Source: Eledone cirrhosa
Lineage: Eukaryota
Direction: 5' to 3'
DNA: 64,000 nt
Assembly: GCA_964016885.1 (NCBI GenBank)
Contig: OZ024750.1
Span: 41,416,001-41,480,000, forward strand
Of this stretch, positions 1 through 64,000 are shown in pieces (position 1 is the stretch's first letter; every line of letters begins with the position of its first letter). The position numbers and the translations under genes were made by a program. The notes below the pieces were generated by a model. The model saw nothing but the letters and a program-made list of their open reading frames with translations, had not been told where the DNA came from and did not search any database.

Positions 1-632
1 CTTCATCTTTTCTCTCAGAGTTGTAATGTCCAGTTGCTTGCAGGTTTGTGTTTTCCGGACCGCCTGTGCAAAGGAGGTACCAGTAGTGGGTTCGCTTTGT
101 TTGGTGTTATCGTTATTTTTTCCTTGGTTGGTGTTGTGACTATTGCTGTTATTGTCGTTGTTGTTTTTGTCTGCGTTTATGTGACTTTCTGGGTTTTCAT
201 CCATTTTTTCAAATTTTTCTTTTAATTCCGTGTTCCATGTTTCTTTTGCAGAAGTCAGGAGGGAAGACTTAGAGCCTTGTGCTTCTAGCTTCTCTGTATC
301 ACCTTTCTTAGGGGGCGTGGCTTTCACGTTAGGATGAGATGTGAAAATTCCGTCCATTTCTATTAGTTTGCCGTAATAAATTTTTAACTGGAAAATTCGC
401 CCCAAAAAGGGGCGAAAATAAATAAACTCAAAGTTTGACGACCAAGGCAAGGGGTTAACGTATATTACAGTATAAAAAATTAATCAAAACTCACTTTTTG
501 AGTAAGTAAATCCGACTCGGTAGCCGAGCTTGTTCACACACGTCAACACACGTCTCTCGTATACGAGATGTTATGTGAGATATTATGTGAGGCAAAGCCT
601 TTACTGTGAAAATACAATAGTATATATACAGT
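1..632 (-). mobile_element. Tx1-like non-LTR retrotransposon copy C: 5' part only (ORF1 N-terminus, 5' UTR, one MITE-derived spacer unit); continues beyond the left edge
   Basis: 1-632 is near-identical to the 5' portions of copies A (from ~5709) and B (from ~11495). ORF1 ATG is at 357. It abuts the 3' end of copy A at 633. Confidence 0.9.
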
Positions 633-869
633 GGTTTCTTTATTTGCCACTAGGGTACAAAAGGTAGGGACAGATACAAGGGGGGAAGTTTACATATAAT
701 TAACGAGTACAAAAATATAACAATGAAATAACAACAACAAACGAAGTCCTCAATAGGGAGGGGGCATTAACATGGGTCGCACACACCCCGGAAAAAATGT
801 GCAACCCTTCTCCTCAGGAGCACAAAGAGTAGGTGCTTCCCTCGTCTCCTCTTTTTCCTCTTCTTTCAC

Positions 870-3800
870 CTACAGGCTGATATAGAGAGAAGACCCATTC
901 ACTCTGGCCATTCTCCCTACTTTCATCCACCTTTCATAAAACTTGCTGGGGTAGAGCACCTCTCTCTCCATTCTGATCCTTCTTTTAAAATGGTATTTGA
1001 AAAAGAGGACCAGTTGTTGGCCGGAGAGAAAGGTGTCTGACTTCAGCCCTTTCAGCCTCGTCCACCATACAACTTCTTTAGCCATGGCTATCACACAGAG
1101 AAAAACCGCCTCTCCTTCGTTTTTGAAAGGGGGAGGCGGTTTGATCGTGACAATGGACTCGGTGGTCAACCGGATTGGTCCCACCCTCGACAGTAGTCGT
1201 TCCACATAGCCCCACAGGTCAGCAATGCCTGGGCAGTGTACGAATGCGTGCGCAACGGTTTCGTCATCATGCACGCATCTCGGACAGATCTTATTCAAAG
1301 GATCTCTACCCAGGCTCCCATGCCTGTGGAGCTTGTCTCGAACGGGTAGAGCCCCTCGGTAGCACTGCCAAGCCAGGGACTTTTGGAAGTTGTCCATCGG
1401 TCCAGGGCCAAACGTCCTACCGAACAGACTGGCCAGTTCATCTTCCTCCATGCCTAGAGCTTCTCCGAGAGCATCGTCGCACCTGCTGCGTACCAACCCT
1501 CTATAGAATGTCGAGGTGGAGTCTCCACTGATTGCCGGGTCCGCTTTCCAGAGGGCCGTGAGCGCCTGGGCACATTCAATGTGCCAGTCGCCCACTTTTC
1601 TCGGTCTTTGCTTGACCCAGGATTGCAGCTCGGTGAGCGAGACGAGTCTGGGAAAGGCTCGCCTCACAAACGGGGCCCACACCGGTTGACCGGTGAGGAA
1701 TACCTGGAGGTGCCGTAGCCTTAATGCGTGTTTACGCATCTGTAGCCACGGCATCCCCAGCCCTCCTTTCGAAGGGTGTTGACAGCAGATGGATCTCCTC
1801 ACCAAAGGGGTCCGCTTGTTCCAAAGAAATTGGAACAGCGCGCACTCCATTTTGGCGAGGCTTTTCACTGGGCAAGGCACGACGGTCAAGCGGTAGTAGA
1901 TGACGGATGCTATATAAGTATTCGCCACCTCCGCTCGACCTTTCAGGGATAGTTTGCACTGGGCCCACTTCTGGGTGAGTGCAAACACCCTGGCCGTTAC
2001 CTCGTTCCAGTTTTTCTCCACCTGGAGGTCTGGTCCGAACCAGACCCCAAGCAGCTTCACCGGGCCCTCCGTCCAGCGTCCGACGACGTCGTTGGAGGGC
2101 ATCGGTTTGCCTCTCCATGTTCCGAGTTGCAAACCGACGGACTTGTCCCGGTTCAGCTTGGCTCCTGTAAACCTTTCATATTCCTCCAGTAAGGTGCCGA
2201 TCTCACCGATTTGCGAGGTTTTCGACACCATTACTGTCACGTCATCGGCGTAGGCCGACGCCGCTTTCTGCAATCCCGGTTCCAAAGGGATGCCCTGCAA
2301 CCGCTCCAACTTCCGCAGTAGTGGCTCAAGAGCCAGCACATACAGTAGGGAGGAGAGAGGGCATCCCTGTCGGATGGATCGCATGATTTGGAACGGCTCC
2401 GAGAGGTGGCCGTTCACCTTGACCCTTGAGCAGACGTTGCTGCTGTGCATCGCAGAAATCCAACCCCTGAAAACGGGTCCGAAGCCTGCCGCCGCGAGCA
2501 CCGCATCCAGGTAACGATGGTCAACCCTATCGAAAGCTTTAGATTGATCCAAGTTGATCAGGGCCCCACCAAAGCCGGGTTCATTCCCTACCCTCTCTAT
2601 GATGTATCGCATAAGGTGGAGATTGTCGTGAATGGACCTGGACGGGATTGCGCATGTCTGCGCTTCTCCCACCAGGTTTCCAACGACAAGCGCCAACCTC
2701 TTCGCTAAGACCTTGGCCAAAATACTTAACTCTGTATTTAGCAGAGTTATGGGCCTGAAGTTACTTATGTCATCCCCCTTGTTCTCATCCTTCCTCACCA
2801 GCGTAACTACGCCCTTGGTCACAGAACTGGGAATTCTCCCGTTCTGCTGCCAGTTGCAGTAGACCGCTTCGAGGATATCGGAGAACAAGTCCGGCATCGC
2901 TACATATAGCTCGTATGGTAGACCATCGAGACCCGGGGATTTGCGTTTGCCGCATTGGCTCAGCGCCGCCCCTATCTCAGCAGCTGAAATCGTCCTTTCG
3001 CAGGACTTCGCCTCCGCGTCCGAGAGGCGCGGCAGACCGTCGAGGTATGGATTGAAATCCATAGTCTCACCCGGCGCGCCGCCCCTCTCGAACAGTCGTG
3101 CAAAGTGCCGCTGAAAGGCCGCACACATCTGCCCAGGTTCAAGGATCACACGCCCATCCTGGTCCTTCAAAGACCGAATCGTGGACTTGTTCCCACTTTT
3201 TGCCTCTGTCACTCGGGCCCAGCTTACAGCTTTGGCTCCCTCATTACCCAGAGCACGTATTTTACTCCTGACAACGCAGCCTTCATGCTTCACCTCAAAG
3301 AACTGGTCTAAGGCCATTCTTGATGCCAGCACGCCGGCTACATTGCCACTCCTAATCGCCTCTTCTACTCTATCTACTAATTCCCTTTCCGTCTTGTTCC
3401 TATCCCTTGCTAATTCCTGACTAAAACCTATCGATTCTATTCTAATTGCTCTCTTAAGAGAGCTCCACCACCTGTTGTTGACAATTGCCCCTGTCAAACT
3501 CTGCTTGACTAACGTGCTAATCCGTTTACTGTAAGCTTTGCTTCTCGGTAAGGACAAGTTCAGCTTCCAGTAACCGGGTCCCTGTCTATGGGTTCTATCA
3601 AGGTTGGCTATGCAGGTCACTAACTTGTGATCCGAATAGTCAACCATGAACATTTTTGGACAGCTAAATGTGTCCCTATCGTTCTCTCTAACTAGGACCC
3701 TATCTAGGTACGACCTAGATGTTCCACTGCGATTGGTCCACGTCCATAGTGGTACAGTCGGAAAATCTAGTCGATATCTATCGGCCAGGTCAAATCGGCC

Positions 3801-4307
3801 GATTAACCTTTTGAGGCTTTTACACCCCCCTCTATTGGCACATGCCCCTACATAGTCCCAACGTGCATCCAGGATACCATTCCAGTCCCCCACTAAAAGC
3901 AAGGAGCGGGACGTTCCCAGAAAAGTTTCCAGACGTTGGAAGTATTCCGGCCGCGCTGCCCAAAAAGGGGCGTACACAGCTATTAGTCTAAGGGCTCCAC
4001 TTTCACTACTGCCGACGTCTAAAACCACCAGTCGACCCTCCGGGTCCAGGTGCACCTTCTGTATGGCGAGGCCCAGGTGTTTTCGCAGCAGAACGACAAC
4101 TCCACCCCCACCCCCCGGTTGACAGAGAGATGCGAAGATCTCAAAGTCGTCGAAGAGGGGCGCCAGTTGGTGCTCGCTGCTGATCATGGACTCGCAAATA
4201 GCCATTACATCCATTCTATGCGACCTGAGATCGTTTAAAAGTTTGCCTTGTTTCCAAGACAGTCCCAGGCCACGTACATTCAGACACCCAACTCTTATAT
4301 CAGCCAT
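870..4307 (-). CDS. ORF2p: APE endonuclease, reverse transcriptase and C-terminal CCHC zinc finger (1145 aa)
   Basis: APE motifs CLNVRG, VYAP, GDWN, LDR, SDH. RT motifs PGLDG, FRPITLLN, DQSKAFD, QGCPLS, YADD. Also GGLG and C-terminal CPRC..ETVAHAFVHC, typical of L1/Tx1 ORF2. Confidence 0.96.
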   Translation of the reverse strand: MADIRVGCLNVRGLGLSWKQGKLLNDLRSHRMDVMAICESMISSEHQLAPLFDDFEIFASLCQPGGGGGVVVLLRKHLGLAIQKVHLDPEGRLVVLDVGSSESGALRLIAVYAPFWAARPEYFQRLETFLGTSRSLLLVGDWNGILDARWDYVGACANRGGCKSLKRLIGRFDLADRYRLDFPTVPLWTWTNRSGTSRSYLDRVLVRENDRDTFSCPKMFMVDYSDHKLVTCIANLDRTHRQGPGYWKLNLSLPRSKAYSKRISTLVKQSLTGAIVNNRWWSSLKRAIRIESIGFSQELARDRNKTERELVDRVEEAIRSGNVAGVLASRMALDQFFEVKHEGCVVRSKIRALGNEGAKAVSWARVTEAKSGNKSTIRSLKDQDGRVILEPGQMCAAFQRHFARLFERGGAPGETMDFNPYLDGLPRLSDAEAKSCERTISAAEIGAALSQCGKRKSPGLDGLPYELYVAMPDLFSDILEAVYCNWQQNGRIPSSVTKGVVTLVRKDENKGDDISNFRPITLLNTELSILAKVLAKRLALVVGNLVGEAQTCAIPSRSIHDNLHLMRYIIERVGNEPGFGGALINLDQSKAFDRVDHRYLDAVLAAAGFGPVFRGWISAMHSSNVCSRVKVNGHLSEPFQIMRSIRQGCPLSSLLYVLALEPLLRKLERLQGIPLEPGLQKAASAYADDVTVMVSKTSQIGEIGTLLEEYERFTGAKLNRDKSVGLQLGTWRGKPMPSNDVVGRWTEGPVKLLGVWFGPDLQVEKNWNEVTARVFALTQKWAQCKLSLKGRAEVANTYIASVIYYRLTVVPCPVKSLAKMECALFQFLWNKRTPLVRRSICCQHPSKGGLGMPWLQMRKHALRLRHLQVFLTGQPVWAPFVRRAFPRLVSLTELQSWVKQRPRKVGDWHIECAQALTALWKADPAISGDSTSTFYRGLVRSRCDDALGEALGMEEDELASLFGRTFGPGPMDNFQKSLAWQCYRGALPVRDKLHRHGSLGRDPLNKICPRCVHDDETVAHAFVHCPGIADLWGYVERLLSRVGPIRLTTESIVTIKPPPPFKNEGEAVFLCVIAMAKEVVWWTRLKGLKSDTFLSGQQLVLFFKYHFKRRIRMEREVLYPSKFYERWMKVGRMARVNGSSLYISL

Positions 4308-4328
4308 GTTGGTTAAAAGAGGAAGGAC

Positions 4329-6065
4329 CTACCTGTTCGGCTCCTGAGGAGCAGGTTGCACAATATCCATGGGCGTATTGGAGGGGTTGTTTGGAGGGGT
4401 GTTGTTCTGTGGTGGAGTGGGGGTGTTTGGTGAGGTGTGGGTGGGGAAACGTTTCAAGAGGACACGGTTATAGGGTCGAGTACATGTTTTCCCCACGTCC
4501 TCAGGAAAGTTCTCTCTTAGTTTTGCATAGGTGTCCATTGGGAGTCTTATCATTTTTAAATGCGGTTTGTTGGCCGCGCTTGCAAAGAATTGCCCTTCAG
4601 TTTCCACCGAAGGGTCTTTGTGTATTGTTTTTACTAGTTCTTTGTTATTTGTGTTAATGTATGTATACTGTTTTATTTGTGTTGTGTTTGTTTGTTGTTC
4701 TTGTGTGTGCTTACGTTTTGTTGTATGTGTTATGTTTTGGGGTGGGGCGGATTTTGTTTGTTCTGTTTGTTTTGTTTTTGTTGGTGGTTGTGTGTTTGTT
4801 TCGTTTATGTTCGAGTGGTGCTTTCTTTTTTTCCTTTTTACAGGTTGGAAGGGTTCCCCCTCTTCGTCACTAGGTGCCGTTTCAGCTGGGTCCTCGTCCG
4901 TGCTGTCGGGTAGTGGTGTATTTTGGGGTTTTGTTGTATTTGTGTGTGTTTTGGGAGTTGTTTTGGGTGGGGCCGTGTCTTGTGTTATTTTTCCGTGTTG
5001 TTTTTGTTGTTGTTGTTGTGGTGGTGGTGGTGGAGGTAGTGGTGGTGGCGGTGGTGGTGTGTGGGGTGTAGGCAAAAGAGCCTTTTTTTTTGTCAATTGA
5101 GGACAAGCAGCCCTTAGATGACCCCTGCTTGAACAGTAGTAACATATGGGCCTCCTACCCTCGGCTGAAATATATATAAATGTTTCTCCATCGAGGGACA
5201 GCCTCTGTGGTATTCTAGCTATTCGTTCTGGTCTCATTTGGACCAGAACCTCCACGCTCAAACCGCCGAAAACGTCTGTGGTGACTTCTCCTACTGAGAG
5301 GATTCCGTCCTCGTCTTCTAAAAATCCTGTTAGTACCCAGGAAATGCATGCATTTGGCCGGATTCCGGAGACCCTTATCTTCTGCGTTCTTTTCCCTAAA
5401 TATGTGGGGAAAAATGTATGTAGCTTGGAAACAATTGGCGCCACAGAGGATTTCCTGGCCGTCAATTGATCCTTCATTAGGACCGTTATATTCCCATAGA
5501 GTGGCCCTTTTTGTATGAACGATATATCACTCCACACATTTTTTAGGACCAGCTCAATCTCTTTTTGGGATAATTGAGCTGGTTTCCTTGTTATGTTGGA
5601 AATTGTTCTGAAAGATATCGTTCTTAGCGTCGTGTCTCTTTTGATTTCTTGTGGGGAGGTGATTGTGAAGTCTCCTCCTTCTTTGAAAGTTACATACTGT
5701 TTCGCTTCCTTCATCTTTTCTCTCAGAGTTGTAATGTCCAGTTGCTTGCAGGTTTGTGTTTTCCGGACCGCCTGTGCAAAGGAGGCACCAGTAGTGGGTT
5801 CGCTTTGTTTGGTGCTATCGTTATTTTTTCCTTGGTTGGTGTTGTGACTATTGCTGTTATTGTCGTTGTTGTTTTTGTCTGCGTTTATGTGACTTTCTGG
5901 GTTTTCACCCATTTTTACAAATTTTTCTTTTAATTCCGTGTTCCATGTTTCTTTTGCAGAAGTCAGGAGGGAAGACTTAGAGCCTTGTGCTTCTAGCTTC
6001 TCTGTATCACCTTTCTTAGGGGGCGTGGCTTTCACGTTAGGATGAGATGTGAAAATTCCGTCCAT
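4329..6065 (-). CDS. ORF1p: gag-like nucleic-acid-binding protein with one CCHC zinc knuckle (~578 aa from first ATG)
   Basis: CYYCSSRGHLRAAC (CX2CX4HX4C), SFAQAV motif, poly-Pro/Gln tract and basic KRKKRK. The ORF track starts at a TTG (6158); the first ATG is at 6065. Confidence 0.88.
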   Translation of the reverse strand: MDGIFTSHPNVKATPPKKGDTEKLEAQGSKSSLLTSAKETWNTELKEKFVKMGENPESHINADKNNNDNNSNSHNTNQGKNNDSTKQSEPTTGASFAQAVRKTQTCKQLDITTLREKMKEAKQYVTFKEGGDFTITSPQEIKRDTTLRTISFRTISNITRKPAQLSQKEIELVLKNVWSDISFIQKGPLYGNITVLMKDQLTARKSSVAPIVSKLHTFFPTYLGKRTQKIRVSGIRPNACISWVLTGFLEDEDGILSVGEVTTDVFGGLSVEVLVQMRPERIARIPQRLSLDGETFIYISAEGRRPICYYCSSRGHLRAACPQLTKKKALLPTPHTPPPPPPLPPPPPPQQQQQKQHGKITQDTAPPKTTPKTHTNTTKPQNTPLPDSTDEDPAETAPSDEEGEPFQPVKRKKRKHHSNINETNTQPPTKTKQTEQTKSAPPQNITHTTKRKHTQEQQTNTTQIKQYTYINTNNKELVKTIHKDPSVETEGQFFASAANKPHLKMIRLPMDTYAKLRENFPEDVGKTCTRPYNRVLLKRFPTHTSPNTPTPPQNNTPPNNPSNTPMDIVQPAPQEPNR

Positions 6066-6648
6066 TTCTATTAGTTTGCCGTAATAAGCTTTTAACTGGA
6101 AAATTCGCCCCAAAAAGGGGCGAAGATAAATAAACTCAAAGTTTGACGACCAAGGCAAGGGGTTAACGTATATTACAGTATAAAAAATTAATCAAAACTC
6201 ACTTTTGAGTAAGTAAATCCGACTCGGTAGCCGAGCTTGTTCACACACGTCAACACACGTCTCTCGTATACGAGATGTTATGTGAGATATTATGTGAGGT
6301 GAAGCCTTTACTGTGAAAATACAATAGTATATATAGAGTAATGTAAATGTTATGTGAGATATTATGTGAGGTAAAGGCTTTACTGTGAAAATACAATAAT
6401 ATATATAGAGTGGTTTCTTTATTTGCCACTAGGGCACAAAAGGTAGGGACAGATACAAGGGGGGAAGTTTACATATAATTAACGAGTACAAAAATATAAC
6501 AATGAAATAACAACAACAAACGAAGTCCTCAATAGGGAGGGGGCATTAACATGGGTCGCACACACCCCGGAAAAAATGTGTAACCCTTCTCCTCAGGAGC
6601 ACAAAGAGTAGGTGCTTCCCTCGTCTCCGCTTTTTCCTCTTCTTTCAC

Positions 6649-9600
6649 CTACAGGCTGATATAGAGAGAAGACCCATTCACTCTGGCCATTCTCCCTACT
6701 TTCACCCACCTTTCATAAAACTTGCTGGGGTAGAGCACCTCTCTCTCCATTCTGATCCTTCTTTTAAAATGGTATTTGAAAAAGGGGACCAGTTGTTGGC
6801 CGGAGAGAAAGGTGTCTGACCTCAGCCCTTTCAGCCTCGTCCACCATACAACTTCTTTAGCCATGGCTACCACACAGAGAAAAACCGCCTCTCCTTCGTT
6901 TTTGAAAGGGGGAGGCGGTTTGATCGTGACAATGGACTCGGTGGTCAACCGGATTGGTCCCACCCTCGACAGTAGTCGTTCCACATAGCCCCACAGGTCA
7001 GCAATGCCTGGGCAGTGTACGAATGCGTGCGCAACGGTTTCGTCATCATGCACGCATCTCGGACAGATCTTATTCAAAGGATCTCTACCCAGGCTCCCAT
7101 GCCTGTGGAGCTTGTCTCGAACGGGTAGAGCCCCTCGGTAGCACTGCCAAGCCAGGGACTTTTGGAAGTTGTCCATCGGTCCAGGGCCAAACGTCCTACC
7201 GAACAGACTGGCCAGTTCATCTTCCTCCATGCCTAGAGCTTCTCCGAGAGCATCGTCGCACCTGCTGCGTACCAACCCTCTATAGAATGTCGAGGTGGAG
7301 TCTCCACTGATTGCCGGGTCCGCTTTCCAGAGGGCCGTGAGCGCCTGGGCACATTCAATGTGCCAGTCGCCCACTTTTCTCGGTCTTTGCTTGACCCAGG
7401 ATTGCAGCTCGGTGAGCGAGACGAGTCTGGGAAAGGCTCGCCTCACAAACGGGGCCCACACCGGTTGACCGGTGAGGAATACCTGGAGGTGCCGTAGCCT
7501 TAATGCGTGTTTACGCATCTGTAGCCACGGCATCCCCAGCCCTCCTTTCGAAGGGTGTTGACAGCAGATGGATCTCCTCACCAAAGGGGTCCGCTTGTTC
7601 CAAAGAAATTGGAACAGCGCGCACTCCATTTTGGCGAGTCTTTTCACTGGGCAAGGCACGACGGTCAAGCGGTAGTAGATGACGGATGCTATATAAGTAT
7701 TCGCCACCTCCGCTCGACCTTTCAGGGATAGTTTGCACTGGGCCCACTTCTGGGTGAGTGCAAACACCCTGGCCGTTACCTCGTTCCAGTTTTTCTCCAC
7801 CTGGAGGTCTGGTCCGAACCAGACCCCAAGCAGCTTCACCGGGCCCTCCGTCCAGCGTCCGACGACGTCGTTGGAGGGCATCGGTTTGCCTCTCCATGTT
7901 CCGAGTTGCAAACCGACGGACTTGTCCCGGTTCAGCTTGGCTCCTGTAAACCTTTCATATTCCTCCAGTAAGGTGCCGATCTCACCGATTTGCGAGGTTT
8001 TCGACACCATTACTGTCACGTCATCGGCGTAGGCCGACGCCGCTTTCTGCAATCCCGGTTCCAAAGGGATGCCCTGCAACCGCTCCAACTTCCGCAGTAG
8101 TGGCTCAAGAGCCAGCACATACAGTAGGGAGGAGAGAGGGCATCCCTGTCGGATGGATCGCATGATTTGGAACGGCTCCGAGAGGTGGCCGTTCACCTTG
8201 ACCCTTGAGCAGACGTTGCTGCTGTGCATCGCAGCAATCCAACCCCTGAAAACGGGTCCGAAGCCTGCCGCCGCGAGCACCGCATCCAGGTAACGATGGT
8301 CAACCCTATCGAAAGCTTTAGATTGATCCAAGTTGATCAGGGCCCCACCAAAGCCGGGTTCATTCCCTACCCTCTCTATGATGTATCGCATAAGGTGGAG
8401 ATTGTCGTGAATGGACCTGGACGGGATTGCGCATGTCTGCGCTTCTCCCACCAGGTTTCCAACGACAAGCGCCAACCTCTTCGCTAACACCTTGGCCAAA
8501 ATCTTTAACTCTGTATTTAGCAGAGTTATGGGCCTGAAGTTACTTATGTCATCCCCCTTGTTCTCATCCTTCCTCACCAGCGTAACTACGCCCTTGGTCA
8601 CAGAACTGGGAATTCTCCCGTTCTGCTGCCAGTTGCAGTAGACCGCTTCGAGGATATCGGAGAACAAGTCCGGCATCGCTACATATAGCTCGTATGGTAG
8701 ACCATCGAGACCCGGGGATTTGCGTTTGCCGCATTGGCTCAGCGCCGCCCCTATCTCAGCAGCTGAAATCGTCCTTTCGCAGGACTTCGCCTCCGCGTCC
8801 GAGAGGCGCGGCAGACCGTCGAGGTATGGATTGAAATCCATAGTCTCACCCGGCGCGCCGCCCCTCTCGAACAGTCGTGCAAAGTGCCGCTGAAAGGCCG
8901 CACACATCTGCCCAGGTTCAAGGATCACACGCCCATCCTGGTCCTTCAAAGACCGAATCGTGGACTTGTTCCCACTTTTTGCCTCTGTCACTCGGGCCCA
9001 GCTCACAGCTTTGGCTCCCTCATTACCCAGAGCACGTATTTTACTCCTGACAACGCAGCCTTCATGCTTCACCTCAAAGAACTGGTCTAAGGCCATTCTT
9101 GATGCCAGCACGCCGGCTACATTGCCACTCCTAATCGCCTCTTCTACTCTATCTACTAATTCCCTTTCCGTCTTGTTCCTATCCCTTGCTAATTCCTGAC
9201 TAAAACCTATCGATTCTATTCTAATTGCTCTCTTAAGAGAGCTCCACCACCTGTTGTTGACAATTGCCCCTGTCAAACTCTGCTTGACTAACGTGCTAAT
9301 CCGTTTACTGTAAGCTTTGCTTCTCGGTAAGGACAAGTTCAGCTTCCAGTAACCGTGTCTCCTGTCTATGGGTTCTATCAAGGTTGGCTATGCAGGTCAC
9401 TAACTTGTGATCCGAATAGTCAACCATGAACATTTTTGGACAGCTAAATGTGTCCCTATCGTTCTCTCTAACTAGGACCCTATCTAGGTACGACCTAGAT
9501 GTTCCACTGCGATTGGTCCACGTCCATAGTGGTACAGTCGGAAAATCTAGTCGATATCTATCGGCCAGGTCAAATCGGCCGATTAACCTTTTGAGGCTTT

Positions 9601-10087
9601 TACACCCCCCTCTATTGGCACATGCCCCTACATAGTCCCAACGTGCATCCAGGATACCATTCCAGTCCCCCACTAAAAGCAAGGAGCGGGACGTTCCCAG
9701 AAAAGTTTCCAGACGTTGGAAGTATTCCGGCCGCGCTGCCCAAAAAGGGGCGTACACAGCTATTAGTCTAAGGGCTCCACTTTCACTACTGCCGACGTCT
9801 AAAACCACCAGTCGACCCTCCGGGTCCAGGTGCACCTTCTGTATGGCGAGGCCCAGGTGTTTTCGCAGCAGAACGACAACTCCACCCCCACCCCCCGGTT
9901 GACAGAGGGATGCGAAGATCTCAAAGTCGTCGAAGAGGGGCGCCAGTTGGTGCTCGCTGCTGATCCTGGACTCGCAAATAGCCATTACATCCATTCTATG
10001 CGACCTGAGATCGTTTAAAAGTTTGCCTTGTTTCCAAGACAGTCCCAGGCCACGTACATTCAGACACCCAACTCTTATATCAGCCAT
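6649..10087 (-). pseudogene. ORF2 of copy B, split by a +1 frameshift at ~9355-9362
   Basis: Split into ORFs 9305-10087 (APE) and 6649-9381 (RT). The + strand reads aaccgtgtctcctgtc here versus aaccgggtccctgtc in copy A. Confidence 0.9.
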
Positions 10088-10108
10088 GTTGGTTAAAAGA
10101 GGAAGGAC

Positions 10109-11851
10109 CTACCTGTTCGGCTCCTGAGGAGCATGTTGCACAATATCCATGGGCGTATTGGAGGGGTTGTTTGGTGGGGTGTTGTTCTGTGGTGGAGTGG
10201 GGGTGTTTGGTGAGGTGTGGGTGGGGAAACGTTTCAAGAGGACGCGGTTATAGGGTCGAGTACATGTTTTCCCCACGTCCTCAGGAAAGTTCTCTCTTAG
10301 TTTTGCATAGGTGTCCATTGGGAGTCTTATCATTTTTAAATGCGGTTTGTTGGCCGCGCTTGCAAAGAATTGTCCTTCAGTTTCCACCAAAGGGTCTTTG
10401 TGTATTGTTTTTACTAGTTCTTTGTTATTTGTGTTAATGTATGTATACTGTTTTATTTGTGTTGTGTTTGTTTGTTGTTCTTGTGTGTGCTTACGTTTTG
10501 TTGTATGTGTTATGTTTTGGGGTGGGGCGGATTTTGTTTGTTCTGTTTGTTTTGTTTTTGTTGGTGGTTGTGTGTTTGTTTCGTTTATGTTCGAGTGGTG
10601 CTTTCTTTTTTTCCTTTTTACAGGTTGGAAGGGTTCCCCCTCTTCGTCACTAGGTGCCGTTTCCGCTGGGTCCTCGTCCGTGCTGTCGGGTAGTGGTGTA
10701 TTTTGGGGTTTTGTTGTATTTGTGTGTGTTTTGGGAGTTGTTTTGGGTGGGGCCGTGTCTTGTGTTATTTTTCCCTGTTGTTTTTGTTGTTGTTGTGGTG
10801 GTGGTGGTGGAGGTGGTGGTGGTGGTGGTGGTGGCGGTGGTGGTGTGTGGGGTGTAGGCAAAAGAGCCTTTTTTTTTGTCAATTGAGGACAAGCAGCCCT
10901 TAGATGACCCCTGCTTGAACAGTAGTAACATATGGGCCTCCTACCCTCGGCTGAAATATATATAAATGTTTCTCCATCGAGGGACACCCTCTGTGGTATT
11001 CTAGCGATTCGTTCTGGTCTCATTTGGACCAGAACCTCCACGCTCAAACCGCCGAAAACGTCTGTGGTGACTTCTCCTACTGAGAGGATTCCGTCCTCGT
11101 CTTCTAAAAACCCTGTTAGTACCCAGGAAATGCATGCATTTGGCCGGATTCCGGAGACCCTTATCTTCTGCGTTCTTTTCCCTAAATATGTGGGGAAAAA
11201 TGTATGTAGCTTGGAAACAATTGGTGCCACAGAGTATTTCCTGGCCGTCAATTGATCCTTCATTAGGACCGTTATATTCCCATAGAGTGGCCCTTTTTGT
11301 ATGAACGATATATCACTCCACACATTTTTTAGGACCAGCTCAATCTCTTTTTGGGATAATTGAGTTGGTTTCCTTGTTATGTTGGAAATTGTTCTGAAAG
11401 ATATCGTTCTTAGCGTCGTGTCTCTTTTGATTTCTTGTGGGGAGGTGATTGTGAAGTCTCCTCCTTCTTTGAAAGTTACATACTGTTTCGCTTCCTTCAT
11501 CTTTTCTCTCAGAGTTGTAATGTCCAGTTGCTTGCAGGTTTGTGTTTTCCGGACCGCCTGTGCAAAGGAGGTACCAGTAGTGGGTTCGCTTTGTTTGGTG
11601 TTATCGTTATTTTTTCCTTGGTTGGTGTTGTGACTATTGCTGTTATTGTCGTTGTTGTTTTTGTCTGCGTTTCTGTGACTTTCTGGGTTTTCACCCATTT
11701 TTTCAAATTTTTCTTTTAATTCCGTGTTCCATGTTTCTTTTGCAGAAGTCAGGAGGGAAGACTTAGAGCCTTGTGCTTCTAGCTTCTCTGTATCACCTTT
11801 CTTAGGGGGCGTGGCTTTCACGTTAGGATGAGATGTGAAAATTCCGTCCAT
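10109..11851 (-). CDS. ORF1p of copy B (intact, CCHC knuckle)
   Basis: Nearly identical to 4329-6065; first ATG at 11851. Confidence 0.88.
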   Translation of the reverse strand: MDGIFTSHPNVKATPPKKGDTEKLEAQGSKSSLLTSAKETWNTELKEKFEKMGENPESHRNADKNNNDNNSNSHNTNQGKNNDNTKQSEPTTGTSFAQAVRKTQTCKQLDITTLREKMKEAKQYVTFKEGGDFTITSPQEIKRDTTLRTISFRTISNITRKPTQLSQKEIELVLKNVWSDISFIQKGPLYGNITVLMKDQLTARKYSVAPIVSKLHTFFPTYLGKRTQKIRVSGIRPNACISWVLTGFLEDEDGILSVGEVTTDVFGGLSVEVLVQMRPERIARIPQRVSLDGETFIYISAEGRRPICYYCSSRGHLRAACPQLTKKKALLPTPHTPPPPPPPPPPPPPPPPQQQQKQQGKITQDTAPPKTTPKTHTNTTKPQNTPLPDSTDEDPAETAPSDEEGEPFQPVKRKKRKHHSNINETNTQPPTKTKQTEQTKSAPPQNITHTTKRKHTQEQQTNTTQIKQYTYINTNNKELVKTIHKDPLVETEGQFFASAANKPHLKMIRLPMDTYAKLRENFPEDVGKTCTRPYNRVLLKRFPTHTSPNTPTPPQNNTPPNNPSNTPMDIVQHAPQEPNR

Positions 11852-12048
11852 TTCTATTAGTTTGCCGTAATAAATTTTTAACTGGAAAATTCGCCCCAAA
11901 AAGGGGCGAAAATAAATAAACTCAAAGTTTGACGACCAAGGCAAGGGGTTAACGTATATTACAGTATAAAAAATTAATCAAAACTCACTTTTTGAGTAAG
12001 TAAATCCGACTCGGTAGCCGAGCTTGTTCACACACGTCAACACACGTC

Positions 12049-12220
12049 TCTCGTATACGAGATGTTATGTGAGATATTATGTGAGGTAAAGCCTTTACTG
12101 TGAAAATACAATAGTATATATAGAGTAATGTAAATGTTATGTGAGATATTATGTGAGGTAAAGGCTTTACTGTGAAAATACAATAATATATATACAGTAC
12201 TGTAAATGGTAAAGGGTTAA
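12049..12220 (-). mobile_element. Left end of a TTAA/piggyBac-type MITE, with an internally duplicated ~71-bp unit, flanking the Tx1 array
   Basis: The minus strand reads TTAA CCCTTTACCATTTACAGTACTGTATATATATTATTGTATTTTCACAGTAAAGCCTTTACCTCACATAAT, which aligns with 47939-48040. Confidence 0.75.
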
Positions 12221-12499
12221 ATTTCTCTTCATAACACAAAATTTTAAAATATTTTAATTCTTTCTGTTATTTTAATTCTTTGTTTTCCTTATTTACCCAG
12301 ACTATCACTATTTCTTGTATTCTAGAGTTTTTTTCTGGTATTGCCAGAAGTAATGGCTACTGCATTTCTGTTATGAATAAACATGAGCTCAGTTTTTCTT
12401 TTTAAATCTAAATGATGTGAAAGTTTGGATTGTTTTTACAAAAAAAGCAAATACTGCTTTAAAAAAAACATTTTGCAGGTGTTCTAATTTTTTGAATCA

Positions 12500-12928
12500 G
12501 AGTTGCGTGTGTATGTGTGTGTGTATGAGTGGGTGTGTATGTGTGTGTATGTGTGCATATGTGTGTGTTTGCGTATGTGTGTGTGTGTATGTGTGTGTGC
12601 TTGTGTTTTTGTATGTATGAAAGAGGTGAACACACATACATATGTATATATATATATAAGTATATATATATATATGTGTGTGTGTGTATGCATTTGTGTA
12701 GGTGTGTGTATATATATAATATATAGATATATAATATATAGATATATAATATATAGATATATAATATATAGATATATTTGTATGTAAAAGGTAAACAGAA
12801 ATAACAAAAATCAGAAAACGAACAGCACAGTACAAGGTCTATTCCTGTTGCCATCTCTTACTTACATACATACATATGTTTGTATGTGTGTATGTGTGTA
12901 TGTAGGTGTATGTGTGTATGTGTGTATG

Positions 12929-12963
<35 letters not shown>

Positions 12964-12965
12964 TA
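12500..12965. repeat. Compound (TG)n/(TA)n microsatellite region
   Basis: Direct inspection; includes short atatagatatataat repeats. Confidence 0.9.
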
Positions 12966-13046
12966 TAGTTGAAAATGAACAAACAAAACACAGGAGGCAA
13001 TTGTACACAATTATATTAGGTTCACGCTTGGTGGAAGTGGAGGAGG

Positions 13047-13082
13047 TTTCAACATTTCGGACAGAAGTCCTTCATCATGAAA
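13047..13082 (-). ncRNA. Degenerate minimal hammerhead ribozyme (Penelope-type)
   Basis: TTTC-ATGATGA-AGGAC TTCT GTCC-GAAA-TG-TT-GAAA; core C3 is replaced by A. Confidence 0.45.
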
Positions 13083-13138
13083 GTTTGAATAAAGGGAGTA
13101 CAGGAACTCTGAGGAGGAGTAGGGGGATTTAAGGAGGG

Positions 13139-13169
<31 letters not shown>

Positions 13170-13255
13170 CCTTATATATATATATATTAAAATAACACAT
13201 TAAAGTTTAAGCAAAGACTCTTTGCTTAAACTTTAATCTGTTATTTTAATATGTA

Positions 13256-14105
13256 CAAGTAGTGTACAATATTTGTTCGCAAGATTACTGTCTAGGAAAA
13301 AATAACACAGTAGTTTTATTTTTTAAGATATATTTATCAGTTTGTCTTCATGACTTGTTCTTTCGATCTCACTCGATAAACCCGCCATTGGCTTTGATGA
13401 CGGCCTCGGAACCGGCTACAGGCCTTCGTCACTGTCCCACAACTTAGGCCCCTAAAGGCACTTGTTATCCTGGCCTTCAGATCGTCTTTCGTATTGCAGC
13501 TAGACCTGTTGGTGTCTCGTTCCACTGCGCCTCACACAAAGAAGTTTAGGGGGTTGCAGTCAGGCGAGCTAGGAGGCCAGATGTCAGGTGAAGTGTGGTC
13601 GACGAAGTTCTCTGACAGCCAGGCTTGGGTCTTTCGGCTGGTATGGCAGGGCGCTGAGTCTTGCTGCCACACGTACGGCCTACCTGCAGCTACCTGGTCG
13701 CTCAGAACACGGATGTAGCCATCGGTGTTCAGCTTGAGGCCCTCAGGGAAGAAGGGAGGTGGCATGACGTCACCTTGACTGCTGACGACACCTAAGACCA
13801 ATGTTGTCACTGGGAACTTTGTCTGCATGACTCTGGGCATGTCTTTGGATGAGACAGCGAGCCACCTGTTGTTCTGGGAGTTGATCGTCTGGTCCTTATT
13901 TGTCCTCCCGGCGTGAATTCCAAGAAGAACTCCGTGTCTCCTCCACAAATTTGGAGGTTCAAAATTATTCATAATCAATTATTCTGAAAATAAATAATGG
14001 AAATATAGTCACTCTTTTTATGAAGACAAGAGTGACAATGGAAGTAAAAAAAATCTGCATAAAATTAGCAGTAGAAAATTGCAAACAAATATCGTCCACA
14101 CCCTG
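13256..14105 (-). mobile_element. Internally deleted Tc1/mariner DD37D (maT) DNA transposon
   Basis: TA at both ends (13254-55, 14106-07). Degenerate TIRs: CAAGTAGTGTACAATATTTGTTCGCAA versus CAGGGTGTGGACGATATTTGTTTGCAA. Confidence 0.8.
13350..13978 (-). pseudogene. DD37D transposase remnant
   Basis: NSQNNRW..WQQDSAPCH..WPPSSPDCNPLN. There are 37 residues between the 2nd D and the 3rd catalytic position (here D>N). Stop at ~13532; most of the N-terminal half is deleted. Confidence 0.85.
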
Positions 14106-14228
14106 TATATATAAATGAATATTTGCTCTATGGTTCTTATATATCTGATATATATTTATCGTTATCGAGCCCTCTTTGGATTTTAGTCTTCGCATTTATT
14201 ATTACTACTATATATATATATATATATA

Positions 14229-14586
14229 TACGATATTAAACAAATGGAAACTATATTTATAAAACCATATTTATTTCGTTATATATATTTCTGGGATATC
14301 ATATTAAAAATATGGTATGCCTTCCTCAGACAGGAAGTTGCATTATTATAAGGTATGTCAAAATTATTTATAAAACAGCTTATGTATTGTATTTTGTCTG
14401 AGGAAGGCATACCATATTTTTAATATGATATCCCAGAAATATATATAACAAAATAAATATGGTTTTATAAATATAGTTTCCATTTGTTTAATATCGTAAA
14501 CCTACTCCAGAAACTGTTGAGTGCTTTTATATCAGTTATAAAATATTCACTCGTTGTAACCCAACAATTTTAAATAAAACTTTTGC
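14229..14586 (+). mobile_element. Penelope-like terminal-repeat remnant with inverted 5' copy (family H1)
   Basis: Inverted arms 14229-14332 and 14395-14498, flanked by (TA)n. Homologous to 22269-22526 and 31581-32052. Confidence 0.7.
14390..14455 (+). ncRNA. Minimal type I hammerhead ribozyme (H1)
   Basis: TATTTTGT-CTGAGGA-(stem II)-GAAA-TATATA-TA-ACAAAATA, with an 8-bp stem I and a palindromic stem III; the base of stem II is mismatched. Confidence 0.65.
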
Positions 14587-14587
14587 A

Positions 14588-14627
<40 letters not shown>

Positions 14628-14900
14628 TATATACATATATAAATAACAAAGTTGATACCTTTATACATTAACCGAGAGGTTCTAAAAGTGGGTGCTACCA
14701 TTCTCCGCGAGAGGTTGAGAAAGTCCAGGGGGCGCTGTGGCCAAAAGGGGCAGCGGTAGAGATGATATAATAGCATATTAAATATCAAATGATATATATT
14801 ATATATAAATATAGTAAAATAAAAAAATATATATTTATTTATTTATACATTTATATATTTATTTATACATAGTATATATTATATTATTTATTATATATAA

Positions 14901-15088
14901 CTGCGGTGGATTGGCAGTATCGGTAGAGGGTCGGACGCCATGCTTTCCAGCATAGTTACGTCCCTTTACGATCTCAGTTCAAATCCCGCCGAGGTTGACT
15001 TTGCCTTTCATCCTTACGGGGTCGATAAGATAAAGTACCAGTAATGCACTCGGTAATTGCTGGCCTTGTGCCTAAAGTAGAAACAATT
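14901..15088 (+). mobile_element. tRNA-derived SINE with Nin/Deu-like core (family N)
   Basis: A-box-like TGGCAGTATCGG, B box AGTTCAAATCC and core GCCTTTCATCCTTACGGGGTCGATAA..GTACCAG; repeated several times in the window. Confidence 0.75.
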
Positions 15089-15374
15089 ATTTATTATATA
15101 TAAATTAACGATTTTATTTATTATATATTATTTACATGTTGTGTGTCGGTAGTTCTCTCTAGAAATAGTGTTGGGGGCGTTGAGGGTATTATGTGGCTGT
15201 GAGGAGAGCCCAAAATATTTGAGAAACTCTGCATTAACCCCTATTCTAGTAAAGCCACTCCCCCCCCCCCCCAGATTTAAGAGATTAACAGTAAAACTAA
15301 AACCTTTATCTAGATATCTACAATGTGACATAGTAATTCCTCGTGACAGTGTAGTTAACTAACCATGGCTTGTT

Positions 15375-18300
15375 AACAACCCATACACTTACCTTCACTA
15401 CTTCACCTTGCCTCACTACAGCCCATACACTTACCATCACTACTTTACCCTGCCTCACTACAACCCATACACTTACCATCACTACTTCACCCTTCCTCAC
15501 TACAACCCATACACTTACCATCACTACTTCACCCTTCCTCACTACAACCCATACACTTACCATCACTACTTTACCCTGCCTCACTACAACCCATACACTT
15601 ACCATCACTACTTTACCCTGCCTCACTACAACCCATACACTTACCATCACTACTTCACCCTTCCTCACTACAACCAATACACTTACCATCACTACTTCAC
15701 CCTTCCTCACTACAACCCATACACTTACCATCACTACTTTACCGTTCCTCACTACAACCCATACACTTACCATCACTACTTTACCCTTCCTCACTACAAC
15801 CCATACACTTACCATCACTACTTTACACTTCCTTACTACAACCCATACACTTACCATCACTACTTCCTCACCTCAACCCATACACTTACCATCACTACTT
15901 CACCTTTCCTCACTACAACCCATACACTTACCATCACTACTTCCTCACTACAACCCATACACTTACCATCACTACTTCACCCTTCCTCACTACAACCCAT
16001 ACACTTACCATCACTACTTCACCTTTCCTCACTACAACCCATACACTTACCATCACTACTTCACCCTTCCTCACTACAACCCATACACTTACCATCACTA
16101 CTTCACCCTTCCTCACTACAACATATACACTTACCATCACTACTTCACCCCTCCTCACTACAACCCATACACTTACCATCACTACTTCACCCTTCCTCAC
16201 TACAACCCATACACTTACCATCACTACTTCACCCTTCCTCACTACAACATATACACTTACCATCACTACTTTACCGTTCCTCACTACAACCCATACACTT
16301 ACCATCACTACTTCACCCCTCCTCACTACAACCCCTACACTTACCATCGTTACTTCACCCTTCCTCACTACAACCCATACACTTACCATCACTACTTCAC
16401 CCTTCCTCACTACAACCCATACACTTACCATCACTACTTCACTCTTCCCCACTACAACCTATACACTTACCATCACTACTTTACCGTTCCTCACTACAAC
16501 CCATACACTTACCATCACTACTTCCTGACTACAACCCATACACTTACCATCCCTACTTCCTCACTACAACCCATACACTTACCATCACTACTTCACCCTT
16601 CCCCACTACAACATATACACTTACCATCACTACTTCACCCCTCCTCACTACAACCCATACACTTACCATCACTACTTCCTCACTACAACCCATACACTTA
16701 CCATCACTACTTCACCCTTCCTCACTACAACATATACACTTACCATCACTACTTCACTCTTCCCCACTACAACCCATACACTTACCATCACTACTTTACC
16801 CTTCCTCACTACAACATATACACTTACCATCACTACTTCACCCCTCCTCACTACAACCCATACACTTACCATCACTACTTCCTCACTACAACCCATACAC
16901 TTACCATCACTACTTCACCCTTCCCCACTACAACATATACACTTACCATCACTACTTCACCCCTCCTCACTACAACCCATACACTTACCATCACTACTTC
17001 TTCACTACAACCCATACACTTACCATCACTACTTCACCCTTCCTCACTACAACCCATACACTTACCATCACTACTTCACCCTTCCTCACTACAACCCATA
17101 CACTTACCATCACTACTTCACCCTTCCTCACTACAACCCATACACTTACCATCACTACTTTACCCTGCCTCACTACAACCCATACACTTACCATCACTAC
17201 TTTACCCTGCCTCACTACAACCCATACACTTACCATCACTACTTCACCCTTCCTCACTACAACCAATACACTTACCATCACTACTTCACCCTTCCTCACT
17301 ACAACCCATACACTTACCATCACTACTTCACTCTTCCCCACTACAACCCATACACTTACCATCACTACTTTACCCTTCCTCACTACAACCCATACACTTA
17401 CCATCACTACTTTACACTTCCTTACTACAACCCATACACTTACCATCACTACTTCCTCACCTCAACCCATACACTTACCATCACTACTTCACCTTTCCTC
17501 ACTACAACCCATACACTTACCATCACTACTTCCTCACTACAACCCATACACTTACCATCACTACTTCACCCTTCCTCACTACAACCCATACACTTACCAT
17601 CACTACTTCACCGTTCCTCACTACAACCCATACACTTACCATCACTACTTCACCCTTCCTCACTACAACCCATACACTTACCATCACTACTTCACCCTTC
17701 CTCACTACAACATATACACTTACCATCACTACTTCACCCCTCCTCACTACAACCCATACACTTACCATCACTACTTCACCCTTCCTCACTACAACCCATA
17801 CACTTACCATCACTACTTCACCCTTCCTCACTACAACATATACACTTACCATCACTACTTTACCGTTCCTCACTACAACCCATACACTTACCATCACTAC
17901 TTCACCCCTCCTCACTACAACCCATACACTTACCATCGTTACTTCACCCTTCCTCACTACAACCCATACACTTACCATCACTACTTCCTGACTACAACCC
18001 ATACACTTACCATCACTACTTCACCCCTCCTCACTACAACCCATACACTTACCATCACTACTTTACCCTGCCTCACTACAACCCATACACTTACCATCAC
18101 TACTTCACCCTTCCTCACTACAACCCATACACTTACCATCACTACTTCACTCTTCCCCACTACAACCTATACACTTACCATCACTACTTTACCGTTCCTC
18201 ACTACAACCCATACACTTACCATCACTACTTCCTGACTACAACCCATACACTTACCATCACTACTTCCTCACTACAACCCATACACTTACCATCACTACT

Positions 18301-21259
18301 TCACCCTTCCCCACTACAACATATACACTTACCATCACTACTTCACCCCTCCTCACTACAACCCATACACTTACCATCACTACTTCCTCACTACAACCCA
18401 TACACTTACCATCACTACTTCACCCTTCCTCACTACAACATATACACTTACCATCACTACTTCACTCTTCCCCACTACAACCCATACACTTACCATCACT
18501 ACTTTACCCTTCCTCACTACAACATATACACTTACCATCACTACTTCACCCCTCCTCACTACAACCCATACACTTACCATCACTACTTTACCGTTCCTCA
18601 CTACAACCCATACACTTACCATCACTACTTCACCCCTCCTCACTACAACCCATACACTTACCATCACTACTTCACCCCTCCTCACTACAACCCATACACT
18701 TACCATCACTACTTCACCCCTCCTCACTACAACCCATACACTTACCATCGTTACTTCACCCTTCCTCACTACAACCCATACACTTACCATCACTACTTCA
18801 CCCTTCCTCACTACAACCCATACACTTACCATCACTACTTCACTCTTCCCCACTACAACCTATACACTTACCATCACTACTTTACCGTTCCTCACTACAA
18901 CCCATACACTTACCATCACTACTTCCTGACTACAACCCATACACTTACCATCACTACTTCCTCACTACAACCCATACACTTACCATCACTACTTCACCCT
19001 TCCCCACTACAACATATACACTTACCATCACTACTTCACCCCTCCTCACTACAACCCATACACTTACCATCACTACTTCCTCACTACAACCCATACACTT
19101 ACCATCACTACTTCACCCTTCCTCACTACAACATATACACTTACCATCACTACTTCACTCTTCCCCACTACAACCCATACACTTACCATCACTACTTTAC
19201 CGTTCCTCACTACAACCCATACACTTACCATCACTACTTCACCTTTCCTCACTACAACCCATACACTTACCATCACTACTTTACCCTTCCTCACTACAAC
19301 ATATACACTTACCATCACTACTTCACCCCTCCTCACTACAACCCATACACTTACCATCACTACTTTACCGTTCCTCACTACAACCCATACACTTACCATC
19401 ACTACTTCACCCCTCCTCACTACAACCCATACACTTACCATCACTACTTCACCCCTCCTCACTACAACCCATACACTTACCATCACTACTTCACCCCTCC
19501 TCACTACAACCCATACACTTACCATCGTTACTTCACCCTTCCTCACTACAACCCATACACTTACCATCACTACTTCACCCTTCCTCACTACAACCCATAC
19601 ACTTACCATCACTACTTCACTCTTCCCCACTACAACCTATACACTTACCATCACTACTTTACCGTTCCTCACTACAACCCATACACTTACCATCACTACT
19701 TCCTGACTACAACCCATACACTTACCATCACTACTTCCTCACTACAACCCATACACTTACCATCACTACTTCACCCTTCCCCACTACAACATATACACTT
19801 ACCATCACTACTTCACCCCTCCTCACTACAACCCATACACTTACCATCACTACTTCCTCACTACAACCCATACACTTACCATCACTACTTCACCCTTCCC
19901 CACTACAACATATACACTTACCATCACTACTTCACCCCTCCTCACTACAACCCATACACTTACCATCACTACTTCCTCACTACAACCCATACACTTACCA
20001 TCACTACTTCACCCTTCCTCACTACAACATATACACTTACCATCACTACTTCACTCTTCCCCACTACAACCCATACACTTACCATCACTACTTCACCCTT
20101 CCCCACTACAACATATACACTTACCATCACTACTTCACCCCTCCTCACTACAACCCATACACTTACCATCACTACTTCCTCACTACAACCCATACACTTA
20201 CCATCACTACTTTACCCTTCCTCACTACAACATATACACTTACCATCACTACTTCACCCCTCCTCACTACAACCCATACACTTACCATCACTACTTTACC
20301 GTTCCTCACTACAACCCATACACTTACCATCACTACTTCACCCCTCCTCACTACAACCCATACACTTACCATCACTACTTCACCCCTCCTCACTACAACC
20401 CATACACTTACCATCACTACTTCACCCCTCCTCACTACAACCCATACACTTACCATCACTACTTCACCCCTCCTCACTACAACCCATACACTTACCATCA
20501 CTACTTCACCCCTCCTCACTACAACCCATACACTTACCATCACTACTTCACCCCTCCTCACTACAACCCATACACTTACCATCACTACTTTACCGTTCCT
20601 CACTACAACCCATACACTTACCATCACTACTTCACCCCTCCTCACTACAACCCATACACTTACCATCACTACTTCACCCCTCCTCACTACAACCCATACA
20701 CTTACCATCACTACTTCACCCCTCCTCACTACAACCCATACACTTACCATCACTACTTCACCCCTCCTCACTACAACCCATACACTTACCATCACTACTT
20801 CACCCCTCCTCACTACAACCCATACACTTACCATCACTACTTCACCCCTCCTCACTACAACCCATACACTTACCATCACTACTTCACCCCTCCTCACTAC
20901 AACCCATACACTTACCATCACTACTTCACCCCTCCTCACTACAACCCATACACTTACCATCACTACTTCACCCCTCCTCACTACAACCCATACACTTACC
21001 ATCACTACTTCACCCCTCCTCACTACAACCCATACACTTACCATCACTACTTTACCGTTCCTCACTACAACCCATACACTTACCATCACTACTTCACCCC
21101 TCCTCACTACAACCCATACACTTACCATCACTACTTCACCCCTCCTCACTACAACCCATACACTTACCATCACTACTTCACCCCTCCTCACTACAACCCA
21201 TACACTTACCATCACTACTTCACCCCTCCTCACTACAACCCATACACTTACCATCACTA
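15375..21259. repeat. 42-bp minisatellite/satellite (ACTACAACCCATACACTTACCATCACTACTTCACCCTTCCTC) with a 35-bp deletion variant
   Basis: About 5.9 kb tandem array; the + strand is almost devoid of G. Confidence 0.97.
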
Positions 21260-21494
21260 TTGACATCTCATTTCAATTAGATTGTTTTTAAAATATTTAT
21301 ACAGTCCACGAATCACACTTTATAATTTCAACAATTAAATAATCAACATTTATATATAGAGAGAGAGTATGTATATATATAGAGAGAGTATGTATATATA
21401 GAGAGAGAGTATGTATATATAGAGAGAGAGTATGTATATATAGAATAGATCTAGAGTATGATATATATATAGGATCTTCAGGATCTTCAGGATA

Positions 21495-21622
21495 TTCAGA
21501 ACCCCGACAACACTCTGCCATCGGGGTCCTGACTCTTTTCCTATTACCCATTCTACTACCCAAAGTATCAAGTACTCTGGTGCGTTATGGTCCACCTGGC
21601 TCCTTACCACACTTCCCTTGTT
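21495..21622 (+). repeat. Short interspersed element (family also at 39725-39850 and 46240-46450)
   Basis: Shared tattacc(c)a.tctactacc..aagtat..agtactctggtg.g..atggtc; each copy has a fold-back at one end. Confidence 0.6.
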
Positions 21623-21624
21623 AT

Positions 21625-21964
21625 ATCATCATCATCATCATCATTTTACGTCCGCTTTTCCCTGCTTGCAAGGGTGGGACGGGAACTGATTCTGGCTTGA
21701 TTTCTACAGCTGGATCCCCTTCCTAACACCAACCTCATTTACAGAGAGTGCTGGGTGCTTTTTTTGCCGTCGCACCTCCACGACCACTTTACAGTGGAAT
21801 GATAGGGACCCAGTCCCTAGCATCTCATTTCTACAGCTGAGTAAACTGGAGCAATGTGAAATAAAGTGTCTTGCTCAAGGAAACAACACATCACCCAGTC
21901 TGAGAATTGAACTCACAACCTTTCGATTGCAAGGCCAATGTTCTAACCACTAAGTCATGTGCCT

Positions 21965-21967
<3 letters not shown>
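21625..21967 (-). mobile_element. tRNA-derived SINE family T (RTE-like tail ending in (GAT)n)
   Basis: Head TGACTTAGTGGTTAGA..GAGTTCAATTCTC, central CCTTGAGCAAGACACTTT motif, tail GGACGTAAAATGATGATG. Confidence 0.8.
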
Positions 21968-22023
<56 letters not shown>

Positions 22024-22109
22024 TACACACACACAGATAAATCCAGGGTCTAAGCCGTATGAAGAACTCAATGTAATCCATATGTAGATGTCATGAAGGA
22101 AAGTTTAAA

Positions 22110-22249
22110 ATACAAATAATGAAAACAATGAAATTAAACAAAAAACGGTTAATTCATAGTAAAACTCATTATTTTACGATCATAAAATAATGAGTTTTAC
22201 TATGAATTAACCGTTTTTTGTTTAATTTCATTGTTTTCACTATTTGTAT
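22110..22249. repeat. ~140-bp near-perfect palindrome next to (TA)n
   Basis: Arms of ~66 bp centred at ~22180. Confidence 0.85.
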
Positions 22250-22268
22250 ATATATATATATATATATG

Positions 22269-22524
22269 TATCAATGATATTAATAAATGGAAACTATATT
22301 TATAAAACCATATTTATTCTATTATATATATTTCAAGGCTACCAAAACTTTGGTATGCTCTCATCAGATAAAATACAGAGCTTGTTTATAAATATGGTTT
22401 TATAATTATAGTTTCCATTTATTAATATCATTGATATTATACTCCAGAAAACTTGTCGAGTGCTTCGAATCAGTTATAAATATATATATTTGTTGAATTA
22501 CCAACAACTTAAATATCCCTTTTG

Positions 22525-22526
<2 letters not shown>
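22269..22526. mobile_element. Fold-back Penelope-like remnant (family H1)
   Basis: Arms 22269-22317 and 22388-22436; homologous to the 14229 element. Confidence 0.65.
22315..22375 (-). ncRNA. Minimal type I hammerhead ribozyme (H1)
   Basis: TATTTTAT-CTGATGA-GAGCATACCAAAGTTTTGGTAGCCTT-GAAA-TATATA-TA-ATAGAATA. Confidence 0.7.
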
Positions 22527-22561
<35 letters not shown>

Positions 22562-22566
22562 TGTGG

Positions 22567-22605
<39 letters not shown>

Positions 22606-22606
<1 letters not shown>

Positions 22607-22934
22607 CATCATCATTTCATTTTACGTCAACTTTACCCTGCTTGCAAGGGTGGAACGGGAACTGATTCTGGCTTGATTTTTACAGCTGGATGCCCTTCCT
22701 AACACCAACCTCGTTTACAGTGAGTGGTGGGTGCTTTTTTTACCATGGCACCTCCACGACCACTTTGCAGTGGAATGATAGGGACCCCAGTCCCTAGCAT
22801 CTCATTTCTACAGCTGAGTAAACTGGAGCAATGTGAAATAAAGTGTCTTGCTCAAGGACATAATACATCACCCGGTCAGAGAATTGAACTCACAACCTTT
22901 CGATTGCAAGGCCAATGCTCTAACCACTAAGCCA
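22606..22934 (-). mobile_element. SINE family T
   Basis: Near-identical to 21625-21967. Confidence 0.8.
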
Positions 22935-22948
22935 TATATATAGTATGG

Positions 22949-23006
<58 letters not shown>

Positions 23007-23272
23007 TTCCCTTTTAGACACAGCCACAATATCTTGAAAACTGAAAACATGACTGTTTTATATTCTTTAACAAGTTTTTCTTCCTATTTTTTGTATGAGT
23101 TCGTTGTAAACAAACTGCAAGTTTCTCATAGGAAAATATGAAAAATCCTTGATAAAAAATATAGTTGGAACATAGCTGTGTTATCAATACCACATACACA
23201 CATATATATATATATATAACTGTGGCATACACCCAAACATACAGACAGACACACAAACACACACACACATAT

Positions 23273-23330
<58 letters not shown>

Positions 23331-23339
23331 TATATATAA

Positions 23340-23760
23340 ATGGGATGAGGTGATAAAAGCCGACCTTACCCAATTACACCTCTTAAAGGCAATGACACAC
23401 GACCGTGACTTCTGGCGTCACGCAGTAATACAGTGTACCCGACCTCCCATGGGTACAAGCTGAAGCATATAGACAATATCCCCCCACACCACAAGGTGGT
23501 CGTGGAGGTGCCACGGCAAAAAAGCACCCAGCCCACACTGTAAAGTGGACGTGTAGGCGCCACGAAAAAACACCCAGCACTCACTGTAAATGAGGTTGGT
23601 GTTAGGAAGGGCATCCAGCTGTAGAAATCAAGCCAGATCAGTTCCTGTATGAGCAAGGCATGGTCAGCCGACCAGTCACTGCCCACAACAGGACAACCCG
23701 TCTAACCCATGCTAGCGTGGAAGAACGGACGTAAAACGGTGATGATGATGATGATGATGT
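23340..23760 (+). mobile_element. SINE-like element with two 48-bp body units and RTE-like tail
   Basis: GGAAGGGCATCCAGCTGTAGAAA...CCCATGCTAGCGTGGAA..GGACGTAAAAC(GAT)n; the 5' boundary is uncertain. Confidence 0.65.
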
Positions 23761-23787
23761 ATATATATATATATATATATACACACA

Positions 23788-24124
23788 TGGCTTAGTGGTT
23801 AGAGCATTGGCCTTGCAATCGAAAGGTTGTGAGTTCAATTCTCAGACCGGGTGATGTGTTGTTTCCTTGAGCAAGACACTTTATTTCACATTGCTCCAGT
23901 TTACTCAGCTGTAGAAATGAGATGATAGGGACTGGGGTCCATATCATTCCACTGCAAAGTGGTCGTGGAGGTGCCACGGCAAAAAAGCACCCAGCACTCA
24001 CTGTAAATGAGGTTGGTGTTAGGAAGGGCATCCAGCTGTAGAAATCAAGCCAGAATCAGTTCCCGTCCCACCCTTGCAAGCAGGGAGAAAGCGGACGTAA
24101 AATGAAATGATGATGATGATGATG
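23788..24124 (+). mobile_element. SINE family T
   Basis: Same head, core and tail as the other family T copies. Confidence 0.8.
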
Positions 24125-24314
24125 ATATATATATATATATATAACTGTGACATACACCCAAACATACAGACAGACACACAAACACACACATATATATATA
24201 TATAAGAACTGCCTTCCAGCCTGAAGCTGAAGCATACATATTTATAGTATGCACCACCCCTGCCACACCCTCCAATACATCTCTCTTGAGGACTGGCTGT
24301 AGTATACATCCAGT

Positions 24315-25295
24315 GAAACACCCAGTCCACACTGTAAAGTGGTCATGTTGGTGTCACCACAAAAAGCATCCTGTCCACACTGTAAAGTGGTCATGTAGGT
24401 GTCACAACAAAAAGCACCCAGCCCACACTGTAAAGTGGTCATATTGGTGTCACCATAAAAAATACCCAGTCCACACTGTAAAGTGGGCGTGTAGGTGTCA
24501 CAACAAAAAGCATCCGGCGCACACTGTAAAGTGGTCGTGTAGGTGTCACAACAAAAAGCACCCAGCCCACACTGTAATGCGGTCATATTGGTGTCACCAT
24601 AAAAAACACCCAGTCCACACTGTAGTGGTCATATTGGTGTCACAACAAAAAGCACCCAGTCCACATTGTACAGTGCTCGTGTAGGTGTCACAACAAAAAG
24701 CACCCAGTCCACACTGTAAAGTGGTTGTGTAGGTGTCACAACAAAAAGCACCCAGTCCACACTGTACAGTGGTCGTGTAGGTGTCACAACAAAAAGCACC
24801 CAGTCCACACTGTAAAGTGGTTGTGTAGGTGTCACAACAAAAAGCACCCAGTCCACACTGTACAGTGGTCGTGTAGGTGTCACAACAAAAAGCACCCAGT
24901 CCACACTGTAAAGTGGTCATGTAGGTGTCACAACAAAAAGCACCCAGTCCACACTGTACAGTGGTCGTGTAGGTGTCACAACAAAAAGCACCCAGTCCAC
25001 ACTGTAAAGTGGTTGTGTAGGTGTCACAACAAAAAGCACCCAGTCCACACTTTAAAGTGGTTGTGTAGGTGTCACAACAAAAAGCACCCAGTCCACACTG
25101 TACAGTGGTCGTGTAGGTGTCACAATAAAAAGCACCCAGCCTACGCTGTAAAGTGGTCATGTAGGTGTCACAACAAAAAGCACCCAGTCCACACTGTAAA
25201 GTGGTTGTGTAGGTGTCACAACAAAAATGACCCTGTCCACACTGTAAAGTGGTCATGTAGGTGTCATGACAAAAAACACCCAGTCCCACTGTAAA
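24315..25295 (+). repeat. 48-bp minisatellite (CACCCAGTCCACACTGTAAAGTGGTCGTGTAGGTGTCACAACAAAAAG), ~20 units, inside a SINE
   Basis: The unit matches the SINE body segment; the array runs directly into a SINE tail at 25295-25457. Confidence 0.92.
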
Positions 25296-25492
25296 TGTGG
25301 TTGGCATCAGGAAGGGCATCCAGCAAAGAAACCAAGCCAGAAACAGTTGTGTGAGCAAGACACAGTCACGTGGCCCAACTTGGTTCGAACGGAACAACCT
25401 GTCTAACCCATGCTAGCGTGGAAAAATCTACGTTAAACAGGGATGATGATGATGATATATATAACATAGACACCCACCTATGCATATATATA

Positions 25493-25539
<47 letters not shown>

Positions 25540-25778
25540 GTGGTTTGTTTGAAACATAGAATATATTGAAAATAGTTTGTTATAAAAGTCTCTAACAATT
25601 CAGATCAAACAATAAATATTAATGATATCAATAACAAAGACTCTGAAATGTTACCTAAGAAATATTTAATGGTTCCTTACATTTTGGATAAAATGTCCCT
25701 TTTCAAAGCTGTTAAAAGAACTCAAGAAAGATGTATATCTATTAAGGTGGCATGTTGACTATATTACAATAGATTTGG

Positions 25779-26210
25779 CAAAGTCAAGCTAATAGATAAG
25801 GGAACAACACTGGAAGATAAGAAATTTGAAATAGGAAACCCTTAACCCTTGTGGTACAAAGTCAAGCTAATAGATAAGGGAACAACACTGGAAGATAAGA
25901 CATTTGAAATAGGAAACCCTTAACCCTTGTGGTACAAAGTCAAGCTAATAGATAGGGACAACATTGGAAGATAAGACATTTGAAATTGGAAACCCTTAAC
26001 CCTTGTGGTACAAAGTCAAGCTAATAAATAGGGACAACATTGGAAGATAAGACATTTGAAATAGGGAACCCTTAACCCTTGTGGTACAAAGTCAAGCTAA
26101 TAGATAAGGGAACAACATTGGAAGATAAGACATTTGAAATAGGAAACCCTTAACCCTTGTGGTACAAAGTCAAGCTAATAGATAAGGCAACAACCATTAA
26201 AAATAAGACA
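25779..26210. repeat. ~78-bp tandem repeat, ~5.5 copies
   Basis: CAAAGTCAAGCTAATAGATAAGGGAACAAC..GAAACCCTTAACCCTTGTGGTA recurs at 25779, 25857 and onward. Confidence 0.92.
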
Positions 26211-26426
26211 ATTTACTGAATCAGTCCAAATACCTGGCTGTGATCACCTCCTCTGTTGGAAAGGTATAAATATAAACATTTGTCAGATGATAGTGTGTGT
26301 ATGGAGGTGAAACTCCAGAGTAAAACGACTCACGACTTAGCTATAATAAATCAATATTTTAACTCTACTTCAGTATTGAGTATTCTTTTCACTTCTCATC
26401 CGTCAACCATACCTACATCATACCTA

Positions 26427-26627
26427 CATCATCATCATCATCATCGTTTAATGTCTATCTTCTACGCTAGCATGGGTTTAGACGGGAATTGTCCCACTTG
26501 AGGCAAGATTGGTCGGGTGACAATGTCTTGCTCGTAAAGGACTGTCTGGCAGGTTTTCTACGGCTGGGTGCCCTTCCTAACACCAACCACGTTTACAGTG
26601 TGGACTGGGAGGTTTTTACCATGTTAC
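26427..26627 (-). mobile_element. SINE 3' fragment with RTE-like tail
   Basis: Reverse complement of the GGAAGGGCA..CCCATGCTAGCG..(GAT)n tail. Confidence 0.7.
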
Positions 26628-26649
26628 CTATATATATATGATGATGATG

Positions 26650-26688
<39 letters not shown>

Positions 26689-26794
26689 TTATGGGTTCAA
26701 TTGGGGGTAAACACAGTAAGGTACTCAATACATTAGTAAAGTATATACAATATTTAATATAGAAATGGCTTCTACAGGACTTTCCTAATGATTT

Positions 26795-26848
<54 letters not shown>

Positions 26849-26849
26849 T

Positions 26850-27203
26850 TGAGGGCGGCTGACCTGGCTAGAAGCTGCTAAATGTTCGGCTGCCATCCTG
26901 TCTCTGTTTTTCAGCCCCATGGATTTTGTCTATTATATTCCTTTGTTAAATTTTCGAATACCTGATGATGTCACCGGATTCATACTGAACCCGGTCACTG
27001 AACTGATCATAGTATAATAAACCTTACAAGGAAGTACACCAGTCCAGCCTCCTGTTATTTTATAATAATTAACTCCGTACTCGCACCACCAACAACACAA
27101 ACGAAGACGGGTGAGTTGCATTACGTCGAGTGCTCTCCCTAATATTACATCGAGGTTGACCATACGGAATGGCCAGTTCTATCCAGTGGTGAACCAACAA
27201 ACC

Positions 27204-27206
<3 letters not shown>
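26850..27206 (+). mobile_element. Penelope-like terminal remnant with a degenerate hammerhead at 26958-27015
   Basis: ATAC-CTGATGA-TGTCACCGG..CCGGTCACT-GAACTGATCA-TA-GTAT. Flanked by (TA)n; the 3' part is homologous to 31292-31490 (opposite strand). Confidence 0.5.
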
Positions 27207-27241
<35 letters not shown>

Positions 27242-27905
27242 CATGCATACATACATATATATACACATGTATATATATATGAAAGCTGCAAGTGGAGAGA
27301 TGCTGTGCTAAGAAAGACTTGTCCAACCCATGCTAGCCTGGAAAAACTGATATAAAAACGATGCTGGTGATGAGGAGTATGATGATGATGATATATATCA
27401 GAAGATCCCGTTAAGGGTGAAAGCAGCGATTCTTTGCTTAAACTTTAATCTGTTATTTTAATAAATATTTGCTCTACGGTTCTTATATATCTGATATATA
27501 TTTATCCTTATCGAGCCCTCTTTGGATTTTAGTCTTCAAATTTATTATTATTACTATATATATATATATATACATATATCCAGTTTGCTTCTTTGCAATA
27601 ATTTATTTATTTATCAAATTTTATTTTTTTTTTTTTGTTGAGACAAACATTTTGATTCAAATTATATTTTATTATTTATATTTTTTTTATTTTGCATCTT
27701 TTATATTTTTAACAGATTTTTTGTTTGTTTTTCGTGTTTGTTTTCTGTTGGTTTTCTTCTTGATTTTTCCGGTTCTTATATTCTGACATTTAGAATTAAT
27801 AAATCTGAGATGTTTTCAGAAATCAAAATCTGTTTTTGAATTGAAAATTTGATCAGAAAACTAAATAAAAGAAATGAGAATTTTGTCTAAATTAAAGTTT
27901 TCATT

Positions 27906-28252
27906 ATGAAAGGCAAAGTCAACCCGCCGAGGTTGACTTTGCCTTTCATCCTTACGGGGTCGATAAAATAAAATACCAGTAATGCACTCGGTAATTGCTG
28001 GCCTTGTCCCTAAAGTAGAAACAATTATTACTAGGGACGGTAGATTGGCAGTATCGGTAGAGCGTCGGACACCATGCTTTGTAGCATAGAGTTACGGCCC
28101 TTTACAGTTTGAATTCAAACACCCCCGAGGTTATCTTTGCCTTTTATCTTTATGAGGTTGATAAAATAAAGTACCAGTAATACACTGGAATCAATTTAAA
28201 GTGACTTTCTCCTCCCCAAAATTGCTGGCCTTGTGCCTAAATCAGAAACCAT
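27906..28252 (+). mobile_element. Two adjacent family N SINEs; the first is 5'-truncated with an inverted 5' segment
   Basis: Core GCCTTTCATCCTTACGGGGTCGATAAAA; 27906-27924 is the reverse complement of 27931-27949. Confidence 0.75.
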
Positions 28253-28414
28253 TGTTGTTATGATTATTTTAAATTCTTATTAAATTCAAGATTTCCATCT
28301 CAGATATAAAATGGTCCCGGTTTTTAGTAAACAAAATAGGTTCCCCTGTCTAACACAGGAAAAATCACTGCTGGGCATATGCTATCTGAACTGATGAAGT
28401 GTTTTATATGTGTA

Positions 28415-28455
<41 letters not shown>

Positions 28456-28479
28456 TTGCCTATGTACAATGCGAAACCT

Positions 28480-28835
28480 ACAGTCAGTAGGCACCTCTTA
28501 ACCAAATATACACCCCAATCTACTACCCCTACCCTATCCTCCCACTCCCACCAACAGCACGAGAAAATGAGATCGAGTTCGTGTAGGTGTCACGACAAAA
28601 AAATACACACAGTCCACGCTGTAATGTGGCCGTGTAGGTAACACGGTAAAAAGTTCCCAGTTCCACACTGTAAATGTGGTTGGTGTTAGGAAGGGCATCC
28701 AGCCGTAGAAAACCTGCCAGATAGTGCTATATGAGCGAGATACGGTCACCCGACCAACCTTGCCTCAAGTGGGATAACTCCCGTCTAACCCATGCTAGCG
28801 TGGAAAACGGACGTTAAACGAAGATGATGATGATA
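28480..28835 (+). mobile_element. SINE-like element with RTE-like tail
   Basis: 48-bp body units plus shared tail; homologous to 33010-33378 and 38320-38571. Confidence 0.7.
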
Positions 28836-29417
28836 TGTGTATATATATATATATATACATATACATATACAAATATATATATATATAATATATATGAAAA
28901 TAGGGAGAAAAAGATGATTATTATGAAGAAAAATATTTTTTTCCTTTTATTTTTTCTCTTTTTTCTGGGTTAGAAAATGTTTAAAACAAAATATTTTACT
29001 TTGTGTGAAGTGTTAAGATTTTAGTTAATTTATTTATTTACTTATTTATACATTTAATAATTGTCTATTACCGGTTTATATATATATACAGAAAGGGACA
29101 CAGCAGTCAACCTGTTGTTGCTACCTAGATGAAAACTACTATGAAATCCCACAATAAATTTTATACTTGAATTTTCAAATCTCAAATTTTAACTCTTCGT
29201 ATTATTAATTTTTCTTAATATTAATCAACATTTGAAAAGATGGCTTTTGCAGACCCATCGAAACCGGTCATTTTTTATACCCTTTATTATTTCCTTACCT
29301 TATAAAATTATATATTTTTTCACAAAAAAGTATTCTGTCTCTTATATATTCCATGTGCCATTACCAACCTCAATTTTCTCTATAACCTTCGTTTTGTGTA
29401 GAAAATTACACTTTTCA

Positions 29418-29473
<56 letters not shown>

Positions 29474-29514
29474 TATAAATATATATATATAAAAAAAAAA
29501 AAAAAAAAAAAAAA

Positions 29515-29732
29515 CTCCATGCTGTAAAGTGGTTGTGTAGGTAACACGGTAAAAAGCACCCAGCACTCACTGTAAATGTGGTTGGTGTTAGGAAGGGCAT
29601 CCAGCCGTAGAAAACCTGGCAGGCAGTGCTATACGATCGAGACACGGTCATTCGACCAATCTTGCCTCAATTGGGACAATTCCCGTCTATTCCATGCTAG
29701 CATGGAAGATAGACGTTAAACGATGATGATGT
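29515..29732 (+). mobile_element. SINE 3' fragment
   Basis: Shared body and tail. Confidence 0.7.
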
Positions 29733-29947
29733 TATTGGATAACTGAATTCTATTACCAGAATATCCCCTAATCCCAAGGATGCCCTTAGGATGTGAAATT
29801 TAAATGAACATTGTACTAAACTAAGCTTAATATTAGATATATACTCTTTATAGGTAAGTTTTCTATAAATACTCCCCACACATGCCAAAATTAAATATAT
29901 GAGTGATACATGGTCATCAGATGTTTGTAAAACAAATAGTACGTGTG

Positions 29948-30563
<616 letters not shown>

Positions 30564-30849
30564 TATATATATATTTATATACACATATATATATATATAC
30601 ACATATATATATATATATAGTTGTTACCAGGCATTTGCCCAATAGAGGTCTGTTATTTTTCTTGACAAACCATATTGCTGTAGTTAGTATTTTTTCACCC
30701 TAGCAAAACTAGTCCTTATGATTCAAACACATGTATGTTTATATTAGTGTTCATCTCTCTTGTTTATTCATCTATATTACACAGCTCGGAAAGGTTTTTT
30801 TCTTAGAACTATTTAATTGTAAGAGACTACTCTGAGTTTCTAACTCACT

Positions 30850-30990
30850 ATCATCATCATCATCATTTTACGTCCGCTTTTCCCTGCTTGCAAGGGTGGG
30901 ACGGGTCTTATTCAGCACAGCATCTCTCCACTCGTCACGGTCCTTCGTCATCTCCACCGTGAGCTTCAATGATCTGAGGTCTGTTCTCAC

Positions 30991-30993
<3 letters not shown>
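30850..30993 (-). mobile_element. RTE-clade LINE 3' end fragment
   Basis: Encodes VVRTDLRSLKLTVEMTKDRDEWR, followed by the tail CCCACCCTTGCAAGCAGGGAAAAGCGGACGTAAAA(TGA)n. Confidence 0.75.
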
Positions 30994-31025
<32 letters not shown>

Positions 31026-31058
31026 GGATATTTTCGAAACTGCGATTTGGTTTGAAAT

Positions 31059-31271
31059 TATTAGAAATGTAAGTTATCGCCGTATTTTGACTAAAGAAAT
31101 TAAAGAAATTATTTAGCCTGATAGTGGATAACCAAAGATGTGGGTTCAACTCCCATGTACGTCAATACTCATCTTTTTCCATTTCTCCGAGGGTTCTTAA
31201 CCCCACTATCAGGCTAAATAATTTCTATAATTTCTTTAGTCAAAATACGGCGATAGCTTACATTTCTAATA
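31059..31271. repeat. Fold-back element, ~68-bp arms, spacer with a tRNA B-box-like motif
   Basis: 31059-31127 versus 31203-31271; GGGTTCAACTCCC in the spacer. Confidence 0.8.
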
Positions 31272-31291
31272 TATATATATATATATATATT

Positions 31292-31540
31292 CATTTAAGT
31301 TTAGTGGTTCCATACTGGATAGAACTGGTCATTCCGTATTGTCAACCATGATGTAATATTATGAAAAACACTCTACATTACGCAGCTCATCCATCTTTGA
31401 TGTTGAATCCTGTTGGTGGTGGAGGAATGGAGTTAATTATTACTGAGTAAAATGATAGGAGGCTGGACTGGTGAAATTCCTTCAAAGTTTAAATAAATCT
31501 TTGAAGGAATTTCACTAGTCCGGTCTCCAATCATTTTAGT

Positions 31541-31541
<1 letters not shown>
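31292..31541 (-). mobile_element. Fold-back remnant related to the 26850-27206 element
   Basis: Homology to 27030-27206; inverted arms ~31448-31487 and 31499-31539. Confidence 0.6.
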
Positions 31542-31579
<38 letters not shown>

Positions 31580-31711
31580 TGCAAAAGTTCTATTTAAAAT
31601 TGTTGGGATACAACAAGTAAATATTTTTATAACTGATATAAAGCACTCGACAAGTATTTGGAGTAGATATACGATATTAATAAATGGAAACTATATTTAT
31701 AAAACCATATC

Positions 31712-31776
31712 TATTTCATTATACATATTTCAGGGATACCAAATTAAATTATGGTATGCCTTCATCAGACAAAATA
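31712..31776 (-). ncRNA. Minimal type I hammerhead ribozyme (H1), inverted copy
   Basis: Reverse complement of 31943-32007. Confidence 0.72.
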
Positions 31777-31942
31777 CAATATATAACAGTTTTACAAATA
31801 AGCTTTGACGTACCCTATTAAAATGCAACCATTGTTTTTGGAAGTCATCCGGATAGTCCGGATAGTCCGGATGACTTCCAAAAACAATGGTTGCATTTTA
31901 ATAGGGTACGTCAAAGCTTATTTGTAAAACTGTTATATATTG

Positions 31943-32007
31943 TATTTTGTCTGATGAAGGCATACCATAATTTAATTTGGTATCCCTGAAATATGTATAA
32001 TGAAATA
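31943..32007 (+). ncRNA. Minimal type I hammerhead ribozyme (H1)
   Basis: TATTTTGT-CTGATGA-AGGCATACCA..TGGTATCCCT-GAAA-TATGTA-TA-ATGAAATA. Confidence 0.72.
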
Positions 32008-32046
32008 GATATGGTTTTATAAATATAGTTTCCATTTATTAATATC

Positions 32047-32084
<38 letters not shown>

Positions 32085-32088
<4 letters not shown>

Positions 32089-32240
32089 TAAAATAACAGA
32101 TTAAAGTTTAAACTTTAATCTGTTATTTTAATAATTATTTGCTCTAGGGTTCTTATATATTTGATATATATTTGATATATATTTTTCCTTATCGAGCCCT
32201 CTTTGGATTTTAGTCTTCAAATTTATTATTATTACCATAT
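32085..32240 (+). repeat. Short element beginning with a perfect 50-bp palindrome (32085-32134)
   Basis: Same family as 13184 and 27431. Confidence 0.7.
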
Positions 32241-32317
32241 ATAAATATATATATATATATCCCATGTATGATGATACCAATCACTGGGTTTATAAGCCCC
32301 ATTATTAGACTACATTT

Positions 32318-32500
32318 GGTGGATTGGAGGTATCGTTAGAGGGTCGGACGCCATGCTTTCCAGCATAGTTACGTCCCTTTACGATCTGAGTTCAAATCCC
32401 ACCGAGGTTGACTTTGCCTTTCATCCTTACGGGGTCGATAAAATAAAGTACCAGTAATGCACTGGATAATTGCTGGCCTTGTGCCTAAAGTAGAAACAAT
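32318..32500 (+). mobile_element. SINE family N
   Basis: Near-identical to 14901-15088. Confidence 0.78.
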
Positions 32501-32769
32501 TATTAGACTACATTAGTTAGTCAATTTTATGGTGAAGCCTCTATCTCTATTTCTATTTCATTTCTAAAACTTTGTTCGCCATGTTCCAAACATATTTCCT
32601 TGTGTGATATGCAGAAAAGGAGTAGGCAGAAACTCTATATGATGTACACAAGAGGTGTAGTGGGATAGGAGGCAAACTAAGATAAAAAGAAGACATCATA
32701 TTAATACATGTATAGGGGTAATAGATAGGAACAGCATCAGTGATATAAACCTTTTCCAATCTTATGAAG

Positions 32770-33780
32770 GATCCATAGAAGTGGTTGATAGCTGCTGCTT
32801 CCAAGATGATCTAATTAGCAATGGAGGAAGGTGCTCCGAGAGTATAATAGCTAGAATAAGGATAGGATGGAAGAAGTTTAGAGAGCTGCTCCCTCTGTAG
32901 ACAACAAAAGGTTTCTCGCTATGTACGAAAAGATGGCTGTATGACATCTGTGCACGAAGTACGGTATTGTATGGTAGTGAAACATTGGCAGTGAATAAAG
33001 AGGACATACCAGTAGGCATCTCTACCAAAATACACCCCCCGTCCCACCACCCCCACCCCATCCACACCGCCCCTTTCAATGTAAAGTTATGTTGGTGCCA
33101 CAACATCCAGGCCGAAACAAATGAGATCGTGTAGGTGTCACGACAAAAAAAACACACAGTCCACGCTGTAATGTGGCCGTGTAGGCAACACGGTAAAAAC
33201 CTCCCAGTCCCACACTGTAAATGTGGTTGGTGTTAGGAAGGGCATCCAGCTGTAGAAAACCCGCCAGACAGTCCTATGCGAGCAATGACAACCACTCTTG
33301 CCTCAAGTGGGAAAACCCCCGTCCAAACCCATGCAAGCGTGGAACATGGACGTTAAACGATGATGATGATGATGATGATATGTAGGCTGGAGAGAAATGA
33401 AGCAACCATGCTTCGTTGGATATGTAATGTAAATGTGAGAGAAAGGCAGAGCTGGGATGAACTGGGGAAGAAACTGGGTTTAAGAGGAATCTGAAGCTGT
33501 GTGGAAGAAAGATGACTGCATTGGTACAGACATGTGATGTGTATGGATAATGATCGCTGGGTGAAGACATGCCAGGAAATCCCAGTGGAAGGAAGCTGCA
33601 GTAAAAGTAGACCAAGGAAGATCTGGGCAGAGGTGGTAACAGCTGACCTGAAATCATTGAAACTCACAGCAGAAGAGACGATAAAAGAATGTAACAAGTG
33701 GAGATATAGCTGTAGAGAGAAGGACCAGTCCAACCCATGCAAGCCTGGAGAATGGATGTAAAAACAATGATGATGATGAT
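32770..33780 (+). mobile_element. Degenerate RTE-clade LINE 3' fragment interrupted by a SINE (33010-33378)
   Basis: Translates to ARIRIGWKKFRELLP..VLYGSETLA, then after the SINE RLERNEATMLRWIC..SRPRKIW; ends in (GAT)n; contains stop codons. Confidence 0.8.
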
Positions 33781-34004
33781 ATTACTTATGGGAACTATGA
33801 GTAAACCCATTTTCAAATGGAAACTAAAACAAGTAAAATAAATTTAATTCTGACATCTTTAGGTTTATTTTAAAGAGTTGGTCTGTTGAAAATAATAATT
33901 ACAATTTTCTAGCAAATGTACTGGTTCGTTGCACAGTAGTAGCAGAAAGAGGGAGATTGTGGCAACAGTTTCTCATGTTAAACTTTAGGAAAAAGGTTTT
34001 ATAT

Positions 34005-34038
<34 letters not shown>

Positions 34039-34057
34039 TATATTATGTGTATGTATA

Positions 34058-34296
34058 TAGGTTATTAGACTATCATCATCTGGCTGTGTATACCTAGGTT
34101 ATTAGACTGTCTGTCATCTAGTGGCTGTGTATACCTAGGTTATTAAACTGTCTGTCATCATTTGGCTGTGTATACCTAGGTTATTAGACTGTCATCATCT
34201 GGCTGTGTATACCTAGGTTATTAGACTGTCATCATCTGGCTGTGTATACCTAGGTTATTAGAATGTCTGTCATCTGGCTGTGTATACCTAGGTTAT
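34058..34296. repeat. ~37-42-bp tandem repeat (GGTTATTAGACTGTCATCATCTGGCTGTGTATACCTA), ~6 copies
   Basis: Direct inspection. Confidence 0.9.
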
Positions 34297-34368
34297 ATAA
34301 ATATTATATATATATATATATGTGTGTGTGTGTATATATATGTGTATGTATATATGTATGTATGTGTG

Positions 34369-34417
<49 letters not shown>

Positions 34418-34570
34418 ATATATATATATATATGTGTTTGTCTGTATATATATATGTATGTGTATGTGTGTATATGTATATATATATGTGTGTGTGTGTT
34501 TGTCTGTATATATATATATATATGTGTGTGTATGTGTGTATATGTATATATATATGTGTGTGTGTGTTTG

Positions 34571-34639
<69 letters not shown>

Positions 34640-34954
34640 ATATGTATATATATGTATGTGTGTGTATGTATAATGTTAGAACCAAAACAATAAAACTCTG
34701 CCAAAGTATAAAAAAAATTTATAAATTTTGCTAAATTAATATGGAAGTTATATAAACGACATGAGATTTATATGTATTTGGTATTGAAAAGCAACAGAAA
34801 TTACATAACATAGAGTTGTAGAAGTTAGATGGAATTTATAGAGAGAATAAAACATTAACTACAACTTTCCATAGAATGTTGGGCACTGCATGGAAACTAC
34901 ATGATATCAGATGACAGCAACATGGTATGACAGTGAAACTACTGTACACTGGTG

Positions 34955-35670
34955 CTGGAAATATCATGTAGACTGCACACATGTGGCACAGTAGCAACAT
35001 AATACTACTGATGTTTGAAATATCATGGAGACTGCACAGATGTTGCACACTAGCAACATAATACTACTGATGTTTGAAATATCATGTAGACTGCACAGAT
35101 GTTGCACAGATGTTGCACACTAGCAACATAATACTACTGATGTTTGAAATATCATGTAGACTGCACAGATGTTGCACAGATGTTGCACACTAGCAACATA
35201 ATACTAATGATGTTTGAAATATCATGTAGACTGCACAGATGTTGCACAGATGTTGCACACTAGCAACATAATACTACTGATGTTTGAAATATCATGGAGA
35301 CTGCACAGATGTTGCACAGATGTTGCACACTAGCAACATAATATTACATGGATATTGCTTGAAACCTCATGTAAACTATACAGCTATTGCACACTGACAA
35401 CATAGTACTACATGGCTACCACATGAAAACTCATGTAAACTGCACATATATTGCACAGTAGCAACACATAATGCTACATGGATACCACATGAAACTTTAT
35501 TTAAACTGCACATATATTGCACAGTAGCAACACATAATGCTACATGGCTATCACATGAAACTTTATTTTAATTGCACATATATTGCACAGTAGCAACACA
35601 TAATGCTACATGGCTACCACATGAAACTTTATTTAAACTGCATAGATGTTGCACAGTGGCAACATAACAC
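34955..35670. repeat. Two adjacent related minisatellites (~55-65-bp units, then ~68-bp units)
   Basis: TTGAAATATCATGTAGACTGCACAGATGTTGCAC..TAGCAACATAATACTAC, grading into AAACTGCACATATATTGCACAGTAGCAACACATAATGCTACATGG. Confidence 0.85.
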
Positions 35671-36269
35671 TGCATGCAATCTCCATTAAATTATATAACA
35701 TGGAAGTGCTACATATGAAATGCTACATGATCTAAATGTTATAAATATCTACTTTATCTTTTGGTTCTTCTTTTATTGTGGAATTCTAAGAGAAATAAAG
35801 AGCAAAAGAAATGGTAAAACAAGAATTAAAATTTTATTTCCTAGATTCAATGGTGGATATGAAATATTGATTTTTAATACATTTATCAACAGATCAATGA
35901 ATTGTATTGATCTATTGATAAGTAAATATAGAGAAGAAGAAAAGATAAAATAAAATGAAATAATAAAATTGGCATTATTGCATAGAACTGGAATGCAAGG
36001 AAGAATCTGAGGAAAAAAAGCACATGGATAAGAGTCTATATATATATATATATATGTGTGTGTATGTATATATACATACATATACATGTATGTTATTGTA
36101 TGTATATATACATACACATAAATATATATATATATATATACATTTACATGTAGATACATATATATATACATATATATACATACACACACGCGCACATATA
36201 TATATATATACACATATATATATATATATATATAAATACATACACACACACACATATATATAAATACAT

Positions 36270-36316
<47 letters not shown>

Positions 36317-36345
36317 AATACATACACACACGCACACACACACAT

Positions 36346-36386
<41 letters not shown>

Positions 36387-36862
36387 GAAAATATCAGGAG
36401 ATTCATCAAAGTCCAGGTATTTCCAGCAATAGCTGCTATCGACAGTAAAATTATTGATTTCTTCTGCTATTACTATCAGTTGTAACATTGCAGTAGTTAT
36501 TAAACTCAGTTCCTGAGCTGACTCACATGTGGGCGTACATCTACATGTAGCCTAGTCACAAATATTCCTTCTACAACAGAACACATTCTTCTACCAAAAT
36601 TATTTCCAGTAATATTGATGAAAATAAATGATTTCTACTTTACTTTTGTTTGATTTTTGATTTTTGTTGTCTTCATTTTTACGTATGTTTTTATTTTATT
36701 TCCTAATTGTTTTTGTTTGTTTGTTTTTTTGTTTCATTTAGATTATTATACTATTTATTATTGTTGTTGTTGTTGTTGCTTACTAATTATTTTGTTGTTT
36801 TTGTTGATTTTGTTTGCATTAAGAATTGTACAAGACTTTTTTTGTCTTTTAGTATCATTATT

Positions 36863-36899
<37 letters not shown>

Positions 36900-36930
36900 T
36901 TGTATGTGTGTATGTGTGCATAAATACATG

Positions 36931-37004
<74 letters not shown>

Positions 37005-37024
37005 AATACATGCACACATATATG

Positions 37025-37057
<33 letters not shown>

Positions 37058-37929
37058 ATAGCTGTTTATATATATATATATATATAAACTATATAAACAT
37101 ATAGTCATAAGCAGGGAAAAGCGAACGTAAAATGATGATGATGATGATGATGATAAAATTATATATACATATATATAAACATATAACCATATATGTATAA
37201 ATGTGCTTCCACATATACATTTTGCAAGACTTTCATATCTGTAAAAGAAATTTGATTAACAGTGATTATAGTTATATTTGGAAGACAATAAACAAGGGAG
37301 ATAACTCTAACAATATCAGTGAATCTATATTTATGTAAACTGAAGACAATAGAGTGAAGATTCTGGCATTAAAGTTTACTGGTGTGAAATGATGTTTCAT
37401 TAAAAATCAGGGGTAAGTACGATTAAATTAAAGTACTCAATACATTGAGATAGGGTGATTTACTTCATTACATTGACATGTGAGTTTTACAGAACTAGTC
37501 CTGTTTCATTTGACAATGAAATCATCGGAAAGCTTTCTGACAGGTTTATCCCCAAATAAAAGTCACCTCTCACTCACTTCCTATGCCTTTCTTTTTCTCC
37601 TTCCTTACCCTCCCTCACTTTTGACCCAGAGATATGTGACTTTTGTTTTACTACGGACATCTTAAATTTAATCAACTTTCCTATTGGTCAATCGTTGGAA
37701 ACTGGCCATGCTGTTAATGTAGCTTAGACCCTATATTTCCTCTCAGTCCTTTCATTACACACATCTACAGTCTAAAGTCTGATATAAATCTATGATTAAT
37801 TTATCATATATTTATCTGTAAAGTAAATAGGACCATGAAATACATAAATCTGTAGGTACACCTAGAACAACACAAAGTAATCACTGAAGGTCCCTAAACA
37901 TAAATAATGATTACTACGATAGGCAGAAG

Positions 37930-38102
37930 GCTAGCAATTTTTAGGGAGAGGAAAGTCAATTAAATCGGCCCCAGTGCATTACTGGTACTTTATTTTATTG
38001 ACCCTGTGATGATGAAAGCACAGCTAGCCTAGGCGAGATTTGAACTCACACTGTAAAGGGATGTCACTCTATGCTGTAAAGCAACCGATATTGCCAATCC
38101 AA
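37930..38102 (-). mobile_element. Diverged SINE family N
   Basis: Reverse complement of the core: actggtactttattttattgaccc..gatgaaagc..gatttgaactc. Confidence 0.6.
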
Positions 38103-38319
38103 AACAAAGCCAACTATAACCAAAACTACCCACGGGATACGACCATTGAATGCCAAACTCTTAATTAATACACTTATTAAAACAAGTTAATTACAAACTA
38201 AATATCTTTACCAGATCCAAGACATCATTCATATTTCCCAATTCAAACTCTGTAAACCAATCACCAACCCACTCTAATTATGAATATGATAGAGACAGAC
38301 TTTGTCAAGCTACAGCCAT

Positions 38320-38571
38320 TATGAGATTGTGTAGGTGTCACGACAAAAAAACACACAGTCCACACTGTAATGTGGCCGTGTAGGTAACACGGTAAAAACC
38401 TCCCAGTCCACACTGTAAACGTGGTTGGTGTTAGGAAGGGCATCCAGCTGTAGAAAACCCGCCAGACAGTCCTGAGCAAGACAACCAATCTTGCCTCAAG
38501 TGGGACAATTCCAGTCCAGATCCATGCTAGCGTGGAAAATGGACGTTAAACGATGATGATGATGATGATGA
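38320..38571 (+). mobile_element. SINE-like element with RTE-like tail
   Basis: Shared body and tail. Confidence 0.72.
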
Positions 38572-38594
38572 GTTTCTGTATAAGAAGAGAGAAG

Positions 38595-39722
38595 AAACAA
38601 TATCTATTATATTTTTTCTGTTATTTATTACATGAATTTCTTGTTCATGCCTTGTCTAATGACTCATCATCATGTTTCAAGTACAATTACTCCCCTAATT
38701 TGTGGTCATTCTGGTCATCACATTTTGAACACTTCATATATATTTATATATACAATTGTTATACTTTGGGAGGGTCATGTTGCCAATAAGAAACACACGC
38801 ACCAGTTGCTTTCACTTCAATTTATTATAACAAATTTATAAATTTAGGAATTTATAAATTTCCGGTTGGTTGGTTGGTTCCACAACTAGATGATTGTTTA
38901 TATATTGTCAAAGTTCTTTCGTCACACATTATGTGACCTCTTCAGTGACTGGGGATTCTTTTCTTTGTTTGTGTGCCTCTCCTTTGTTCTGTCCTACGCC
39001 ATCTTATTTTTGTGTGTGTGTCATTGTATGTGTGTCATTGTATGTGTGTCATTGTGTGTGTGTCATTGTATATATACAATGTTATCTCTGATTGAGACGA
39101 AGCAAGAGTGTATTTGAATAGATATAAAAATGGGAAAACAGCTAAATGCTGTCAAAAACAGCAATGGGCAAAAATACCTCAAAGGACAGAGACTAGCAGC
39201 CAGTTGTCAACAGAGAGAGACAATCCATAAGGTGGATGACAGGCAGATGAAACACAGAAATGATTGAAAGAGTAAGGAGGAGAAGGAGAAATGTGTTGAT
39301 GCGTAGAAGTGACCGGTAGAAGGAAATAATTGTTTCTACTTTTGGCACAAGGCCAGCAATTACCCAGTGTATTACAGGTACTTTATTTTATCGACCCCGT
39401 AAGGATGAAAGGCACAGTTAACCTCGGCGGGATTTGAACTCAGAATGGCAAGGGCCGTATGAAAGGCGATGTAGAAGACAAGTTTACACACACACACATC
39501 TTCACCCTCATCAGCTCTCAAACCAGTAAAATGGTTTTGCACAATTTTCAAATGTACTCTCACTTCGTCTCGATCAGAGACAACATTGTTTTAACAATAT
39601 CTATTATATTTTTCTGTTATTTATTACATGTATTTCTTGTTCATGCCTTGTCATGTTTCAAGTACAAGTACTTTACTAATTTGTTGTCATTCTGGTCATT
39701 ACACTTTGAACACTTTGTATAC
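38595..39722. mobile_element. Fragments of an old mariner-like non-autonomous DNA element (copies at 38595-38738 and ~39545-39722; inverted piece at ~39075-39120)
   Basis: Direct duplication of ~140 bp ending TTTGAACACTT(C/T)..TATA, resembling a CAGGGTGTTCAAAA-type TIR plus TA. Confidence 0.45.
39328..39445 (-). mobile_element. SINE family N fragment
   Basis: Reverse complement of the core and tail. Confidence 0.7.
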
Positions 39723-39846
39723 AGTTATGAAGGATTCAGGAGCTCAGCCATCAGGGTCGTGAATCCTTCATATTACCACACTCTACTACCTCAAGTATTG
39801 AGTACTCTGGTGAGTAATGGTCTAACAGGTTTTAACTGCATCCATT

Positions 39847-39890
<44 letters not shown>

Positions 39891-39930
39891 AAAATTAACA
39901 AAGAAGCCTTAATACATTAAAAATCTTTAA

Positions 39931-39975
39931 TTGCTGACAATGTTTCGTCCCATTAATTAGGACTCATCAGAGCAA
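39931..39975 (-). ncRNA. Minimal type I hammerhead ribozyme (H2), inverted copy
   Basis: Reverse complement of 40033-40077. Confidence 0.8.
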
Positions 39976-40032
39976 GGAAAAAGACTAGAAATATCATCGG
40001 CTAGAACAAGCTGATATTTCTAGTCTTTTTCC

Positions 40033-40077
40033 TTGCTCTGATGAGTCCTAATTAATGGGACGAAACATTGTCAGCAA
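40033..40077 (+). ncRNA. Minimal type I hammerhead ribozyme (H2)
   Basis: TTGCT-CTGATGA-GTCC TAATTAATG GGAC-GAAA-CATTG-TC-AGCAA; canonical core with a GUC cleavage triplet. Confidence 0.82.
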
Positions 40078-40293
40078 TTAAAGATTTTTAATGTATTAAG
40101 GCTTCTTTGTTAATTTTTATATAAATTTTTTCGGCTCTGTTTGATAGCATTGAGCTATATCTTATACTGTCATTTCTCTAATACGACGAGTGTGTTTAAC
40201 TCTAACGCACTCAAGTATTTTTATCTTATATATATATATATATGTATAGGTTTAGGAATAACCAAAGAGTGCTTAGAAATACATTGTTTTATT

Positions 40294-40340
40294 AGCTAAC
40301 AGTGTTTCATCCGTACCCTAAGGCAGGAATCATCAGAGCC
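40294..40340 (-). ncRNA. Minimal type I hammerhead ribozyme (H3) at the Penelope 3' end
   Basis: GGCT-CTGATGA-TTCCTGCCTTAGGGTACGGAT-GAAA-CACTG-TT-AGCT, then AATAAA. Confidence 0.65.
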
Positions 40341-42244
40341 TATAAACAAGAGTATATCAATAGTTGCATGCTCCATCAAGCTGCGTCACTAGAACAAGGT
40401 TAAAGGGCCAGCAGGGGGCCACGAGGCCAGCGCTATATAGAAAAAGACAGAATACATGATGCATATAATGTCATAAAATGTCATAAAAAATGTCATAAAA
40501 AATTACATCAAAGATCACATCAAAAATGTATCATTTACATGGTGCAATAGATGATAAGGAGGTTGGGAGAGGGTAGCAGGGAATGAGTAAAGGTGTTACT
40601 CAGCATGATAAAAAACAATAAATAAAAAAAAAACAATAAAAAAACGCAGAAACAAAAAACCAAAAGAAACAAACAAATCAAGGCATAGATACATCAAAGC
40701 ACAAGCAGTGTAAATACAGGATGTACAGGCAGATTAAGAGAGCTTGCAAGCATGAGTCTGTGAGAAGGATAGTTGGTTAGCGGTGGTGCAGCTTTACATG
40801 TAGGATTGTCTATAGTAAGGTTATATCGCCTTGTAACAGGTCGAGCCTCCGTATCTTATGAGCACCCTACGGACAACATCCATTGGTTCCAGTTCCGAGC
40901 GTTAAGCGAAGTAACATTATGTTTCCAAAACATATACTCTGGGGATTTATCCGGATAGGCAGTCAGCGATAAATCCCTAAAATCTAAAATAAAATAAAGT
41001 ACGATGAGTTGAAGAAAGGTAGGGTATATGTACAGCCGGCACTCCAGTGAGGAAATTGAAAATACGACAGGTCCGCAATAACCGCAATCTCCCAAAGTCC
41101 TCACGTTCGGTCAGTCAATCCAACGTCCCAAGTGAAATTCATTGTAAGGCCGAATTGGCATCGAAACAAATTGTCATACCGTATACAATTATACCGCTGT
41201 AAATGAAAATTGTGATGGCTATTCCGTCACATAAACAGAAGGTGTGTACAGAGAACTCCGCTTCCAGAATTACCTATGGCAGAGTGGAGGAAAAGCAGAT
41301 GCGGTTACAATAATAAGCGGGTTTATTAGAGTGGGTGCACATTTCTGTATAAAATATAGAAAACTCACGGCTAAAACTGTCAATGACAACTAAGTTATTT
41401 ACATGTCCGCCACGTGGTTTTCGTGTAGATTACTGAATCCGGAGGTTGTAATCTATTCACAGTCGGGTGTGACCCCTCCTGGGTCGGCCGGAAGTCAATA
41501 TCTACTGTCACACACTGCCTTGAGTGTGGTTCTATCATTCATCATATTTGCAGCACAATTCATATTCAGCAATTTCAAAATTTCAAAGGTTAGCCTCTCG
41601 CTAGTAACAACAACAATTGTCAGAATATAAACACAAGTCGTAGTGTGCTTATGAAAAGTATGGGAGGCAATTCGCGTCATAAAGGGCGGATTCATTAGAT
41701 ATCCACGGGACGCTTGGGGCAAGTCATTTGTTCGTTTCAAACCCCTCGGCGACGCCCCCCCCCCCCCCGGGCTTGGTCGATTCTGGGGCACCCAGCCCAT
41801 ATGAATGCTCCCTTATTTCACTATACTATATTAGGGTCAAGACTATCCGGACCCCGGTTGCCCAAACCATCCGCGTTATAGCTGCGGCGGAGTTTGTTGG
41901 GCTTTCGAGAGACTATTAGGCTGTGCTATCAGTTAGCGCACAATAGGTGCGTTTATAAACCGTATCATTATAGTTAGTGTGGGTAGGTGCCTGCATAGGC
42001 TCAAGCTGTGCTAGGTATAGTGAAAAGCCTTAAGCAGGTTATACCCTATAGGTCATTGGTTAGTGATAATAAGATGAACTAGGGAATAGAGGAAGAAAAA
42101 AGTAAGCGAGAGGGGAAGAGAGAAATGAAATAGGAGAGTAGCCCATATACACTTGAGGGGAATTAAGGTTACAGAGGAACCAGGAACTAGAGTGGCACGG
42201 TTTTACGTAGGCCTGACAGGAGGGGGGGTGCAAGTCCTACCACG

Positions 42245-43430
42245 TTAGCTAATTGGTCTAAAGTAATAGAAGGAGCTAAGATTTATGTGCGGGCAAGAAG
42301 AGAATATTTCCGATTTCCTATTTAGCAGGTTCAGTTTAGTGTATATTATGGCGTGTGATTCAGAGAGACAAAGGTTACAGGTCTTGCTAGGGGGTCTATA
42401 CTGCGATGATTTAGTGATGATTCTCCAATCAAGCTTGTATTGAATATCAGTGTTCTTCAGGAGGGATATGTAACTAGCTAGGGATGTGGTATTCTTAAGT
42501 CTATCATGTCTAAACATATAGCGATGGGAGTTGTATCTAGTCTTAAAGGAGGTCGATGTAGACCCTATATATGTTTTGGAAGAGGTCCGAGTTGTAACTT
42601 CACAAGCATAGACAATATTGTTTATAAGGCATAGCCCCTTCAGGGGGCACTCAGCCTGTCGTCTGCAGTACAGGAGATGTTTGGTTTTCCGTACGTTCCA
42701 GATGTGTGGATCGTACTGTTGGGTAATGCCGCATCCAGTCCATCTAGTGGCTGTGGGTGTCCCGCAGATGCAATGGTATCAAAACCCTTTCTAATTTTGT
42801 TGTTGTTCGTTATGGCTAGGTGACGAGCTAGATTTAGAGTGGTGGAGAATGATAGTTTAATTGTGTTTTTATTAATGATACTATGGTATTTACTACCGAG
42901 AGGAAGTTTTTTTCCAAGATCGAAAAGAATGCCTTTGGTATATTGGTTGATACCTCCGAGTTGTAAGGTGGATTAAAGTAGGAATTAGATCTTCGTCTAT
43001 TTCTTTTTTTCGTACTGGGGGAATAGTTTGCCCCATGCGTAGATACCCCACCTTCTGTGGTAGAGAGAACCTGGGGTGGTAACCTTATCCGGAGGGGTTT
43101 ACTGGTTTCCCTGTCGTTCCTATTGTATCTCAGGTTTCTAGCTTTTATCCTACTGTCAGTATTATTGCTATACCGATGAGGCGTGTTAAATTGAGTCATT
43201 TGGGGTTGGTCAGAGCTGCATACTGTACCCGTGTTGTTCCTATTTTTGTGTCCGCTTCTATTAGGCAAAGCCATATTGTGCATGATTACATTATACTGTC
43301 CGGTTCTGGTGGTTTGGGGGTTGTTAGGTATATAGTATATTTTTTCTCTAAAACCGGACTTTGCTAGTGCCTTATTATAGACCTAAATGCACCCTCATTA
43401 TGTGATAGTCTGCTAATCCTATTAGATACC

Positions 43431-43434
<4 letters not shown>
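42245..43434 (-). pseudogene. Penelope-like ORF C-terminus with GIY-YIG endonuclease (frameshifts near 42900 and 42670)
   Basis: GVSNRISRLS..ALAKSG; YFNPPYNSEVSTNI; KNTIKLSFS; CRRQAECPLKGLCLINNIVYACEV..TYIGSTSTSFKTRYNSH..WRII..CNLCLSE..LNRKSE..CPH. Confidence 0.88.
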
Positions 43435-43469
<35 letters not shown>

Positions 43470-44034
43470 ACTATACTGGGAAGAGTAGTCTTGTCTTTTG
43501 AAGCAACCAAAACTGTAATGATTCCCAGAAGACAGCTGACAAGTGGGAAATGTCGATCTGATTGTCCTTTCCGAGTTTTCTGTTTCATTCATATGACCAA
43601 TGTGGTTTTTGATGATATTATTATTGCAACTGACAGCCTCATTTTGAAATCAAAACTTGTTTATATATATGTATATATATATATATACAAACACATATTC
43701 ATATATACATATATACATATATATATATACAAACACATACTTATATAATACATATACATACATATATATGCACACACACATGTATATGTATATATATACA
43801 TACATATATATGCACACACACATGTATATGTATATGTATAAATCCTTTGGTTGTTCTTTCAGTACATATATATACCCTGTAATGCTGCTTATTTTCAATC
43901 TTTGGATCTTGTCTTGGACTTTATGATAGGCTTGGGTGTATAATGACTAATGGTAACAGCACATTGGCTTTCATTTATGTCGTTAGGCCAACACCACTAA
44001 TTGGATATCTCTACTTATGAATATTTGTCTGTGC

Positions 44035-44081
<47 letters not shown>

Positions 44082-44169
44082 GGAGGTGAGTTTTATTGTA
44101 GCACAATAAAGCAATGCAAATATCGGTTAAGTAGCACTCTACAATTTGTAGGACTGGAGTATAAATTAT

Positions 44170-44457
44170 ATAAGATCAAAAGATGGTTAAAAGAGTTCCA
44201 AGTATTATAATATAAGATCAAAAGATGGTTAAAAGAGTTCCAAGTATTATAATATAAGATCAAAAGATGGTTAAAAGAGTTCCAAGTATTATAATATAAG
44301 ATCAAAAGATGGTTAAAAGAGTTCCAAGTATTAAAATATAAGATCAAAAGATGGTTAAAAGAGTTCCAAGTATTATAATATAAGATCAAAAGATGGTTAA
44401 AAGAGTTCCAAGTATTATAATATAAGATCAAAAGATGGTTAAAAGAGTTCCAAGTAT
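44170..44457. repeat. 42-bp tandem repeat (TATAAGATCAAAAGATGGTTAAAAGAGTTCCAAGTATTATAA), ~7 copies; two inverted copies at 44584-44667
   Basis: Direct inspection; the repeat translates as the 14-aa unit YNTWNSFNHLLILY. Confidence 0.92.
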
Positions 44458-44516
44458 ATGTTGATTTAAAACTTCACTCCTCACAAGTGTTTTTTAAGCT
44501 TCATATCATGTCTCCC

Positions 44517-44587
44517 TATTTTATCTGATGAGAACGCAGATATCATCCCATGATGATATTTGTTTTTGAAATGCGCATAATAAAATA
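44517..44587 (+). ncRNA. Minimal type I hammerhead ribozyme (H4)
   Basis: TATTTTAT-CTGATGA-GAACGCAGATATCATC..ATGATATTTGTTTTT-GAAA-TGCGCA-TA-ATAAAATA; 8-bp stem I and palindromic stem III ATGCGCAT. Confidence 0.8.
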
Positions 44588-44833
44588 CTTGGAACTCTTT
44601 TAACCATCTTTTGATCTTATATTATAATACTTGGAACTCTTTTAACCATCTTTCATTCTTATATTATATATATATATAGAGAGAGATTTTGAGTTTATGT
44701 TGGTTGTATACCAACACCTCAGTATGCAGGCTGGAGCACTCAACGAAGTGCGCAGGTTGGTTTGGTTATTCCGGAGTAGTGTAAAATAAAGTTAAATAAA
44801 AAGTCAAATGTTTAAAATTTAGCTTCGTTTATT

Positions 44834-44890
44834 ACTGCTATATATATATTTCAGTGACAGCCATCTTTGGCTGTGACCTCTTCAGGCAGT
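44834..44890 (-). ncRNA. Minimal type I hammerhead ribozyme (H5), inverted copy
   Basis: Reverse complement of 45114-45168 with one extra TA. Confidence 0.75.
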
Positions 44891-45113
44891 TTGAATTAGT
44901 ATGGTATAGACAAGTACATATGTTGTTGAGGTATATAATATTGACAATACTCTGATATGCACAGTTCCTGGTTGGGTTGTTATTTCACTGATCACATATG
45001 ATTCCAGTTCCTCAGTGAAATAACAACCCAACCAGGAACTCGGCATATCAGAAGTATTGACAATATTATACACCTAAACAACATATGTACTTGTCTATAC
45101 CATACTAATTCAA

Positions 45114-45168
45114 ACTGCCTGAAGAGGTCACAGCCAAAGATGGCTGTCACTGAAATATATATAGCAGT
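45114..45168 (+). ncRNA. Minimal type I hammerhead ribozyme (H5)
   Basis: ACTGC-CTGAAGA-GGTCACAGCCA AAGA TGGCTGTCACT-GAAA-TATATA-TA-GCAGT, then AATAAA. Confidence 0.8.
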
Positions 45169-45213
45169 AATAAACGAAGCTAAATTTTAAACATTTGACT
45201 TTTTATTTAACTT

Positions 45214-45287
<74 letters not shown>

Positions 45288-45853
45288 TGATAATTATGTT
45301 TCTCAGTAGTAAAGCTCAATGGACAGGTGTCCAGAGCATCACTAACATTAATTAAAGGATATATCATCATCATCATCATCATCATCATCAATTAACGTCT
45401 ATCTTCCACGCTAGCATGGGTTAGACGGGTCCCATTTAGAGGCAAGTTGACCATGTCTCACTCATATAGGAGTGTATATATATATATATGAGAGACGTAA
45501 AATAAGAAAATTATAAAATTAACTTACTTACTAAAATTTCACTCCCAACTAATTACTTTCTGAAAGGCAATAAACATACTTTCCGAAGAAGCGTACAGAG
45601 AAGCCTTTCGTTACTAGATATACTAATTCTTTATATATATATAGAGAGAGAAAGAGCCATATTTCGTTAGAGAAACACACATTATTTTGTACATATATAC
45701 AAAGCAAATAATATTAAAGAAAAAGTACATAATTTAATGTGGAAAAGTTCTTATTATCCCTACGGTACTGTTTCATAATTCTAAAACCAAAACAAAAAGG
45801 TAGGGAGCAACTTGAGTCCATAGGATGAGTCTTAATAATTATAAATAATAATA

Positions 45854-46225
45854 AGGTGCATGGCTTAGTGGTTAGAGCATTGGGCTTGCAATCGAAAGGT
45901 TGTGAGTTCAATTCTCGGACCGGGTGATGTGTTGTTTCCTTGAGCAAGACACTTTATTTCACATTGCTCCAGTTTACTCAGCTGTAGAAATGAGATGATA
46001 GGGACTGGGGTCCTTATCATTCCACTGCAAAGTGGTCGTGGAGGGCCCACGGCAAAAAAGCACCCAGCACTCACTGTAAATGAGGTTGGTGTTAGGAAGG
46101 GCATCCAGCTGTAGAAATCAAGCCAGAATCAGTTCCCGTATGAGCAAGACAAGGTCAGCCGACCGTCTAACCCATGCTAGTGTGGAAGAATGGACGTAAA
46201 ACGGTGATGATGGTGATGATGATGA
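45854..46225 (+). mobile_element. SINE family T
   Basis: Full head, core and tail. Confidence 0.8.
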
Positions 46226-46239
46226 TATATATATATATA

Positions 46240-46450
46240 TAACGAAGGAGGTGTGGTAAGGAACCAGATGGACCATAACGCACCAGAGTACTCAATACTT
46301 AGGGTAGTAGAGTGGGTAATAGGAAAATGTTTGACCTTGACGCCAGAGCTCAAGCCGTTTCGACAGCTATTTCTGGACTAAAAAAAAATTTTTTTTTAAA
46401 TAGCTGTCGAAACGGTGTGAGCTCTGCCGTCTGGGTCAAACATTTTCCTA
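46240..46450 (-). repeat. Short element with fold-back (arms ~46320-46372 and 46398-46450)
   Basis: Homologous to 21495-21622; flanked by (TA)n. Confidence 0.65.
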
Positions 46451-46504
46451 TATATATATATATATATATGTACACCGGTTTGTATATATATATATATATA
46501 TATA

Positions 46505-46812
46505 TATTTGTGTTTTAAGGCTGTTTTATCATGCACCATCACGCCACCATCTCTTTCCATTATCATCTTCTTCGTGAGTTTCGTAAGATCAGCTTTCACC
46601 ACCTCTGCCTGTTTTTCTTCATCTTTATGTACATTAACATAACATGTCTATACAAGTGCAGTCTTCCCTCTTATACCCAGTTTCTCTCTCAGCTCATCCA
46701 TGCTTCATCTTTATGTACATTAACATCACACATCCAATGAACCATGCTCCATTCGTTTCTCTCCAGCCTTCACACATCCTCTGCATTCACTGCTCATGTT
46801 ACATTGACATGT
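46505..46812 (-). mobile_element. Degenerate RTE-like LINE fragment
   Basis: Reverse complement resembles 33381-33720 (aggctggagagaaacgaa..catggttcattggatgtgt). Confidence 0.55.
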
Positions 46813-46923
46813 ATATCCTTGTGTACGTGTGTGTGTGTGTATGAGTGTGTGTGTGCATGTGTGTGTATGTGTAAATGTGTGCGTGTGTGTTGTATATATG
46901 TATGCACAACATGCATACACAGA

Positions 46924-47411
46924 TCTTAACTATAATAAAGAAAGGAGTGCGGGACTGCATCCAGGATATATTTTGTTTATCCCGTTTGTAAAATAAGTTG
47001 GATTACTTTGAATAAATAATGAGTGAATATTACATAATTTATCTGCTAAATTTCGTAGCTTTTGATTAAATATATTTTATTGCTGGGTCAAAAAGATTCA
47101 CTTCTTTAAAATTTCCAAATGTCAACACTTCCGGTTAGCGATCGCTTAAATAAATATTCATATATTTCCGTCACTAATTTTCTCCTAATGCAGTTTATAT
47201 ATAATATCGTCTTTTTTTAATGTATCATGGATTACGTTACTGATTACATAAGACAGTGTAACAGTCTTTGTTCTATTTCTGTGTATTATATATTGTCAAT
47301 TACGATTTCATTTGATGTATCATATCTACATGTATATATACCTGCGTACAATATCAATATACACATTACACATGCTAGCAGAAAACCACCCGAAGGTGGT
47401 TTTTCTGCAAG
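46924..47411 (+). mobile_element. Probable non-autonomous Helitron
   Basis: 5' A|TCTTAACTATAATAAAG. 3' hairpin GCAGAAAACCACC-CGAA-GGTGGTTTTTCTGC ending CAAG|T, one mismatch from CTAG. Confidence 0.55.
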
Positions 47412-47942
47412 TATATATAAACATAAAAGTAATTATATTTTTTTTACGCAAGTAGAAAGTTGATTATATCAAACCCAGTTCTAACAGGGGGTAAGAGGAC
47501 CCTTTCATTTGAGTTAAAAGACATGACAACTTCTTCCCCACATTCGATATGACAATACATAAGTGGAACACAGACCCCTCAGCCTGTCTGGAAGGTCAAT
47601 AGCCCCACTTCAGTACTGACTTGGTCTATGTAGACCCATCCAACCCTTCCTAGCAGGGACAGTAGACAATAAATGATGATCCTGGAAAGATGAAATGCAA
47701 AGTTGACCATGGCAGAATTTGAACTCAGAACATAGAAAGTCATAACTAAATACCAAGATTGAAAATATAATAGTTTATAAAAGATCTCCCAAATCTAAAC
47801 TAAATCTTTGGGTTTGTGGAGGTTATAAAAATATTCCAAAACAGAATCTTATGATAAAAGATGTACCAAATCTAAACAACAGAACCTTCTAGCCAGAAGG
47901 TTTACAGCTGCCATTGTTTCCCACTTCTTTATTTTTTTTTAA

Positions 47943-48139
47943 CCCTTTAACATTTACGTTACTCTATATATCCTATTGTATTTTCATGGTAAATGCTTTA
48001 CCTCACATAATTATTTCACATAATATCGAATCTATGAGATTTTGAAAGTATTTATTTTGAAAACAATACCTTAACATCAGTTTGAGCCAGTTACAGCCAG
48101 TTTCAACAGAGAATTCTGGCCAGATTGAACATTAAAGGG
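47943..48139. mobile_element. 197-bp piggyBac-type MITE
   Basis: TTAA on both sides (47939-42, 48140-43). TIRs CCCTTTAACATT and CCCTTTAATGTT; the CA/TG difference fits CpG decay. Confidence 0.8.
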
Positions 48140-48299
48140 TTAAAGCTTATTTTCTATCCTATTGGAATTCGCTGTTCAATTCTTTTTATTTCAGTTTTTA
48201 TTTTTTTATTTTTGTATTTACTTATCTCTGTCTCTATATTGTTTTTTTTTGTTTGTTTGTTTCTCAACTGTAAGAAGTACACAATACTTTCCTTATTCT

Positions 48300-51200
48300 C
48301 ACACTCTACACGCCAATATAGGTGGTATATCTCAGCTGTGGTAGGAAGTGACAGACTCTACACCCCAGTCCAGGTGGTATATATCAGCTGTGGTAGGGAG
48401 TGACAGACACTACACCCCAGTCCAGGTGGTATATCTCCACTGTGGTAGGGAGTGACAGACTCTACACCACAATCTAGGTAGTATATCTCAGCTGTGGTAG
48501 GGAGTGGCAGACTCTGCACCCCAGTCTAGGTGGTATATCTCAGCTGTGGTGGGGAGTGACAGACTCTACACCCCAGTCTAGATGGTATATCTCAGCTGTG
48601 GCAGGGGGTGACAGACTCTACACCCCAGTCAAGGTGGTATATCTCAGCTGTGGTGGGGAGTGACAGACTCTGCACCCCAGTCTAGGTGGTATATCTCAGC
48701 TGTGGTGGGGAGTGACAGACTCTACACCCCAGTCTAGGTGGTATATCTCAGCTGTGATAGGGAGTGACAGACTCTACACCCCAGTCAAGGTGGTATATCT
48801 CAGCTGGGAGTGACAGACTCTACACCCCAGTCTAGGTGGTATATCTCAGCTGTGGCAGGGAGTGACAGACTCTACACCCCAGTCTAGGTGGTATATCTCA
48901 GCTGTGGTAGGCACTGACAGACTCTACACCCCAGTCTAGGTGGTATATCTCAGCTGTGGTGGGGAGTGACGACTCTACACCCCAATCTAGGTGGTATATC
49001 TCAGCTGTGGTAGGGACTGACAGACTCTACACTCCAGTCTAGGTGGTATATCTCAGCTGTGGTGGGGAGTGACAGACTCTGCACCCCAGTCTAGGTGGTA
49101 TATCTCAGATGGGAGTGACAGACTCTACACCCCAGTCTAGGTGGTATATCTCAGCTGTGGCAGGGAGTGACAGACTCTACAGCCCAGTCTAGGTGGTATA
49201 TCTCAGCTGTGGTAGGTACTGACAGACTCTACACCCCAGTCTAGGTGGTATATCTCAGCTGTGGTAGGGAGTAACAGATTCTACACCCCAGTCTAGGTGG
49301 TATATCTCAGCTGTGGTGGGGAGTGACGACTCTACACCCAAGTCTAGGTGGTATATATCAGCTGTGGTAGGGAGTGACAGACTCTACACCCCAGTCTAGA
49401 GGGTATATCTCAGCTGTGGTAGGGAGTGACAGACTCTACACCCCAGTCTAGGTGGTATATCTCAGCTGTGGTAGGGAGTGACAGACTCCACACCCCAGTC
49501 TAGGTGGTATATCTCAGCTGGGAGTGACAGACTCTACACCCCAGTCTAGAGGGTATATCTCAACTGTGGTAAGGAGTGACAGACTCTACACCCCAGTCTA
49601 GGTGGTATATCTCAGCTGTGGTGGGGACTGACAGACTCTACACCCCAGTCTAGGTGGTATATCTCATCTGTGGCAGAGAGTGACAGACTCTACACCCCAG
49701 GCCAGGTGGTATATCTCCACTGTGGTAGGGAGTGACAGACTCTGCACCCCAGTCTAGGTGGTATATCTCAGATGGGAGTGACAGACTCTACACCCCAGTC
49801 TAGGTGGTATATCTCAGCTGTGGCAGGGAGTGACAGACTCTACAGCCCAGTCTAGGTGGTATATCTCAGCTGTGGTAGGTACTGACAGACTCTACACCCC
49901 AGTCTAGGTGGTATATCTCAGCTGTGGTAGGGAGTAACAGATTCTACACCCCAGTCTAGGTGGTATATCTCAGCTGTGGTGGGGAGTGACGACTCTACAC
50001 CCAAGTCTAGGTGGTATATATCAGCTGTGGTAGGGAGTGACAGACTCTACACCCCAGTCTAGAGGGTATATCTCAGCTGTGGTAGGGAGTGACAGACTCT
50101 ACACCCCAGTCTAGGTGGTATATCTCAGCTGTGGTAGGGAGTGACAGATTCTACACCACAGTCTAGAGGGTATATGTCAGCTGTGGTAGGGAGTGGCAGA
50201 CTCTACACCCCAGTCTAGGTGGTATATCTCAGCTGTGGTAGGGAGTGACAGACTCTACACCCCAGTCTAGGTGGTATATCTCAGCTGTGGTAGGGAGTGA
50301 CAGACTCCACACCCCAGTCTAGGTGGTATATCTCAGCTGGGAGTGACAGACTCTACACCCCAGTCTAGAGGGTATATCTCAACTGTGGTAAGGAGTGACA
50401 GACTCTACACCCCAGTCTAGGTGGTATATCTCAGCTGTGGTGGGGACTGACAGACTCTACACCCCAGTCTAGGTGGTATATCTCATCTGTGGCAGAGAGT
50501 GACAGACTCTACACCCCAGGCCAGGTGGTATATCTCCACTGTGGTAGGGAGTGACAGACTCTACACCCCAGTCTAGGTGGTATATATCAGCTGGAAGTGA
50601 CAGACTCTACACCCCAGTCTAGGTGGTATATCTCAGCTGTGGTAGGGAGTGACAGACTCCACAACCCAGTCTAGGTGGTATATCTCAGCTGTGGTGGGGA
50701 CTGACAGACTCTACACTCCAGTCTAGGTGGTATATCTCAGCTGTGGTAGGGAGTGACAGACTCTACACCCCAGTCCAGGTGGTATATCTCAACTGTGGTG
50801 GGGACTGACAGACTCTACACCCCAGTCTAGGTGGTATATCTCAGCTGTGGTAGGGAGTGACAGACTCTACACCCCAGTCCAGGTGGTATATCTCAGCTGT
50901 GGTGGGGACTGACAGACTCTACATCCCAGTCTAGGTGGTATATCTCAGCTGTGGTAGGGAGTGACAGACTCTACACCCCAGTCCAGGTGGTATATCTCCA
51001 CTGTGGTAGGGAGTGACAGACTCTACACCCCAGTCTAGGTGGTAAATCTCAGCTGGGAGTGACAGACTCTACACCCCAGTCTAGAGGGTATATCTCAGCT
51101 GTGGTAAGGAGTGACAGACTCTACACCCCAGTCTAGGTGGTATATCTCAGCTGTGGTGGGGACTGACAGACTCTACACCCCAGTCTAGGTGGTATATCTC

Positions 51201-54200
51201 AGCTGTGGTGGGGACTGACAGACTCTACACCCCAGTCTAGGTGGTACATCTCAGCTGTGGTAGGGAGTGACAGACTCTACACCCCAGTCTAGGTGGTATA
51301 TCTCAGCTGTGGTGGGGAGTGACAGACTCTGCACCCCAGTCTAGGTGGTATATCTCAGATGGGAGTGACAGACTCTACACCCCAGTCTAGGTGGTATATC
51401 TCAGCTGTGGCAGGGAGTGACAGACTCTACAGCCCAGTCTAGGTGGTATATCTCAGCTGTGGTAGGTACTGACAGACTCTACACCCCAGTCTAGGTGGTA
51501 TATCTCAGCTGTGGTAGGGAGTAACAGATTCTACAACCCAGTCTAGGTGGTATATCTCAGCTGTGGTGGGGAGTGACGACTCTACACCCAAGTCTAGGTG
51601 GTTTATATCAGCTGTGGTAGGGAGTGACAGACTCTACACCCCAGTCTAGAGGGTATATCTCAGCTGTGGTAGGGAGTGACAGACTCTACACCCCAGTCTA
51701 GGTGGTATATCTCAGCTGTGGTAGGGAGTGACAGATTCTACACCACAGTCTAGAGGGTATATGTCAGCTGTGGTAGGGAGTGACAGACTCTACACCCCAG
51801 TCCAGGTGGTATATCTCAGCTGTGGTGGGGACTGACAGACTCTACATCCCAGTCTAGGTGGTATATCTCAGCTGTGGTAGGGAGTGACAGACTCTACACC
51901 CCAGTCCAGGTGGTATATCTCCACTGTGGTAGGGAGTGACAGACTCTACACCCCAGTCTAGGTGGTATATATCAGCTGGAAGTGACAGACTCTACACCCC
52001 AGTCTAGGTGGTATATCTCAGCTGTGGTAGGGAGTGACAGACTCCACAACCCAGTCTAGGTGGTATATCTCAGCTGTGGTGGGGACTGACAGACTCTACA
52101 CTCCAGTCTAGGTGGTATATCTCAGCTGTGGTAGGGAGTGACAGACTCTACACCCCAGTCCAGGTGGTATATCTCAGCTGTGGTGGGGACTGACAGACTC
52201 TACACCCCAGTCTAGGTGGTATATCTCAGCTGTGGTAGGGAGTGACAGACTCTACACCCCAGTCCAGGTGGTATATCTCAGCTGTGGTGGGGACTGACAG
52301 ACTCTACATCCCAGTCTAGGTGGTATATCTCAGCTGTGGTAGGGAGTGACAGACTCTACACCCCAGTCCAGGTGGTATATCTCCACTGTGGTAGGGAGTG
52401 ACAGACTCTACACCCCAGTCTAGGTGGTAAATCTCAGCTGGGAGTGACAGACTCTACACCCCAGTCTAGAGGGTATATCTCAGCTGTGGTAAGGAGTGAC
52501 AGACTCTAAACCCCAGTCTAGGTGGTATATCTCAGCTGTGGTGGGGACTGACAGACTCTACACCCCAGTCTAGGTGGTATATCTCAGCTGTGGTGGGGAC
52601 TGACAGACTCTACACCCCAGTCTAGGTGGTACATCTCAGCTGTGGTAGGGAGTGACAGACTCTACACCCCAGTCTAGGTGGTATATCTCAGCTGTGGTGG
52701 GGAGTGACAGACTCTGCACCCCAGTCTAGGTGGTATATCTCAGATGGGAGTGACAGACTCTACACCCCAGTCTAGGTGGTATATCTCAGCTGTGGCAGGG
52801 AGTGACAGACTCTACAGCCCAGTCTAGGTGGTATATCTCAGCTGTGGTAGGTACTGACAGACTCTACACCCCAGTCTAGGTGGTATATCTCAGCTGTGGT
52901 AGGGAGTAACAGATTCTACACCCCAGTCTAGGTGGTATATCTCAGCTGTGGTGGGGAGTGACGACTCTACACCCAAGTCTAGGTGGTATATATCAGCTGT
53001 GGTAGGGAGTGACAGACTCTACACCCCAGTCTAGAGGGTATATCTCAGCTGTGGTAGGGAGTGACAGACTCTACACCCCAGTCTAGGTGGTATATCTCAG
53101 CTGTGGTAGGGAGTGACAGATTCTACACCACAGTCTAGAGGGTATATGTCAGCTGTGGTAGGGAGTGGCAGACTCTACACCCCAGTCTAGGTGGTATATC
53201 TCAGCTGTGGTAGGGAGTGACAGACTCTACACCCCAGTCTAGGTGGTATATCTCAGCTGTGGTAGGGAGTGACAGACTCTACACCCCAGTCTAGAGAGTA
53301 TATCTCAACTGTGGTAAGGAGTGACAGACTCTACACCCCAGTCTAGGTGGTATATCTCAGCTGTGGTGGGGACTGACAGACTCTACACCCCAGTCTAGGT
53401 GGTATATCTCATCTGTGGCAGGGAGTGACAGACTCTACACCCCAGGCCAGGTGGTATATCTCCACTGTGGTAGGGAGTGACAGACTCTACACCCCAGTCT
53501 AGGTGGTATATATCAGCTGGAAGTGACAGACTCTACACCCCAGTCTAGGTGGTATATCTCAGCTGTGGTAGGGAGTGACAGACTCCACAACCCAGTCTAG
53601 GTGGTATATCTCAGCTGTGGTGGGGACTGACAGACTCTACACTCCAGTCTAGGTGGTATATCTCAGCTGTGGTAGGGAGTGACAGACTCTACACCCCAGT
53701 CCAGGTGGTATATCTCAGCTGTGGTGGGGACTGACAGACTCCACACCCCAGTCTAGGTGGTATATCTCAGCTGTGGTAGGGAGTGACAGACTCTACACCC
53801 CAGTCCAGGTGGTATATCTCCACTGTGGTAGGGAGTGACAGACTCTACACCCCAGTCTAGGTGGTAAATCTCAGCTGGGAGTGACAGACTCTACACCCCA
53901 GTCTAGAGGGTATATCTCAGCTGTGGTAAGGAGTGACAGACTCTACACCCCAGTCTAGGTGGTATATCTCAGCTGTGGTGGGGACTGACAGACTCTACAC
54001 CCCAGTCTAGGTGGTATATCTCAGCTGTGGTGGGGACTGACAGACTCTACACCCCAGTCTAGGTGGTACATCTCAGCTGTGGTAGGGAGTGACAGACTCT
54101 ACATCCCAGTCTAGGTGGTATATCTCAGCTGGGAGTGACAGACTCTACACCCCAGTCCAGGTGGTATATCTCAGCTGTGGTAAGGAGTGACAGACTCTAC

Positions 54201-57200
54201 ACCCCAGTCTAGGTGGTATATCTCAGCTGGGAGTGACGACTCTACACCCCAGTGTAGGTGGTATATCTCAGCTGTGGCAGGGAGTGACAGACTCTACACC
54301 CCAGTCTAGGTGGTATATCTCAGCTGTGGCAGGGAGTGACAGACTCTACGCCCCAGTCTAGGTGGTATATCTCAGCTGTGGCAGGGAGTGACAGACTCTA
54401 CACCCCAGTCTAGGTGGTACATCTCAGCTGTGATAGGGAGTGACAGACTCTACACCCCAGTCTAGGTGGTATATCTCAGCTGTGGCAGGGAGTGACAGAC
54501 TCTACACCCCAGTCTAGGTGGTATATCTCAGCTGTGGCAGGGAGTGACAGACTCTACAGCCCAGTCTAGGTGGTATATCTCAGCTGTGGTAGGGAGTAAC
54601 AGACTCTACACCCCAGTCTAGAGGGTATATCTCCACTGTGGTAGGGAGTGACAGACTCTACACCCCAGTCCAGGTGGTATATCTCCACTGTGGTAGGGAG
54701 TGACAGACTCTACACCCCAGTCTAGGTAGTATATCTCAGCTGTGGTAGGGAGTGGCAGACTCTACACCCCAGTCTAGGTGGTATATCTCAGCTGTGGTAG
54801 GGAGTGACAGACTCTGCACCCATGTCTAGGTGGTATATCTCAGCTGTGGCAGGGAGTGACAGACTCTACAGCCCAGTCTAGGTGGTATATCTCAGCTGTG
54901 GTAGGCACTGAAAGACTCTACACCCCAGTCTAGGTGGTATATCTCAGCTGTGGTAGGGAGTGACAGATTCTACACCACAGTCTAGAGGGTATATGTCAGC
55001 TGTGGTAGGGAGTGGCAGACTCTACACCCCAGTCTAGGTGGTATATCTCAGCTGTGGTAGGGAGTGACAGACTCTACACCCCAGTCTAGGTGGTATATCT
55101 CAGCTGTGGTGGGGACTGACAGACTCTACACTCCAGTCTAGGTGGTATATCTCAGCTGTGGTAGGGAGTGACAGACTCTACACCCCAGTCCAGGTGGTAT
55201 ATCTCAGCTGTGGTGGGGACTGACAGACTCTACATCCCAGTCTAGGTGGTATATCTCAGCTGGGAGTGACAGACTCTACACCCCAGTCCAGGTGGTATAT
55301 CTCAGCTGTGGTAAGGAGTGACAGACTCTACACCCCAGTCTAGGTGGTATATCTCAGCTGGGAGTGACGACTCTACACCCCAGTCTAGGTGGTATATCTC
55401 AGCTGTGGCAGGGAGTGACAGACTCTACACCCCAGTCTAGGTGGTATATCTCAGCTGTGGCAGGGAGTGACAGACTCTACGCCCCAGTCTAGGTGGTATA
55501 TCTCAGCTGTGGCAGGGAGTGACAGACTCTACACCCCAGTCTAGGTGGTACATCTCAGCTGTGATAGGGAGTGACAGACTCTACACCCCAGTCTAGGTGG
55601 TATATCTCAGCTGTGGCAGGGAGTGACAGACTCTACACCCCAGTCTAGGTGGTATATCTCAGCTGTGGCAGGGAGTGACAGACTCTACAGCCCAGTCTAG
55701 GTGGTATATCTCAGCTGTGGTAGGGAGTAACAGACTCTACACCCCAGTCTAGAGGGTATATCTCCACTGTGGTAGGGAGTGACAGACTCTACACCCCAGT
55801 CCAGGTGGTATATCTCCACTGTGGTAGGGAGTGACAGAATCTACACCCCAGTCTAGGTAGTATATCTCAGCTGTGGTAGGGAGTGGCAGACTCTACACCC
55901 CAGTCTAGGTGGTATATCTCAGCTGTGGTAGGGAGTGACAGACTCTGCACCCATGTCTAGGTGGTATATCTCAGCTGTGGCAGGGAGTGACAGACTCTAC
56001 AGCCCAGTCTAGGTGGTATATCTCAGCTGTGGTAGGCACTGAAAGACTCTACACCCCAGTCTAGGTGGTATATCTCAGCTGTGGTAGGGAGTGACAGATT
56101 CTACACCACAGTCTAGAGGGTATATGTCAGCTGTGGTAGGGAGTGGCAGACTCTACACCCCAGTCTAGGTGGTATATCTCAGCTGTGGTAGGGAGTGACA
56201 GACTCTACACCCCAGTCTAGGTGGTATATCTCAGCTGTGGTGGGGACTGACAGACTCTACACTCCAGTCTAGGTGGTATATCTCAGCTGTGGTAGGGAGT
56301 GACAGACTCTACACCCCAGTCCAGGTGGTATATCTCAGCTGTGGTGGGGACTGACAGACTCTACATCCCAGTCTAGGTGGTATATCTCAGCTGTGGTAGG
56401 GAGGGACAGACTCTACACCCCAGTCCAGGTGGTATATCTCCACTGTGGTAGGGAGTGACAGACTCTACACCCCAGTCTAGGTGGTATATATCAGCTGGAA
56501 GTGACAGACTCTACACCCCAGTCTAGGTGGTATATCTCAGCTGTGGTAGGGAGTGACAGACTCCACAACCCAGTCTAGGTGGTATATCTCAGCTGTGGTG
56601 GGGAGTGACAGACTCTACACCCCAGTCCAGGTGGTATATCTCCACTGTGGTAGGGAGTGACAGACTCTACACCCCAGTCTAGGTGGTAAATCTCAGCTGT
56701 GGTAGGGAGTGACAGACTCTACATCCCAGTCTAGGTGGTATATCTCAGCTGTGGTAGGGAGTGACAGACTCTACACCCCAGTCCAGGTGGTATATCTCCA
56801 CTGTGGTAGGGAGTGACAGACTCTACACCCCAGTCTAGGTGGTAAATCTCAGCTGGGAGTGACAGACTCTACACCCCAGTCTAGAGGGTATATCTCAGCT
56901 GTGGTAAGGAGTGACAGACTCTACACCCCAGTCTAGGTGGTATATCTCAGCTGTGGTGGGGACTGACAGACTCTACACCCCAGTCTAGGTGGTATATCTC
57001 AGCTGTGGTGGGGACTGACAGACTCTACACCCCAGTCTAGGTGGTACATCTCAGCTGTGGTAGGGAGTGACAGACTCTACACCCCAGTCTAGGTGGTATA
57101 TCTCAGCTGTGGTGGGGAGTGACAGACTCTGCACCCCAGTCTAGGTGGTATATCTCAGATGGGAGTGACAGACTCTACACCCCAGTCTAGGTGGTATATC

Positions 57201-60200
57201 TCAGCTGTGGCAGGGAGTGACAGACTCTACAGCCCAGTCTAGGTGGTATATCTCAGCTGTGGTAGGTACTGACAGACTCTACACCCCAGTCTAGGTGGTA
57301 TATCTCAGCTGTGGTAGGGAGTAACAGATTCTACACCCCAGTCTAGGTGGTATATCTCAGCTGTGGTGGGGAGTGACGACTCTACACCCAAGTCTAGGTG
57401 GTATATATCAGCTGTGGTAGGGAGTGACAGACTCTACACCCCAGTCTAGAGGGTATATCTCAGCTGTGGTAGGGAGTGACAGACTCTACACCCCAGTCTA
57501 GGTGGTATATCTCAGCTGTGGTAGGGAGTGACAGACTCTACACCCCAGTCTAGGTGGTATATCTCAGCTGTGGTAGGGAGTGACAGACTCTACACCCCAG
57601 TCTAGAGGGTATATCTCAACTGTGGTAAGGAGTGACAGACTCTACACCCCAGTCTAGGTGGTATATCTCAGCTGTGGTGGGGACTGACAGACTCTACACC
57701 CCAGTCTAGGTGGTATATCTCATCTGTGGCAGGGAGTGACAGACTCTACACCCCAGGCCAGGTGGTATATCTCCACTGTGGTAGGGAGTGACAGACTCTA
57801 CACCCCAGTCTAGGTGGTATATATCAGCTGGAAGTGACAGACTCTACACCCCAGTCTAGGTGGTATATCTCAGCTGTGGTAGGGAGTGACAGACTCCACA
57901 ACCCAGTCTAGGTGGTATATCTCAGCTGTGGTGGGGACTGACAGACTCTACACTCCAGTCTAGGTGGTATATCTCAGCTGTGGTAGGGAGTGACAGACTC
58001 TACACCCCAGTCCAGGTGGTATATCTCAGCTGTGGTGGGGACTGACAGACTCCACACCCCAGTCTAGGTGGTATATCTCAGCTGTGGTAGGGAGTGACAG
58101 ACTCTACACCCCAGTCTAGGTGGTATATCTCAGCTGTGGTGGGGACTGACAGACTCTACACTCCAGTCTAGGTGGTATATCTCAGCTGTGGTAGGGAGTG
58201 ACAGACTCTACACCCCAGTCCAGGTGGTATATCTCAGCTGTGGTGGGGACTGACAGACTCTACATCCCAGTCTAGGTGGTATATCTCAGCTGTGGTAGGG
58301 AGGGACAGACTCTACACCCCAGTCCAGGTGGTATATCTCCACTGTGGTAGGGAGTGACAGACTCTACACCCCAGTCTAGGTGGTATATATCAGCTGGAAG
58401 TGACAGACTCTACACCCCAGTCTAGGTGGTATATCTCAGCTGTGGTAGGGAGTGACAGACTCCACAACCCAGTCTAGGTGGTATATCTCAGCTGTGGTGG
58501 GGACTGACAGACTCTACACTCCAGTCTAGGTGGTATATCTCAGCTGTGGTAGGGAGTGACAGACTCTACACCCCAGTCCAGGTGGTATATCTCAGCTGTG
58601 GTGGGGACTGACAGACTCTACACCCCAGTCTAGGTGGTATATCTCAGCTGTGGTAGGGAGTGACAGACTCTACACCCCAGTCCAGGTGGTATATCTCAGC
58701 TGTGGTGGGGACTGACAGACTCTACATCCCAGTCTAGGTGGTATATCTCAGCTGTGGTAGGGAGTGACAGACTCTACACCCCAGTCCAGGTGGTATATCT
58801 CCACTGTGGTAGGGAGTGACAGACTCTACACCCCAGTCTAGGTGGTAAATCTCAGCTGGGAGTGACAGACTCTACACCCCAGTCTAGAGGGTATATCTCA
58901 GCTGTGGTAAGGAGTGACAGACTCTACACCCCAGTCTAGGTGGTATATCTCAGCTGTGGTGGGGACTGACAGACTCTACACCCCAGTCTAGGTGGTATAT
59001 CTCAGCTGTGGTGGGGACTGACAGACTCTACACCCCAGTCTAGGTGGTACATCTCAGCTGTGGTAGGGAGTGACAGACTCTACACCCCAGTCTAGGTGGT
59101 ATATCTCAGCTGTGGTGGGGAGTGACAGACTCTGCACCCCAGTCTAGGTGGTATATCTCAGATGGGAGTGACAGACTCTACACCCCAGTCTAGGTGGTAT
59201 ATCTCAGCTGTGGCAGGGAGTGACAGACTCTACAGCCCAGTCTAGGTGGTATATCTCAGCTGTGGTAGGTACTGACAGACTCTACACCCCAGTCTAGGTG
59301 GTATATCTCAGCTGTGGTAGGGAGTAACAGATTCTACACCCCAGTCTAGGTGGTATATCTCAGCTGTGGTGGGGAGTGACGACTCTACACCCAAGTCTAG
59401 GTGGTATATATCAGCTGTGGTAGGGAGTGACAGACTCTACACCCCAGTCTAGAGGGTATATCTCAGCTGTGGTAGGGAGTGACAGACTCTACACCCCAGT
59501 CTAGGTGGTATATCTCAGCTGTGGTAGGGAGTGACAGACTCTACACCACAGTCTAGAGGGTATATGTCAGCTGTGGTAGGGAGTGGCAGACTCTACACCC
59601 CAGTCTAGGTGGTATATCTCAGCTGTGGTAGGGAGTGACAGACTCTACACCCCAGTCTAGGTGGTATATCTCAGCTGTGGTAGGGAGTGACAGACTCTAC
59701 ACCCCAGTCTAGAGGGTATATCTCAACTGTGGTAAGGAGTGACAGACTCTACACCCCAGTCTAGGTGGTATATCTCAGCTGTGGTGGGGACTGACAGACT
59801 CTACACCCCAGTCTAGGTGGTATATCTCATCTGTGGCAGGGAGTGACAGACTCTACACCCCAGGCCAGGTGGTATATCTCCACTGTGGTAGGGAGTGACA
59901 GACTCTACACCCCAGTCTAGGTGGTATATATCAGCTGGAAGTGACAGACTCTACACCCCAGTCTAGGTGGTATATCTCAGCTGTGGTAGGGAGTGACAGA
60001 CTCCACAACCCAGTCTAGGTGGTATATCTCAGCTGTGGTGGGGACTGACAGACTCTACACTCCAGTCTAGGTGGTATATCTCAGCTGTGGTAGGGAGTGA
60101 CAGACTCTACACCCCAGTCCAGGTGGTATATCTCAGCTGTGGTGGGGACTGACAGACTCCACACCCCAGTCTAGGTGGTATATCTCAGCTGTGGTAGGGA

Positions 60201-63200
60201 GTGACAGACTCTACACCCCAGTCCAGGTGGTATATCTCCACTGTGGTAGGGAGTGACAGACTCTACACCCCAGTCTAGGTGGTAAATCTCAGCTGGGAGT
60301 GACAGACTCTACACCCCAGTCTAGAGGGTATATCTCAGCTGTGGTAAGGAGTGACAGACTCTACACCCCAGTCTAGGTGGTATATCTCAGCTGTGGTGGG
60401 GACTGACAGACTCTACACCCCAGTCTAGGTGGTATATCTCAGCTGTGGTGGGGACTGACAGACTCTACACCCCAGTCTAGGTGGTACATCTCAGCTGTGG
60501 TAGGGAGTGACAGACTCTACATCCCAGTCTAGGTGGTATATCTCAGCTGGGAGTGACAGACTCTACACCCCAGTCCAGGTGGTATATCTCAGCTGTGGTA
60601 AGGAGTGACAGACTCTACACCCCAGTCTAGGTGGTATATCTCAGCTGGGAGTGACGACTCTACACCCCAGTCTAGGTGGTATATCTCAGCTGTGGCAGGG
60701 AGTAACAGACTCTACACCCCAGTCTAGGTGGTATATCTCAGCTGTGGCAGGGAGTGACAGACTCTACGCCCCAGTCTAGGTGGTATATCTCAGCTGTGGC
60801 AGGGAGTGACAGACTCTACACCCCAGTCTAGGTGGTACATCTCAGCTGTGATAGGGAGTGACAGACTCTACACCCCAGTCTAGGTGGTATATCTCAGCTG
60901 TGGCAGGGAGTGACAGACTCTACACCCCAGTCTAGGTGGTATATCTCAGCTGTGGCAGGGAGTGACAGACTCTACAGCCCAGTCTAGGTGGTATATCTCA
61001 GCTGTGGTAGGGAGTAACAGACTCTACACCCCAGTCTAGAGGGTATATCTCCACTGTGGTAGGGAGTGACAGACTCTACACCCCAGTCCAGGTGGTATAT
61101 CTCCACTGTGGTAGGGAGTGACAGACTCTACACCCCAGTCTAGGTGGTATATCTCAGCTGTGGTAGGGAGTGACAGACTCTGCACCCATGTCTAGGTGGT
61201 ATATCTCAGCTGTGGCAGGGAGTGACAGACTCTACAGCCCAGTCTAGGTGGTATATCTCAGCTGGCAGTGACAGACTCTACACCCCAGTCTAGAGGGTAT
61301 ATCTCAGCTGTGGTAAGGAGTGACAGACTCTACACCCCAGTCTAGGTGGTATATCTCAGCTGTGGCAGGGAGTGACAGACTCTACACCCCAGTCCAGGTG
61401 GTATATCTCCACTGTGGTAGGGAGTGACAGACTCTACACCCCAATCTAGGTAGTATATCTCAGCTGTGGTAGGGAGTGGCAGACTCTACACCCCAGTCTA
61501 GGTGGTATATCTCAGCTGTGGTAGGGAGTGACAGACTCTACACCCCAGTCCAGGTGGTATATCTCAGCTGTGGTAAGGAGTGACAGACTCTGCACCCCAG
61601 TCTAGGTGGTATATCTCAGCTGTGGTGGGGAGTGACAGACTCTACACCCCAGTCTAGATGGTATATCTCAGCTGTGGCAGGGGGTGACAGACTCTACACC
61701 CCAGTCAAGGTGGTATATCTCAGCTGTGGTGGGGAGTGACAGACTCCACACCCCAGTCTAGGTGGCATATCTCAGCTGTGGTGGGGACTGACAGACTCTA
61801 CACCCCAGTCTAGGTGGTACATCTCAGCTGTGGTAGGGGGTGACAGACTCTACACCCCAGTCAAGGTGGTATATCTCAGCTGTGGTAGGGACTGACAGAC
61901 TCTACACCCCAGTCTAGGTGGTATATCTCAGCTGTGGTGGGGAGTGACAGACTCTGCACCCCAGTCTAGGTGGTATATCTCAGATGGGAGTGACAGACTC
62001 TACACCCCAGTCTAGGTGGTATATCTCAGCTGCGGTAGGTACTGACAGACTCTACACCCCAGTCTAGGTGGTATATCTCAGCTGTGGTAGGGAGTAACAG
62101 ATTCTACACCCGAGTCTAGGTGGTATATCTCAGCTGTGGTGGGGAGTGACGACTCTACACCCAAGTCTAGGTGGTATATATCAGCTGTGGTAGGGAGTGA
62201 CAGACTCTAGACCCCAGTCTAGAGGGTATATCTCAGCTGTGGTAGGGAGTGACAGACTCTACACCCCAGTCTAGGTGGTATATCTCAGCTGTGGTAGGGC
62301 GTGACAGATTCTACACCACAGTCTAGAGGGTATATGTCAGCTGTGGTAGGGAGTGGCAGACTCTACACCCCAGTCTAGGTGGTATGTCTCAGCTGTGGTA
62401 GGGAGTGACAGACTCTACACCCCAGTCTAGGTGGTATATCTCAGCTGTGGTAGGGAGTGACAGACTCCACACCGCAGTCTAGGTGGTATATCTCAGCTGG
62501 GAGTGACAGACTCTACACCCCAGTCTAGAGGGTATATCTCAACTGTGGTAAGGGGTGACAGACTCTACACCCCAGTCTAGGTGGTATATCTCAGCTGTAG
62601 TGGGGACTGACAGACTCTACACCCCAGTCTAGGTGGTATATCTCAGCTGTGGCAGGGAGTGACAGACTCTACACCCCAGGCCAGGTGGTATATCTCCACT
62701 GTGGTAGGGAGTGACAGACTCTACACCCCAGTCCAGGTGGTATATCTCCACTGTGGTAGGGAGTGACAGACTCTACACCCCAGTCTAGGTGGTATATCTC
62801 AGCTGTGGTAGGGAGTGACAGACTCTACACCCCAGTCCAGGTGGTATATCTCAGATGTGGTAAGGAGTGACAGACTCTGCACCCCAGTCTAGGTGGTATA
62901 TCTCAGCTCTGGTGGGGAGTGACAGACTCTACACCCCAGTCTAGGTGGTATATCTCAGCTGGGAGTGACAGACTCTACACCCCAGTCTAGGTGGTATATC
63001 TCAGCTGTGGTAGGCACTGACAGACTCTACACCCCAGTCTAGGTGGTATATCTCAGCTGTGGTAGGGAGTAACAGACTCTACACCCCAGTCTAGGTGGTA
63101 TATCTCAGCTGTGGTGGGGAGTGACGACTCTACACCCCAGTCTAGGTGGTATATCTCAGCTGTGGTAGCGACTGACAGACTCTACACCACAGTCTATGTG

Positions 63201-64000
63201 GTATATCTCAGCTGTGGTGGGGTGTGACAGACTCTACACCCCAGTCTAGGTGGTATATCTCAGCTGGGAGTGACAGACTCTACACCCCAGTCTAGAGGGT
63301 ATATCTCAGCTGTGGTAAGGAGTGACAGACTCTAGACCCCAGTCTAGGTGGTATATCTCAGCTGTGGTGGGGACTGACAGACTCTACACCCCAGTCTAGG
63401 TGGTATATCTCAGCTGGGAGTGACAGACTCTACACCCCAGTCCAGGTGGTATATTTCAGCTGTGGTAAGGAGTGACAGACTCTACACCCAGGTCTAGGTG
63501 GTATATCTCAGCTGTGGTGGGGAGTGACAGAGTCTACACCCCAGTCTTGGTGGTATATCTCAGCTGTGGCAGGGAGTGACAGACTCTACACCCCAGTCTA
63601 GGTGGTATAACTCAGCTGGGAGTGACAGACTCTACACCCCAGTCTAAATGGTATATCTCAGCTGTGGTAGGCAATGAAAGACTCTACACCCCAGTCTAGG
63701 TGGTATATCTCAGCTGTGGTAGGGAGTAACAGACTCTACACCCCAGTCTAGGTGGTATATCTCAGCTGTGGTGGGGAGTGACAGACTCCACACCCCAGTC
63801 TAGGTGGCATATCTCAGCTGTGGTGGGGACTGACAGACTCTACACCCCAGTCTAGGTGGTACATCTCAGCTGTGGTAGGGGGTGACAGACTCTACACCCC
63901 AGTCTAGGTGGTATATCTCAGCTGTGGTAGGGAGTGACAGACTCTACACCCCAGTCCAGGTGGTATATCTCCACTGTGGTAGGGAGTGACAGACTCTACA
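48300..64000. repeat. 52-bp satellite (GTGACAGACTCTACACCCCAGTCTAGGTGGTATATCTCAGCTGTGGTAGGGA) with a 46-bp variant; runs off the window
   Basis: At least 15.7 kb of tandem array (~300 units) with recurring variant patterns. Confidence 0.98.

Follow-up and report, generated by a model that had tools for sequence, protein, structure and literature searches.

A young L1/Tx1-like LINE occupies one position in the tandem units of a piggyBac-like MITE in Eledone cirrhosa

The stretch analysed here, referred to as the window, comprises 64,000 nucleotides of the Eledone cirrhosa genome (assembly GCA_964016885.1, contig OZ024750.1, positions 41,416,001 to 41,480,000), and the minus strand of its first 12.2 kb carries three LINE copies arranged head-to-tail. 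Read along that strand, the array opens with the left end of a MITE, which consists of a TTAA target duplication visible in the sequence (12217..12220) and, as identified by sequence comparison, an 18-bp terminal repeat (12199..12216) and the first copy of a 72-bp internal unit (12127..12198). A 65-bp version of the unit, without the last 7 bases (12062..12126), adjoins the 5' end of copy 1, a full-length element (6412..12061) with an open ORF1 (10109-11851) and an ORF2 that is split in two (9305-10087 and 6649-9096). A 72-bp unit at the 3' junction of copy 1 (6340..6411) is followed by a 65-bp unit (6275..6339) and then by copy 2 (633..6274; 5642 bp), in which both ORF1 (4329..6065; 578 amino acids) and ORF2 (870..4307; 1145 amino acids) are open. 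Copies 2 and 3 are separated by a lone 65-bp unit (568..632), and the window contains the 5' part of copy 3 (1..567), with another 5082 bp lying beyond its left edge. Two units therefore precede copy 1, two form the spacer between copies 1 and 2, and one forms the spacer between copies 2 and 3. Elsewhere in the window, a MITE belonging to the same family, empty and with a single unit, lies on the plus strand (47943..48139).

An earlier, sequence-only reading of the window had placed a TTAA and an 18-bp MITE end on the minus strand upstream of copy 1, TTAA on both sides of the empty MITE, and both visible 3' junctions (632/633 and 6411/6412) at the same MITE position; all of these are present as it described them, and at each junction AATAAAGAAACC is joined to ACT(G/C)TATATATA. 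Its alignment of about 95 bp between the array end and the empty MITE was correct as a match and too generous in length, since the likeness covers 84 bp at 84.5%, or 89 bp at 85.4% with the flank included. The reading overlooked the tandem 72-bp unit, and its placement of the insertion 18 bp inside the TIR has to be given up: because two tandem units precede copy 1, the copy starts 155 bp inside the MITE end. For the sequence left of the window it had predicted the remaining target sequence and the rest of the MITE, ending in AAAGGG-TTAA. Copy 3 is indeed followed by six units and then by MITE body, which is interrupted at MITE position 161 by a (TTC)n run, and the predicted end is missing from the 900 bases examined. 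A second three-copy array, in the opposite orientation and in a different MITE, lies 14 kb further left.

The LINE is 5.64 kb long and encodes an ORF1 with a CCHC motif and an ORF2 with APE, RT and zinc finger domains. In copy 2 the 5' UTR measures 209 bp and the 3' UTR, which terminates in AATAAAGAAACC, measures 237 bp. ORF1 has one CX2CX4HX4C knuckle at residue 308 and gave no match in a Pfam search; ORF2 contains matches to the APE endonuclease (PF03372), RT (PF00078) and zf-RVT (PF13966) domains. This arrangement (two ORFs, with an N-terminal APE, an RT and a C-terminal zinc finger in ORF2) is the layout of the L1/Tx1 group, and a CCHC zinc knuckle in ORF1 is a feature of the Tx1 clade. 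The best match of ORF2 to a solved structure is human L1 ORF2p (residues 4-857, E 4e-52), with R2 far weaker, and the closest named protein among the matches listed belongs to Argonauta hians, with 67% identity across the RT region. No named Tx1 reference was found among the 120 listed homologs or the 10 clusters. The element is of the L1/Tx1 type, and its domain layout suggests that it may belong to the Tx1 clade. The predicted fold of the 5' region, made without a shuffled control, shows a hairpin at a 12-bp palindrome. As a check on expression, contigs from four public runs were compared with positions 5400-6300 of the window; three runs covered the stretch and one yielded nothing. Contigs crossing the 5' junction reached less than 31 bases into the repeat and were therefore not counted as bridging it.

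The MITE is approximately 200-225 bp long, has TTAA flanks and CCC...GGG termini, lacks an ORF and is a non-autonomous element of the piggyBac type. The usual target of the LINE is the junction of its 72-bp internal unit, which has been expanded into subtelomeric satellite arrays within the MITE. Counting exact matches only, the genome contains at least 28,775 occurrences of a 32-base tandem-junction pattern and at least 3,889 of a 35-base MITE left-end pattern. A scripted count found one unit at 23 of the first 30 MITE left ends, and complete single-unit MITEs (n=19) differ from one another by a median of 14.5%. The first 100 tandem-junction matches listed fall within the first 5.6 Mb of one contig (C1), the first 100 MITE left ends listed are spread across 197 Mb, and 35 of the 39 LINE copies listed on contigs C1-C4 fall within the outermost tenth at one end of a contig. 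In just two of the copies examined, one full-length (L181) and one truncated (L191), does a single downstream unit lead straight into MITE body with no more than one unit upstream. A PF13843 search returned 125 matches, and the best 30 of the 125 loci include 14 copies of one autonomous 2.57-kb piggyBac family, a median of 1.0% apart and with 561-aa open frames in several copies. In 17 of 18 bases, one end of this family agrees with the family form of the MITE left end; its other end is similar to that of the MITE. Because the likeness at the left end of the MITE ends exactly at the start of the first unit and ACTCTATAT is absent from both strands of all 14 piggyBac copies, the LINE site lies clear of the MITE ends, and the transposase donor does not have it. 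The idea that the LINE itself created the satellite was not adopted, since the 7 bases lost at the LINE junction belong to the satellite unit; in addition, some arrays show no visible LINE (L198, L199).

The genome contains about 300 copies of this sequence-specific LINE, and almost every one of them sits at the same target position. A 29-mer marking the 3' end of the LINE occurs 282 times, with NN-ACT(C/G) next in 276 cases, and the genome has 302 occurrences of a 5'-end 21-mer, preceded by CACATAANAT in 296 cases. Chance is excluded as the source of the junction, because the target tetramer stands at one offset in 276/282 3' ends and the reversed-pattern controls gave 0. Four of the six 3' exceptions were examined; three are copies of sister families (L152, L176 and L321) and one (L178) is on target and has lost 2 bp. 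Among the fetched loci, the target follows 109 of 111 distinct 3' ends, the remaining two belong to sister-family copies admitted by a lax match, and none of 120 distinct 5' ends lacks an upstream unit. Fetched loci were chosen partly by best score and partly by position in lists of patterns that end before the junction; the genome-wide junction counts are independent of this choice. The sequence-only reading had called for a comparison of MITE flanks with generic (TA)n over all junctions of the family, and the counts above come down on the side of the MITE unit at both ends. Targeting of generic (TA)n was rejected, since the 3' flanks at the fetched loci run on into the MITE unit. The proposal that the LINE targets the terminus of a DNA transposon therefore stands with respect to specificity and to insertion into the MITE, and fails with respect to the terminus, as the usual site is the junction of 72-bp units.

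Six 5'-truncated copies have element breakpoints at 4691, 4955, 5322, 5592, 5593 and 5600, and in these copies the left flank extends past the site by 9, 16, 10, 1, 6 and 2 bases, respectively. Since the six differ in breakpoint, have both flanks on target and carry duplications of 1-16 bp, the insertions are independent. One of the truncated insertions, the 43-bp fragment L191, occupies the end-adjacent site in a single-unit MITE; this site is therefore usable as well. Three other 5'-incomplete copies (L110, L311 and L319) have other structures, are likely the products of later deletions, insertions or rearrangements, and were left out of the truncation count. Full-length copies (n=94) are separated by a median of 33.5 substitutions over 5619 columns, both ORFs are open in 22 of them, and the median divergence of the LINE from the majority base is 0.6%. 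The two bases at the junction stay with the element: they are CC in 80 copies (median 25.5 substitutions) and TC in 13 (median 74).

A same-strand neighbor lies within 8 kb of 27 of the 97 copies listed, and the spacers between array copies (n=24) range from 1 to 20 units. Neighbors in the window are 37 and 40 substitutions apart and have at most one rare variant in common, and neighboring pairs at five other loci have 0-1 rare variants in common. Because its tandem neighbors are not each other's closest kin, the window array grew by repeated insertion, and the earlier suggestion that arrays stack in this way proved mainly right. In one five-copy array, non-adjacent pairs are 6 and 15 substitutions apart, reflecting later block duplication. 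Copies 1 and 3 of the window and one copy of the neighboring inverted array belong to one clade of four members, a grouping that may reflect local hopping or conversion. The sequence-only reading had also tied stacking to regeneration of the target by each insertion. Stacking is upheld, and regeneration as a requirement is not, because each array offers many junctions, with spacers of 1 to 20 units, and a regenerated target is unneeded.

At the 5' end, full-length copies begin directly after AACAT, which leaves the upstream unit short of its last 7 bases, and these copies are preceded by 23 near-invariant bases derived from the repeat. Over positions 43-65 of the LINE-adjacent unit, 9 of 2760 bases depart from the reference; the figure for other upstream units is 395 of 17365 (Fisher p 1e-15). 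Variation is at its usual level over positions 13-38 (0.0375 vs 0.0358). The unit carries the variants specific to its locus in 18 of 39 cases at positions 1-38 and in 0 of 7 cases at positions 39-65. The possibility that every insertion makes a long target duplication was rejected, as the 5' unit and the first unit downstream are identical over positions 1-38 in only 3 of 53 informative loci, a share no higher than in the controls. Taking the junctions, their genome-wide constancy, the on-target truncated copies and the array kinship as the observed basis, we think it probable that this is a young L1/Tx1-type LINE inserting at the CATT/ACTCTATAT junction of the 72-bp unit, likely by target-primed reverse transcription and likely with RNA that carries a leader from the upstream unit. 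We infer that the nick in the bottom strand is made by the APE domain where two units meet, and that the RNA's 5' end likely bears about 23 or more target bases, as in melanogaster-type R1; the last ~23 bases of the unit at 12062..12126 (minus strand) would then likely derive from LINE RNA. Such a leader would put the transcript start upstream of CTCGTATACG, rather than at or inside it. The end of the cDNA would anneal to the upstream unit and give the precise full-length junction with 7 target bases lost, and cDNAs that stopped early would join past a downstream top-strand cut and give duplications of 1-16 bp. As the cDNA would anneal to an upstream unit, full-length insertion should favor MITEs in which the unit is already duplicated. 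The many sites in each array would allow copies to stack, and unequal exchange may sometimes duplicate blocks later.

Two loci call for something beyond simple annealing to the upstream unit. L181 has one unit on each side with 5 rare variants in common, and in L194 a whole reference-type unit follows non-MITE DNA, with diverged downstream units; neither fits well, and both would be better accounted for by downstream copying or a longer leader. Additionally, slippage among tandem units after insertion would likewise make variants fade toward the LINE boundary. It is possible, though in our judgment considerably less probable than a short leader, that with the same targeting the leader on the RNA comprises the entire 65-bp unit and pairs with a short overhang of the top strand, so that every insertion contributes one new unit and regenerates the target. 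A whole-unit leader would explain why none of the 120 full-length 5' ends is without an upstream unit, and it would also account for the 8 of 120 in which one unit directly follows the MITE left end (including L097, with a partial extra unit), a proportion near the 12% end-adjacent share of sites (3889 vs 28775 exact matches). The occurrence of one-unit spacers is in its favor, as are L124, L180 and L194, where the 5' unit is near the reference type and the downstream units have local variants. However, the 5' units of L101, L106, L129 and L181 contain rare local variants up to position 34-35, and single-unit MITEs, despite making up 23 of the 30 sampled left ends, almost never harbor a full-length copy.

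The constant junctions could in principle be inherited rather than made anew, if one or a few LINE-in-MITE composites had been spread by piggyBac transposase. A young autonomous piggyBac with the ends of the MITE (14 copies, 561-aa frames in several) and the predominance of full-length LINE copies agree with such a history, which we nevertheless consider very improbable. The breakpoints of the truncated copies all differ, the closest cross-locus copies (4-11 substitutions) are unlike in MITE ends and unit numbers, no cross-locus pair has more than 6 private variants in common, and both MITE ends are intact in 3 of the 13 loci scored (2 of the 13 have no real left end). Moreover, the single-unit MITEs (median 14.5% apart) are far older than the LINE, and among 94 full-length copies none combined the same LINE lesion and unit order with different TTAA flanks. 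Movement of a MITE and LINE composite, which the sequence-only reading had raised, is thus possible and unsupported, with no support found within about a third of the copies. A single chance insertion followed by tandem duplication would fit the 99% likeness of adjacent window copies and the block duplication in one other array, but the same junction at about 280 loci on many contigs, together with window neighbors that are not closest kin, refutes it and leaves it a negligible probability. Insertion at the unit junction with a leader from the upstream unit is the preferred reading.

Related LINE families are also caught by a shorter 20-mer (360 genome matches). Of 50 3' ends examined in these sister families, 45 abut (ATCT)n-like sequence, 2 (AT)n, 2 (ATT/ATA)n and 1 LINE sequence, and none of the 50 continues into the MITE. 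Sister ORF2 proteins are 73-83% identical to the window protein (32 copies with enough ORF2). In the trees, the MITE-targeting clade is nested among microsatellite-targeting sequences, beside the ATCT-targeting L148 (support 91; 80/83 in another tree). A switch from a microsatellite to the MITE target is likely, and its direction is stated no more firmly because a clade restricted to microsatellite-targeting elements is not rejected in the AU test (p 0.26).

The closest known counterpart of the E. cirrhosa LINE is Tx1L in Tx1D of Xenopus laevis. The Tx1L site lies within an internal tandem repeat of Tx1D, and the duplication it makes is roughly 23 bp. Both are APE-type LINEs, and each occupies one constant site within a non-autonomous DNA transposon of the TTAA kind (PMC4494074, PMC1950540 and PMC6719617, in the sections considered here), and Tx1D is called a piggyBac in PMC4494074. 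Unlike Tx1L, the E. cirrhosa LINE uses the 72-bp unit of a ~220-bp MITE, its full-length copies show a 7-bp loss and a likely captured leader, and it has microsatellite-targeting sister families; the likeness is one of description, not of Tx1L sequence. According to the same portion of PMC4494074, the crocodilian Tx1 families Tx1-Mar (Mariner-N4_AMi) and Tx1-9_AMi (Harbinger) prefer DNA transposons, their relatives Kibi and Koshi prefer the microsatellites (TC)n and (TTC)n, respectively, and Tx1-Mar copies are 85-87% identical to their consensus. The E. cirrhosa LINE resembles this set in combining a DNA-transposon target with microsatellite-preferring relatives. It differs in that Tx1-Mar and Tx1-9_AMi show preferences, compared to ~98% of copies on target and ~99% identity here, and in that its microsatellite-targeting sisters (73-83% in ORF2) occupy the same genome. 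The supplementary target lists of PMC4494074 may hold a mollusc or piggyBac case. With regard to 5' joining, full-length copies of melanogaster-type R1 have a precise 9-bp target deletion attributed to RNA that includes target sequence from upstream, truncated copies have duplications, and other R1s form tandem arrays at their target (PMC2718515, sections considered). The E. cirrhosa LINE has junctions of a similar pattern, with a precise loss in full-length copies and duplications in truncated ones; it is, however, L1/Tx1-type rather than of the R1 clade, resides in a MITE-derived satellite rather than 28S rDNA, and loses 7 bp rather than 9.

Tandem amplification of an internal MITE segment has been described for Xmix and Xstir, of which Xmix is Kolobok-type (PMC6004289), and for DTC84 of the clam Donax (PMC3879986). 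The considered sections of these two reports mention no targeting LINE, and unlike Xmix the E. cirrhosa MITE is piggyBac-type and has one. Octopus vulgaris contains 13 recent L1-Tx1 families (PMC13282606), and the word "target" is absent from the portion of that report considered. LINEs that target DNA transposons and satellites borne by MITEs are thus already in print, and a literature search, with Repbase and subscription journals outside its scope, returned no account of the E. cirrhosa LINE family. The frog and crocodilian LINEs that target transposons are old or loosely specific, in contrast to the E. cirrhosa LINE, which is young, ~98% on target and mostly full length. The system comprises three tiers, namely an autonomous piggyBac, its MITE with a satellite, and a LINE that exploits the satellite and spares the transposase gene.

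The co-occurrence of a MITE-targeting LINE with (ATCT)n-targeting sisters (~80% in ORF2) makes it possible to test whether a change of target came about through the endonuclease or through sequence captured on the RNA. One speculative scenario, which we hold to be rather unlikely, is that the switch from (ATCT)n to the MITE satellite occurred mainly through target sequence captured on the RNA ends, with the endonuclease little changed. If this were true, RNA-target pairing would determine where the element inserts and would account for nearly all insertions being full length, and an APE-type LINE could be retargeted by altering its RNA ends. The putative target-reading hairpin, located by alignment with L1 ORF2p and the loop limits given in the relevant part of PMC1950540, differs from that of L148 at 1 of 11 residues, with other endonuclease loops differing more, and a TCTAT core is common to the MITE unit and the ATCT targets.

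The 2.57-kb piggyBac family (L258-L272) is young, with 14 copies that lie a median of 1.0% apart, including some identical pairs, and with open transposase frames of 561 aa; this family has likely been active recently.

A second array of the LINE, consisting of three copies (L033-L035), was found at G000:C10:41379526-41396666, 14 kb to the left of the window array and in the opposite orientation. Its host MITE is separate from that of the window array, and one of its copies falls within the small clade that also contains window copies 1 and 3. The first 12 bases of the LINE (window 12050-12061) form a perfect palindrome, which also looks like a third copy of the 12-bp sub-repeat of the MITE unit. 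At another locus (L110:5224), the usual 5' unit end is fused directly to element position 3866 of a LINE copy; this junction is probably an internal deletion or a template jump, and the resulting structure could act as the seed of a non-autonomous derivative.

In the 3' flank of the LINE copy L193, the orientation of the unit array reverses inside the first downstream unit, where the switch point is a short palindrome around AAAG-CTTT. The MITE array at L198 is built from a 60-bp variant of the unit, repeated at least 25 times, and no LINE was present within the 1.5 kb examined.

Sister LINE families (L141-L188), whose ORF2 is approximately 80% identical, occupy (ATCT)n microsatellites (e.g., L146, L148, and L150). 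These sister LINEs are frequently stacked next to fragments of related copies, and they are scattered along the large contigs rather than lying close to contig ends.

The window also contains a minisatellite with a 42-bp period (15376-21259), which gives rise to long spurious open frames, and a satellite with a 52-bp period (48300-64000, at least 15.7 kb), which starts 160 bp to the right of the empty, single-unit MITE. Other short inverted-repeat elements are located at 14229-14498 and 13130-13255, with more copies at 27391-27576 and 31557-32413.
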